From positions 60,698,001-60,762,000 of the forward strand of contig CM097886.1 of NCBI GenBank assembly GCA_044892525.1: 64,000 nucleotides of DNA, written 5' to 3'. This DNA comes from Schmidtea polychroa. Taxonomy: Eukaryota. This document shows, piece after piece, positions 1-64,000 of this stretch. The notes under the pieces are model-generated. The model did no database searches. It saw only the letters and a program-made list of their open reading frames with translations, and was not told the DNA's origin. Position 1 is the stretch's first letter. The number at the start of each line of letters is the position of its first letter. The position numbers were made by a program, and so were the translations under genes.

Positions 1-2399
1 AATAAAATAACTGCTTTTATCCAAATGCATTTATTCCAAATTCATTTGGATAAATCATAAAAATGATAATACTGGTTTAGTTACAATTTTTAACTTTAAA
101 GCATTAATATATTCAATCATTAAAATTATTCATTACTTTCCTGAATGAAATATAAATGGAATTACATAATATATTCTATTTTCAATAATAGTGACCATAA
201 ATTATTAAAGTTACAAAAAAACATACTTTAATTTAAAAAATTATCGGTTGTCTAGTTGATGTAAGGGTTATAGTGAGTAGTTCAAGAATTATATTTTTAA
301 AATTGAATTTGATCACTTCCAAGATTTTAGTGATCAATATCCATCATTATAGACATTCATCTTTATCATCAAACTTGTTACAAAACTCTGCAGCTGAATT
401 TAATCACCGTTTAATTCGATTCATCACATACCAAAATACATACATTTTAAAATTCAATTTTCGTTCATATAAAATTCAAACATTTAGTAAATTTAGTAAA
501 ATAATCATTTAAAACTAAATATATAAAAAATAATATGATAAATAGATATTTTGGCTATGCTTTTCATCAAAATGCTAGATTTTAATATATATTTGCATTT
601 GATTTTTTAAAATTTTAAATTATTATCTTTTAATGTTGTGCCACATCTCTCAATATCAATTTTTAATGGCTGTAAAGCCGTTATCTCATTCTTAATTACT
701 AAATATTCCTTCTCCGAAATATTCTCAATATCGAGAGTAATCAATTTAATATCCAAAAATGCTTTTAATATCCATGATTTTAAGGAAATAAACGGCTCCT
801 GCAGTCCAAGAAAGTTATTTCACCTTGTCTTTACATTCAATACCAATTTAAACTCGTTATTGTACTCCATTTTTGCGTATTTTTGAATTTCGTTTTGAAG
901 AGGGGATTTACGAAACATTCATATTATATTCCGGACTTTATGAATTTTTTACCAATGTTGGCCTAAAACTGAATTTAATACCCAAACATTAAGATTGTGA
1001 CGAAATGTGTCGTTACACAATATGCATACCTAGCAGTAATAAAATTTAAAATGAAATATAGTAAACATCAAATAAACAGATATAATAAAGAAAATAATCT
1101 ACAAAAATAGAGACATCCAAATTAAAAATAAAATAAAGACACGAGCAAGAAGTATTGCACCAAACCTATTCATATACAACCTAAAAATACATTACAACAA
1201 TAAACGAATTCGAATTAAGGCGAAAGAGCAAAAAACAACTGAAATCAGATAAATTTCCATAAAAGTATGATAGTAAGACCAAATTATATAAGAAAACAAA
1301 TATCTATCATGAAGGCAAATTTAATAAAAAATAATTCAAAAATAAAATTTTAAAAATAAAAACAAAAACTATTGCACAAAAATCGCCATCAAAATTGAAA
1401 AAAAATTTAAAGTCGAATGTTCTAGAATTTAAATAATTCGAGTTTATTTTACTGCATCAGTGCACCCACACATGCTTGCACCCCAAAAAAACTAAGAGTA
1501 AGGAAGATTTCCTATCATTTTCCTATCATTTCCTACCATTATTCTCATAATTATATTATATGAAATTTTATTTTTAATTCTTTTATTTTTCGTTATTGCA
1601 AGAGTGACTAGAATCCTTGCGTTATTTTTATGCGCAGAATTCTAGCCAGTACTGATCTGATTAACTGAAGTAATCATCATCGTTGTTTGCTCCACAACCC
1701 ACATCAACTATGTAAGTCTACGACCAAGCACGCACCAAATTAATAATTCCACTATCACCGGAGGTCCTACCGACTTCGTGGGCTAATTGTTCTCGGTGGT
1801 GGCCGGCATAGTTATTCGGCTGTGTCGGCTAAAATTAACTTAAGTAATTATGTCCGAAATCATAACACCTTTTGCTGCAACGTTGGCGGCAACATAACTC
1901 TAGGGCTTATCATACCGAGTCCAGTTTGGCCGGGAAAATGGGTAAATTTTAATTAATTTCACTTTTCTCACATTAATATCACATATCTTAATTTTACATT
2001 TAACTATTTTTACATAATACACTAATGGTTCACTCTCTTATGTTGAGCACGGCTAACGGAGGTGAACAAATAACCTATATATTGACTCAATTTCTCAACA
2101 ATACGACAGTAATTAATGCGAAATTGTAGTCGGTTAAACCTAAATAATTTAATTATTTTCAGATTTTTATTTTTATCAAATAACAGGAAGATCCCTACCC
2201 AAATATTTCCCCGATAACTATGGTCTTAGGAATTTCGGATTTCCAACCTTTTCAGCAATCACCTCTACTAATTGTACTAGCTATTCGATTTTCATAAACC
2301 GAAATTTTTATATTCAAAGAGTCAACTACCATACAGCCAATAATAATAATTAAAATACATTTTATCATTCTATGTGTGAAGTCCATCTCCACCCGCTTA

Positions 2400-3178
2400 T
2401 AATATATAAATGTTATGTCTACATCTAGGCTCAGTGTAAAATTCTACTTTATTAGATCCATAGGTTGATTTACTAAGTAATATACTTTTTATTATTTTAT
2501 ATATATATAAAATTTATTTTATTTATTCATGATATGCAAATTTTATACCCATAGCTATGTTTCATTCAAAATTCTACCTCATGATATCTCTAAGCCGACA
2601 ATAATAAGTAAAATTCTTTTCATTTATAAATCTTGACCCATTTATGATAAATAAGTTTTATGTCTATTTCTATGTTTCGTGGAAAATGCTACTTTACTAT
2701 ATCTATAGGTCGATAATACTAAGTAAAATTGTTGGGTTATTGGGTTGTTGATAAAACTTTTGATTTCTCAATATGACTCCAAGCAGTGGCGTAACTAGGG
2801 GGGGGCAGGGGGAGGGGACATTTGTCCCCGGGCGCCAAAATTAGGGAAGCCAATTTGGAACAAAAATTAAGTAATAAATTATTCTTAAGATCTAAGAGAT
2901 TAATATATTTTTTATTACTTCATTAGTTTCGTATTTATCGTATTTAAGAGCAGCTATGACTCAAACACGGCTGAACGATTTAGCTCTTCTTAGTATAGAA
3001 AGAGAAATGTTTGAAAAAATTGATTTTAATGAGATTATAGATATTTTTGCCACGACAAAAGCCAGAAGAATTAATATTTAAACTGTATTTTGTCTAAGTC
3101 AATAAATATTATTTATACGCTTATTAAAATCTGTTAAACCTGTTTCGTTATTCGTCATTAATATTCTTTAAAGAAATT

Positions 3179-3213
<35 letters not shown>

Positions 3214-3990
3214 GGGCGCTAATTTCTCAGTTGCCCCCAGGCGCAAGAACCTCACGGTACGCCACTGACTCCAAGCGTGTCTTTGACTGACCGACAAATA
3301 ACACTTGACAACAGAAATCTTTATTGGTAATCACAAATAACTTTCACTTTACACTGACAATCAATTCAACACTCTGCTTGGTGACTATACTATGCTTATT
3401 ACAACACTCAGTGAGGAATAGCACTTGTGTATAACACCGGATTGAAAGATCATTAATTACTGATTGGTTTATCAACTGGGACTTTGAGCTAGTTGTTTTC
3501 TTTGACCTTCTTTACAACTTTATTCAAATACTTGATTAACATCTTTTCTTTTAATTTGCCAACTAATTCTTTTCTTCAAGATACGGCTTTTTTTCCATAT
3601 TTTGTTTTTCTGGAATTTGAAATTCCACCTTTATTTGTACTTCCTTATTAACAATGACCTTTGTTTTAATTTCTTGTTTGTTTTCTTTCCTTTGATTTAT
3701 CTTTCTCATTTTTTAATTTCTTTTGACTTCCATTTTCTTTTATGAGTTCCCATAAATCGTCCTGTTTATCATGACGAACTTCCCCCATGTAATTTATTTA
3801 TTATCTTATTTATCATTTAGGTATTCTCAACAAAATGTTTTTCATTATTATATACCTAAACCTTAGCTTATTTATTTTCGATATACAAATTTTATACCCA
3901 TAACCATGTTTCATCCAAATTTCTACCTTAAGTAGTTTTCCCTAAGTTGATAATAATAAGTAAAATGTTTTTTATCATTATATATCTAAA
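2400..3990. repeat. Degenerate repeat units of an unclassified element, interrupted by the hAT MITE at 2784-3267
   Basis: Related units ...ttttatacccata(g/a)c(t/c)atgtttcat(t/c)caaa(a/t)ttctacct...aataataagtaaaat near 2540-2620 and 3890-3970. Shorter ctacttta...ataggt...ctaagtaa motifs at 2440-2480 and 2690-2730. Confidence 0.4.
2784..3267 (+). mobile_element. Non-autonomous hAT deletion derivative (MITE-like)
   Basis: Perfect 10-bp TIR CAGTGGCGTA/TACGCCACTG. Perfect 8-bp TSD ACTCCAAG (2776-2783, 3268-3275). 2941-3080 encodes the hAT transposase C-terminal tail YLRAAMTQTRLNDLALLSIEREMFEKIDFNEIIDIFATTKARRINI*. Confidence 0.92.
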
Positions 3991-5485
3991 AATGTACGCC
4001 CAATGCACTTAAAAAATCTGATTTCATTTTACATTTCCCATCATTTAAACAAAAATTAAAATTATTGAATACCCAAGGTTAAATTAAAACATCTAGAAAG
4101 TGAAAGAATAGTAGCGATTAATAATGACCTCTGCTACTGATTTGATTTAATGAAATAATTTTCATAATGATGTCCATTTTTGTAACTGTTGAATCAAATT
4201 AAATGAAACTAAATATATATTATTTGTTAAATAAACAAAACTGTAGGGAATCGCGTAAAATGGCCGCCAAACATTACAATTAAAATAATATCACAAATCC
4301 ATTTAGTCATATGTTGTGATCTTAATCAACTGTTCGTGGCGACCATCTTTGAAATAGAACAATATTTTCTATTTGATTCGACTCTGGAATCGGTTTTAGA
4401 TTCACAATTTATTTTTCATTTGACATTGAGGAGATAATCTTTAATAAACTCATTGCAGGTATTTATTTTATTTCATTAAATTACTTTTTAAAATTATTAT
4501 TTTGATCCAATTTGATCTGTTTTCATGTTTTGATGATATTTCGTTTATTTTCATTTTGACAAAAGATGGAAAATTTAATTCCAGTCAACAAAAATTTCAG
4601 GTTTGTATTTATCAATCGTTATTTATTATCAAAATGAAAATAAATGTAATCTCATTTTAAAATTATATATCAAATGTTTTTTAAAAAATTCTTGAGATAC
4701 AAAGATATTTTTTATTTATTAATTTAGTAATAAAAATGATATTTAATAATTTTAAAAACTTAAGTTATTTAGTATTGACGGTTAGAATAATTTATTTTTA
4801 TATTTTTTAATTATGTTTTAATAATGTTAATTTAAAATTTTTTAAATTAATTAAAGCTATTAAGAATGTTAGTGGTATCTTCGACTAATCAGGACCAAGT
4901 TTTACACAGTTACTCTTAAGGAAAATTAGAAATAGATGACTGGAAGACAAGACCAAGAGATCTCAAAAATTTCCACTCGAAATGTTTTTCTAGCAATGTA
5001 ACTTGTGCAATATCTTTTGGTTTGAAAATTTCAATAAACATCTTGTAAAATTTAATTTTTGCATATTATAATTACTTCAAATAAGGAAATTGTTTAAATT
5101 AATTAAGACCGTAAAAACCACTTTTTTCTTTTAGTGAATAGTTGAAATATCCTTATTATTATTTTAATTATTATTTTAAATATTATTTTATTATTAAATA
5201 TAATTAAATTGTAATTATTTGAATTTTTAATTTTCAATCATTCAGCAACCCCTCCAGCATCGACTCACGAACCCCATTTTTGAGGTCACTGCTTTTAATG
5301 GGCAAAAGCCGTTAGAAATAAAATTAATCGATAATTTTCGAAATTTTCAAGAAAAATATAAAATCTTACAAATAAAAATATTTTGGCTATATTTAATATT
5401 TAAATAATTAATTTTCGTTTTTCAAAAAAAAATAGAAAAAGCCATTGATTAAAAAAAAAATTTTGATCAACTTAAACATCATGTG

Positions 5486-5487
<2 letters not shown>

Positions 5488-5541
<54 letters not shown>

Positions 5542-5550
5542 AATAATAAT
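5488..5550. repeat. (ATT)n/(AAT)n microsatellite
   Basis: Direct reading of the sequence. Confidence 0.95.
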
Positions 5551-5586
5551 GATAATATTATTTTTATAAATTTTACTTTTCAGATA

Positions 5587-5814
5587 ATGGTGGCCAATGA
5601 ATTTTTTAGTCTAATTAATCGGCTCAATGCTGTCCACAATTATGGACTGGAAGACTTGGCAGATAAAATGAGTTCCATTTTTAGTGTACTGATTCTGTCA
5701 ATATGCGTTTCGATAGTGACAATTAAGTCCTACGTTATCAAACCCATCTCCTGCTATTTAAGTACGGGGCCTTCTGGAGGGAACTTTCAGGATTATATAG
5801 AAAATTATTGCTGG
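5587..5814 (+). CDS. inx: Innexin, coding exon 1 (76 codons)
   Basis: MVANEFFSLI...EDLADKMSSIFSVLIL...KPISCY...IENYCW is a flatworm-type innexin N-terminus with TM1 and first-loop cysteines. Donor GTGAAT at 5815 (phase 0). Acceptor ttttcAG ends 3 nt before the ATG. Confidence 0.92.
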
Positions 5815-7887
5815 GTGAATTTATTAGTCTGCTCTCAATTATTTATTTGTGTAGAACTCATTTTACAAAAATATTCATCAGCTCTGAATTTAAGGATCAA
5901 ATTTGAATTTCATATAATTTATTTTAATATTTATTCTAAAATGTGTGCAATAAGTTGATATTGTAATTTGCACTTTAGCTTCACAGGAAATATGTCCCGC
6001 ATAAAATAAAAGTGGAATATGAATAAATTAAAAATAAAAAAGAATAATAGATTTTTATAAAATTATTAATATCCAACCGATATATTGTTTCTTTCGGTGC
6101 ATAGAATTTGCAATAGAATGAATATTTCTAAGATTTTTAGTTAGAAAGTATTTATCCCAAATCCAGCATCAGAAGGACATAAATTCGAGACATACAATGG
6201 CATATTTTCATGACTCTTCCTCTTTCCTGTCGCCTCTTATCATCCTAGTTGTAACTTATTGTATTACCAATTAAACATATATTATTTTTCTTTTAATATA
6301 TAATAGTTTCTATGGTATTTCAATGCCATTTCTTCCATGGTTACCAATATATTTCATCGATTTTTTCAATTATTAATTTTTTTGTTGATTTAAATAAAAT
6401 AATAAACACTCAGTATCTCTAATTCCTTGTGTTCTGTGATAATAAATTATTGACATGTTACGATTTTGTGCAATTGAATTGTTTTATTAAATAGATTATT
6501 GTCTCTTCGAGATTTTGCAAAATAATAACATTATCAACATTTCATATCAGCCAAATGATTTCGGTGATTATTAAGATGCTATTCTCTTTGTTTAAAACTT
6601 TTTCAATATATGAAATGATTTTTCAAATTTCTTTTCTCACAATTATTTCTTTTGTCCTAACTTTAGTTTCTCTTTTGTTTCCTATATGAGGCTAAAATCT
6701 GATTTATTATGTCACTTTTCTTGTTATATTTGAACTATTGCTATAAATAATGGATTTAGGCTGAAATAATTTCAGACAATCTTCTAGTAATAGATCTCTC
6801 GGTTTTCATCAGAAAATAAACTTAAATTAATTAATAATCATTATGGTTTAAATTTTAAAATATTGCCATTGATCATGTTTTTATTATAATGGCCCTCAAA
6901 ATTCCAATTTTTTATTTTTTCGCTTGTTTTTTTCGGGTCTTTCGCTCAGTTAAAATCCGAAAAAATAATCATTTATTGATTTTCTACAGAATCACACTTA
7001 TCTCTTTTTCTTATCTGATTATGCACTTTTTTAATCCTGCTCTATTTAATTTCTTTACATTTTCACATCTATTTCATTTGGTTTCCATTCAATTTTAATG
7101 TAAAATAATTTCAATTTTTCCACTAACCAAAATTTTAATTTTAATTTAATTTAAAAATTATTATAGAAAGACTTAAGTGACTTGACATCTTTTTACTAAA
7201 TATTTTCGATTATTGTTGATTTTTAGATTTTTTTTACCTAAAAATAATTTATTAAAACATAAAATATGACATATGCCTATCTAATTGTATGAAATGTCAT
7301 TCTCCTAATTTTACTTTTGTTACCATATCATATGTTAGATATTAAAATAAAAAATGAATTTTTAATTAAATATGTAAGCTAGATGAACGAAGTGAGGCAA
7401 AATGATGATGCTCAAACAGTTAGTCTTTTAAAAATGTACCAATGTTAAAAGATGGAAAAGTATTACAGTTTTTAAAACTAAAATACAACATAATTGGAAA
7501 TAATAGGTATAGAATAAATATACATGTGGACGATAACGAATCAAACAACTATTGGTGACAATCAATTGATGATGGTAATGACAATGTGACCTCGATATGA
7601 TAACGACATTGTGATTTGATAATAATGACAATTTTTTCTATTTTATTTTATGTAGCCTTGTTTGGATTTTTGTTTTTATATATATTGCATTTATGCAAAA
7701 ACCCTTAAATTTTAAAGGGAACCCGCTTAATTAGAAAAATACTTAATAATACATTTTTTAATTAAAGATTTTGTATTTCCATAAAAGGCTAAAACAAAAT
7801 AATTTTTATTGACGCTAGGCGTTATTGATTTCAAAAAAAATGTTTTAGTACAATTGAATCCGCATGTGCAAAAACAATCTTATAATA

Positions 7888-7939
<52 letters not shown>
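7888..7939. repeat. (AAT)n microsatellite
   Basis: Direct reading of the sequence. Confidence 0.95.
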
Positions 7940-7943
<4 letters not shown>

Positions 7944-7984
7944 GATAATTAATAAATCGATTTGTAAGAAAATTTTTTTCAATT

Positions 7985-8103
7985 TTCCCCACTGATTTCT
8001 TTTCAATTGACATTTGTCTTTATTAAAAAACTTGACTGTGAATCAGTAAAGATATCGATGTTGTTTTGATATCTTTACGAATTTATAGTCAAGTTTTTTA
8101 ATA
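7985..8103 (-). repeat. Dispersed repeat with palindromic end, copy A
   Basis: The reverse complement of about 7985-8065 matches 12221-12310. 8022-8103 is an imperfect palindrome (ttattaaaaaacttgact...agtcaagttttttaataa). Confidence 0.7.
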
Positions 8104-8731
8104 ACTAGATTATAAGTAGATTATAAATAGATAATGATAAATAGATAAATGATAATAGTTAAGGAATATATCTTTAGAGGTATCAAAACTATAATGAAAA
8201 TAATAATAAGAAGAAGATTATGACAAATAATATATCTGTATGGTTAACATAGGGAAAAGATGATTCAAAAATTATAATGATATACAGATACCAACCTATA
8301 ACAGACCCTTCTAACCTCACAGATACTGCACATAGTTTCTTGTAATTTTTGCTTTTTTTATTTTTAAGATATTGAGAACAAATCTGTAGCAGAAATCATC
8401 TTTTCTCAAAATATTTCTTTATCTTTTTTCAAAATTCCTTTAAATTTCACAATGAATTTAATTTCCTTGGGCAAAATAATTCATGTACTGTTAGATTTGT
8501 CTCAACAGCTGGTAAAGATTTCCATGCCACTTGGCATTCTCTGTTTATGAATGCCAGTGATTCAGATTTTGCTGTAAATAGTACGAACGCGGTCACTTAT
8601 CGACATGGAACCAAAAAAGAGATTCATTTATTTATTTAGAAAATATTTATTTTACAATTTAAGATTTTTTTTATTATTTTTCCTTTTGATTGTCTCGTAA
8701 TTCTGTGGATAAACTTTTGTAACTGTTACAG

Positions 8732-8819
8732 ATTCACGGCACCATTCAACTGTATCCAGATCAGAGGTTATCCGATTATCAAGCAGGATGGGATGAGTTG
8801 GAAAAAACTCAAAAAATAA
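8732..8819 (+). CDS. inx: Innexin, coding exon 2
   Basis: Acceptor ttacAG at 8730-8731. IHGTIQLYPDQRLSDYQAGWDELEKTQKI completes the ENYCW-IHGT motif. Donor GTGATT at 8820 (phase 1). Confidence 0.88.
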
Positions 8820-8867
8820 GTGATTTTGCATTAGATATATGTGTGTGACCTGCCACTTAATATTTAG

Positions 8868-9865
8868 ATTATTACCAATGGGTCCCTTTTATTCTTGGTT
8901 TGCAATGTATTATGTTTTACATTCCAAAATTAATATGGCAGATGTTTTGCTTCAATCAAGCAGGAACAAATCTTGATACAATTATTAAATTATCAATGAA
9001 AATGGCGGAAATACCGATTAGTGAAAGGCGAGCGGAAAACGAGAACATTGCAAAAATTATTGAGAACATGCTAGTTCTCCACAGGGACTACCGAAACAAT
9101 AAAATGGCGAACATTCGGCGATCCATGTTTAGTAAGTGCAGTTTATTCATGAGTAGTAAACGATTGGGAACGATGCTTGTGTTTTCGTATTTTTTAACAA
9201 AATTGTTATATCTAACCAATGGGATCGGGCAGCTGTTTATGATTCAATCCATTTTGGGATTTTACAATTACCTACCGACCTTTGGATCGCATCTTTTCTG
9301 GTACATTCTATCAGGAACTGAATTGGAAACTCAAAACTATTTCCCAAGAGTGGTATTTTGTTATTTGAAAAGAATCCGCCACGTTGGTGCACACAATAAC
9401 TACGTAGCTCAATGCGTCCTCCCAGTGAATATGTTAAATGAGAAAATTTATACATTTCTATGGTGTTGGATCTTACTGGTGGCATTTGTTACATTTATTA
9501 GCATACCTCTTTGGATTCATAGACTGTACAGAACCGATGTCAGAGAAAATTACATTGGAAACTTTCTGCAAATGCTCAATTCATATGATGAACAGAAAAA
9601 GCCGTTAATACACAAGTTTATCAATGACTTTCTCAGGCACGATGGATTGTTTTTGTTGCGCATGATTTCAAACAATGCCGGCGACTTAATCGCTGCCTAT
9701 TTGGTAAACAATTTGTGGGAGATTTATTTAAATAAATATCAAAACAGAAATTTGAAGAAGGATATTTTTTCAGTGTCAAATCAATTGAAAATAGACGAAG
9801 CAAATAACTCAAGTTCTAATAGCCAAAACCTTTACCAAGGTTCACCTATCATGAATTATCTGTGA
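8868..9865 (+). CDS. inx: Innexin, coding exon 3 (spliced protein about 437 aa)
   Basis: After a 48-bp intron (8820-8867, containing an in-frame TGA) the frame reads N-YYQWVPFILGLQCIMFYIP...FPRVVFC...QCVLPVNMLNEKIYTFLW...FLRHDGLFLLRMI, all innexin hallmark motifs. Stop TGA at 9863-9865. Confidence 0.95.
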
Positions 9866-10147
9866 TAAGATTTATTGCTAAAATTTACTATCTTAGATGA
9901 TTATTTTTTTGATTTTTTGATGTAATTGATTAAATTTTTAATAGAACTTGTGCATATACTTAAATGAGATGCCAATTATTTATCTAAAAAATTTTTGTTG
10001 AATTTAAATTCATTCGAATTTCAGTTTTTAAAGGTGAGACAGTGTGATAAAAATATATTGAAATTTTTCAACTGATAATGAAGCTCAAAAAGCAATGAGG
10101 CATTATCTGCCTATCACGAGTTTGTTATGGAAGAGACCTATTTTATT

Positions 10148-10690
10148 TTAGTCGGAATCATTATTCTCATCCTTACAATTGTTACAAACCATCTCAACTG
10201 AAGAATGGTTCTTGCATGTAAAGGACTGGCAACGGCAACACTTCATTGATGCTGAGGATCTTTTCTTATCCACTGCACATAACCGACAAACACCGCGTTT
10301 TGGAAGGCTTCTGTTTTCTTCTTCTGTTATCGGTTCAACTTCCCGACTGTAATTCACTTTGAGAAAAGCAGTGATATCTTGCGGTAGATGTTTGACATTT
10401 GATCTAAAGATAAAATGCTCTTTCATCATAGTCAATGCCAAACTTTTTAGAAAAATCCTTCGATGCTTTGGAGCCTTTCCTGGACAAGCAAATTTATATA
10501 AAATTTGAGCATTTATGGCTCCAATATTCAAAATAGTGTAGAAATACGTAGGAAAACGTCTAAAACAAAAACAAAAATACATTTAGCTACAAAAGAAACA
10601 ATATAAATGAGAAATAAATAGTAAGAAAGTAGTTTGTTTAATATACTTTCACTTTAAGGCGCGTGTCGTAAAATTTACGCTCAACGGAAA
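10148..10690 (-). mobile_element. piggyBac transposase C-terminal remnant
   Basis: FYTILNIGAINAQILY...RRIFLKSLALTMMKEH...RGVCRLC...KCCRCQSFTCKNH...CNNC is the PGBD-type C-terminus with its Cys-rich domain. A possible terminal motif (gtcgtaaaatttacg) lies at 10665-10679. Confidence 0.8.
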
Positions 10691-10712
10691 TTTAAAATGG
10701 TTTTATTTGTCA

Positions 10713-10960
10713 TCAATCCCATATTTTTTCAAAAGATTCGTTCTCGTTTAAGGTTATTTTGTTTAACGTTATGAAAACTTGGAACGCATCTATCACAGTA
10801 TTAGGGGGAACCACACTTCCATCTTCAATAATATTGTTTCGAAGACATGCTTCTTGCATATTAATCATTTGAACTATTTGTTTTTGTCTATTATCAATCA
10901 ATTTAAACACAATTAATTAACTTGATTAATTACCTTAATAAAAATTCCAGAATTTCTTCG
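10713..10960 (-). pseudogene. Unknown ORF remnant immediately downstream of the TBP-like gene
   Basis: ORF-track fragments (MISYPITDEEILEFLLR*; FKLIDNRQKQIVQMINMQEACLRNNII...). No family recognised. Confidence 0.3.
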
Positions 10961-11430
10961 TCTGTTATAGGATATGAAATCATTGAATTTATAAAATTAT
11001 GAACTTTTTGGACTTGATTGAAATAATCTAAATTTTTAATTCTTAATATTACTACTTTGCCACTTCTAAAACACATTGGCACAAAAAGGGTTGTACTTGA
11101 GGGTTCGGAAAGCTGGAAATATTTCAGGTACATTGTAGCAATTGGTTTTCATCAACAAGACATTTAAATCAATAGAAGACGCAATCTATCTAAGGTTAAT
11201 GTAATTGATTGAATTTGTAATTCTTAATCTGATACTTGAGATCTCCTTCTTGTAATAGTTTCTTACATCCCATTACCCTATATTTCCCCGCTCTTGAAGA
11301 ATAGGATTGGACATTTTCCGATTCTGTCCACAACATGTTGAGGTTTACCTGTCGGGAACTTTATTCCTTCTACTAAACATCTTCCTCTATAATCGATATT
11401 TCCTCTTATTTTTGATATTACTCTAATTAT
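10960..11430 (-). pseudogene. TATA-binding-protein-like (TBP-fold) pseudogene
   Basis: Manual reconstruction across several single-base frameshifts: ...GKPQHVVDRIGKCPILFFKSGKYRVMGCKK...KIQSITLTLDRLRL-IDLNVLLMKTNCYNVPEIFPAFRTLKYNPFCANVFRSGKVVILRIKN. This parallels both TBP repeats (TALIFSSGKMVCTGAK; KIQNMVGSCDVKFPIRL; YEPELFPGL; VLLIFVSGKVVLTGAK). Confidence 0.75.
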
Positions 11431-11469
11431 AAACAAATAAAATAATTTAATTAAAATATAATTAAGAAA

Positions 11470-11662
11470 TGATGCAATATATCAAATTGTAGGACCTAGT
11501 GGTAGTGGAAAAACTTTATTTGTATATAATTTATTACAATAAAATTAATTAAAATTTATTACCATAAAGGTGCAGATGAAGAACACGGTTTGACTCAAAA
11601 CAGTTTCTGTAAATTAAAAATGACAATAATTAAAGGATTTGATAAGAATTGGTCATCTAGAT
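11470..11662 (+). pseudogene. Maverick packaging ATPase (A32/FtsK-like), N-terminal part
   Basis: DAIYQIVGPSGSGKTLFVYNLL with Walker A at 11492-11515. Ends ...NWSSR at the hAT insertion site. Confidence 0.85.
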
Positions 11663-12220
11663 CAGTGTTTCTCAAAATGGGCCCCAGGGCCCACATGTGA
11701 ACTTGAGTAAAAATATTGTGGACCTAGAGAATGAATTTATCCCGTGGTGGGCCGGAAAAATTTAATTTTTGAAATATTATTAAATTTTGGAGTATGGAAA
11801 GAAGAACTGTCGTAAATTTCTTCTGAAATTTACGACAGCTCTTCTATCATTTAACCTAAATTTTGTTAAATATTATTAAATTTTTAAATATATTACAATT
11901 ACTATTAAATTTTTAATTTATACATCAAGTTTGAACAAAGTTTGACAAAATAAAATGATTTTTTAAATTATTTTGTGAAGCCTAACTGTTTTTCAAACTT
12001 GACGTATAAATTAAAAATTTATTTATTTTATCATTTGCTGTCGTTTTCTTATATTTCAGTTATGTCACTTGTAAAAGAAAAAAAAGAGGAAGATAACGAG
12101 AAGCTATCAAAATGATATTTTTGATTTTTGGTTTCTAACCTTTAAGCATCAGTTCTGATAAACTAGAATGTGTTGAATTTGGTTTAATTATGACAAACGA
12201 TTCAATGAAAAAATCTAAAA
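11663..12220 (+). mobile_element. Charlie/Buster-type hAT, 5-prime end, copy 1
   Basis: Starts CAGTGTTTCTCAAAATGGGCCCCAGGGCCCAC directly after ATCTAGAT (an NTCTAGAN-type target). Highly similar to 18856-19160. Encodes a degenerate transposase N-terminus. Confidence 0.85.
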
Positions 12221-12500
12221 ACATCAATATCTTTACTGATTCATAGTCAAGTTTTTTAATAAAGACAATGTCAATTGAAAAGAAATCAGTTGTGAAAATA
12301 GAAAAAAGTTCTCATAAAAATAATAAAATTGTGAAAAAGCAAGGACTTGCATACGAAACATATTTAAAAAGTACGAAAATAACACAAATCGTCGAAAAAA
12401 GACACAAAAAAAGCAAAAATCAGAGTGATCAGATTGCGATCATTCGACCAGTCACAAAGAAAAGAAAAAAAATAAATTTAAAATAAAAAAAAAGAATTAA
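12221..12500 (+). repeat. Dispersed repeat, copy B (inverted relative to copy A)
   Basis: acatcaatatctttactgattcatagtcaagttttttaataaagacaatgtcaattgaaaagaaatcagt is shared with copy A. Both copies produce spurious ORFs starting MSIEKKSV. Confidence 0.65.
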
Positions 12501-13249
12501 AACAAAAAATGAAATAGATCAATCAGATTGATTTGAATCTAAAATGAAAATAACAACAATAAAAACGATCAAAAACATACATGATCGATTCTGATTGGTC
12601 AAATACATTCAAAAAATAGTATATAAGGAGTAATCTCACCACCTTTTATCACTTCTAGAAATTTTCATCTTTTGTAATTTATGATGTATATTAAAATTTA
12701 CATTTGATCATGATTTGTTCTTACTCTTAATTAATTATTTGTTTATTATTCAGGATTTTATGTTTTGTTACAAATCAGGTCTTCTAAATACTATTGCAAT
12801 TATGATGATAGGTATAGTCGATCAGGGAGCTCTTTTTGTCAGCGAGTCAGGGAACATTTAATGTATCCCTACCTCGCTGACAGGAGACGATTTCGATCCT
12901 ACATCAGATGATCGTGCTAAAGTTCTCAAAATAGAGACTATGTGCGATTACTCTCTGACCTTTTTATGTATTATTTATCGCCATTCCATATCACCAAATT
13001 CTACCATTATAAGCCATAAAAAATAACGATAAATCAGTATCGTAACTCCATAGAATTATTAGAGCTCAAATCGTTTTCCACTTAAAATCAAAGAATTTAG
13101 TGTAGTTAAAATTATAATTTATCTACCACTCTGCCGAACACATTTTGAAACTAAAAAATAATAATCAAAGATTTTTTTCTGATTTATTTAATGATTTTCT
13201 CAAATCGTATAAGACCACCCCGTCATCCGGTATAAATAAAAATTGACCT

Positions 13250-13740
13250 AACAGTGAATTCCACCAGGGACGGGCAGATCCATCCACAATAGTGTTGGCG
13301 CTTAGGAGGTGTGCCGTTTAAATGTTCTAGGGTTACTTATGGATTTTGAATCGACTCCTTCCTAAACACTTTCATGATTATTTTACTTTATACCACCTGC
13401 GTACCCATGGTAACAACCATGTTGGTGATGTACACAATGGCTGAAAATCAATTAACAGGTGAGATCCAATACTAGAACTACTCCTCATCGCATTTTCATT
13501 TTCGGGTTCTGGACTGCCAATAGAAGGTCTTACGTCACTGTTTGTTCTTTATCTCTTTTTAGACTATCTTCCATATTCATCTAATTATGGTCCTCCTTAC
13601 TGGATGTTTTCCAATGTTATTTTCGAAAGTTTTGCACAGGGATCCGCCCTTATTTCCCAGTTCATGAATGTTGTCCTATATATTTTTTACAATAATCGAG
13701 GTTATTGGGTTTGCTTTTCGAAAATTTTAGCATGGATATG
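13250..13740 (-). repeat. Unclassified interspersed repeat, copy 1
   Basis: Reverse complement aligns with about 50440-50830 (gacgtaagaccttctat.ggcagtc.agaacccgaaaa...gtgtaca..accaacatggt.gt..ccatgggtac). Confidence 0.75.
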
Positions 13741-15374
13741 CATATATTTCTAATTCTAACCTAAATTGATTCTAATTACTAGATGATTTTCATATACCGC
13801 ATAAAACTAAGTCTTCTCTATTTTTACTCAAAATCTACCTCATTTTTATAATTACCAACCTAATCCGATAAACTCAATAAAAAGGTGTCAGTTGTTAGAA
13901 ATAGATAATAAAAAGAAAAACCAAAAAATGTTAAATCCAATGTGAAAAATTTATTTACTTAAACATTATTGCATGAACAAAAATTTGTTTATAAAAAATA
14001 AACATACCACAGTTGCATAAAATTCATAGGAACCGAAAACTGAGAGCAAAAATTTGTATCTTAAAACAAGTTTTTAAGTTAAGTTTAGTTAAGTTTTTCA
14101 AATGAATTTTCCGTCGGTATTTATACTGATTTTGATTGTACGCCTACGCATTATCTTTTACTAATTCCAATTGGAATGTGGGTAATTTTTAATTACTTTT
14201 TTTTAAATTTTTTTAATTACACATGAGTGTATGTGTTTCATATTTAATTTAATTGATTGATTTAAACAATCGAATTATTTAAGCAATTTTATTTTTTTTT
14301 ACTTTTAGTTCTTCATCAATTTTAATGGAAATTTTTAATTTTAATTTTGAATCTATTTATAAAATTTTTCGTGCGTAAATACGAGCCATAACATTCCTAA
14401 TTAATTTGATTATGGTCTTTCGTATGTAAATACGACCAATAATCATTCTTAATTTTTAATATGATCAATTGTTTATTTTATTTATTATTATTTTATTTTA
14501 TAGTTGGCAGATTTTTCGAATGTGTTATTTCTCTCTTAACTATGTTGGTGATTGCAACTTCTTGTGTTCCTTTATTTGATTATACGTGTTTTATTTATTC
14601 TCAATGTGTTGTGTACTTTACTTTATACTATTTGGTGTATAATTATAAATTTCAATTCAAGTTTTTATGCTATGTATTTCCTACTCATTAAAACAAGGTC
14701 TCAATTTTTGGCTCTAGTCCAACACTAGGATAAGGAATGTGTCGAATAAAACATACTAAAGTCACGTGATCAAAAGATATAGCTGTAACAATTTTTGACG
14801 GAAAATCCGTTAGAAAGAACGCTATCTCCCATCGGATATGGAAATTTCGGAGGTGGAAAGAAGGTAGAGTAAGGCAATTGCAAACTGTCCGTTAAATCCC
14901 AGTTTCTCGTGTTCGGATAAGTACGCGCTTATGAATGTGGTCAATCAAAAAGTGTTCCGACTTTAGTATTGTCGGGACAACCTTATTGAGGAGAGCTGGA
15001 TTCAATATGCTTTGATACAAGAGTGTGCTGCATGTGATTTTTTTATTTTTGTTATTTTTATTATTTATTATTCTGAGTAATTAACCAAGATAGAAAATTA
15101 AAATTTAAAAGAAAAAATCAAAAATCAATAAAAAATTAAGAAATCAAGGCAGAAAAATATGGATAATAACCAAGCAATATTGCTAAGATTGGAATATACT
15201 AATAAAATACATTTATGAATTTATGAAGCTATGTATGCTATTTATGAATTGAAATTGAAGGTTTAATTTTTTTGTTGTTCTATAATAAAACATTGTAAAC
15301 ATTTATATTATTATTTTTTTAACGAAATTGATATTAATTCTAATTGTTAATCATATAGTTAATAGCGGCATACA

Positions 15375-15495
15375 CACAACTTAGATACACACTCACCCCA
15401 ATTGTCCCAATACAAGTTTTAAAAGAGACTCTGTTGGGGCCTACAAATTTTCTCATTTTATTGACTAACATTATTATTATAACACACATCATCAG
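15375..15495 (+). repeat. Unclassified repeat, related to 21290-21410
   Basis: Shared pattern atacac.cacccaat..gtccc..tacaag/cacaga..tttta.a.gagactctgttggg..cta.caaat.tt. Confidence 0.55.
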
Positions 15496-15809
15496 CTTAT
15501 CCATAACGAAGATACAATATAACTGGAATCAGGAGCAAAAATATACAAAATACACTGGAGAAAATTTTTTTATCAAACACTATCACTTCAGATATATCTA
15601 ATTTAGAGGTATAAAGAATAGTGGCACTTTTGACTGAACACAGTAAGCTATATCCTTGATTAAACTAATTTTATTTAGAACATAAACAAACTTTACCAAC
15701 TTATGTAAAAAACACAAACAACCCCTTTCGGCAAGAAAATAACCAAATATTCATTGGATTCACAAACATAAATGAAGAAAATACTCCATTAACGAACGTC
15801 AACACCAAC

Positions 15810-16121
15810 CCTCAGAATATTTCCCTCCAGACATTTTCCCCTTGTCATCCCCTCTGTCATTCTCCCACTGGATATTTGATTGCTTATTTCTAGAATTATT
15901 ATTTCGATTATGTCATAAAATAATTTTTTTGGCTTTATATAAAAGTGGAGATGGAGAGGAGAGACTTGGTGTCAAATAACAATTTGAATTTATTTACATA
16001 AATATTTATTAATAAATTTATTTAAATAATACTTTATTGAGTAGAAAACCTGAAATTATTATATAAATGATTGTCAGAAATGTCAAGGGGGAAATATCCA
16101 AGGAGGAAATATCCTAGACTC
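15810..16121. mobile_element. Old MITE-like element with degenerate inverted ends
   Basis: Left end gaatatttccctccagacattttccccttgtca; reverse complement of right end ggatatttcctccttggatatttcccccttgaca. No TSD identified. Confidence 0.4.
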
Positions 16122-16379
16122 GTGGTATGATTGATTTTTGTACTGTTTTTTGGTGCTGTAGATTTTGGGATTAATTTCTTCGTTGATTTGATCTGCTATT
16201 TCCGCTTATGTTTTGATGTCTACCCAACAGGAAAAGTTTCATATTAAAACCCATCGAACAAGGAAGCTAATTCGAAAAATAGAAAAAGTGTGAAAAAATA
16301 AACGAAACTTTGTAGGTAGTTGTTCTCCAAAATTTTTAATTTGTTTGCAATATTGCAATGCAAAAAAACCGGGACAATA

Positions 16380-17830
16380 GAGCGTCCCGAAGACCCCTTT
16401 CGGGACACCGGGACAATGATCTCAAAACCGCGACGTCTGGCAACCCTAATACATACCAAACTGCAGCGAAATATTGGCACCTTTAAGCGAACTAATCAAA
16501 ACAAAAAGAAATATGGAAGTTGACTGGACAGAAAAATCAATCAGAAATTTCGAAATAGCTAAAGAAAGCTTATCCCGAGCAACACTGCTGGGATACCCGA
16601 ATCCGGAATTAGATTACAATTTAGCAACAGATTGTTCGGGTTTCGCAATAGGAGCAACACTATACCAAGAAAACGAGTTCGGTAAACAACCGATCGGGTT
16701 TTTTTCAAAAAAAATAAAAACACACCAAACACGGTATTCAACTTTCGACCGGGAACTCCTTGCAATACATGATGCCATAAAAAACTTCCAACACTTACTG
16801 GAAGGCCGAAATTTCAAAACCTTCACGATGTCCATCGAAACCAAACAAAAATAATAAAATAAAAAAGACGAAACCCTCAAAGAATTACCAACGAAACATA
16901 GCCTGAAACTGAAAAAAACCTACGAAGTCTGGTACGATGTCAGAAACGAAAATTCCCCAATAATCTTACTAACAATAGAATCTAGAAACGCATGTATTTC
17001 AAAAGCCATAACTTCAGCCACCCAGGAACCAGAGACAAGTACGAAATAATCCATAATAAATACGTATGGCCGAATATGAGAACAGAAATGAAAAACTATG
17101 TAAAATGTGCAAAAACTGACAGATCAACAAAACATCAAAATAGCACAAAAAGTAAATTTTCCAATGACTCAACAATTCGAAATGATACATATCGATATAG
17201 TAAGACCACTAGCACCTAAAAACGGCTATCAATACCTGCTTACCATAATATAAAAGAAAACAAAACTGGTTCGAAGTTGTCCCTCTCAAAAAAATAACAG
17301 CAAAAAATATATGCAACAACCTAGAATTCAATTGGATAGCCCGCTACGGTCAACCAAAAACCAGTCACTGACCAAGGAAGACAATAAAAAACAATAAAAA
17401 ATACAACGTCAAAAGAAATAGAACAACTGCCTACAATCCTCAGACAAACGAGGAAATCGAAAGGTTACATAGAACAATTAAAGAAAGCATACGAACAAAA
17501 GCTGAAGACAGAAATTGGTTAGAACAATTACCAACAATCCTACTGGGGCTAAGAAATACTCATAATTCAATAAATAGCGAAAGCCCAGTATATAAAGTTT
17601 TCGGCAGAGGAACAAATTTACCTTCATTTAACACAAATTGGGAAAACAACAATAAAACAATCAACAACCCAGAGTAACGAATTCGATCCAAAAAAAAATA
17701 AAACCGTAAAATAGTTTTAACCACAGACTGTGTTAGTAAAAAAAACCATATACAAAAGGTTTTCAATCAAAGAACCAAAGTCCATACAAATTACTCGAAT
17801 TAAATAAAAACGTGGCCACGATATTAAAAA
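16380..17830 (+). mobile_element. Ty3/Gypsy LTR retrotransposon pol remnant (RT connection/RNase H and integrase)
   Basis: DCSGFAIGATLYQ...PIGFFSKK...RYSTFDRELLAIHDAIKNFQHLLEGRNF (RNase H). HNFSHPG...YVWPNMRTEMKNYVKC (integrase Zn finger). IDIVRPL, RTTAYNPQTN..IERLHRTIK and W.EQLPTILLGLRN (integrase core). Many stops and frameshifts. Confidence 0.9.
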
Positions 17831-18588
17831 ATAACAAGGAAATGCGAATAACTATTCAGATTAAAACACTACCACCAAACAAAACAATAGCACTACAACA
17901 AACAACAATAATCAAACAAGGCACATTTTATTCAACAAACATGAACCATCACACCCCATACACAAAATACATACAGAAAGTTTTTAAATTTTATTTTCTA
18001 ACTTGGTTTATATTTCTCTATTGGTTCTTAAATCACAATTAAATAAGGCCGATATCAAGAAGTATAAAAATAATGTTTTAGAATCTAATTAATTTAAACC
18101 TAATTATATAATAGCATTATAAAAGTATTTATACTAATTCAAATTTGAAAATAAGATAATTAAAATTTTTATTTAGTATTCAAAATGCTTAAATTGCGTT
18201 GGGAGAATATTAAATCGGGTCTTCATAATAATTCTACTTTCTGAATTTTGATCTTCAGGTGAGTATTTTGCAGGATGAGCACACACAGTTGGTTTCATGT
18301 TTGGATCAAATGTCTATAAAATATTTGAATTCGGATTTTATAAATAACATAAATTACTTTTATTGTATAAACTCTTTCATTATTTTCATTTAAATAAAAT
18401 CTAAGATTTAATGCCATGTCTATTTTAGCGTGTTGTTTTTCAATTAAAAATAATATATTAAATAAACAAATATTTTAATATTTAATTAGCATATTTTAGA
18501 AATTACAGTTTTGAAATATATCTAAATTATATATTTTTTTAAATTAATTTAATTAAGAGATATTTGTATTTAGATAAAATCATATTAA

Positions 18589-18809
18589 CCCTTTCCACTC
18601 ATTGACAAAAAAATTTTGCCAATTTTTAAGCCTAACTCATGATAAGAATGTTTGCCATATTCTTAATATCTTTCTTACTTCTATCCAATGGCAAGAAAAC
18701 AAACCATTATTAAAAGTGTTCCAACATAGATTCTTGACATCCAACATAATTTTCTAAATTAAATGAGTAGAAGAAACAAAAATGGGGAAATTAATGTGAA
18801 TGAAAAGGA
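18589..18809. mobile_element. piggyBac-like MITE
   Basis: Flanked by TTAA (18585-18588, 18810-18813). Ends CCCTTTCCACTCA and (reverse complement) TCCTTTTCATTCA, 10/13 identical. Confidence 0.5.
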
Positions 18810-18855
18810 TTAAGATATTTCAATATTTATTTTTCTGTATATTCTAAATATAATT

Positions 18856-19700
18856 CAATGTTTCTCAACGTGGGCCCCAGGGCCCATATGTGGGCTTGAG
18901 TAAAAATATTGTGGGCCTGGAGAATGAATTGGTGAAGCTTATCTGTTTTTCAAACTTGACGTATAAATTAAAAATTTATTTCTTTTATCATTTGCTGTCG
19001 TTTTCTTATATTTCAGTTATGTCACAATTAAAAGAAAAAAAAGAGGAAGATAACGAGAAGCTATCAAAATGATATTTTTGGTTTTTGGTTTCTAACCTTT
19101 AAGCATCAGTTCTGATAAACCAGAATGTGTTGAATTTGGTTTAATTATGACAAACTATTCAATGAAAAAATCTAAAATATTGTCACATCAGAAATTAAAA
19201 CATCCTGGATCAGTTGGAAGAGAACGTAATTATTTTGTCAAAAAACCACAAGAACGAATAAAGAAAAACTCGACAGTGACCTTAACTTCTTTTTATGAAA
19301 AAAGTAAGTAAACGGAACAACAAAGCCGACAGAGTAAGTTATGTTGTGAGTGAATTGATTGCCAAAGCGGGATAACCTCACATTATTGGTAAACGACTTG
19401 TAAAGCCAGACTTAATAGCTTGCACCAATGAGATGTAAGGATAAGATGCGGCAAATATTTTCAACATGATCCCACTTTCTGATGATACAATTCAAATAAG
19501 ACAGGATGAAATGGCGAAAAACTTGGAAGATCAATTGATAGAAAAATTAAAAGTTACAAAGTTCTCATTGCAAATCTACAATAAATAATTTGTCTCTTAA
19601 TTTGCCTTATGTTCGTTATGCTGATGACGCTGTTATTAATGAAGAAATCCTATTTTTAAAGAAACTTATAAACACGCGTAGTGAAACTATTTTTGGAGTG
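18856..19700 (+). mobile_element. Charlie/Buster-type hAT, 5-prime end plus transposase remnant, copy 2
   Basis: Same terminus as copy 1 with an internal deletion of about 240 bp. Degenerate ZBED5/SCAND3-like motifs VSYVVSELIAKAG.PHIIG.RLVKP, IPLSDDTIQIRQDEMA.NLEDQLIEKLK and YVRY...INEEILFLK. Confidence 0.85.
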
Positions 19701-19708
19701 GTCTAGAT

Positions 19709-20090
19709 TCTAGATTACGTCAAAATGATTCTATTATTATCGATGATTTGTATCAGGAAGCAAATAAAGAAAAATATTTTAATAATTTATTCACAAAAGC
19801 AATAGACATTGTGGAATTACAGTTATTTTCATAACACAAAACTTTTATAATCATAGCGGAAATCACAGAACACTGATTATTTAAAATAATTTATTTTCAA
19901 AAATCCACGAAATCAAACCATTATTGATTTTCTTGCAAGACAAACTTATCCTAATGACAGAAAACCTTTAAAATAATCATTCCAAGTTGCTACAAAAGTT
20001 CGCCATGGATATTCATTCTTAGACTTTAGACAACAATGTCTTGATGATATGTGTATTAGAACAGACATTTTTATTGTAAATGGTGTTACG
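19709..20090 (+). pseudogene. Maverick packaging ATPase, C-terminal part
   Basis: SRLRQNDSIIIDDLYQEA (Walker B)...LFTK...RHCGITVIFITQNFY...KNPRNQTIIDFLARQTYP...ATKVRHGYSFLDFRQQCLDDMCIRTDIF, a typical Polinton ATPase C-terminal half. Confidence 0.88.
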
Positions 20091-20279
20091 ATTTATATAA
20101 TCAATTGAACAAAAATAATTAAACTAAATATGGCATTTAAAAAGTATTTGTTAAAAATTCTATCATTCCAATTGTTTCCAAAAATATTAATAAAAAATCA
20201 AAATGTCGTAAGAAACTAAGAAAAATAAGATGAGAATGAAAAGTAAGAAACCTACTAAGAAATGGATTAAATTATAAAC

Positions 20280-20520
20280 AATCTATCCAGTTAAATATTG
20301 ATAGTAATAATAAAATTTGAACGAATTGTACCATATTTTAATACCTTTATAAAGGCTTCAAATACAAAACGAATTTCGATTTTACAAGCTTTTCAATCTT
20401 TTGTTATTAACGATTTACTTGAAGTTTTTGTAAATGTTGTTCGTGGTAATGTAAATATTACTAAAATTAATGCGAATTCAGTATTGTAAAGACATAAAAG
20501 GTCACTGTAGTAAATTGTCA
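20280..20520 (+). pseudogene. Conserved small Maverick ORF remnant
   Basis: RISILQAFQSFVINDLLEVFVNVVRGNVNITKINANSVL*RHKRSL resembles the recurrent Maverick small-protein pattern (IL..A....I..ICE...N.L.GN.P......L.RHK..L). Confidence 0.55.
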
Positions 20521-20629
20521 AATTTTTTTATTATTGTCATTTTACATTACAAAGTAGTTACGGACAAGTAAATCCCCTTCAATTTAATCGTTGCGTGTAT
20601 TATACAAACTATATAGTTTTGATTCTCTA

Positions 20630-20887
20630 TACTGCCCTCCTTATCAAATAGACCGTAACTGCAAAAATACACTTAGGAGATAAATAACAAAACGTGTTTT
20701 CAATTCTGCCAACCAGTTAACCTAAACCAATCATCCATTTATATTTGTCCATTTATATTCATCCATTTATAGATACGGTCTTATCGCTAAGCAGAATGAA
20801 GGTTAATTGCAACTGCATACAGTTGACGCCTCTAACTCGATTTTTGTAGTTTTGTCAGTTACGGTCTATTTGATAAGGAGGGCAGTA
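20630..20887. mobile_element. Tc1/mariner-type MITE inserted in the Maverick
   Basis: Perfect TIR of about 32 bp (TACTGCCCTCCTTATCAAATAGACCGTAACTG), flanked by TA on both sides. Confidence 0.88.
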
Positions 20888-21539
20888 TAGTAAATAATCG
20901 CTATAGAGAATTGATCACAAATTAAAAATTAATAAAAAAATCAACAAGTACTTAGCAGCAGAAAATCCTAAAGAAGTTTCTAAAAAAATTTCTCAGTTAT
21001 CAGATTTGGAATTTAAATTATAATAACTTCTCAATCCTCTATCCTATTCAAATCCGTACGGATACTTAATACTCAAGTATAATAAATTTCGAGCTGACTA
21101 TTCCCACAAAATCATATAAATATTAAAAACTAGTTGTAAATATTTTATAGCCAGAATTCAAAAGGCTTATCACATAAAAGAGGTTGAACAATTGATTTAT
21201 AAAGTTTTTTTTATTTGTGTTAATAAAAGTTAATATCACTTATTTAATATCACTCTTTGTGTTAATATCTCTTATTTTTAGTTAATATACATACACGCAC
21301 CCAATCAGTCCCGACACAGATATTTTATAGGAGACTCTGTTGGGTTCTAACAAATCTTCCCATTACACACTAATACAAATTAATACACATACTATAATAA
21401 ACATCATAATTACCATTTGAAATACATAATAATCACTTTTATCGTTAATCGATACTAAAAATAGGCGTCTGACGCGAAAGATATATAAACAAAAAAGGAT
21501 AGGTTCTTGGGTACAATACATCCAATAGTCTTATAAGCA

Positions 21540-22096
21540 ATTAGTGCAATTTCATCATTAAGATCTTAATTTGCACCAAAAGTTCATTATCAACTTTCGA
21601 ACTTTAAGAGAAAGATTGAAAAAAATATTTTTTATATAATCCAATAATACTTGGATAAATGTTTTGCCAAAAATCTTTTTCAGTTACAATCATTCACCAC
21701 CCAGAGGATTAAAAGGACAAAGACCTGTTGATTTTACGGGAAACACATTAAGAAAGGCAGAAAAAAATCAATAAACCAAAATACTTGGTAGGTGATCATG
21801 TAAGAATTAGTAAAATCAATTCTTCTCCATCCATCAAAAATTTTGATAATAATTAGAATGATGAAGTATATCAAATTTTGAAAGTCGATACAAAGCAAAA
21901 TCCTGTCATGTATGTGATAGTTGATCATGAAAATGTTAAATTCTATGAACAAGAACTCAAAGTCATTCCTGCCTCTACTGTATTCAGAATTCAAAAGATT
22001 TTAAAAATCAAAAAGGATGGGAAATATAAACAATGCTATAAAAGGTATGGTTATGAAACTCCGACTTGGGTATCTGAAAATCAATTGATTAAATAA
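21540..22096 (+). pseudogene. Maverick retroviral-like integrase C-terminal half with chromodomain-like tail
   Basis: RTLRERLKK..., NTWINVLPKIFFSYNHS, KPKYLVGDHVRISK, DEVYQILKVDTKQNPVMY, KFYEQELKVI...FRIQKILK...YGYETPTWVSENQL follow the Polinton c-integrase pattern. Confidence 0.88.
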
Positions 22097-22199
22097 ATAT
22101 TATGAAAGAAAACCAGTAAGATAAATTATACATCAATACTTTATTTGAATTAGAAGGATGTTTAATAACAATTAATCCGTCACTTTTAAAGATTTAAAA

Positions 22200-22585
22200 A
22201 TTCAAAATAATGAATTGATTAAAATAACTCTTGCTGATAACATTTCAAAAACAACCTTTGAATATTGGGATTAAAACAAATATTTACTGAGAAAGATATT
22301 GTCAGTACAGAAATATCGAAATTATTTCATTATCATTAACACATTTTTATTTATTCAACTATTAATTAACTAAGAGTTCCATTATTGAAATCTTATGTAA
22401 TTAAAAATATGAGTAGGGGGAAGTTGTGTGATTAGAAATGAAGAATCCAATGTACCTACCGATTTCTATTTCTTCAATAAGCAACATTGAAATCAATATA
22501 TGCGACGATAGTGGTAAAAAATAGAAAATTTAGTAAAGATACAAAAACAAATTTATCATTGGATTTTAGGAAAGTAAATGAATAA
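22200..22585 (+). pseudogene. Penton/minor capsid-like gene 1 (C-terminal part recognisable)
   Basis: KNPMYLPISISSISNIEINICDDSGKK...FSKDTKTNLSLDFRKVNE*. The stop overlaps the ATG of the next gene (aaATGaaTAA). Confidence 0.7.
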
Positions 22586-23572
22586 AAAAGATTTTTATGT
22601 AAATTTGTCCTTTTACTCATCCAAATAATGAAGCTAGTAAATTTAATGTCGAATTTCAAAAATCCTATTTACTTGAATAGAAAATGGGAAGTGACTCTCA
22701 TGGACTTTACCTTGGTGTATAATAATTTTGCTTTCTATAATAATTCAAATGTTAAATACAGTAAAGGTGTATTACATACAAGTTATGAATACTTTTATTT
22801 TAACCTACCAAAAATGAATATACAATCAGTCACGACTCTCCATTTTATTTAATATTTATTGATGGAAATATTTTGAACATTAATTGCAAATATTTTCCTT
22901 TTAAAGTAGAATCTGATAGTAATAAAGAAGCTCAAAAATTTTTACTGAAAAAGAAATAAATTTCAATCAAAATTTGAATCAAATAATTATTCCTCCAAAT
23001 AATTGGAAAATACAGTTTGATACAATTCGATTAACTATACATTATTTTTATTATATCAAGTATACAGATACATTTGAAGAAAATTTAAATATTACAGAAT
23101 TTTCTCAAATAAATGATCAATTATTTACCTTTTATCCGCGTCCATTTAAATCTAATGAAATTTATAAAGCAAAAATTGTTAACATTGTATTGGAAGATGA
23201 TGTCAGTAAAGTTTAATTTAGTCAATTTTTGGAAAATAGTTTAGGATTATCAGAAGAAGCATATACAGACAAAATTATTATTGGATTAAAACAACCTGAA
23301 ATAAGGCAAAGTAATCAACAAATGATGACCTCTACGAATATCATTGAACCAATTTTTGTCGGGGATACTTTGGTTCCTCTATTGAAATTTATATGAGTAG
23401 AAAACATTAAAAAAAGACAATCTAGTTCAAATAATTGAAAAGAATCCAATGTATTTGCCGGTGTCAAAATCCATATAAAGAAATCAATATACGTGACGAT
23501 AGTGGAAAATTTTCATTTGGGAAAGAAGATAAAACATACTTAACATTACATTTTCGTAAAATAAATGCGTAA
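22578..23572 (+). pseudogene. Penton/minor capsid-like gene 2
   Basis: N-terminus MNKKDFYVNLS...HPNNEASKFNVEF.NPIYLNRKWEVTLMDF. C-terminus TSTNIIEPIFVGDTLVPLLKFI...KNPMYLPVSK...EINIRDDSG...TYLTLHFRKINA*. Confidence 0.85.
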
Positions 23573-23790
23573 TCCAGACATTGTAAATTTTTATTATAGT
23601 AACCAGTTTGGGGGGAGATTTACCATATTTTGTAGGTAAACAGTACGGAAACGGTTGGTTGAAGACAATAGGTAGATTTGCTCTTCTAAATCTTAGACGC
23701 ATTGGGAATTTTGGTATGAAAACAGCTAATAAATAATAATTCAAAAATCTTAACTGCTTTAAAATCAAATGCAATATCTGAAATTAAATA
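23565..23790 (+). pseudogene. QxGG-type basic core-like Maverick protein remnant
   Basis: With one frameshift in a G run: MRNPDIVNFYYSNQFGGDLPYFVGKQYGNGWLKTIGRFALLNLRRIGNFGMKTANK. The ATG overlaps the end of penton 2. Confidence 0.65.
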
Positions 23791-23924
23791 TTCATTACCT
23801 ATAGTGATACATCATTTACCCCAAGTAATTAATAAAGTATCTGACGTATTAAAAAATCACCATGAAAATGAACAAAAAGAACAAAAAAGATGAACACTTA
23901 ATCGACGAAATCTATAAAAAATTA

Positions 23925-26017
23925 TTATCGCTAAATCTGAATTATGTCTTTTCGATAGACCCTCTCCTCAAGCAGCAATTGAACACGGAGCATTTGAAGA
24001 TATTTACCGAAGGAGTTCAATTACAGATGCTGGTCCTTATGTGATTCAAATTGACATTAATGGATCGCAAACTAAATATTTAGATTTGAATGATATTTTA
24101 CTATATATTCATTTGAAAGTTGTTAATAATTTAGGCGAGAATATAACTGAATCTGATGTATCTGCAAATAATTTCTTCTTTCAAACACTTTAAAGATGTT
24201 GAATTAGTTTTTAATTCTATCAAGGTTGAAGAATCAAATAATTGATTTACTCACAAAGCATTAATTGAAACAATTATAAATTATAATAGAGATACTAAAC
24301 TAACATCTTTAGGAATGAGGTACAAAGAACATGATATTATGAGAAAAACATGGATTGAAAAATCAAAATCATTTTCTTTATGTTTTTCACTTCAATTTGA
24401 TTTCTTTGATCAACCGAAATATTTACTACCTGGTGTTAGTGTTCAAATTAAATTAACAAGATCAATTCCATCACTTAGTTTAACTTGCGAAAAATGGAAC
24501 CGAAAATAGTATTATTAGATGCAAAATTAATGGTTAGAAGATTTCGTTTTGGACCATCAGTTTTAGCTGGTCATTAAATTGGTCTCTCTATAAAAAATAC
24601 AATTTATCCTTTAAGAAGCAAGGAGGTTGTTGATTTCTCATTACCTCATGGCCCCCACATGGGGGAGGCTGACAAGGCTCTAGCCCTAGGGCCTGGGATT
24701 AGTGGGGCCCGCCGTGGCAGGTCGGTTAGCCAAATGAGATGAACATAAGACAGAAAGAAACTTATTAAATATTGACTTTTGTTTTGTACATATCAACTAA
24801 AATTTATTACCGCATTTTGCTATAGGCACATTATATTATTCCGCTAATCCTCTCATCATCGTGTTGGTGATTTATCTCCATTCGGACATTAATATATGCC
24901 GTATTGCCGATGGAAAACACTTGTCTGTATTGATACATTTAAAAAAAATTCAATCGCACGAAATCCTTCACCTTAAAAGTAATCACAAAACAGTTTTCGG
25001 AACTGAAAGAAGTCCGATTAAACTTCTGAATGCAATTTATGACAAAAAACTGCAAGGTATATTTGTTAATATCTGCTTCGTCATTAAACTGTTTTGTACC
25101 GTACCAGTTACGGTTTCTTCAGCTGAAAGATCATTCAGCAGGCTGGCAAATTCATTAAAAACATGGCAAAGAAGCACAACTAGTCAAGATCGACTCAATC
25201 ATCTAGCAATTTTAAGTATCGAAAATGATTTAGCAAAGAAAGTTGATTTTAATGATGTCATTGAAAAATCTGCATTGATAAAAGCTAGAAAATATAGTCT
25301 ACTTTGAGATAATTTTTGATATTATTGTATGTTTTTACCATAGTTTATGTTTTTTTAAAATGTAAAGCTACAGACTGTAGTTTATTTTTAATAAATTTTT
25401 AATGTTTCTTTCTTGCCATCATTTAATCCGCCCTATTTTATCCTAATTCCTGTAGAGCATCAAGCGGTATATAGTTTGGGGGCCCGCCGAAAATCCTGTC
25501 CTGGAGGTGTGGCGGCCATGCATTACCTATTGGTTCTTCCTCTTTTTATAAAGAAAAAATATTTGGAGATAGACGTTTACCTAATTTTATTCTTGTTGCA
25601 TTCCAATCTAGTAAAAGATTTAGTGGATCATTTTCAGAAACTATTTCATTATTTGATCACTTTAATGTTAAGTCAATAACTTTAAGTAAAGGAAGTGATT
25701 ATCGTGATAATTATAGTCCAGATTTTGAGAACAATGATTATAGTACAAGTTATATGCAATCAATTGTTAGAAATATGGAATATCTTAATAAAAATATGAA
25801 TTTTGGTATCAGTATGTCGGACTTTAAGAACAAATATCCATTCTTTACATTTGTATTGGCACCTGATTTCGATCATCAAAGTCAGTTACCCTAAATCGGA
25901 AATTTACGACTTGATATTAAATTTGCATCATCACTTGCTGAAGCTGTTTCTGTAATTATATATAGAGTTTTTGAAAAGGAAATTCAAATTACATCTACCC
26001 GTACAGTATTAGTTTGA
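23925..26017 (+). pseudogene. Maverick major capsid protein (double jelly-roll, PY-type), split by a hAT insertion
   Basis: KSELCLFDRPSPQAAIE...KYLDLNDILLYIHLKV; LQFDFFDQPKYLLPGVSVQIKLTR; IYPLRSKEVVDFSLP | IGSSSFYKEKIFGDRRLPNFILV...FFTFVLAPDF...GNLRLDIKFASSLAEAVSVIIY.VFEKEIQITSTRTVLV*. Confidence 0.9.
24647..25520 (+). mobile_element. Non-autonomous hAT element inserted in the capsid gene
   Basis: Perfect 8-bp TSD CATTACCT (24639-24646, 25521-25528). TIR CATGGCC(C/G)CC. ORF 24861-25307 carries the hAT dimerisation domain (TVPVTVSSAERSFSRL...QDRLNHLAILSIEND). Confidence 0.93.
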
Positions 26018-26099
26018 TCAAACCATATTATAAACCAAATGCAGAAATATTATTTGTCAATTATGAATTAAGAAATTTAATTAATTATTTAATTTTATT

Positions 26100-26222
26100 A
26101 ATATTGGTTCTATTCAGATACAAATTCCTTATTTAAATGCGAACAAAGATTTTATTGTAAATACTCAATTATCTCATCTCAATGATGAACATTGGCTTGC
26201 AAGTTATGTGAAACCTGACAAA

Positions 26223-26225
<3 letters not shown>
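26100..26225 (+). pseudogene. Adenain-like cysteine protease N-terminal remnant
   Basis: NKDFIVNTQLSHLNDEHWLASYVKP matches the IVNT......G.HW.A motif of Maverick proteases. It follows the capsid gene and is truncated at a (TA)n run. Confidence 0.65.
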
Positions 26226-26266
<41 letters not shown>

Positions 26267-26819
26267 TAATATGGTCTGTACAGATATTTCAAAGTTAACC
26301 TGTCCTTTAAGATGTAAATGTTGTCAAGAATATAAAAAGAAAGAAATAATACAAATTCTAGTTGCTCAATTAAGAAGAGCTTATTATAAGCAAATTAGTG
26401 ATGAAGAATAAACTTATTATTTTTTCTTTAATTGATATTATCCAAAAACAAATTATGTGATTCATTGTAGGCTTTTAAAGTTATACCTGACTCTTGGTGT
26501 TAAAAATATATATATAAACTCCAAGTGTTACAGCTTGTTAGGTGAATCAAAATGTCTAAAAGCTAAAAGGTTTCTTTAGAAGATATTAAATTGAAACATA
26601 AATCTTATTAGGATAATTTGTTTGTTAGTACCTAGTTGTAAGTAATTTGTGTCTGTTTGTTGAATTAATATTATTATTATTACTATTATTAATATTCACA
26701 AAAATTTATTTCATAAAACTTTGCTTTAAAAAAATCCTTTAAAAATTAATTCATAGAAAAATGCGCATTTAAAATTTCTTTACATTTTTAAAATTCTCAC
26801 AGGTCATAAGTTTTTCGAA

Positions 26820-27350
26820 ATACCTGACAATAAATTTTAAATTATTACTTTAATTTAAAACTATTACTTTACTTATGTAAAATCTATTACTTATTTTTAA
26901 AAAGGGCCTTAATTTACTTAAATTTACTTAATTTAAAACTAACACCTCAATGTCACAATATTTAAAAATTAATTTGTCCTAATTTACTTAATTTAAAATT
27001 ATCACCAAAATTTCACCAAAATTAAAAATCTATTACTAATTTTAAAAATAATGCCTTAATTTACTTAATTTTTTAGTTATTACCTTAATGTTTCAAATGT
27101 TATCGATTCATCAAAATCTAATACTTAATTTTAAAATATTGCCCCAATTTACTTTAATTTACTTAATCAAAAATATCTTACCAAATAAAAAAAATATCTT
27201 ACCAAAATTTCAAATCAATTACTAATTTTTAAAATATTTTCTCTAATTTACTTAACAAAATTTAAATTTATTACCTCAATGTCTCATTATTTCAATAGTA
27301 ATTTACTTGTTTTTACTTTAATTTACTTTAATTTTTAAATTAATACCGCA
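26820..27350. repeat. Degenerate AT-rich tandem array (atttacttaattt...)
   Basis: About ten recurrences of tttactta(a)ttt in similar contexts. Confidence 0.65.
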
Positions 27351-27394
27351 ATTTCACGTGGCCATCGATTCCTGGAAATATCTTAGCATAAATT

Positions 27395-28050
27395 AATGTA
27401 CAAAAAATCTAGAGACCATAAAAAACTTTGGCTTTTTTAGTGTCAGTCAAATTTTGTATACAAAAAATTCTAGGACCAAAGATACCCCTCACTATAGTGC
27501 GAATTTGAAAATATATCCTGTAGGTATCAACATCAATGGGTTTTTAACGATATTCAGATTTTGTGTACAAAAATTTTCTTGGAACCAAAGAGACCCCTGA
27601 CTATAGTGAGAAAAAAATACCATGTAGCCCTCTGAACCAATGACTGTTTTGTATAGAAAAATGCAGAGACCAGGATTTTGTATCAAAAAATGAAGATACA
27701 AGAGATATTCCCTTACCACAGTTCGAAAAAATACCCTGTATCCCTATTAAGCAATTACTTTTTGACGAAGCCAGGAATTTATATAGAAAAATTCACAGAC
27801 TAAAGATAAAAACATTATAAATATTTTCTATTAATAAACAATAAATAATACGAGAGAATCAATAAGAACAAAAATGAAATAGGTAATCCAAAAGGAATCA
27901 TAGATTCAAGTATAGTGTGAAAAATACCATCTATTCCTCTGGATCAATGGCTTTTTAGAGAGACCGGGATTTTATGTAAAAAAATTTTAATGGCTCAAAA
28001 AGACCTCGTCATTATAGCCCTTGGTAGTTATGGAAAATACCCTGACTTCA
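27395..28050. repeat. Degenerate subterminal-type repeat array (aaaaattct.ggaccaaaga.acccct.actatagtg...)
   Basis: Related units at about 27400, 27462, 27570, 27790/27910 and 27990. Confidence 0.6.
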
Positions 28051-28697
28051 GCGTTTATTGGTTATAAGATAAAATAGGGCTACTCCAATTATGTGTGGCA
28101 GATTACATGCATGAGCCACACTCTGACGACTCTATTTACGTGTCATTGATATTGAACGAAGAAAACAAGGCAGCAACATCCTACTTATACTCAAATATAC
28201 GTATAGTCAAGTATATACGGTATATTAATGATGAATTATAAATTCAATTTAATTTCATTATGCTTCTCCATTTTTTACAACTTCATTAGTTGGCATTTTA
28301 TGTATTAGACCACTGTTACGTAAACCAATTTATCCAGAAGCCACTTTTCTGGGTTCCAATTTTTCAGTGCTCTTTCAATTTTTAATCGTTTTTTTCAATT
28401 CAATTTTATGCAATTTCAACATTTATTTAATTTTCCAACTATACATAACATATTTCTAATGCCTTTTTTATAAATCATATCAAATAAATTTATTAATTTG
28501 GAGAATTGGGTATTTCTGTAAAGAGAAGTACAGTACAGACAGAACCCTACCAAGTCGACACAAGTACAATTAGCTGACAGAGCTTTCAAGGACACTTGCG
28601 CCCTTTGCGAAATAGTTTAATAGAGATTGATCTCATTCAATGAGTCCTTCCAAACTTGAAAAATGCTGACGTATTTAACTTACAATGAATAAAAACA

Positions 28698-29471
28698 TTA
28701 TAAATATTTTCTATTAATAAACAATAAATAATACGAGAGAATCAATAAAAACAAAAATGAAATAGGCAACCCCAAAAGAATCACAGATTCAAATAAAATA
28801 TTATCAACAGTAATATTGAAATTTCTGGATTTGAAAAATTCCCTATGATTTTCGTCTGTTAAAAAGAATGTATTGAAACAGCACCAGTAATATTCTTGAT
28901 GGGAAAAATCTAAAATAATATAACCAAAAACAATGAAAATAGATCCGATGTCGAAGATCTCAATAAAGAATCTACGAGAAAGAATAATTATCATCCAAGA
29001 TGAGTAAATAAAAATCCCACCAAATGTTAATAATGAGTTGGCAAAAATATGCAATGGTTGTCCGAAAAGTGATTTGTGTACGCAAAAGTTCCATATGAAA
29101 ATAGCAATTCGTAAATGGCTCCTCATAATTCCATTTATAATGCTGTCGTTGTACCGATTGTCAGACTCCTGAATAATTAGATTCCGCCAAACCCCATAGC
29201 GAACATTCAATTCCAAAGTGAAGTTCACGACCACTAACCTGTGATCCACAGGATTTTCAAGTCCATGTAAAGTGAATTTGAAAGCGTATATATTGTCAAA
29301 CAGCATGGAAATTGTGTACATCAGCATGAATATTGCTGCCATGAAGAAGAATATAATTAAAAATGTTTTTTGTAAAATGTTCAAAGTTGCCCACCAGATA
29401 TCGTTTGCCAGTACTGGAGCAGATAAGATACTCCAAGAAAAGACAACTTTTCTCTCATAAAAACCGAGCAT
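28698..29471 (-). CDS. Orphan 257-aa multipass membrane protein
   Basis: Uninterrupted ATG-initiated ORF in a 70 percent AT context, with 4-5 hydrophobic segments. A YGVW motif after TM1 is loosely reminiscent of the claudin/PMP22 GLW motif. No confident family. Confidence 0.55.
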   Translation of the reverse strand: MLGFYERKVVFSWSILSAPVLANDIWWATLNILQKTFLIIFFFMAAIFMLMYTISMLFDNIYAFKFTLHGLENPVDHRLVVVNFTLELNVRYGVWRNLIIQESDNRYNDSIINGIMRSHLRIAIFIWNFCVHKSLFGQPLHIFANSLLTFGGIFIYSSWMIIILSRRFFIEIFDIGSIFIVFGYIILDFSHQEYYWCCFNTFFLTDENHREFFKSRNFNITVDNILFESVILLGLPISFLFLLILSYYLLFINRKYL

Positions 29472-29694
29472 TGTCTAATAAATTTTAAAAATATTTTTCT
29501 TCATAAAATTTCCATCTTTCAATAGATAATCAATTAAATAATTATATTATTTTTAAAAATAAAATTTGTTTAAAATTGTAATTACTAATTACTGCTCAAA
29601 GTTTAAAATCAGAGTATTTAATAAATATAAATCCAAAATTCATAATTAGAAATGCAAAAATATTAAATAAAACTTAAAAACAATATTGTAGTGA

Positions 29695-29736
29695 GCCGTT
29701 ACACGGCCTTAACAAAATCTATATAAATATTATATA
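29695..29736 (+). other. Diverged copy of the planarian spliced-leader (SL) exon
   Basis: GCCGTTACACGGCCTTAACAAAATCTATATAAATATTATATA versus the 42-nt Schmidtea SL1 exon as recalled from memory (GCCGTTAGACGGTCTTATCGAAATCTATATAAATCTTATATG): 36/42 identical, ungapped. Not followed by a GT donor. Confidence 0.8.
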
Positions 29737-30390
29737 CAAAAAGTAACGTAGCCTAAATGGGCGATCAATAGCGAATGAGGATAAATTATAACACAATTAT
29801 GGTCAATAAAATATCACCTATAATTGCACATTAGTTGGACATCTCAGTTGACTCTATCTCATTCCAAGAGTCAATCAAAATTCATACAATCAGCTATTAC
29901 TTCCTCTTATCAATCAGGCTCTATTAATCAATCTCAGATGAGTAAAGCAAATTCGATGCCATGTTATTATTATCAAGATTAACTGTATTCGGCTCCTAAT
30001 AGTTTTAGTGTTGGCTCTCATAGACCAACATCTTCATCCATTCCCCGTTCGCAATCACCATAATTTCAAATGGGAAAGACACAGTCAAATTTAGTTCTGC
30101 AAAGTAAATCTATTTCAGAAGTAATTCAACCAAGTAGTGTAGAATCTGGCATTGGATTCATGAACATGTAAATTCCCAAAATCTCTCCAATTGACCCAAG
30201 CTGTTGAAATGGTTCCGTATTTTCAAAGATATTCCATATGCTTATAATTCGCGAAATATGTAATGAATCCTAACAATAATATGAACCCGAATAGATTTGT
30301 TAACCACTACACAAATCAATTATGGATCCAAGAAATAACGAACAAATAATTTGATTGAGATATCCGAATAAATCGGAAGCTTAATAATTA
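29737..30390 (+). pseudogene. Probable processed pseudogene of a trans-spliced mRNA (S/Q/P/N-rich protein)
   Basis: Directly follows the SL copy. The frame from 29881 reads FIQSAITSSYQSGSINQSQMSKANSMPCYYYQD*LYSAPNSFSVGSHRPTSSSIPRSQSP*FQMGKTQSNLVLQSK... with scattered stops, mostly TAA, consistent with CAA-to-TAA decay. Confidence 0.55.
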
Positions 30391-30909
30391 ATTGTTATTT
30401 TATATGATCAGTATTGAACTATTAAATTCATTTTTTTGTTGATCAGCGAATATGATATTTTTTTGATTTATAATGATTTATAAATAAATCATTTCTTATT
30501 GATATTAAGTAGAAGTTTGTTTTACATTGACTGGTAAACTTGTAAATTTTAAAATCTTAAAATTGTAAATAGAAATATTTTGAATATTGTTCGTATTATT
30601 AAATAGTATTTTGAATCTTTGAAATTAATTTGAAATGACGTTTTTGGAAATGATTAAATCTAACACCACCACAAATATTATAATATTTCATTCATTTTTA
30701 TTATGAAAAAGTTCAAAAATTAATTTTATCCAAAGCAAATTTTTGATCTTTGGTCAGAATGAAAATTAATAAAAAATTTAAAAAAATTTTAATGACAAAT
30801 AAAGTAATCAAATTATTCAAAATTAATGGATTACTTCAGTGTTGTCCAAACTGTGTGCCAAATTTTGGAAATAAGTATATTATAAAAGATCTTGATGATA
30901 ATTATGATT

Positions 30910-33900
30910 CTCCAGGCCACTCTCTCTCTCAACGAACCTTTGCAATCGAACCGTACCATAACCGTACCCCTCTTATTCAGACCGATGCCGCTGATGTCGA
31001 TAACGTTGATATTGATGATGTTCAATTTACGCCCTACCCCATGTGTGACGAAGTCAATGGCTCACTTCTTCCAACTACCAACCGAGTCCAATCCGTGATT
31101 CATGAACAGCGGACCACACCCACCACTCCCAATGACAAGCTTATCTCAGCATCATTCATCAACGAATTCCATGACCTTATAGCTGTTGACTCCCAAATAA
31201 AGGTAACGGGGAAATCTCTTCAAGTCATCAACGACTATATCCCTGTTAATACACACCCATACCTTACCCCACACCCGCTGTAAAGGTGCGCAACTCTCGT
31301 ACCCCGAGAAACATGAAGGCACAGGATATAACAGACCCAACGCTATTTCGCCTGACCTATCGAGGCAAACTCGAATGCATATCGACATTCCTTACAGCTT
31401 GGTGTGGAAGCATTTGTATATATGACAGAGCCAAGTTCCTCTCCCACGCCTGGGAAATTCACAATGTTGAAATTAATGAAGACTCACACGTCGACTGCTA
31501 CCAGTGCAGGCCCAAAAAGGGAAATGAAAGATTCACCATGAACCACGTCAAATTCAAAGATCTTTATAATCATGTTGACCACTGCGCGCACGACGTTCAA
31601 ATCGACAAAAAATTGATCAACAAGGTTACTCTAAAAATCTCTCCTTCCCTCCGCCTCACCTGCAACAGTGCCAATAAAAACTGCAGTAAATGTCTGACTA
31701 CTTTCCCCATCGACACCACCATCTCTGACATCTTCACCCACATGAAAGAACTTCACCGAAACCTAGTCTTCGACCTTTATGACGACTTTTACTGTTTCTG
31801 TAGCTCATGGATCCTCTTCCAAGCCATCCAATCTCATGTCGTCCAACACCACCCCACAGCTCACACGCCCGCTACACACAGCACCTCAGCCCAAATTGAT
31901 GTACACACCCCTTCCTTTGATGCAATAAGGCAAATTATGTTTACCGGAGAAGAACAACTTCGATACTCACCTAGTGAAATTATTGAGCTACCACTTCCCG
32001 ACACTTTCCTATTCAGCAACAACATAGACCAGGAATCGGTATGATGGTCACAGCACGCAATTAAAGATTATATCTTCAAATATGCAATGAGGAAGTCAAC
32101 CATATTTGTAGATCCCTTCATCGGCAACGCGCTTATTCAACACAATTACAACCTTTGCCTTTTTCCCCTTCAAAGACTTCGCCGACTGGAACGAGATTAT
32201 CATACCGATGTCCAATGGCGGGGACAGCTAGTTCCTCTTGTTCCTCGATAAACACCGCAATCTGGCAGTAATCATAGACCCAATGAGTGAAGACAGTCTC
32301 TCATCACATCATGATATTGCCATCAACCTCTTAGACACTATTCTTAGCCTCCAAAATATCGTCAACCAAGTCACCTTGTAACTAACGAATTTTGAATACC
32401 CACGATGCTTGACACCACTTGAGTCTGCACAATACATATGCCACATACTGAAATGCCTTAACTCACACACTCCCATCACCACTCCTGACCTACCCCACAT
32501 GCTGAAAGATATGAGGCAGATTATTTCCACTTTCATCTATAATAGGATACCTATTAGTAATATATGTAAATACCACATATTCTTCATAAACCTCACTGAA
32601 CAACTTTCCCAAAACATAACAAACACCCAATCAGCCCTTAACGAGATTGAATGAATCAATGGCAACGTCAACCCAGACAGATACAAGACAATAAAACCAG
32701 CAGACGCCACGCACAAAAAACTGAAATCAAAGAATGAGCTAGATTCCGCATGAAACCCAAAAACGAGATTGGGAAAATCATTGGGGCAGAATTCCTACCT
32801 CCACATAGGTCCACAATGGCCAATATACTTCTTCTCTTCGGGGCTATACTTACACCCATATCCGACCTAACTGATTTATCGTTTCCTTCATTTCCGGAAA
32901 ATACATCTTCTATCCGTATCAACATTGCGACCTTCGCTCCACTATCGCCTCACTGGACAACACTGCACCATGCATCGACAAGATTACCTTATCTGACTGG
33001 GAAAAGATATGCCCCGATATGGAACCCCTTCTTGCTATCTGTAACAATGTACATTCCACCTCGATATACCCCCTCCCAACTGGAAGACCTTTCGGACCAA
33101 ACTGATACTTAAACAAGGGAAATATGAAACGAGCCATGAAGCTAGCTCGTGGCGCCCTATCTCTGTCATGAACACTGCATACCGTATCTTCTCCTCTGTC
33201 CTTAATCATCGCATCCTGTCCTGGATCAGGCAAGGTCACCTACTTACCACTAACCAAAAAGCCATTGCCCCCCCCCCATGGCTGCGCCGAACATAACCTA
33301 ACTCTTCACCTCATCAAAGACTTCTCCGTCCGCAATAAAACGGAACTCCATATCATCTGGTTCGATATCACAGATGCTTTTGGCTCCTTACCCCATGATC
33401 TTATCTGACACACTCTGACACACATGAGCCTCCATCAACAAACCATCAACCTCATCATGGATATGTACTCCAATGTCAACACTATCTTCGAGTGCGAAGG
33501 GAATTGTCCACCTCTGTGCCTATTTTCAAAGGTGTGAAACAAGGATGCCCACTTTCTATGACCCTCTTCTACCTTTCGATTGACTTCATCTTAAGGATTA
33601 TACTACGCGTACACCCGTTCTTTTTTCACGAACACAATATTAGCATCATGACATATGCTGATGACATTGTCCTCATCTCCGACTCCCTCTCCTCCATTAC
33701 CGCTGCACTAGCTGAGACTGTGCGGCTGGTCCAAAAGATTAATCTTCGGTTTAAACCATCTAAATCTGGCTATTTTTCACTCAACACTGTCGACACCCCC
33801 CCCCCCCCCCCATCACACTCTATGGCGAAAGATTACCAGTTATCGACGACTCAAACCTCTACCGTTATCTCGGCGTCGACTTTTCGCACAAAAATAAGCA

Positions 33901-35130
33901 CAACATCGATGAAAGACTCGACAACGCTCTGAAAAACACAAAACTTATCTTCCAATCTTACCTGCACCAGGGCTGAAGTTAATACAGAAGTTTATACACT
34001 CCCGCCTCATCTTCACTTTCCGCAACTGCGAAATCAGACATATGACGTTAGACTCTAAACCCCTTACAAGAGGGGTCGCGCGATACCTTGGCTTTGACCA
34101 AAAACTTAAAGAATTTTTTAGAACCGCGATGGTTGATAAAATAATGCAATTAAACAATAATTTCATTTATGCCTCGGTAAAATTGGGAGGGGATGGGACT
34201 CACTTCAGCGATCGATGAATATCATATCCAGAGCATTGTTCACATGATCAGGTCTCTCAGCTCCATAATTAGCCTGATCCATGCTGAAAGATGGATCCGG
34301 ATGAAATGCCAAGGTTACATTGCAAAAGCAATCAGTGAAAGCAGCACCATTGCCTTTTTCATTCAAACTGACACTTTGTCTGACGCCCAATACCTCTTTC
34401 TTATTAAAGCGAGGAACAACCTGCTTAAGCTAAACTACTCTCCCCACCGGCTTAAGACCAATAAGTCAACCACTTGTCGACACTGCCTCACACACCCTGA
34501 AATCCAGGCGCATATCTTCAACCACTGTGCTGCAAAAATCAGCGCCCGTCGCAATAAACACTCCAATGTCCTACAGACCATATCTGATATACTCCTTTCC
34601 CTCAACTTTATGGTAGACGTAGAAAGGCCTCCGGACGGGGTATCAACGAGGCTTATACCTGACCTCCTCATTAAGTCTAAGCAACTTGTATCTCCTTGAA
34701 ATCAAGGTGCCCTATGAATCCGCTGCCAACTTCAACAATTCTCGTGACAAAAACTTCGAAAAATATAAGGACCTCGTCATTGAAATCGGACATCTCCATA
34801 AACGCAAGACCTCTCTTTCTTCCCTTGTAGTAGGCACTTTAAGATCATGGGATAAGCAAAACGATGCAATCCTCAAGAAAATTGGTCTTTCTAAGTCTGA
34901 AATTAAGAGCCTCGCGAATAAGGCATGCACCGCCGCGATCCAGAGCAGCTATAACATCTATAAGGAACACACCTACAAGGAATCAGCGCAATGAAAATCC
35001 CATCACCCCCATCACCATACCCTTTTATTAATCAACTTATTGCTCACGTGTATTATTCATACATTCTTTAATGTTTTCATATATTTTTCTATTGCTCACT
35101 ATTATCCTCATTATTACTATAATAAATCAA
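30910..35130 (+). mobile_element. RLE-type non-LTR retrotransposon (NeSL/R2-like), near full length but frameshifted
   Basis: C2H2-like fingers (31286-32044). Ulp1-like protease motifs (IIIPMSNGGDS*FLLFLDK...IIDPM, about 32190-32290). RT (WRPISVMNTAYRIFS; HGCAEHN; WFDITDAFGSLPH; GVKQGCPLS; YADD at about 33653). CCHC finger CRHC...AHIFNHC. Endonuclease PDLLIK...LLEIKVPY...LVVGTL, stop at 34994. Confidence 0.92.
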
Positions 35131-36399
35131 TTTCTTATTTACCATTAATATTTGCAGTATATATTTTCGTCCTGTTCCTTTGGCTGGTATGCTAGGCCCC
35201 ATAATTTATATTATAGCCAAACCGCACATCCACCGGAACCGTCTCGCTGGACCCGGATCTACCCGGACCCTCCTGGGCCGGCCACCTGCCACCGGGACCT
35301 ATCACTCGCTCGAGCTGCCAATGGAACATGGAAACTGCCTCCTGAACCGGCAACCCACCACCGGAACCGATCACATGCTGGACCTGCCACCGATACGTGC
35401 CACAAACGGTACCCGCCTGCCACCGATTGATCCCCTTTCGGAACTTATTGTGTTTATGCTATGATTTAAATTGCGACTTTGCGTTTTCTAAGCATGCGAC
35501 AATGATCCTGACCTTAATCACATTTAATGACATTGATCCTGACCCGATGATACCACTCACTTATATTCCCTCCTATACATAACGGGGGGTCCAGCTTTCG
35601 TCTCCGAGTCATATATCCTGGACATGTATGCTGGACTTATCTATATCATTTATTTATATATTACATTATTACCTTATTATAACCGGCTCGCGGAGAGCTG
35701 ACCTCCATAGCTGGATATGGAACATTGTTAAACAACGTTTGACGCTTGAGTCCTAGACTCGGCGCCCTATGAATGTTATGTAAAATCTTTTTATAATGAA
35801 GGGTTGAGAAGTTCTCTCCTTATGCTTTAATTGCCCTGTAATGTTATAAACCAGTTAAAATAAACTTTTCCTAGATCAACATTCCTTTCTCTCCCCATTT
35901 GTCGCCACAATCACTTGATCCTTTTGTCCGCTCCAACCATTTACTTGGCTTTGGTTCGCCCAAGCCCCAACACTCAATCCTACTTTTGATCTAGCCCCTT
36001 GCGAGAGGAAAATTTTATTGGCCTGGTTCCTGATGACAAGAAATCTTGCACTTATCCCAGTTGCCACTTATGAAAGATACTTAAATTGGTATGGTTCTCG
36101 ACAAGGAAAAAAACTTTCCTCCTTAAAAAATTTAGTCTATTATTACTTATATATACTTATATACTTTTGTTTGTTGTTTTTTCGTAGATAATCTAGTGAT
36201 AATTCTTACTATTGTTTAAACGAGATATTTTAATTAATTCATAGTTAATCTATTTAAAACTATATTTATCATAATTTATTATAATTTACCAATGCTTTTT
36301 GAATTCTCTATTATTTTAGTAAATAATGCTGCTAAATCCAACCACACATTGTGAAAGGTTCTCGATATCATACTCGAGTTCTTTAACCTTCATTTGGTC

Positions 36400-37760
36400 G
36401 TGGTTGTTGTCAGCAGTGGGATCATCATCGATTAGTTCCACATAAATTTGTTGATTATAATTTCAGATACCGGTTACGAAATTCACTTTCTCCAATTTAT
36501 GATTGTAACTATCATTAATACAGATAGTTTCTCGACGATGTGATTCAAATATACGTTGGGTAGTTTATGGTTTTGATTAAAAGGACACGTGGGGTCAGAG
36601 GTTACTGACTTGAACTAGTAAAATTCAACATCTTTATCCATGGAACATCTACAATAATTGTCGTGTTTTATCATGAATCTTGAAATAACTTGAATTTCTT
36701 TCTTCGAACTTCAACAAAGTTGGAATCGGCTCTTTGAATAAGTCTTAGTGTGCTTCCAACATTTTTATTTTTTAGTACTTTTGTATTAATATTATGTATT
36801 AGAGATTCATTTTTTTGCGGCCACAATACTTCCAGATTTAATTATATTTTCTTCGTTATTATGAACGAACTCCATTAGCATTTCCAGAGGTAATAGCTTA
36901 CGCAAGAACTATTGAGAGATTCGGCCATATTTGATGTAACATATCCGTAGCGTGGATATGGAAAACTAAATGTTGCCCACAAATCTGATTGAATACTTCT
37001 AAGATAATTTGCCATGGGAGCGCCTTTTTTATTCTCAAGTACATCCATATACTTCAAAAATTCTTCAGCTGTCACTGCTTTGGCATTTTTCTACATTATT
37101 CCAGCAGTAACAATTTTAAATTTACTCTATATTTTTCTCTATTTAAAATACACCTTGTGAGTGGTTGGCAGTTGGAATAACTTCTTAAAGAGCCGTTCCT
37201 ATACCCTTTTTACAATCGCTTATAACTACTAGATTTCTAATTGATGACAAATTTAATCCTTCTTTTAGCCCAGTCAGTAGGTGCAATTCTGATGGCAAGC
37301 CGATAAAGCTTGTTCTCTCTAGTTATTGTACAAGCAGAAAATATCATATCCTTGTATTCACCCTTTGCATGACAAACATCTATTACGACTTATAGATAAA
37401 CTATGCAGGATGGGCTGCTTAGATTGGTCGGGACAAAAGATACAATATACAAGAAAGTGGGAATTCGCGTTGTTTTGTTCATTCCTTTCAAGCTATGGTT
37501 TTATATATTCATAATCTTTTAAGTGTTCTGACATCTGTTCTGAATTTGCTACTTGGATAAAATAGTAGCTCTGATGATCATTTAAAAGTATTCCTTTTTG
37601 CGAAAGTATATGATTTGAAATCTCGTTAGTTTTTACTTCATGAAAGTCAGTGCAAACTTGTTTAACGTCATCAATTGCCAAATACCTTTGAATCCTTCAA
37701 TACCATATTCAAAATTATGTATCTTGAACGATTTCAACACACATCCTCTATTCATTTTAT
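36400..37760 (-). mobile_element. Mutator/MULE transposase remnant
   Basis: KGEYKDMIFSACTITRENKLYRLA; LVVISDCKKGIGTAL*EVIPTANH; LWATFSFPYPRYGYVTSNMAESLNS (MULE DDE motifs). Confidence 0.8.
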
Positions 37761-37946
37761 AATTATAAGTTAATTCGAAGCTACAAGTAGATGATGTACA
37801 AGTTACGAAAAATCTGTATTTATCACTCTTTTAATTTTAAATGTTTTTTTCTTACGGAACAGTAAATCTTTTTTGTGGATACAACACCAAGTGGAGTTTG
37901 ATATTTTTGATTTTCTTCGTTTATATTTTCCATTTAGGGGTTAAGA

Positions 37947-38185
37947 CAGTGGTGGCCAACCCAAATCAATCGAAGGGCCAAATTTTCGGAAAAATACTAT
38001 CACGGGCCACAATAAATTCATTTAAATTAATATAACTCGTTTTTACGATTCAAGTAAACTTAGAATCAATTTTTTAAATTAAAAACATGCTTAATTCGAA
38101 TATGAATTCTTAAAAAGACAATTATTGATTTGAGGTTTAAAATTGTGTCCGGGCCACATCAAAACGCTTCGCGGGCCACCGGTTG
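37947..38185. mobile_element. hAT-type MITE truncated by an assembly gap
   Basis: Starts CAGTGGTGGCCAACC with internal GGGCCA motifs. The right subterminus ...gcgggccaccggttg runs into Ns. Confidence 0.7.
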
Positions 38186-38321
38186 NNNNNNNNNNNNNNN
38201 NNNNNNNNNNNNNNNNNNNNNNNNNNNNNNNNNNNNNNNNNNNNNNNNNNNNNNNNNNNNNNNNNNNNNNNNNNNNNNNNNNNNNNNNNNNNNNNNNNNN
38301 NNNNNNNNNNNNNNNNNNNNN
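38186..38321. other. Assembly gap (N run)
   Basis: 136 Ns. Confidence 1.
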
Positions 38322-38827
38322 ATTTTCTTTATTTATTTTATTAAATTTTTTTTTTTAAATTTTTTTTTAGATTTTAATTTCGAAGCGTAAAAACAATTTA
38401 TTGATTTCCATTTACAATTAATAAAACCAGTAAATAATTTGATTTTTCACCTGACATATAGAATAGGGACAAATATGATTGATGAAATCGTTCGCCTATT
38501 AGTTTACACAGAAAATGGGGATTCAAAATATGAATATAATTTTAATAAATTTTATCAATGATGTAGTTGTCCAGTTTATATTAAATAATTATATCATACA
38601 CCTGCAAAAAATAATTAAAAATAGTAGTTAGATCAAGGCCTAAATATTTCCAAAGGAAATGATAAATTTACAAATTTCTTTAATCTGGAATCAATTTCCG
38701 ACTGGAAGTACATAATTACTCTAGATATTTTGGAAATTGTAAATTTTACATTAATTAATATTTAAATAGACAACATATAATTTTTTCAGTTGTTATCTGA
38801 AAATCGACTTTTCTCTTTCAAATGATG

Positions 38828-38887
38828 TTTATCCACTTATTTATCCACTTATTTATCCACTTATTTATCCACTTATTTATCCACTTT
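38828..38887. repeat. 12-bp tandem repeat (TTTATCCACTTA) x5
   Basis: Direct reading of the sequence. Confidence 0.9.
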
Positions 38888-40423
38888 TTCCAGGTATTTC
38901 ATATGTTGTGCAAAAATTTATTTTAAGCCCACGTTTTGGAAGCGTGACTTAAAAGCGTCGAAAAATAACACTCAAGACACGATATCAAGTAAAGTCAAAC
39001 TCAAAACACACCAAAACATCGATTAAACACAATTAAATAGAATTCACTTAACACCAAAATGATCAACATAAAACTAAAGTAAAATTAAACAAAAAACAAT
39101 AAGTAGAGCACGAAACCAACTCAAATATAACATGGACACATAACAGAAGCAAACAATTTTGAATTAATTGCGATAAGAGGAGATAGGAATGGAAATTTCC
39201 TTTGGGAAAACCAAAGATTGTGAAATTTCGCAGATGGTAGAAGTTTTGTAAAAGTAAGCAATTTCTATGTGTAATTTTCATATAATTAATTGAAAGAATA
39301 AAAGTAAAGGTTGATTCCTGCTCAAATTTTTGGAAGCTAATTTTTATATTTGAGATAAGGAGGTGGAGTAACAATAAGTGCTGAAATTCGTTCAAATTTT
39401 AGAGGTTTGTGTATAAATGAGAAAACAGGTTCGGAGCATAATGGCAGATCTCTGCATAACCTTTAAAAGTTAATATTATAACCTATAATTAACCTTAGAA
39501 ATGTGAAAATGAGAGTAATATCCCACCGAATTCCTTACAAATAGTCGTGAATTATAATTAACCAGGTTAGCTCAATAAACCTGAAAATAAAGAAATAATT
39601 TTCCACCAATAAGCCGATTTCCCTATTAAAACTCAGTCGATACCCGAACTTTCCGTAAACCCTACCAAACTTCAACATTAAAATGAGATAATGAGACTAG
39701 TGAGTGATGAATTAATTACTGGTTGAAAACGTTAATGTATTAGACAATATACTAATTTATGTATTAAAGAGCGCCCTTTTCATCTCTAAGAGTCGCAATG
39801 TTGCTGATAACCATGCGATAATTTTAACTCAGACTCAACATTAGACAGATGACCAATAAATCCGACGAAATCAGAATTAGCAAAGAGGTTTATGGCAAAG
39901 GTTCAACGATTAAGTAATAAAAATCACGTTAACTGCAGTTACCATCTAGATTCTTGATGGAACCACAATATAGCTAGATTTAGTACGCATCGTTCGACCA
40001 CTTTGCCAGTATTCAAAAGAACGTATAATGTTACATTGGACAATCAGATTCATTGATCCATAAAATTGACAGAGCAGATTGTATATACCCAACAGTGTGC
40101 GTAATGGAAAGTAACTAGCAGACAACGACATGCACACAGGCCCTAGGAGAGGCGGGGCCCCAAATCTGCAAAATTTTATTCGAAGAAATTCTTTTGGAAA
40201 CAAAAATTAATTTTTAAAAATTCAACAATTTGAAAATGGACTAATGATATAACTTCTTTGCTCTTATATATCAATCTAACATGTTTTTAAATAAATCAGA
40301 TTGATCTAAAATCAGGAATTCGTCATTTAAAATTGCTTGATCGTTATTAAAATTCACGAATAAGAGATTTTTAAAAATATTTTTAAAAATATCCGTTTAT
40401 TGATGTAATGATATTGGAGCCCC

Positions 40424-43400
40424 CAGGGCCGTGCCTGACCGGCGTTCATTAGGTTCGCCGCACGCAGGCGGCCAAATTTAAAGGCGGCCTGACGACCAGA
40501 AAAACAAAAAAAAATTAAAAAGCAAAATAACAATGTTAATATATAGTCATAGTCATATATAATCGAAGTAAATTGTCAAATAGTTGAGTGTTGTTGTCAA
40601 TTCGTCAATTGTAATCATTATCATTGCGCTCTATGGCGTACTAAATTTTTTTTAGATGCGCTTATCACAGAATATTATTTTGTGGGCTTATTGGCGAGCG
40701 CATGCTGGCGCAGTGGCCGCATAGAACTCCGTAATGTAAGAATAAATAGAGATGAACACTCTTTTTAACCCACGATGAACAGAGTACATCTCTCTTTATT
40801 CTAACTGATTTTAACCTTACTGAGTTCTACGGGTTCTACGCGCCAGCATGCGTTCACATGCGCTCGGCATAGGCCATATCAGAATCAAGTGCAAAGTGCA
40901 AATTCATCTTTCACGTATGTTCAGTTGCTCTACCTGGCTGTAGGTAAGTTGGGAGCGTGTGTGTGTGTGTGTTATAATATGTGATTTACCTGTCTGTCTA
41001 TAGCACGGCAAGCGTCTCAGCTGCGTGGCAATAAAACCTTATTCAAACTCGGAAAGCGGTTGGGCAGATTCCCTCACCGCCTCACCCAACGCTTTGTTAC
41101 AAAAGGTTGAAAAAGGTAATGAATTTAATTCTACAATAAATTAATTTCAATATAAATCCTTATTGATATTTTTAAACATTTTAGTAAAATGCCTAAGAAT
41201 GACTGGGAGAAAAACGAAAAGATTGCCTGGAGCACAGTATAAAAGAAAGCGAGAAGAAAAACAACATGTTGCTAATAAAATTTTTGGTTCACTAACCAAA
41301 TATTTGGAAAAACCTCCAGAAATGCAAAATGCTTGCAGTAGCCAAGCAAATCTAAGCTGTGAATTTTTTTCCAATGAAAATGAATTATCTGCCGAAAATA
41401 CAAATGATAATGACAATATTAGTAGTAATGATGAAATAGGAGATATTGCAGTTACAAATATCGACGATATCACTGAAATTGATTAAGAATATTTTGCTAT
41501 GTGTATAGAATTAAATGATCCAGCTTGCTGGCCTTTAACACTTACCAATAAAATGCTGGATATTTTAATTGAAAAAGGCCCTATTCAAAATATACAATCT
41601 ACATATCCACTAAATGAATTTGGAAGATCATTTTCAAAGGTTTATTTCTATAGAAAACTGCCAAATGGTGAAAAATTTAATTGTGAGTGGTTAATCTATT
41701 CTCCAAAAAATGATGCCACATTTGCTTCTGTTGTAAATTATTTGGCAAACAAGAAATAAAATTAGTTAATGAAGGCTTCAACGATTGGCAACACATATCT
41801 GACAACTTATCTCGTCACGAAAAAACATCGCTGCACATAGAAAATTGCACCTGTTGGAAAAAATTGGAATTAAATTTAAAAAGAAAAACTACAATTGATA
41901 AGAATATGCAACGGTATTATGACGCCGAGAAAAAACGATGGTGTCAAATTGTCAGGTGCATGATATCTGTGGTACAATTTCTAGCAGGACAGTGTTTAGC
42001 TTTTAAAGGTTCTTCCAGCAAATTGTACGAAAAAAATAATGGAAATTTTCTGAAAGCAATTGAAATGATAGGAAAATTTGATGATATAATGGTAGACCAC
42101 ATAAAACGCGTACAAGAACCAATCGCTTTAAAGAACCACATGCCACATTACCTGGGAAATCGCTTTCAAAATGAAATAATCACTATCCTTGCCACCCAAA
42201 TTCAAAAATATATATTAACATCAATAAAATATTTTTCAGTCATTTTGGACTGTACGTCGGACACTGGACATGTCGAGCAAATTACAATGATTATTAGGTA
42301 TGCACATATTAAAAATTATGAAGTTGAAGTAAGAGAAAATTTCATTGGCTTTTATCAAGCTGAAAAATGTACTGGAGAATCTTTTTACGACTTCTTAATT
42401 CAAAAGTTAAACTATCTTGAATTAAATATTAACGATATGAGGGGCCAGAGATACGATGATGGGTCTAATATGTCCCGAAAACATAAAGGATTGGAAAAAC
42501 GAATTTTGGACAATTATCCACGAGCTCTGTTTATGCCATACAATGCGCATACATTAAATTTGGCCATTAATGATGCAGCTAAAGTTTCGTTTTCAACGGT
42601 GGATTTTTTCAGTAATGTATCTGCAATATACAACATTTTCAGTGAATCACCATTTAGATGGCAAGTTTTATAGAAAAATGTAAAATCTTTAACATTGAAA
42701 CAAGTTAGTGAAACTCGATGAGAAGCAAGAATTAAAGCGATTAGACCACTGCAAAATGAATTAAGTGAAATTTATGACAGCCTTATAGAAATAGCTGAGG
42801 AATCTTCAATGCCAACAGTTCAACATGAAGCTGAATGTTGGGCAATGAAACTTAAATCTTATAAATTTATTTCTTCAATAATAATATGGTACGAAATCTT
42901 GGAAAAGGTAGATTTTATTAGCAAAATGATGCAGAAAGTTTCTTGGAATATCAGTTCGTGTGCTGAATCAATTAAGGAAGTTTTGAAATTTTTCAAAAAG
43001 CATTAGAAATGACGAAAGTTTCGAAAATTATTTGCAGATTTCTAATGAACTTTGTAAAGCACTTGAAACAGAACCTGATTTTCCTGCTGAAATTAGTGTA
43101 CGTCGCCGACATCACTGAAAACAATTTAGCTATGAAGGAGATGAAGATATTCAATTTACTCCAAAAGAACATTTTCAAATTAATTTTTTCTATGTAATAC
43201 TAGATTCAGCTATTTCATCTCTTACCACCCGTTTTGAAACTTTGTCAAATTTCAGAACTTCAATGACTCAAGAACGTCTCAGTAAAATATAAATTATTGC
43301 AATTGAAAGTGAAATTGCTGATTCCTTAAATATTGAAGGGGCAATTGAAGAATTTGCCTCTAAAAAATCACGTAGAGTAAATTTTTGATTGTAATATCAT

Positions 43401-43530
43401 AGATTTATAGATGTGCCAAAACATATTAATGTTTTATATTCAATGGTAATATGTACATGTACATTAGATATATAAGTATAATAATAAACATTAAGAATGA
43501 AAATTTGATTTTTTTCTTTGATTTTGATGT
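40424..43530 (+). mobile_element. Decayed hAT (ZMYM1/Tip100-like) element with transposase pseudogene at 41199-43388
   Basis: Terminus CAGGGCCGTGCC. Motifs MTGRKTKRLPGAQYKRKREEKQ; NDPACWP; WLIYSPKND; FLAGQCLAFKGSS...NGNFLKAIE; YFSVILDCTSDTGHVEQ; MRGQRYDDGSNM; SETR*EAR; RTSMTQERLS...EFASKKSRRVNF*. Many stops and an internal deletion. Right terminus not found. Confidence 0.88.
40685..40875. mobile_element. Palindromic MITE nested in the hAT 5-prime region
   Basis: Imperfect inverted arms ggcttattggcgagcgcatg / catgcgctcggcataggcc, plus inner pairs gcatgctggcgc, tagaactc, aagaataaa and agagatg. Confidence 0.65.
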
Positions 43531-44253
43531 TATCTCATTTACATTTATCAAACCAACCAACTCTTCTGTTTCTTCATTTGCAGTTGCAGATATCCGTGTC
43601 CTGTAATCTGAGAAGTATCAACAAATCCCAACATCAGAAGTATCGATACTAGATTCTGTGTTATTTTCATAAGTTGCTGTAACTTAGTATTCTTCAGAAG
43701 TTGACGATGTTGACGAGCCTTGATGCTATTGTACAAGAAATTTATTGAGAGATTGTGTTAATTCCTTAATTTGGCTTTCTTGTGTTGCTTTTTGTTTTAT
43801 CTATTCATTGCTAGTTTTTTATTTTCTGGCAAAATCGCGATCTCGTTTTGGTGGCATATCCGCTCAACTAAAAAATCAATTAATGGAAATTTTTAAATTC
43901 AAATAACAATTGTTATTTAAATCATTTAAACAATTCTTATTTAAAGCTAAATAAAGTTATTTAATGTAAAGTTTATATTTCCATTATGTGCCATAAATTG
44001 CCATAAATTGTCTATCCTGTTACTGAAGCAAAAAAACATTTTTTTGGTTTCTAGAGCGGTTAAAAAGATAAAAAAAGTCTGATTTTATAGTTTCAATTTG
44101 TTTGGAAATTTTTTGTAGGTGTTTTCAGATGGTTCAGTTTTCTTATACAAAAAAGTGAATTTTTCGTTTTTGTTATACAGTAAAAATAATGTTAAGTCAA
44201 AGCGCGGGGCCCAAGGCGGTTGCCTTGTTCGCCTTGCCCTAGGGCCGGGCCTC
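43530..44253 (-). mobile_element. 5-prime end of another hAT element in opposite orientation
   Basis: Terminus reads (G/C)AGGCCCGGCCCTAGGGC on the minus strand. Decayed N-terminus from the ATG at 43857: MPPKRDRDFARK*KTSNE*IKQKATQESQIKELTQSLNKFLVQ. 40137-40423 may be its other end. Confidence 0.6.
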
Positions 44254-46733
44254 GTACTTCCCATAACTATTGTGATTTTATCACGGAAAGATATAGGAAA
44301 AGCCATAATCGTACCACCTTTTTTATTTGCCCTGTTTGTATGACCCTTGAGACTGTGATATAGATTGATTTTTATGATCAACATCGAAATCATTTAAGTC
44401 AATATAATCTACATATAAAGATTTTTTTAAATAATTAAAAAATAATATTCCCACTACAATTAATAATAATAATAATTGTATTTATTAAAAAATTGACTAT
44501 GAATCAATAGAATCAAAATAGATTTTTTTGATATTCACGAATTTCTGCACAGCCTTTTTCAGGTTATTTTAAAAAAGGGTTAAATATCATAATAGAATCG
44601 GAATGGCAATTCTTATAAATATAATGAATGAAAACTCAAACAAAATAAGATCTTCATTTGTTCTAAATACCACAGTTAAATTATATATTTTGATTATTTA
44701 TGATGCCTTATTTGTATCCGATAGTCATTATATGGATATATGTGGCCAATAATTTATTTTCGGACAAGATAAAGACGCGCCAGTTTGTTGAAGTTCTTGT
44801 AAGAATATTGCACTTTTCAAACATGTATTATGCAAGAACATTATTTTAAATTGGTCATCAGATGCAATGAATTAGATTCAAAGCAATAGATAAATTATTG
44901 AAGAAATGGATTACTTACTTGTTTACTTTCTAATCTCACTCATGCAAGATTTTCACTTTACTCAAACTTAGCAGCTTTTATTAAAAATATTTAATTTTTT
45001 TAATTTGAAATTTTTAATTACAATAGTATTTTCTAAATAAAAAAATTCTTGACAAATTAAAAACATCGGATATTTTGGTCATTCTCCGTTATCCTGCTTT
45101 GCTAGTCTGTCCTTGTTAGCGGAATTTAAACAATTCTATTTTCTGTCAATTACCTATAGTAAATTTTACATTTTTAATTGCATACATTAATGTCTCAATA
45201 ATATTTCTGCATTTACAAAAAATATAAAATTTAACATTTACAAATTATGTTTTTCAGGCTTTCAACATTTTCTGGGATAGATTATGTAAAAAAATTGGTG
45301 TTTAAAATAAAACAACCGTAAAAACTTTCTCTTCGGCCTTAAAACTAGATTATTGAAATCTATTTCTTACAGTAAAATGCTATTTATAAAAAATATAGTT
45401 GACATATACAAAAAATTCATACCCCTCATAATTCACACATAAAAATAAAATAAGTATTTTAACACTAAGTATTTAAATTAGTAAAAAATGTTGTTGTTAT
45501 TCACTACAGAAATTATAAAATTACATTCGCATTTCCCATTATCATCTTTATGCAAATAATTAATTTCCATTTTTCCAAAATCTCATACAAAAAATTGTCG
45601 ATACATTAAAAATAGCAGTAATAAAATAAGCGTGCACGCTGTAGTGCTTCTGACTTTCAAATTAATAAATATATTAATTTAATAATTAAATTGTAAATAG
45701 ATTATTAGATAAAAATGGATTGTTCATTCATATATATATATATATATATCTGACAAAAATAACATATATAATGATAATACTAATGATATCTTAAACCTTT
45801 GATTTTATTCATACTCAAAATACCAAAATTACTGTAATAGTACCTCCCATAACGATTGTAATTTTATCATGGAAAAATATATATTTTTTCCTATTTCACC
45901 ATTGATTTTTTTCCCATTGAATTTATTAAAAAGAGCTTGAAAACTATAACTCAGTAAATATATCGATATCTTTTTTTTCAAAAAATGTGTTCAAAATTTT
46001 GGAATTCGAACAATATTCAGATCAACGAACTGCTCTATAACTTATCTCTATGTCGAATTTGTATTACAAAAGATATATTTTATAAAACTGATGTTGATAC
46101 TTCTACTGGTCGTCGGATCACAAAACATCCAGTCAATGAATACGTAAAGAACAAATCAACAATTGAATATCCAAATTACCCAAAAATAGGAGTCGTATTC
46201 AATGAAATGTATTGGGAAGCAAAATCTCCAAAACACCAAGTACACTTTGTACAAAGATGTGGAATTTGTTCATCCAATAAAAATGGAAACGTCGGAGCTG
46301 TTCGAATCTGCTCGATTTATTTATGGAGAAATTGATAAAACCAATAATGATCAATATATTTTACCATATAGTCATATGTTACTACACACACTTTTATTTT
46401 TAATCACAAATCCATCAACATTTTTTGATCATGAAAAAACATTCATTTCCTACGTTTTTCTACGTTTCAGCAAAGAAATGAGTGTCTTTTCAAAAAAATA
46501 TAAATACATTTATGTATCTTATTAGAGAATGTATACATTATCTAGTTAATATATACATTGCCTAAGTTTATACTTTAACTGTAACCAGCGCCGGTTCGAG
46601 ATAATTATACGCCCCAGGCGAAAATTATAAAAAGCGCCTAAATTATGATAAAATAAAAAAGTTTAACAAAAAACAATCCATTTATTACTTTATTTCATTT
46701 TTTTCGATTGACATATATATAAAAAAACAGAAT

Positions 46734-49239
46734 TTATAAGAATGATTTTTTCCTGGCTTTCATGTCTGCAAATTCTTCTATTGCTGCCTCCAAATTTAGG
46801 TTTGCTACAACATTATTTTCAATTGAAATAATGGCCAAATTATTCAACCTATCTTCCGTCATAGTAGATCGCAAATACGTTTTTATTAGTTTTAATTTAC
46901 TAAAACTTCTTTCACCACTCGCAACACTAACAGGAATTGTTACGAGGATTCGCAAAGCCACCCACAGATTTGGTACTGTACTTTTCAAATTATTATCATT
47001 GATAAATTGTAAACATATTAAAGGATCTTTAACATCATCTGGTACCAATTGCTTCAATGATTCGATTTCCTCGCACAATTCTATTCCATTTATATCACTA
47101 CTGGCCTCATTTGTTAATTTCAGATGTAAATCTTTGCAACTCTTCAGCAAATCACAACGATTTTTATTATTGTGAATATTGAACAAAAAACCCCACGAAT
47201 CTTCGAAATCTTTCATTTGCTGAAACCTTTCTGATATAGATATCAACGATTGATCCAGCATAACATTAAAAACATGATTTTTATAATATTTTTCTGGGTT
47301 ATTTACATTTGGAGTTTCATCGTCACACTCATAACTAAATTGTTTTTGTCGCCTTCTGATTCTTACAGCTTTAAATTGTGCGTTCACGTTTAATAGCGCA
47401 GCGAGATCTTTGGCCGATTTTAAAGCATCAGAAAAACCGGAGTCTCTATAATTTTCTAGAAAAATCTTACAATTCCGAAGAAGCTCGATGGCGTTACTCA
47501 TATCAAATGTAGCTTTTTGCATGGATTTGCTGACAATATTAAATTTTGACAAAAGTACGTACCAGACAGATAATGTTAACAAAAACTCGAAATCTTCTAT
47601 TTTTTCAGATAAAGAGCTAGCTTCTGAAACAACTGCAGCATCTAATATTGTGTCTTGCAACTCATTTAATGCGTTTCTAATTTCCGTGATTTCAAACATT
47701 ATTGCTTTAATGCATTCGATTCTACATTCCCACCTCGTTTCACTTAAAGGTTTAGGATTTAATGATTTAATATGTTTTTTCAATATATTCCATCGTCCAA
47801 CAGATGCAGCAAACAAAGTATAAATTCTTTGAACATATCCGAAAAAATTTATGCACATTATTGAAGAAGAAACACTATCACCAATTAGTAGGTTAATTGA
47901 GTGACAACCGCAAGGCATAAAAAACGCTCTTGGATTTTCTTTGAAAATTCTAGCTTGCACTCCTTTAATTTTACCTTTCATATTAGCGCCGTTATCATAT
48001 CCTTGGCCTCTACAGTTTGCTAATTCCAAATTGAATTCTTCTAAACTTTCAGAAATATCATCATATAATCCTTTTCCAGTAGAATCAAAAACTGGTTTAA
48101 AGGATACAAAATGCTCTTTTATTTCCATATCCTCAACATCATAAAATCTTAAGGTTATGGAGAGCTGTTCGATATGGCTTATGTCAGGTGTGCAGTCTAA
48201 AATAATCGAAAAATATTTCGATTTACGAACAGAATCCAAAATATGACTTCTTGTCATATCACCAAGTGTACTTATTAATTCGTTTTGTATAGTTTTTCCA
48301 CAATAATGAACATGAATTTCTTGTGAGACCACCCTGCGCAAATGCTCATTTAATGGTAAATCAAATTTTCCTAGAAGTTCAACAAGGCCTAAAAAATTTC
48401 CATTATGCGGAACAAATAACTTATCACAAGAACCCCGAAATGCTAAATTATTTTTTGACAAAAATAATGTTATGTTTATTAATCTTGCTAGTACCTTTTT
48501 CCAATTATATTTTTCTTGGACTATCAAAGACTGCAAATTCTTATCAATAGTTTTATTGCCTTTTAATCTTAATCGAGTTTCTATCCAGTTTTTTTTCACA
48601 TTTTAAATGTGAAACTGACCGTTCGTGCATTTTCAAGCTGTCGTGAATATTTTTCCAATCCGATAAACCAGATTTGGCTAGATTTGACCTACCTGATGGA
48701 TCAAAAAGTTTGCAAAAAAAACAAAATACAGAATTTTTGGATTCTGAATAGTGCAACCATTTTCTTAGGAATTTTTCACCATTACTTATTTGACGATAAA
48801 AAAGCGAATTGGAAAAGCTTCGATTATTTTCATCTCTTGGATAAATATGTTGTTGATTACACCTTTCTTCGTTTCCATATAAGTCAGTTACAACTATATG
48901 GTCGATTTCCGTATGTTTTAAATTTTGTGGCCATAGCCCAATATCATTATAATTTAAAATATTTTCAAATACAGAATGAGTTGAATCACTAGGAACAATT
49001 ATTTCAGTTCCGTGAGAAGACATTAAATTATCCTCATTGATAATATTACAATTTTCAGCTTCTGATGACACATTACCTATATCGTTCTCTGAGCTTGAAG
49101 ATATTGACTCGAAATGTTGATTATCATCGGCTACTGATTTACTGGAATTAAAATATTTCAATATTTTATCGTGCTTATCAGTGTTGGGCTGAAAACGAGA
49201 ACTGAGAGTTTGTTTTAATCGATCGAAAATACCTAACAC
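46734..49239 (-). CDS. hAT transposase split into ORFs 48553-49239 and 46734-48599 by a single frameshift
   Basis: TTF-type Zn finger (RKWLHYSESKNSVFCFFCKLF...GLSDWKN...HERSVSH). Core motifs FSIILDCTPDISHIEQ, CRGQGYDNGANMKG, PCGCHSINL, SETRWECR and TIPVSVASGERSFSKLKLIKTYLRSTM. Removing one A from the A8 run at 48589-48596 (plus-strand T8) fuses the frames (CEKNWIET). Confidence 0.92.
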
Positions 49240-50329
49240 AAAAACCGCAAAGTTGAAAAAAATTTATGACCAAGGTTTAATTTAAAATAAATAAAATAAA
49301 CTACATCACACATTAAGAATCAATAAACCCCGTATAATAGAATAAAGAGATAAATAAATTTAACAGAAAATTCAACACTTAAAAATTTAAATAGAAAAAT
49401 AATAAAATATAAAATGGAATTAGTTGAAAATTATTTAAACAATATAAAAATTAAATCGTCAAAAATAATAAAATTAATTAACATTATGTAAATTGTAAAG
49501 TTTATAGAATTAAATGGTTATTTAACTTATTAAATTTAAAGAATAAAAATGTTTAAATTAATAAAAATTAATATAACTCAAATTAGTTAAATTATAAAAT
49601 TTGTAAAATTAAAATTAATAAAAATTAAATAAGAAAATAATTAAATTTATGAAATTAAAACAAATAAATAATTACACACATTCATGCATGTGTGCAAAAT
49701 CAATTCAATAATTCTCGCACTCTGATTGGATAGAGTACGCATTCAAAATCAGTATAAATACTGATCACAAATTCAATTGAAAAACTCTCTTTTTCAACAT
49801 AGCCACTTAATTTGCAGAACTCTCAGTTTCGATTTTATGTCAACGTGGATGTGGTAAATTATTTGTTATTGTTTTTGTAATTCTTATGAAGTATTTTAAT
49901 TAATAAATTTTGTATGTCTCAGTTAAATTTTCTTTAGTAAATTTTTTAATGGTTTAAATTCGTTTAGTTTCAAGTTCTAAATCATAGTTTTATTGAATTC
50001 AATCATATTATTTGTTGATGGTGTCGATGGTCTGGGCTGGGGAAAAGTTTGTGGACGGGCGGCACTACGTGCTGTTGGTCGGCAGATATTTCGCCGGTTG
50101 AGTCCATCGAGTTATAGGACAGTGATAGTGATAGGAATGATTAGGGAGTGTAATGTCATTTTAGGTCGTTTAGGATTTTATTTAGATTTAGATAATGTAG
50201 GTGGCTTAGTCACCTTTATGTTTTATAGACATAAGTGAGTTAGGAGTAAAGATGGAATAGTTGAGACCAGTTGAAGATGGATAAAGTTAGATTTATGTAA
50301 TTTTTCTGACAGCTCAGGATTAGAAACAC

Positions 50330-50830
50330 AGGCAGATCCCTGCTCAAAATCTTTGAAGAACAATTTAAATATTATGGCAAGTGTGGATTAACTTGAAAAT
50401 AAGGGCCAATCCCTGCGCAAATTTTTCAAAGGATAATTTAAATATTGTAGGAAGTGTAGAACAATAATTACTAGCTGGGAAATAAGGACGGATCCCTGCA
50501 CAAAATTTTATAAGAGAACAATTAGAAATACCCGTAATTGAGGACCAACAACGATCCAAAAATAGCATATATAGTGAATAAGGACGTAAGACCTTCTATC
50601 GGCAGTCTAGAACCCGAAAAGAAAATCCAATGGGGAGTAGTTTTAGTAATAGAGCTCACCTGCTCATTGTTTTTTCACCTTTGTGTACAGTACCAACATG
50701 GTCGTCGCCATGGGTACACAAATGGTTTAAATTGCAATAGTCATGGAGGTGCTTAGGAAAGAGTCGAACGATTATGATTACCCTTAACGTATTTTAAATT
50801 GTAAAAAGGACACCCCTAAGTAACCAACAT
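50330..50830 (+). repeat. Unclassified interspersed repeat, copy 2, with three internal gatccctgcNcaaa-type units
   Basis: Homologous to 13250-13740 in inverted orientation. Units near 50335, 50410 and 50490. Confidence 0.75.
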
Positions 50831-51469
50831 CAGCTTGTTGTTGTCTATTTATTTTTCGTTTCCGATATTCATACCCACTCAATTTTTTTGGTGGCATCTT
50901 AGCTATGGCATAAATTTATATAAATATATTATATATTTTCCAATATATTTTTAAAAAATGATCTTAATCTTACCTTACCTCTTATATATTTATATTTTTA
51001 AAACAGAATAGGAATACAAATTTAATTTGAACAAACTGCAACAACACATTAGTTACACACTTGAAACAAAAAAATTGTTAAAAAAAACTGGTAGCTATAG
51101 CTGTTAATTTAACTCGCACATCAGTTTTTGTAATACATATATATAATTTTTTTTTATTTCAATTTTCAATACATATCAGAATTTCTCAGAATTGGAAATT
51201 CGTATATTTTGCATGTACTTTTTTTTTGTTTTTTCTTATTTTCAATTTTTTTTAAAACGGTTTGTTTCATAGATAAATTTCAAAATATAAAGTTTTGGAG
51301 GCTTATTTTATAATTTACTTTGACTGTTTATAATAAATTTTGGCGCCCTCTAATAAAAGGCGCCCTAGGCTATGGCCTAGGTCGCCTGGCCCTTGGGCCG
51401 GGCCTGACTGTAACATATATAAAGAACAAAAAATTAATAAATTATCAAATTATTGAATGTTCAAATCTG

Positions 51470-51840
51470 AAGAAACTGCATCATTCTTGTCACTGGAAAC
51501 CAGATAGAAGAAAGTTGATCAAATTTTTATGATAATGAACCTATTAGTGAAGAGGACAATGCTTTTATTAGTTCATATCTTGAAGAATCTGAGTTCTCAT
51601 ACGAAATAGACGCTCGCACACATAAAGATTCCGTTATTTCTAAAGAAAGCTTATTTGATTATTCAACCAAATATGTAAGAAACAATTTACCTATTTACCA
51701 CACAGGAAGGACTCCCAAAACAAGTAGCAAAAAGAATATCAAACCCATTTGCTTTAAAATATTTATCATTCCAGACATAATTGAGCAGATTCTTACAACT
51801 ACAAATACTGCCCTCAGAATCCTTATCATCGAAGAACTAT
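51470..51840 (+). pseudogene. Possible piggyBac transposase N-terminal remnant
   Basis: Acidic stretch followed by KPICFKIFIIPDIIEQILTTTN, similar to the P..CF.LF....II..IV..TN start of the piggyBac core. Confidence 0.45.
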
Positions 51841-52233
51841 GACTCTGGACTATAGCGAACTCTAAGTCAAAAAAAACGTCAATTATATAATTAGGTATTG
51901 TTTTTTAAAACTTCTTACATTTGTCTCTATCAAAATTAAGGGTTGGAAAATTTGATTATTTTCACAGTCAATAAAAGGGGTTTTACTGTATTTATTGCAT
52001 GAAATTGTCGTTTTGGGATTTTTAAAATCAGAGTCTTTCTATTTCATTGGTTTAATCTTTGACGTCCTTGCCATAATTGGAAACGGTAAAATTTAGATTG
52101 GAAAGTATTTATTAGTAAAAAATGAAATAAAATTATAAATTTTGAAATAATTTATTAAAAAATACAGAATTCTACAATTATTTGATTCTAATTTGGAGAA
52201 AGACATTTTGATATTGCGAATTTTATTACGGTG

Positions 52234-53673
52234 TTACGGCTGAGAATCATTGATAACTGACGACCTACGAAACGAATTGCGCCTCGAAGTCTGATTAGGC
52301 CGTTTTTGTTTTAATCTACTTGTACAACTATGGGAAATCTGGCTATCATTTGAATTTATGGAATGCCTAGGTTTGAAATCACAATCTGATTGTAGGATAG
52401 GTACTTGAATAATTTCATTGTTACTATTTCCATTCGATAATTGAACATAGACTTGTTGGTCGTCTAATCCAGTCTCTCGATTGTAGAAATAATTGAAATT
52501 CGACACGATAACGGGAACAGGAAGAGCGATTGTAAGTACTCCAGCGATGGCACATAAACTACCTACTAATTTTCCCCACATCGTAACAGGATGCATGTCT
52601 CCATACCCGACAGTTGTCATTGTAACAACTGCCCACCAAAATCCATCAGGAATGCTACGAAAGAAAGTTCCATCTGTATCAGATTCGACAAAATACACAG
52701 CACTACTAAATAAAATAACACATATCAATAGAAAGAATATCAGAAGACCCAATTCTTGAGTGCTGGCTTTTAGTGTTTTACCTAACACTTGCAAACCTTT
52801 GGAATGGCGGGATAGTTTGAAGATTCGAAAAACTCTTACTAATCGAATGACTCGTAAAATAGCAAGAGATGTGGCTTGGTTACTTGTGCCATTATCACTA
52901 ACAAGTGCTGTACCAAGGGTTATGAAATAAGGCATTATAGCAACGATATCGATGAGATTCATTATATTTTTAAAGAAACCAAACTTTTCTGGAGCTGAAG
53001 AAAATCTGATTAATAACTCAAAAGTAAACCAAACAATACAGCAAGTTTCAATGATAAAAAACGGTTCAGAAAACCTTGGAATTGATTCCTCTTCGACTTC
53101 AATGGTGTCTTCTGGATCTGTTGATATGGTTTTGTTAATGATTCGATAATTTCGAAACACGGGTAAAGTTTCCACACAAAATATTATGATCGACATGACT
53201 ATGACAGTGACAGATATAATTGCCACAAATCTGGCAGGCATCGAACTCTCTGGATACTCAAACAACAACCAAACCTTTCTTTGCATTTCATTTTCCGGCA
53301 ATAATTTTACTTGTTCTTTCACAAAACCCTCATTTTCTCGGTATAGATCAATCGCTTCTTGACCCAATTCAAAAAATCGAATTTCCTCCAAAAATATATC
53401 AATCGGCACATTGACTGGCCGTCTCAGTCGGCCTTGGCTTTGATAAAAATACAAAATCGAATCAAAACTCGATCGGTTTCGGTCAAAAAAATATTCATTC
53501 TTAACTGCATCGTAGTATTTGTTTCGTTTGTTTTCGTTTCCCAACAAAGTATTGGGATATCTGTTAATGGTCGAGAGATATGTTTCAAAAATCAGTCCAC
53601 TGACATTAATGATAAGCCGTTCCTTGTCTGAACTGACGACATTCGGTTGAGATTTCTTTGAATCTTCTTTCAT
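52234..53673 (-). CDS. Shaker: Shaker-type voltage-gated potassium channel (Kv1/KCNA family), 479 aa, uninterrupted CDS
   Basis: T1 domain ([14 protein letters not shown]...[43 protein letters not shown]). S4 [24 protein letters not shown]. Pore [16 protein letters not shown]6 [14 protein letters not shown]. Confidence 0.98.
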
Positions 53674-53741
53674 TTGTTGCTGATATTTTTCTCGAAAATA
53701 TATAAAAATTAGATGAATTTGTGAGTTGAAATAGACAAATT

Positions 53742-53770
53742 TGTTGTCGTTGTCGTTGTCGTTGTTGTCG

Positions 53771-53807
<37 letters not shown>
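53742..53807. repeat. (GTT)n/(GTC)n microsatellite upstream of the Shaker start codon
   Basis: Direct reading of the sequence. Confidence 0.95.
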
Positions 53808-53809
<2 letters not shown>

Positions 53810-54570
53810 TTTATGTCTTTTCTCTGCTCACGACCGATTGATGAGTTAGGAAATTGAATTCAAAATTTGTTTTCGATGATTAACAACGAAACTTTGATCG
53901 AAATCAAACTCGAATAAATTATCCATTTGGAAATGAAAAATGTGAAACTGTGCAGAAAAATTTTCACTTAAATCTCCCACCCAATTACTGTGCTGATTTT
54001 CAATTTGAACAGATCAAACCAATTCGTCATCCTATCTCCTATCGATCCTGTGCACACATGCACCGTGCGCTTTTCCTAGCCTGGGATTGGAGTTGTTATC
54101 GTTTGATGTTTGAGTATTGCCATGCCCGGCTGGAGGTATTATTACTTTATTTATAGAATTACTAGCTCAACGGGAATCTATTTCAGATAATAATTCCATT
54201 TTCTAAGGCACATTTAATGATTCTCCCGCCTGTTTGTGCATGCACACTTCTCTATCATATTCAATATTTCAAAAACAATGAATTAATTTGAGTCATTTAT
54301 TTACATTTGATAATTGTCCATTTTTCCAATCAATCAATTGTGCAATTACTGTGACATTTATTGATAAATTCTCCAGTTTTCCCAAAAATAGAATATTTTA
54401 ATCTATCGGCTTATTGAAAATGAAAGTGCAATTAATGTATAAAATTCAATTTTGCCTTGATTGATTTTCAGAATTATCACAAGTGCTTTTCGGTCGATTA
54501 ACTAATCAATAAAATGTGCAGAATTTTAAGAAGTGCTAAATCAATTTCATTTAGGCACTGTGAATTTATA

Positions 54571-54781
54571 NNNNNNNNNNNNNNNNNNNNNNNNNNNNNN
54601 NNNNNNNNNNNNNNNNNNNNNNNNNNNNNNNNNNNNNNNNNNNNNNNNNNNNNNNNNNNNNNNNNNNNNNNNNNNNNNNNNNNNNNNNNNNNNNNNNNNN
54701 NNNNNNNNNNNNNNNNNNNNNNNNNNNNNNNNNNNNNNNNNNNNNNNNNNNNNNNNNNNNNNNNNNNNNNNNNNNNNNNNN
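54571..54781. other. Assembly gap (N run)
   Basis: 211 Ns. Confidence 1.
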
Positions 54782-55489
54782 TCCATAGTTATACCTTTTC
54801 CGTGCTGTTTCCAATGTTAGCCAGAATACAACGATTTCCTAACACTCGAAATCTGTTGAATGATAAACTTTGATAATGTTTCAAATGAACGAATGTTAGT
54901 GAAAGGCGAATTCACTCTTGTGAACTATAAATAGCTAACATTATCGTGGGTCAAAGGACTATTGATGGAAGATGTGTGTCCGATTTGTTTCACGGTCCCC
55001 ACTGTCGATTGACGACCAACGGAAAACATAAGAATTGTAAGAAAATTAGATCTACATACATCAGTTAAATTTTATTTTACACAAAAGTAGGCTATTTGTC
55101 ATAATTTTAATTAAATTGTGAATGGACTTTTCATTCTTGTTCATGGCTCTAAAATCCAAAATTCATTTTAATTATGTTAATTCATTTCTTAATTCAAACA
55201 CATTTATTTCAAAATATTAAAACACTCAAAAAATTCCAAAAGTAACATTTATATTGGCAAAAAAAATTATCTCAAATTTTGAAAATCCGTTAAATAATAT
55301 TAATTTTCCTCTTATTTCCAAAAAATATTTAAAATTTTAAAATTATAATATTCTAGACAATAGCTATAACAAAATAAATGTTTAAGCACTTAGAATTAAC
55401 AAATACTGAACTTAATTTACTTTTCAACGTGTATAATTTTTCAAAACTTTTAATGAAATATAATAAATTGCCTTTGTTATTTTAAAATT

Positions 55490-55604
55490 TCTCTGTGTTA
55501 CGTAACAAAATATTTAACCGCCTCCTTCCCCTGTAACTCTCCGTAACAAATTTCAAGATCACCCCTCCTTCTTAAACGTTGCGTAATTTAAGAACGTTTC
55601 CTAA
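55490..55604. mobile_element. Right-end fragment of a PIF/Harbinger-like MITE
   Basis: gttacgtaaca...cccctcc...cgttgcgtaatttaagaacgtttcctaa resembles the common ...cgttacgtaatttatgaacggcccct terminus. Left end not found. Confidence 0.4.
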
Positions 55605-58358
55605 CTCTATTCGTAAAATTGCGTTCTGAAATAGTTCCCACTAGTTGTCAAAAATTTAATTACAGCAGCAACCAACTCCCATACGGACGAACTAAAGAAT
55701 AAACCGTTGATCCAACTTAAATACATACTACTAAAAAATTATCGAAAACTGCTGTTAGATAAAGTAAAAAAATCTTGCATGTTAATAAATAAAAATTACG
55801 TTTGTAAGATTTTAATTCTTTGAAATCGCTCTGTCCACTGGACTTTTGGAGAAAATTTATCGATCAATCTCAATTATTTTTTATCTCATGTTCGTTGCTT
55901 CGCATTACTGTTGTTATTCTCAATTGAGACACTTATTAATTTATTTAATTTCAATTATTATTTTTCTTGCATTATTGTTGTGATTGGTCTTCGTCGTATT
56001 TTAATTGCTTACCTCGCCTTGTCGTTTGACTTCAGTGAGACGAACCCTAGTGTAGTGTAATTAAGATGACGTCTCGCCACTAAATTAACTCGCAATGACT
56101 ATGCCAGCCTCCACTGAATAAATTTCCACACAACTCTATGGATCGGACCATACAGTAATGTGGTGCCCCTGGTGTAAGAAAAAATCTTTCATTTTAGTTC
56201 CATGTCAAGTCATAGACCCGTCATCACTGAGTGTTGTGGATCCAATAACGATGATGAATACATTAAATGCAAAACTGGTGATATTCATGCGCATGGTTAT
56301 GAATGCAAGCAATCATGGTTATTCTTGCTCAGTTTAAAACAAAAAGAATCAACAAAACAAAAAATTAAATTAGATAAAGCAATTTATAACTATAATAAAA
56401 TCATAATAAAATCAGAAAAGTCTTATTATCTCAGAATATCGATTTGAAGTAACACAATAAAAATTGTTTGGCATAAAGAATGAAAAGTGACTGAACTGTG
56501 TCGGTATATATACCCTATTTTTTGTATGCGAGTTTGTGTACATGAATTAGTGCAGTAAAACAAATTCGAATTATCTTAATTCTAGAACATTCAATTTTTA
56601 ATTTTGACTTGTGCAATATTTTTTGTTTCTATTTTTAAAATTTTATTTTTGAATTATTTTTTATTAAATTTGCCTCCATGATGGATATGGGCATTTCTAG
56701 AACATTCCATGTTAAATTTAATCTATTTCTTATTTTTTAATGGTTTTTTGTGAAATATTTTCGAAAATTCTTTTATTTTAAACTAAAATATTTATTTTGT
56801 ATAAATTTTATTGGATCGTTTGGCGACCTCGATGGATCTCACCATTTTTATGGATTGTTCTGGATCTTATTCAAAATTTTAATATAATTTTCTTTACTTT
56901 TTTTTCTAATCGCCTTTATTCGAATTTGTTTTTTTTGTTGTTTTATGTTTTAGGTAGATTTTCGTACAATACTTCTTGCAGATTTTAATTTATTATTATT
57001 TGGATGTTTTAAGTTTTGTGTGTTTATTATTTATTATTGTTTACTTGGTGTTTTTATATGTTTCAATTTAAGTAAACTTAATGCTGGTTATGCGTGTTGT
57101 GTACCGACAAATTTCCTCATTATTCTAACTCGTGGGTCTATAAATCAGCTCTAGCCCAATAGAAACGAGCTCTCGATTTTTTGAATCTACCCCAACAAAA
57201 CTATTAAGTCAGTTTGATAATTAAAATATGTTTTTCAAAACGAAATTACTGATGAATAGTTTATCACTTTCTCAAATAAATCTAATTTTTGTTTCATTGT
57301 CTAAGATTATAGTTTTCTTGAAGTTAGAAAGTTTTCTTATATTCACCTTTTTTGTGGTGAAGGGATAACTTTATTGACCTTCCCAAGCTAAATTTATTCA
57401 AATTACATTTTAGTATTTAACAGAGTATAACAGTTTTAAAAGAAATACTTGATTTTAGGATAACATTAATATAAAAGCACCTGACTAACGTATATGATTC
57501 CTTAGTTTCAAGTAAACCGGACGTCTTCTACCATTCTTCATATAGTAAAAACTAATTTCTAATTTACGCAAACACAGGAATAACAATGTAGCATATGTAG
57601 CCAAATTTTGAACTTTTATTTCAATTAAATATTCTAAATAATTAATATAATGACAATAATGAAAATAAATAGACATTAAAGAAAAAATAAAACAAACTAA
57701 ATTCACGAAAAGAAAATACCTCAAAACTAATGACAAAAATAAAAAAAAAAGAAAAATTATTTCCCGATCAGTCGTAGGTCGACAACTGTCAGTATATTTA
57801 TTTTACCAGTAAAAGCCAATGCTTTATTCTTTGGTTGAGAAAAATTAATTTGCAAATAATTTTAACAAATAAGAGGAATTATTTCCAAAAATAAAGTTTT
57901 CCAGAAAAATGATTTGGGTCTCCCTGGTTGTGCCGAAATTCCAAGTGTATAATATATAGCACTATGAAACATACTATCGCATTGAAACGTCACCCAATGG
58001 TAATAATAAAATTATTCCTTGAAAATTAACACAGAAGTCAAATTTAATTACAAAAATATACAAATTCATTAGCAAAATCAAACCAGAGATTTAAAACACA
58101 CTTTCTACTATTTTTTTATCAGTAAAAGTGCAAAATTCAAAACTTTAGCACATCTGTTTATTCGTGACAAATTCAAACAGAAAATTAGTCTGACTTTATT
58201 CGGAAAAAAATCCCATTGCAAAAATATTTTTATATAGATTTGTCAATAAAACATCAAATAACATATTTATTCTTTTTCAATATTTAAGCTTGTTTCAAAA
58301 AAGATTATAAGGATTCAAGAAAAGACAAAAAAACATTGATGGATTTAGTAAATATTTA

Positions 58359-59741
58359 ATGGGAAATGTTTGGTGTTGTCGTCCGAATAGCTTTATTATT
58401 GACTATACTCATAGGAAAGTTGTGATCTCTCAAGGAGTTCAATGTACATTGTTAATGCCCGCGTCTAATTGTCCCCATATTTGTATTAATAAACCCCTAT
58501 GTACACCTCAGAGACATTGTCAATGTGGAATTAATGTAGGCTGTGGTGATTCTAGAATTAATGAGGTTAAGGAAAGCGTTACGAAAGACTACTTGAATTC
58601 TCCACGGAAAACTTTGAAATCAAAAATCAAAAAATCAAATGAGACATATCTTCCTGAACATCCCGATGCATTGGTCAGTTTATCGGAAACGTTTTCTGAA
58701 TCTTCACTGGAAGAATTTTTGTCAAGAAAACGATTATCACAACAAATCAAACCGAATTTGACAAAAGAAATTCACACTAAACTTCTTTGCTTGCCAGAAA
58801 TCGAAACGAGTGAATTATTAAACTCTTCCTTTCATAAACCAATAAACAATTCATCGGAAGCTGTTAATAAATTCATCAATAATAAACGGAGTCGTAGGAA
58901 AAATCGAACCAAAAAACGAAGAAAATCCGGTAAACGAAACAATACAGATACCTCATCCAACAATTCTTTGTCGACAAACCATTCGGGAGTAAACAATCTC
59001 AATCAAGATCTGAATAATTCAGCCGAAACAACTTCGATAGAAGATTCGAAAAAGACAAATGATACTATGTATAGTCTTGTTACTCCGAAAAAATCTATCC
59101 TCAAAAATAACGACCTCAATAAAGAAATAGTTGATGAAAATCGTGATGAAACTGAAAAACGTAACCAAAACATTGCACTGAATAGCCCATTGGAGAAGCA
59201 TGGGAATTTGTCACTGCATTCGGATAAATATTCTAACGGTTCTCTACCCCATAGGTCGCTGTCAGCGATGAGCAATCATGATTCGCTCGACCAGTTGATG
59301 TCCTTATTGAAATCGTCAACTTTCGCGATATCCGATGAAGGTCCAATTAACAAACCGAACAAATCAAAGTCAAATGAATGCATAAATAAGTCGGTAAACT
59401 TCACCACGGACGTTACAAACATAAAACCGTTCAATGAATTGCAACCAAAACCAATTGCAAAGACCGGATATCAAATTCAAACGGATGGGAAAATAAAAAA
59501 ACGTTTGATTCTGAGAGAAACCCACAAATTATTTGACATTCTTAATGATCCCAACGATAGGCGGATTCGAGCTATTTGCGACAGGTATCAGTGTGATTTG
59601 GAAATCTTCGTTAGGCCACCAAAGATAGGTCTTATGTATTTTGCGGTAGAGATATTGGCACCGGATAAGTACTCTCTTAGAATGTGCGTGAGAGAATTAG
59701 ACTCTTCAATGAAATGGTGCATATCTTCACAGCTATTTTAA
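58359..59741 (+). CDS. 460-aa uncharacterised protein (MGNVWCC N-terminus, low-complexity middle, KH-like C-terminal domain)
   Basis: Long uninterrupted ATG-initiated ORF with coding-like composition. The last ~80 aa are predicted globular (RLILRETHKLFDILNDPNDRRIRAICDRYQCDLEIF...AVEILAPDKYSLRMCVRELD). Confidence 0.8.
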   Translation: MGNVWCCRPNSFIIDYTHRKVVISQGVQCTLLMPASNCPHICINKPLCTPQRHCQCGINVGCGDSRINEVKESVTKDYLNSPRKTLKSKIKKSNETYLPEHPDALVSLSETFSESSLEEFLSRKRLSQQIKPNLTKEIHTKLLCLPEIETSELLNSSFHKPINNSSEAVNKFINNKRSRRKNRTKKRRKSGKRNNTDTSSNNSLSTNHSGVNNLNQDLNNSAETTSIEDSKKTNDTMYSLVTPKKSILKNNDLNKEIVDENRDETEKRNQNIALNSPLEKHGNLSLHSDKYSNGSLPHRSLSAMSNHDSLDQLMSLLKSSTFAISDEGPINKPNKSKSNECINKSVNFTTDVTNIKPFNELQPKPIAKTGYQIQTDGKIKKRLILRETHKLFDILNDPNDRRIRAICDRYQCDLEIFVRPPKIGLMYFAVEILAPDKYSLRMCVRELDSSMKWCISSQLF

Positions 59742-60454
59742 ATGTTTTCTGTATTTCAAAGATAGAATATTAAGAAATATTAACGGTTTTATATTTGATC
59801 ATGAAAAATTATTACAATACATCATATTATAATTTTTCATATTTTAAATCGGTGAAATCGAGAATTTTTTTAATTTAGATTTTGCTTAGTCCATGAAAAT
59901 TCCTATTGACATTAAAGTGGAAATAATAAAATTAATAGAAATTGAAAGTATATGGGATAGCAATAGAATGAGGACGGTGAGTAAATATAATAGATATTAA
60001 TGGTTCATAAAGTCATTTTTCGAAAGTCATTATCAAACCAGAAAGCTAGAGGGGCTTCGGAAAACGAGAAGAATAGAATCGGGACAGAAGAAGGATATCG
60101 TGAAAGTTATTGCAATCGATATAAACGGTTAGTGTTATGTAATAATATCTTTACCTTACTGCCATCATCGTTAAAAGGTTACAAACCTTTTTCTACATCG
60201 ATTCTACCAAAACGGATTTTCTTAAATAACAAATATTAAAATCAACTTGGATTAGACTCCTAGTATTGATAAACGTGTTTGAATAAAAAATAGAAAATTC
60301 GGGTTAGAAATGTCAAAATTGCCTACAACTTCGATAAGATTTAGGAGAGCAAAGTTAGGGAAATATTTTATATGAAAGATTTTGAATTCTTGGAAGAAAT
60401 ATTGAAGCAAAAAAATTATTTATTGTGATTTTCAAATCTGAAGATCGAGAAATA

Positions 60455-61934
60455 TAGGGTTTTCCGACCTATTTAGACACTTTAACGATCAAATTAGACA
60501 TTTCAAAAAAGTGATATATATTTCACAATCAATTTAGACAATTTTCCAATCAATTTAGACAATAAAATTAAGAATAAGTTTGGCAAATCCACAACATTTT
60601 TATTCATATATCAATTCCATATTTCTACTTCTTTCGATATAAGTTAACATTCTCCTGAAATACCCTCCACAATCTTCGCTTGTTAGGATGCCATAATCAA
60701 ATCATTTAATTCATTTTCGTTGTTTGCATTACCTCTGAGCACATGATTCTTCCATTTACTGAAACAATTCTCAATAATGTTAAGAAATGGAGAGTAGGGG
60801 GGTAGATATACAACTTTGATGTTTTCAGCTTCACATATGGAAATAAAACGAGCACAATGATGTATATGAGCGTTGTCGATGATAAAAATTGGATCTGTAA
60901 TTCCTTTGTTTATCGATAAATTGTTTAACTCTACCATATAACTCAAAAATTTCTCCCCGTTTATAGGACATGGATTTATTTCATACTTTAGAGTTCCATA
61001 CTTTGATACTGCTGCAATAACGGAAATGTTGCGAGATCTTGTCGCCGGTGTATTTACAATGACACTTGTACCAACTAAACTCCTCCCTCGTTTGACTCTT
61101 GTGCAAACCTGGAACCCAACTTCATCCACAAATACAAATGCTTTATCATCATTATTTAAAAGCATACTTAAAAATCTCTCAGCGTAGATACGTCTCTTCT
61201 CCAATGTCGTAGGATCGTTTCTCTTAACTGGTGAAAGTGTTACGCATTTCAAAGTATAATGGAAATTGCGTAAACAACGATCAATGGTGGGGATAGATAC
61301 ATTTTTCCCAATATTATTTATCGTCATCTCAACCAAGTTTTTCAGTGTCAGAATTGGGTTTTCATCAACCCATTCTTTAATAGTTTGTTTTTCACTCGGC
61401 GTCAATTTCGATCTTTTATCGCCGCCCCTTTTCAGTGGTGTTATTCTTCCTTCAGATTCCCAACTTTTTACGATATTATATACACTTGTTCTTTTAATTG
61501 CGATCATTTCAGATATGCTGGAAATCGTAATGTTCTGAGAATAAAGCGAAATCACACGCTCTCTTGCGTGCTGGTCAATTGTATCATACTTTTTTACACG
61601 CGAATCTACACTGACAGTCGTTTCCAATTCAACAGAGGCATTATTTGATTCGTCCCTCACAGCATTCACCCCCGGGGATGAGGGCTCGTTTGTGTCAATA
61701 ACGTTATTGTTTATGTGCCGGTCATTTACGTCATTTACCGCTGTTTCTTCGTTATTATTCATGGGTATCAAATGCAGAGGGAATGTAGACATATTTTAAA
61801 TTGTTTAATAAGTATTCTTTAATTGATTGTCTAAATTGATTGGAAAATTGTCTAAATTGATTGTGAAATATATATCACTTTTGTGAAATGTCTAATTTGA
61901 TCGTTAAAGTGTCTAAATAGGTCGGAAAACCCTA
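60455..61934 (-). mobile_element. Tc1/IS630-family DD34E transposon with 109-bp TIRs
   Basis: TIRs 60455-60563 and 61826-61934 differ at one base. TA TSD on both sides. Confidence 0.95.
60683..61792 (-). CDS. Tc1/IS630-like transposase (369 aa, C-terminus frameshifted)
   Basis: HTH region, FVDEVGF, IFIIDNAHIH and YLPPYSPFLNIIENCFSKWK (D-34-E spacing). The expected tail LTSEDCGGYFRRMLTYIERS... lies in another frame past the stop. Confidence 0.92.
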   Translation of the reverse strand: MSTFPLHLIPMNNNEETAVNDVNDRHINNNVIDTNEPSSPGVNAVRDESNNASVELETTVSVDSRVKKYDTIDQHARERVISLYSQNITISSISEMIAIKRTSVYNIVKSWESEGRITPLKRGGDKRSKLTPSEKQTIKEWVDENPILTLKNLVEMTINNIGKNVSIPTIDRCLRNFHYTLKCVTLSPVKRNDPTTLEKRRIYAERFLSMLLNNDDKAFVFVDEVGFQVCTRVKRGRSLVGTSVIVNTPATRSRNISVIAAVSKYGTLKYEINPCPINGEKFLSYMVELNNLSINKGITDPIFIIDNAHIHHCARFISICEAENIKVVYLPPYSPFLNIIENCFSKWKNHVLRGNANNENELNDLIMAS

Positions 61935-62036
61935 TAATATTTCTTAGCAAAATATCATTTAATATTATTAATTTTTCAATTAAAAATGTCTTCATATAAT
62001 TTTCATTTATAACTTATTTATAATTATAGTTTCAAT

Positions 62037-62372
62037 CAGGGATGCACAAAGTGCGGCCCGCGGGCCACATGCGGCCCTTTTGAATAATTTGTGCGGCCCT
62101 CGTGTATATTTATTTAATATATTTATTTAAATATTTATATAAAAACAAACTTGACACCAAATATTTTAAAAATTGTTAATAAAAAACAATGTCATATTGC
62201 TCCAAAAAAAAATTAAATTAATTATTTCAACTAAATTAAAATGCATTTTTTGTATATAGAAACCGGGTTATAATTTAAAATTTTACAGATTAGGTGTTTT
62301 TTCTAAATGTGGCCCTCATAGAATGTATTATTAGAAAATGTGGCACCCATACTGAAAAGTCGTGCATCCCTG
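62037..62372. mobile_element. hAT MITE
   Basis: Perfect 11-bp TIR CAGGGATGCAC. TSD GTTTCAAT/GTTTAAAT (7/8). GCGGCCC subterminal motifs. Confidence 0.9.
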
Positions 62373-63466
62373 GTTTAAATGAATTATAATACTAAATGAC
62401 TGTAATGAAAGTATAAATGGTATATCTGCAAAATTGACTAAATAATAATTAGGTCAAATAGTATTTTTACATTTATCTATATTTATATTTAATATATTTA
62501 CTTATAAGAAATAAGTTGAAGTTGAAGGAAATTACATTTTTATGGAAATATCGGAAATTTAAGACTTTTTGAAAGTTATGACCTCTAAATGTAAAATTAC
62601 TATATGATTTATCCATATTTAATTTTAATATTGTTCGCTTCCACTTTTATTCATTTGAAATAAATTCTTTAATAAATAGAAAATATGATGAAAAATACAT
62701 TTGGGTCAGTTGAAATTTGTGTAAATGAAAATTATTTAAAAAATCCGGTAACGAAAAGAAAATAGTTTTTAGGAAAATAAAACCCTAAATGCAAGATTTT
62801 TCAAAAAAAAACTAAATCCAAAAAACATGTTGGATTATTATTTAAATGTATGAGGCGATTTTTACGACATCTATAGGCAATAAACAGTATTAGAAATGAT
62901 GTACGTTATGTAGTCAATCAACAACACTAAGTATCAACTTAAAATCTACTTTACATATCCGTCGAGACAGCGAAATTCAGTATGTTGTCAAACGACAATG
63001 CAATGCATTTAATGGTTAACTAATAAAAATTATAAAAATACCAAGAGATTAATCAGGGAATTTGTTGGAAGCAATAATTAAAAGTTGTTATTGTTGTCGC
63101 AGGAAAGGAAAAAAATTAATATAATTGTAAAGGTATAAAAAAGTTAATTTAAACAAATTGCAGAGTTCAAATCTAATTAAAGTGATTATTATTTCATTTG
63201 AAAGACCTTGTGTGCTTGATCATATTAGTTTATTAAAATAAACGGTGGGAGATTTGTTATTCATTTAGTGAATTAAACCCGGTTTCGTTCTATTGCATTA
63301 CAATGAAATGCACATAGTCGTTTAAAATATTATAATATTATATATCCGAAGCCAAATATATTCGATATTTCTGTAAAAATATTTATTAACCACTTTCCAG
63401 AGAAATTTTTTTTCGCAATTGTCGGTAAAAAATTATCTTTTTATATCAATAATTTGTGCTATATAA

Positions 63467-63709
<243 letters not shown>

Positions 63710-64000
63710 CCTAATCAAATAACATAAAATTTTTTTTTAAAAATTTATAATTAATTTTTAATATGGAGTCACACGCATGTGAGCAGCATAAATGGCACGT
63801 TTTTTTGGCGCATATACGTGTGATCACCCTGGAAGTGGTTGAAGGAATAAATTGGTTGATTAAACGCGCCACAAAATTCTTAAATACTACCAAAGTTTTT
63901 ATAATAAAAAAGTACTTTAAAAAAAAATTCAAAAACTTATTCGGGTGCTATCGAGCACTATGGTTTTTTATCACTATTTGATAGCATTTTTTAAAAAATG

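Follow-up and report, generated by a model that had tools for sequence, protein, structure and literature searches.

Why should a gene with a TATA-binding-protein (TBP) fold lie head-to-head with the packaging ATPase of a Maverick element, and what might its product do there? The question is raised by one locus in a 64,000-nucleotide stretch of Schmidtea polychroa DNA (contig CM097886.1, positions 60,698,001 to 60,762,000; hereafter the window), for which an earlier note had proposed that a lineage of capsid-encoding endogenous viruses carries its own highly diverged, tail-less TBP, used to redirect or antagonise host transcription. We confirm that the window contains, at 10933-11409 on the minus strand, a TBP-fold gene that is dead in this copy and is conserved throughout one lineage of Mavericks/Polintons. 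We refer to this Maverick-encoded short TBP as vTBP.

The decayed vTBP gene and the Maverick around it

The window copy of vTBP has lost its start codon and carries several frame breaks, intact copies encoding 158 aa; alignment to an intact relative, to which its DNA is 80% identical, places indels near 11289, 11225, 11178-11186 and 11072. The four peptides first quoted for the gene lie on the minus strand in differing frames, and an intact natural vTBP recovers it by tblastn at 47% over query residues 4-157 (E 3e-31, window 11400-10936). The range originally given, 10930..11520, was too wide, as it also takes in the start of the ATPase, and the two starts are separated by about 50 bp rather than the proposed 100. 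The two genes are indeed both decayed: beside the lost start codon and indels of vTBP, the ATPase is broken and split by an 8-kb insertion. A Pfam scan of the window's own vTBP pieces matched no family; its intact relative matches TBP (PF00352; E 3.4e-16, 59.3 bits against a cut-off of 22.9) in one stretch, residues 64-130. Relative to a young copy the window gene shows 84 substitutions, 45 of them at third positions, from which we infer that it descends from an older functional subfamily.

A single decayed Maverick, holding vTBP, the split ATPase, PX, integrase, capsid genes and a likely protease remnant, extends from about 10806 to 26500, its gene remnants described below all lying on the plus strand. 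The 5' part of the broken A32-type packaging ATPase (11456..11662) matches the intact ATPase at 84-90%, the intact copy being recognised by Pfam as Pox_A32, and the equally broken 3' part (19694..20096) was placed by alignment to an intact copy. Between them lies the nested insertion (11663..19693; about 8 kb), with a near-perfect 8-bp duplication on its flanks; we take it to have a hAT-like terminus at its start and retrotransposon-like remnants inside. There follow an insertion-interrupted remnant of a PX / adenovirus protein X-like core protein (20310..21566; Adeno_PX by Pfam on the intact copy) and the 3' part of an integrase-chromodomain region (21597..22109; DNA 86% to the intact copy, rve and Chromo on a relative). 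Two gene remnants at 22118..23566 presumably encode minor capsid (penton-like) proteins, a label drawn from position and recall; these putative minor capsid genes had no Pfam match. A small conserved ORF remnant of about 120-130 aa (23565..23914) precedes the major capsid (double jelly-roll) remnant (23921..26014), which is interrupted at about 24652-25520 and was assigned by similarity to an intact copy, the Pfam DJR-like_dom match of the major capsid (E 2e-4) being below the cut-off. A likely adenain-type protease remnant (26085..26230) was recognised by eye and by position, relatives having Peptidase_C5 after the major capsid gene, and fragments resembling ORF115 and the pPolB C-terminal region (26274..26519) form the element's rearranged right end. 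The left end is abutted by what we take to be a piggyBac-like transposase C-terminal remnant (10148-10700).

A natural copy elsewhere in the genome, of about 14.6 kb, has terminal inverted repeats and pPolB; these features are shared with Mavericks/Polintons (adintoviruses), as are the A32 ATPase, the PX and capsid genes, the protease and an rve integrase that has a chromodomain. Beyond the element, the window presumably contains innexin-like host gene exons (5476-5958 and 8861-9865, from motifs), fragments of a non-LTR retrotransposon, with motifs of a reverse transcriptase and a restriction-like endonuclease, in an island richer in GC (30747-34994), two hAT-like transposase loci, one of them open over 622 aa, and a Tc1/mariner-like frame open over 370 aa (41145-43197, 46734-49263 and 60683-61795), a 541-aa Shaker-type potassium channel ORF (52234-53859, minus strand) and a histone H3 exon (63467-63709, plus strand).

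Copies, relatives and fold of vTBP

A DNA search of the genome with the window vTBP gave 757 candidates, the 40 scored being 79-100% identical, and a protein search gave 4206, among which 150 were scored: 85 were identical over all 158 residues and 149 were stop-free, so that the intact copies sought by the earlier note do exist. Many own-genome copies consist of an intact 158-aa ORF placed 50 bp head-to-head from a 207-aa A32-type ATPase. Four vTBP families, 52-64% identical, are present in the genome, and a fifth was also found. A Pfam TBP search yielded 2998 candidates; of the 30 loci fetched, ten represent six host TBP genes, which show two full repeats wherever these could be seen, and the other 20 are vTBP copies, every one of them (20/20) opposite an ATPase. 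The host set is made up of a canonical TBP and five divergent TBP paralogues (loci L122-L131), three of which have both repeats in one open frame (L125, L127 and L128). Many vTBP matches form inverted pairs 9-13 kb apart, and some Maverick copies are palindromic, with mirrored arms that meet at the major capsid gene and each carry vTBP and ATPase (G000:C2:165601000-165617000); the palindromes may have arisen in replication, or they may be artefacts of the assembly.

Other datasets contained 123 relatives among 140 candidates, mostly of 144-165 aa, and a profile search returned 62 representatives at E up to 1e-30; stand-alone vTBP ORFs measure about 145-170 aa. Gene neighbourhoods were taken from 80 JGI metagenome loci (83 found), of which 32 hold a Maverick hallmark gene, a figure that rises to 18/21 for loci of at least 4 kb. 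The proposal of a diverged, tail-less TBP carried by a capsid-encoding lineage is thus upheld, vTBP being a regular, multicopy and Maverick-linked gene. Its head-to-head arrangement with the ATPase holds for the window and for 26 of the 30 fetched own-genome loci, the window's included, but proved to be a local trait: among the 23 metagenomic loci with an ATPase, 21 have it co-directional with vTBP and two head-to-head, and we therefore rejected this order as a conserved regulatory feature. In IMG/VR the family alignment matched a single distant TBP of giant-virus type, and neither the ATPase nor the major capsid matched anything; GenBank phages had no vTBP match, and an ESM Atlas search with vTBP matched TBP clusters whose taxon records were too sparse to be of use. 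Accessory genes in related elements (loci L060:222-719, L083:1265-1807 and L095:5246-5659) include LRR and PLA2-like genes by Pfam and one that we take to be ubiquitin-conjugating-like.

The vTBP family is under purifying selection: dN/dS is 0.12-0.35 in 6/6 own-genome family pairs, for which dS is near saturation, and 0.13-0.35 in the eight unsaturated of nine metagenomic pairs above 60% identity, the least diverged of these giving 0.17 at a dS of 0.33. The phylogeny that had been called for, a quick tree of 60 rows, sets the 37 family rows on one side of a long branch (SH-aLRT 100, no bootstrap), apart from the host, archaeal and giant-virus-type TBPs sampled and without nesting among host paralogues. 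These data bear on whether vTBP is a captured host TBP retrocopy, carried as a functionless passenger. Such a capture would suit a dead window copy in a host with intronless TBP paralogues; identity to host TBPs is only 27-38% in partial alignments, however, and the long branch, dN/dS values well below 1 and the 123 close relatives in other datasets leave this explanation largely refuted, with hardly any probability. The earlier note had counted single-copy host genes, or retrocopies never linked to Maverick genes, as evidence against its proposal; the gene is multicopy, Maverick-linked and not a host retrocopy, so the proposal stands in this respect.

The lack of a significant TBP-fold match, which the earlier note had likewise counted against its proposal, was not borne out. 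An AlphaFold2 model of an intact copy (pLDDT 94.5, 100-sequence alignment) aligns to yeast TBP (VIA), residues 1-147 on 66-240, with Z 12.7, rmsd 2.5 and 145 aligned residues; Foldseek with this model matched TBPs (E 7e-9), and intact vTBP matches 35 solved sequences, all of them TBPs or TBP fusions. Both repeats claimed for the rebuilt gene are present in the beta-sheet saddle, but in the model repeat 1 comes without helices, consisting of four strands with no helix in residues 1-61, while repeat 2 is complete. Median repeat-1 spacings are 37 against a canonical 47 and 20 against 33 (about 10 and 13 residues shorter), and helix loss is not universal, near-canonical H2 spacing being retained in 7/100 members. 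Canonical TBPs have two complete repeats, each with H1 and H2, which vTBP does not; it is a member of the TBP superfamily (PF00352), not a canonical TBP. With cellular TBPs and their paralogues it shares the two-lobed saddle, three of the four kinking phenylalanines, N69, P191 and the C-lobe EPExFP stirrup, and it differs from them in an identity of about 28%, a shorter repeat 1 that lacks H1/H2 in the model, the missing N-terminal tail and polar replacements on the DNA face.

Residues were mapped from the 100-sequence alignment onto plant TBP in ungapped blocks, with yeast numbering taken from the structural ranges. Equivalents of yeast F116 (99/100), F190 (99/100), F207 (100/100) and N69 (99/100) are retained and P191 is also conserved; F99 is without a colinear equivalent, and F18 (91/100) may or may not replace it. 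Nearly fixed replacements V71N, V122R, T124M, N159S and V161T occupy positions that presumably face DNA. Fixed replacements are I194R (99), V203C (100) and L205N (100 of 100), and positions 194, 203 and 205 are those described as altering TBP specificity in the mutant TBPm3 (PMC1636458). This remodelling of the DNA face suggests another DNA preference than TATAWAWR, and loss of both repeat-1 helices and of a colinear F99 could weaken DNA bending. The TFIIB-contact glutamates are kept as E93 (yeast E186; 95 E and 5 D) and E95 (yeast E188; 99/100), the corresponding human residues E284/E286 being given as the TFIIB-binding signature in PMC7221094, which also describes how TFIIA, TAF1, Brf1/2, Mot1 and NC2 share a site, a basic patch located for the most part on helix H2 of the N-lobe. 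The vTBP family retains the TFIIB signature, and its H2 basic-patch region is mostly deleted.

A protein of this fold might also act as a DNA-binding factor in replication, integration or packaging, for example at terminal repeats, with the box described below serving another factor. In keeping with such a role, a conserved companion gene found at 26 loci, often beside vTBP (e.g. L050:1788-2138; L181:2048-2467), has the fold of T7 gp2.5/Enc34 single-strand DNA-binding proteins (a middling Z of 7.9, rmsd 2.9, 105 aligned), and TBP-like folds are also known in replication initiators (Z 6.6). It is made quite improbable by the retention of both TFIIB-contact glutamates and the TATA-kinking phenylalanines, and by the scanned cluster representatives (Pfam; ORFs found in three or more loci), among which there was no other conserved transcription factor. 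We had considered the companion gene as a partner factor of vTBP and rejected it as such on its fold; an ESM Atlas search with its ORF found nothing.

The box upstream of virion genes

We counted the motif ATAAACA at -15 to -80 from the ATG, which was chosen automatically, in sets of homologous genes thinned at 80% identity, with one distant NTPase locus dropped. This box precedes 21/23 ATPase, 9/10 PX, 7/7 major capsid and 9/16 minor capsid genes, and is rare or absent before the small pre-capsid ORF (1/6), integrase (3/14), ORF115 (0/3) and vTBP itself (0/55); for ATAAAC, the protease and pPolB gave 0/8 and 1/18. Shuffled controls had at most 4 boxes per class, and an unbiased scan returned ATAAACA as its top 7-mer (47/62, 1.8 expected), whereas the reverse strand of the virion-class upstream regions had it in 0/62. 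Because the upstream sets share ancestry, these counts are not independent. The distance from box to ATG is mostly 31-49 nt and in the virion classes never below 30, the spacing that a box at -30 from the start site would require. Overlapping starts or the automatic choice of ATG may explain some exceptions; seven of the 16 minor-capsid starts are without a box.

Three copies of TATAAACA are kept in the window, all on the plus strand: a putative late promoter box at 11428..11435, with the start of the decayed ATPase about 30 nt downstream, a second at 20273..20280, upstream of the PX gene remnant, and a third at 22025-22032, which precedes the minor capsid region and lies within the integrase remnant. 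The base before ATAAACA is T in 35 cases, C in 14, G in 3 and A in 1, and YATAAACA departs from the TATA consensus in its C at position 7 and a loose position 1. A deep clade has CATAAACA as its box.

The motif could be thought unrelated to vTBP, serving the upstream gene in polyadenylation or termination or arising merely from codon conservation, as it resembles AATAAA and in many instances lies at the 3' end of, or inside, the preceding gene. Yet in head-to-head elements it precedes the ATPase at a place where no gene comes to an end; it is preceded by A in only 1/53, and occurs in intergenic DNA as well as inside upstream genes, where its reading frame varies. Ahead of the major capsid gene, ATA-AAC stands in 7/7, though each codon is used only 32% of the time. 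We regard this origin of the box as very improbable.

Upstream regions of vTBP itself carry a canonical TATA in 25/55 and an initiator-like TCAYT in 28/55, spaced by 30-32 nt in 15 of 29 pairings, with CCAAT marginally enriched (14/55 against a shuffle maximum of 13). The youngest own-genome vTBP family has no canonical TATA just upstream of vTBP. In this family only 17-24 nt separate the vTBP ATG from the ATPase box, which is upstream of it and on the opposite strand (window 11410-11456; L023:1477-1526), the spacers of other families being longer; on this spacing one may speculate that vTBP, once bound, could shut its own promoter.

A second Maverick lineage in the same genome, with at least 296 ATPase matches, served as a control and, as one lineage, provides one independent observation. 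Unlike the vTBP lineage, it has neither vTBP nor the shared box: across eight regions the vTBP HMM matched nothing inside its copies, of which four have terminal repeats at their bounds, and its sole match fell in a neighbouring vTBP-type element; the box precedes 0/76 of its gene starts. ATAAACA does occur 9 nt before the ATG at 3/8 of its ATPase starts, outside the counted range. Copies of this lineage (L185-L186, L229-L243) have the major capsid in two ORFs in 7/7 cases where it was seen (possibly an intron). They also show a fusion of PLA2-like and integrase sequences, and many of their starts are preceded at about 20 nt by CCATTT/TCATTT.

It is also conceivable that a host factor reads the box, whether the canonical TBP, a divergent TBP paralogue or a forkhead protein, and that vTBP is a decoy which sequesters TFIIB or blocks host promoters. 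TATAAACA is one base off a canonical TATA box, five further host TBP paralogues exist, ATAAACA fits the forkhead consensus RYAAAYA, and vTBP has the conserved TFIIB stirrup that a decoy would have to possess. Against this, GTAAACA is found in 0/62 and ATAAATA in 5/62 of the virion-class upstream regions, compared with 47 for ATAAACA; the box keeps to a single strand and a single distance, differs in the deep clade and is missing from the TBP-less lineage of the same host, and a decoy leaves the fixed polar replacements on the DNA face unexplained. On balance we find this account unlikely.

A predicted early-to-late switch and its viral counterparts

The reading that we prefer, at a probability of roughly 0.7, is that vTBP is made early, under a promoter of host type, binds YATAAACA, recruits host TFIIB and Pol II, escapes N-lobe regulators and switches on the virion genes. 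Host TFIID would transcribe vTBP early; the protein would then bind its box and recruit TFIIB and Pol II via the retained C-lobe stirrup, and, without N-lobe helix H2, it would escape Mot1/BTAF1, NC2, TAF1, TFIIA and Brf. The predicted outcome is a one-protein early-to-late switch, in which binding, timing and recruitment are expectations from residues and motifs, and the tie between vTBP and box is one of co-occurrence. We think it rather probable that a large Maverick/adintovirus clade runs an early-late cascade via one minimal, re-specified TBP that plugs into host TFIIB-Pol II. As to the two roles suggested by the earlier note, the presence of a box that is specific to the lineage and stands upstream of virion genes lends indirect support to the redirecting of transcription; antagonising host transcription found no support here.

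Beta- and gamma-herpesviruses encode TBP mimics, EBV BcRF1 and CMV UL87 among them, and what vTBP appears to have in common with these is a TBP-like factor with a modified TATA-like box before virion genes, its spacing measured to the ATG. The herpesvirus proteins are large, act in a six-member complex, bind Pol II directly and read TATTWAA, whereas vTBP is a bare 145-160-aa TBP core with a TFIIB stirrup, tied to YATAAACA, and its function is predicted. No partners of the herpes-type six-subunit complex were found among the scanned vTBP neighbours, and the Foldseek match of vTBP to BcRF1 is weak (E 0.025). KSHV ORF24 is described as a viral TBP-like factor that works with host Pol II at late genes, whose starts have an altered TATA box some 30 nt upstream (PMC6541308); by analogy, vTBP may work like ORF24-type factors, without membership of that family.

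With the TBP-like proteins of NCLDVs (phycodnaviruses, mimiviruses, asfarvirus B263R-like), vTBP shares a virus-encoded TBP fold and a lost N-lobe regulatory signature, a loss suggested to let viral TBPs evade Mot1 (PMC7221094). The viral TBPs surveyed in that source diverged at TFIIB-contact positions and at the N-lobe patch, several of the viruses having a TFIIB gene themselves. By contrast, the vTBP family retains both glutamates, has no TFIIB or RNA polymerase among the genes scanned with Pfam (ORFs found in three or more loci), and does not group with the giant-virus-type TBPs sampled in the quick tree.

In the literature searched, a TBP-like gene of MELD/adinto-like viruses appears only in Starrett et al. 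2021 (PMC8502044, paper and preprint), where the Fig. 5 legend gives a 'TBP' label in the map of MELD virus, which has an adintovirus-like PolB. This is a legend entry only, the main text having no structure, distribution or promoter analysis of it, and the labelled gene may or may not belong to the vTBP family; one supplement of that paper has no TBP mention. The earlier note did not count TBP among the standard Maverick genes; for TBP-like genes in MELD/adinto-like viruses the legend sets a precedent. There is no TBP or TATA term in PMC11161782, 10.64898/2026.10.13.758929, 10.1101/2023.08.22.554363, PMC11131425 or PMC8097293; figures, bioRxiv supplements, subscription papers and Repbase reports may describe the gene.

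The timing of capsid genes in Mavericks, and the standing of these elements as real viruses, are questions that vTBP and a candidate cognate box make testable, in a system as small as a 158-aa protein and an 8-bp motif. With its N-lobe helices gone and the TBPm3 positions changed, vTBP is a natural test of TBP anatomy, and the box can aid virion-gene annotation in the vTBP clade. The switch, if true, would mean that the late-TBP strategy of herpesviruses had been invented a second time, independently; it would be strong evidence of scheduled virion building by Mavericks and a natural orthogonal TBP-promoter pair, and the hundreds of intact copies in this genome could then mis-activate host sites bearing the box.

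Follow-up and report, generated by a model that had tools for sequence, protein, structure and literature searches.

Retrotransposons of the NeSL clade target spliced leader (SL) exons in nematodes. NeSL-1 of Caenorhabditis, like SLACS/CRE of trypanosomatids, interrupts a genuine SL gene within its SL exon, and the remainder of the gene follows the 3' junction of the element. In planarians, the LIN/R5 lineage of the NeSL clade targets 28S and tRNA genes, and the small-RNA-gene targets of this lineage have diversified (PMC4640811). Flatworm SL RNAs are recognised by a leader with a terminal AUG, a GU donor next to it, hairpins and an Sm-like motif, and stray SL-bearing loci that stem from reverse-transcribed trans-spliced RNAs have been reported in parasitic flatworms (PMC12582326). 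The recycled cDNAs of dinoflagellates are relics of the same kind (Slamovits and Keeling 2008, as cited in PMC12582326). No report of such SL relics in a free-living planarian was found in the literature.

The locus described here lies in a window of 64 kb (the whole stretch of planarian DNA that was analysed), which is AT-rich with a GC content mostly between 0.23 and 0.34. It consists of a block headed by an SL-like 42-mer and of a decayed retrotransposon further downstream. The block is tentatively read, at rather less than even confidence, as an older retro-insertion of an SL-capped RNA, coding or non-coding, which would be independent of the retrotransposon.

The spliced-leader-like 42-mer

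The block that carries the leader comprises the following features:

29695-29736, + strand: SL-like leader of 42 nt, GCCGTTACACGGCCTTAACAAAATCTATATAAATATTATATA, with the 3' end ATA, then CA
29737-30390, + strand: non-SL body of the SL-headed block, GC 0.33 and AT-rich on both sides, with a coding signal not above chance
30367-30372, + strand: AATAAA, possibly a poly(A) signal; the GC-0.33 block ends about 20 nt later

The leader GCCGTTACACGGCCTTAACAAAATCTATATAAATATTATATA occurs a single time in the 64-kb window, where shuffled sequence is expected to contain it 0 times. The earlier note on this DNA had reported a 42-nt segment matching planarian SL1 without gaps at 36/42 positions; the segment is real and unique in the window, and the same score is obtained again, with mismatches at positions 8, 13, 18, 20, 35 and 42. 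Both counts refer to one and the same planarian SL1 sequence, which serves as a provisional reference. The planarian SL exon is reportedly 42 nt long, and by this length the SL-likeness stops exactly at nt 42, where non-SL sequence is joined to it. The start of the leader, in turn, coincides with the edge of a GC composition block.

The two halves of the leader differ in what they contribute to the match. The GC-containing 5' half is the flatworm core CCGTTA..CGG.CCTTA, and the first 19 nt (CCGTTA..CGG.CCTTAAC) agree with the cestode leaders in the supplement of PMC12582326 in 16/19 aligned columns with one gap. The cestode 20-mer reaches an equal score at one unrelated site in the window and therefore the cestode likeness, taken alone, is weak; it appears supportive, short of decisive. 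The 3' half is AT-rich and resembles many sites. A search of metagenome contigs and viral contigs with the SL pattern gave 0 matches.

These properties bear on the simplest alternative, namely that the SL likeness arose by chance and that the block is unrelated old repeat debris. Such a coincidence would be helped by an AT-rich 3' half that matches many places, by the tie of the cestode 20-mer and by the provisional nature of the planarian reference. Against it stand the ungapped 36/42, which is far above the next best site in the window (none reaches 27/42 against the SL1 reference), the presence of the flatworm core in precisely the half that contains GC, and the position of the match exactly at the edge of the composition block. 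Chance is accordingly a very improbable source of the likeness.

The leader is not part of an intact SL RNA gene

The leader terminates in ATA where flatworm leaders have AUG, and the two nucleotides after it (nt 43-44) read CA rather than GT. A GT is first met 6 nt downstream, in the weakly donor-like context AAAAA/GTAACG. Neither of the Sm-like motifs RAU(3-6)GR and UVUUUGG occurs in the 200 nt past the leader, and the stretch 29695-29825 has no stable fold (MFE of -15.5 kcal/mol, z = -0.21 versus shuffles), hairpins not being predicted. An Rfam scan gave no match at the leader, and the window holds no SL gene array. Because there is no GT, no Sm-like motif within 200 nt, no stable fold and no Rfam match, 29695-29736 is not an intact SL RNA gene, and the statement of the earlier note that the segment has neither a GT donor nor an obvious Sm site and is not an SL RNA gene is upheld. 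An SL RNA gene that had decayed by the same 14% by which the leader differs from SL1 would, by estimate, retain its GT about three times in four. A donor-less, full-length leader is a better fit to trans-splicing followed by reverse transcription than to an SL RNA gene, since the SL-likeness ends at the exon end and is accompanied by no donor, Sm site or fold.

The body of the SL-headed block

The earlier note had described the sequence after the leader as a decayed open reading frame rich in S, Q, P and N, and this description is not borne out. The longest stop-free stretch in 29737-30390 measures 52 codons versus a mean of 62 in dinucleotide shuffles (P = 0.73), and the fewest stops plus frameshifts with which 29775-30346 can be read is 5 versus 5.9 +/- 1.4 in shuffles (P = 0.41). 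The protein-atlas recognition score of the 52-aa piece falls within the range of shuffled proteins, and no homologue of this piece was found in the 90%-clustered protein set, where the candidates were only proteins of 29-91 aa. As both the open stretch and the count of stops and frameshifts equal those of shuffled sequence, a former ORF in the S/Q/P/N-rich frame is not supported. A 190-codon ORF after 14% drift would look much like the frame in 29737-30390, and therefore the sequence is compatible both with a former ORF and with the lack of one.

The remaining marks of a retrocopied mRNA are likewise missing from the block. The AATAAA at 30367-30372 carries little weight, as this hexamer has a frequency of 3.1/kb on the + strand and the copy is thus unremarkable; no A-run lies 3' of it and no poly(A) tail was found for the block, nor is there a target-site duplication round it above background. 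At a divergence of about 14% the lack of a poly(A) tail and of a target-site duplication is weak evidence.

A body that shows no coding signal would also suit a dispersed, non-autonomous repeat with an SL head, comparable to a SINE, of which the block would be one copy rather than a copy of the mRNA of a single-copy gene. SINEs with heads derived from snRNAs do exist. SL RNA promoters, however, are external, so that an SL head would bring such a repeat no promoter, and a second copy of 29737-30390 is not present within the 64-kb window. A repeat of this type is considered a distinctly unlikely source of the block.

The NeSL-clade retrotransposon downstream of the block

The DNA that follows the block contains these features:

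30391-30780, no strand: spacer of AT-rich DNA (GC 0.18) that holds short tandem repeats as well as an imperfect palindrome (30682-30778) and has a composition like that of the outer flanks (0.14 and 0.23)
about 30781-36139, + strand: dead non-LTR retrotransposon, R2-like and assigned to the NeSL clade, about 400 nt downstream of the SL block and co-oriented with it
30792-32041, + strand: ORF1, with one frameshift near 31248 and zinc-finger-like motifs of Cys/His type (CCPNC at 30840-30854, C2H2-like at 31682-31756)
32042-32044, + strand: lone stop codon that separates ORF1 from ORF2, both of which use the same frame
32045-34991, + strand: ORF2, disrupted 10 times (by 3 stops and by 7 frameshifts)
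33654-33665, + strand: reverse transcriptase (RT) motif YADD, with RVT_1 at E = 5e-13
34475-34528, + strand: CCHC motif
34547-34561, 34655-34666 and 34695-34706, + strand: restriction-like endonuclease motifs RRNKH, PD and E-I-K, respectively
34995-36139, + strand: 3' UTR, ending in AAAAAATTTAGT
36165-36186, + strand: T-rich run TTTTGTTTGTTGTTTTTT, 25 nt past the element end, a possible decayed poly(T) tail whose membership in the element is uncertain
30770-30780 and 36124-36134, + strand: direct repeat TAAAAAATTTA of 11 bp, with identical copies at the two composition borders of the element

Solved R2 proteins rank first among the PDB matches of the RT and also of the CCHC region, and the N-terminal part of ORF2 is homologous to the part of its relatives that bears the Ulp1/C48 protease. 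One of these relatives, P0006 (Peptidase_C48 and RVT_1, 1077 aa), aligns with the element from residue 6 to 1070; positions 32148-33266 are aligned to its residues 6-383, and Pfam gives no Peptidase_C48 match in the broken pieces. The best relatives in the libraries share 44-48% identity over about 100 residues and are proteins of about 1,050-1,130 aa with Peptidase_C48 and RVT_1. The R2-like matches of the RT and CCHC regions, the endonuclease motifs and the Peptidase_C48 plus RVT_1 relatives together place the element, as judged from its sequence, in the NeSL clade. ORF1 returned nothing in a Pfam search and in a homologue search of the 90%-clustered protein set. The RT piece likewise has no match in that set, and a close family member is absent from the protein libraries.

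At its 3' end the element has the motif AAAATTTAGT in common with one planarian LIN family, and the LIN alignments show poly(T) tails (PMC4640811 S6 Fig). Four relatives (L001-L004) contain no SL and no similarity to 29600-32200. In L004, a Logan contig that encodes P0007 of a distant NeSL-clade relative, a T/A-rich tail is followed by a tRNA 3' half, GGTTCGAGCCCCACG, and P0007 would thus appear from its sequence to be another tRNA-targeting member of the lineage. Inside the RT frame of the planarian element, a run of 16 C at 33796-33811 encodes a run of proline. Frameshifts make up 8/11 of the disruptions of the element, an unusually high share, and this excess might partly reflect assembly indels.

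A co-oriented NeSL-clade element downstream of an SL-like exon raises the question of whether the 42-mer is what remains of an SL RNA gene or pseudogene, possibly one that served as the target of the element in the manner of NeSL-1 or SLACS/CRE. The orientation fits, the LIN/R5 lineage has diversified small-RNA-gene targets (PMC4640811), and a weak donor-like GT is present 6 nt past the leader. The AUG-GU junction, the Sm-like motif and the fold of such a gene are nevertheless all missing, and the leader is separated from the body of the element by no less than 400 nt and by as much as 1,050 nt. Nor is there a convincing remainder of an SL gene in the 3' flank of the element, where Rfam and tRNA scans found no RNA gene at the junction. 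Compared with the leader, this flank has a similarity in the top 2% of windows, confined to the AT-rich half, which matches many sites; an SL remainder at the 3' junction was rejected, as the likeness is not above background. It would also take a coincidence for an insertion to fall precisely at the end of the exon, and no SL gene array accompanies the leader in the window. A nematode-style insertion into an SL gene was rejected as the leading explanation in view of the full exon upstream, the missing gene remainder and the gap of at least 400 nt, and an SL gene origin of the 42-mer in general is held to be doubtful, with only a small share of the probability.

Composition, borders and relative ages

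The GC content along the locus runs from 0.14 through 0.33 in the SL block and 0.18 in the spacer to 0.43 in the element, its 3' UTR included, and falls to 0.23 beyond it. This profile looks like two separate islands in one AT-rich background. The repeat TAAAAAATTTA may be a target-site duplication of the element or a microhomology of the target with the 3' end of the element, and is suggestive only, as it consists of A and T alone and the chance of a match at both borders is roughly estimated at 0.05. No target-site duplication brackets the SL block and the element in combination. The 5' border of the element is not firmly at 30781, because the frame of ORF1 remains open for about 30 codons into the AT-rich spacer.

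The relative ages of the two blocks can be approached through their decay. ORF1 and ORF2 together hold 3 in-frame stops and 8 frameshifts in 1,343 codons. In a simulation of neutral substitution, 1.3-6.8 stops accumulate at 1-5% divergence, rising to 13 at 10% and to 17 at 14%, and 3 stops or fewer were never obtained at 10% or more. Having only 3 in-frame stops in 1,343 codons, the element is implied to have decayed by about 1-5%. The leader differs from the SL1 reference at 6/42 positions, or about 14%. A leader inserted together with the element should carry about one mismatch, not six. The age argument fails if the source was a variant SL or if the SL1 reference is imperfect.

One insertion or two

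The earlier note does not mention the element, which offers another possible origin of the SL-capped RNA. A single event could have copied the leader, the next 1.05 kb and the NeSL-clade element together (29695 to about 36139 or 36186), either from a trans-spliced transcript of the element that was copied up to its capped end or through a jump of its R2-type reverse transcriptase, made at the 5' end of the element RNA, to an SL-capped RNA. Template jumping by the R2 reverse transcriptase is established, and the two blocks lie 400 nt apart, are co-oriented and follow each other in the order expected from target-primed reverse transcription with a terminal template jump. By a rough estimate, the chance of finding a co-oriented SL block about 400 nt upstream of a retrotransposon is 5-10%, and such an arrangement is therefore unlikely to come about by accident. 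In parasitic flatworms, 597 of 1,179 stray SL loci adjoin LTR or LINE elements, and trans-splicing of retrotransposon transcripts has been put forward to explain this (PMC12582326). The ORF1 frame that is open into the spacer would, moreover, allow the 5' region of the element itself to be AT-rich.

A joint origin has to contend with the discordant decay of the two parts, 1-5% in the element as against a 14% difference of the leader from the SL1 reference, and would need a variant SL that was already devoid of the conserved terminal AUG. The leading stretch, with GC values of 0.33 and 0.18, also contrasts with the 0.43 of the remainder, in which even the 3' UTR is included. The candidate direct repeat brackets 30781-36123 only and no duplication surrounds the whole unit, and the 5' junctions published for planarian LIN elements carry no SL (PMC4640811 S6 Fig). 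Two events are favoured because there are two GC islands of discordant ages, with TAAAAAATTTA round the element alone and nothing round the combined unit. A single event is consequently regarded as rather unlikely. The proposition that a planarian NeSL-clade retrotransposon gains a capped 5' end by way of SL trans-splicing, or that its reverse transcriptase jumps onto SL-capped RNAs, is viewed with still more reserve and appears improbable.

A proposed retro-insertion of an SL-capped RNA

Under the favoured explanation, that of an older and independent retro-insertion, some RNA would first have received the spliced leader by trans-splicing. The SL-capped RNA would then have been reverse-transcribed up to its capped 5' end, and the copy would have integrated into AT-rich intergenic DNA, where it would have given rise to the block from 29695 to about 30390. 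The insertion would be old, as indicated by a leader divergence of about 14% if canonical SL1 was the source. The NeSL-clade retrotransposon, the younger of the two, would have landed later and independently, about 400 nt downstream.

Several observations count against an independent insertion: the 52-aa piece led to no parent among proteins of 29-91 aa, the block shows neither a poly(A) tail nor a target-site duplication, and an ORF is unsupported. The earlier note had proposed the retrocopy of an SL-capped mRNA. The part of this proposal that stands is the donor-less SL, for which a retro-origin is the best fit, and the part left unsupported is the mRNA itself, as neither a coding signal nor a poly(A) tail, a target-site duplication or a homologue was found. 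To call the block the mRNA of a parent gene is thus unproven.

If the retro-origin is true, the locus records a planarian RNA that was trans-spliced and then returned to the genome as a DNA copy. Collected across the genome, such fossils could serve to date SL variants and to list past targets of trans-splicing, and would show annotators of SL RNA genes which SL matches to discard. Taken alone, the locus is a single decayed example of a relic already described in kind from parasitic flatworms and dinoflagellates, and its possible link to the NeSL-clade neighbour is the only part that could go beyond the routine. If SL-capping of the element or a template jump were the true cause, SL-headed copies of elements would remain in the genome, and the SL system would be tied to the way in which elements are expressed or copied whose usual place is in uncapped Pol I or Pol III transcripts.

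Other features of the window

A 257-aa ORF that starts with ATG occupies 28698-29471 on the - strand; it is multi-pass hydrophobic in appearance and has no Pfam match, and its start and the SL-like leader are 224 nt apart on opposite strands. Another stretch with weak SL likeness, CCGATAGAAGGTCTTA...TATATATG, is located at 50561-50602 on the - strand, with a Kv channel gene on one side and a hAT transposase on the other, and is followed at once by the Sm-like ATTTTTGG. Its core agrees at 14/16 positions, and as about 0.1 such core matches are expected it is taken as a chance resemblance rather than as a second SL site. The Kv channel is encoded at 52234-53673 on the - strand by an intact, intron-less ORF of 479 aa (BTB_2 and Ion_trans), within which 52498-52611 strongly matches the Rfam model of the potassium-channel RNA editing signal (91 bits, E = 1e-17). 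ORFs of hAT-type transposases (DUF4371, hAT dimerisation domain) are found at 46734-49239 on the - strand and at 41864-42673 on the + strand, and an intact 369-aa DDE_3 (Tc1/mariner-like) transposase with HTH domains at 60683-61792 on the - strand. A large open exon at 8900-9865 on the + strand comprises most of an innexin (Pfam Innexin, E = 2e-48). Runs of N are present at 38186-38321 and 54571-54781.

Comparison with known systems

With the SL RNA genes of flatworms the locus shares the 5' core CCGTTA..CGG.CCTTA and the length of 42 nt, the latter as reported for planarians. Unlike in these genes, the leader lacks the AUG, the GU donor, the Sm-like motif, the hairpins and the tandem array. 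As with NeSL-1 and SLACS/CRE, it has an SL exon and, downstream of this exon and in the same orientation, an element of related type. It differs from both in that the exon is whole, a gene remainder is found on neither side and a gap of at least 400 nt separates the exon from the element.

The element resembles the LIN/R5 elements of the NeSL clade (PMC4640811) in its zinc-finger-like motifs, a region with homology to the part of relatives that bears the protease, its RT and CCHC regions and its PD..ExK endonuclease, and departs from them in that this copy is not within a recognisable rRNA, tRNA or snRNA gene. The stray SL loci of flatworms (PMC12582326) are partial and come from parasitic species, whereas the leader described here is a full 42 nt and belongs to a free-living planarian. 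Like those loci, it is a leader without the rest of an SL RNA gene that is joined to unrelated sequence, and just as they are often found beside LTR or LINE elements, it is adjoined by an element of the NeSL clade.
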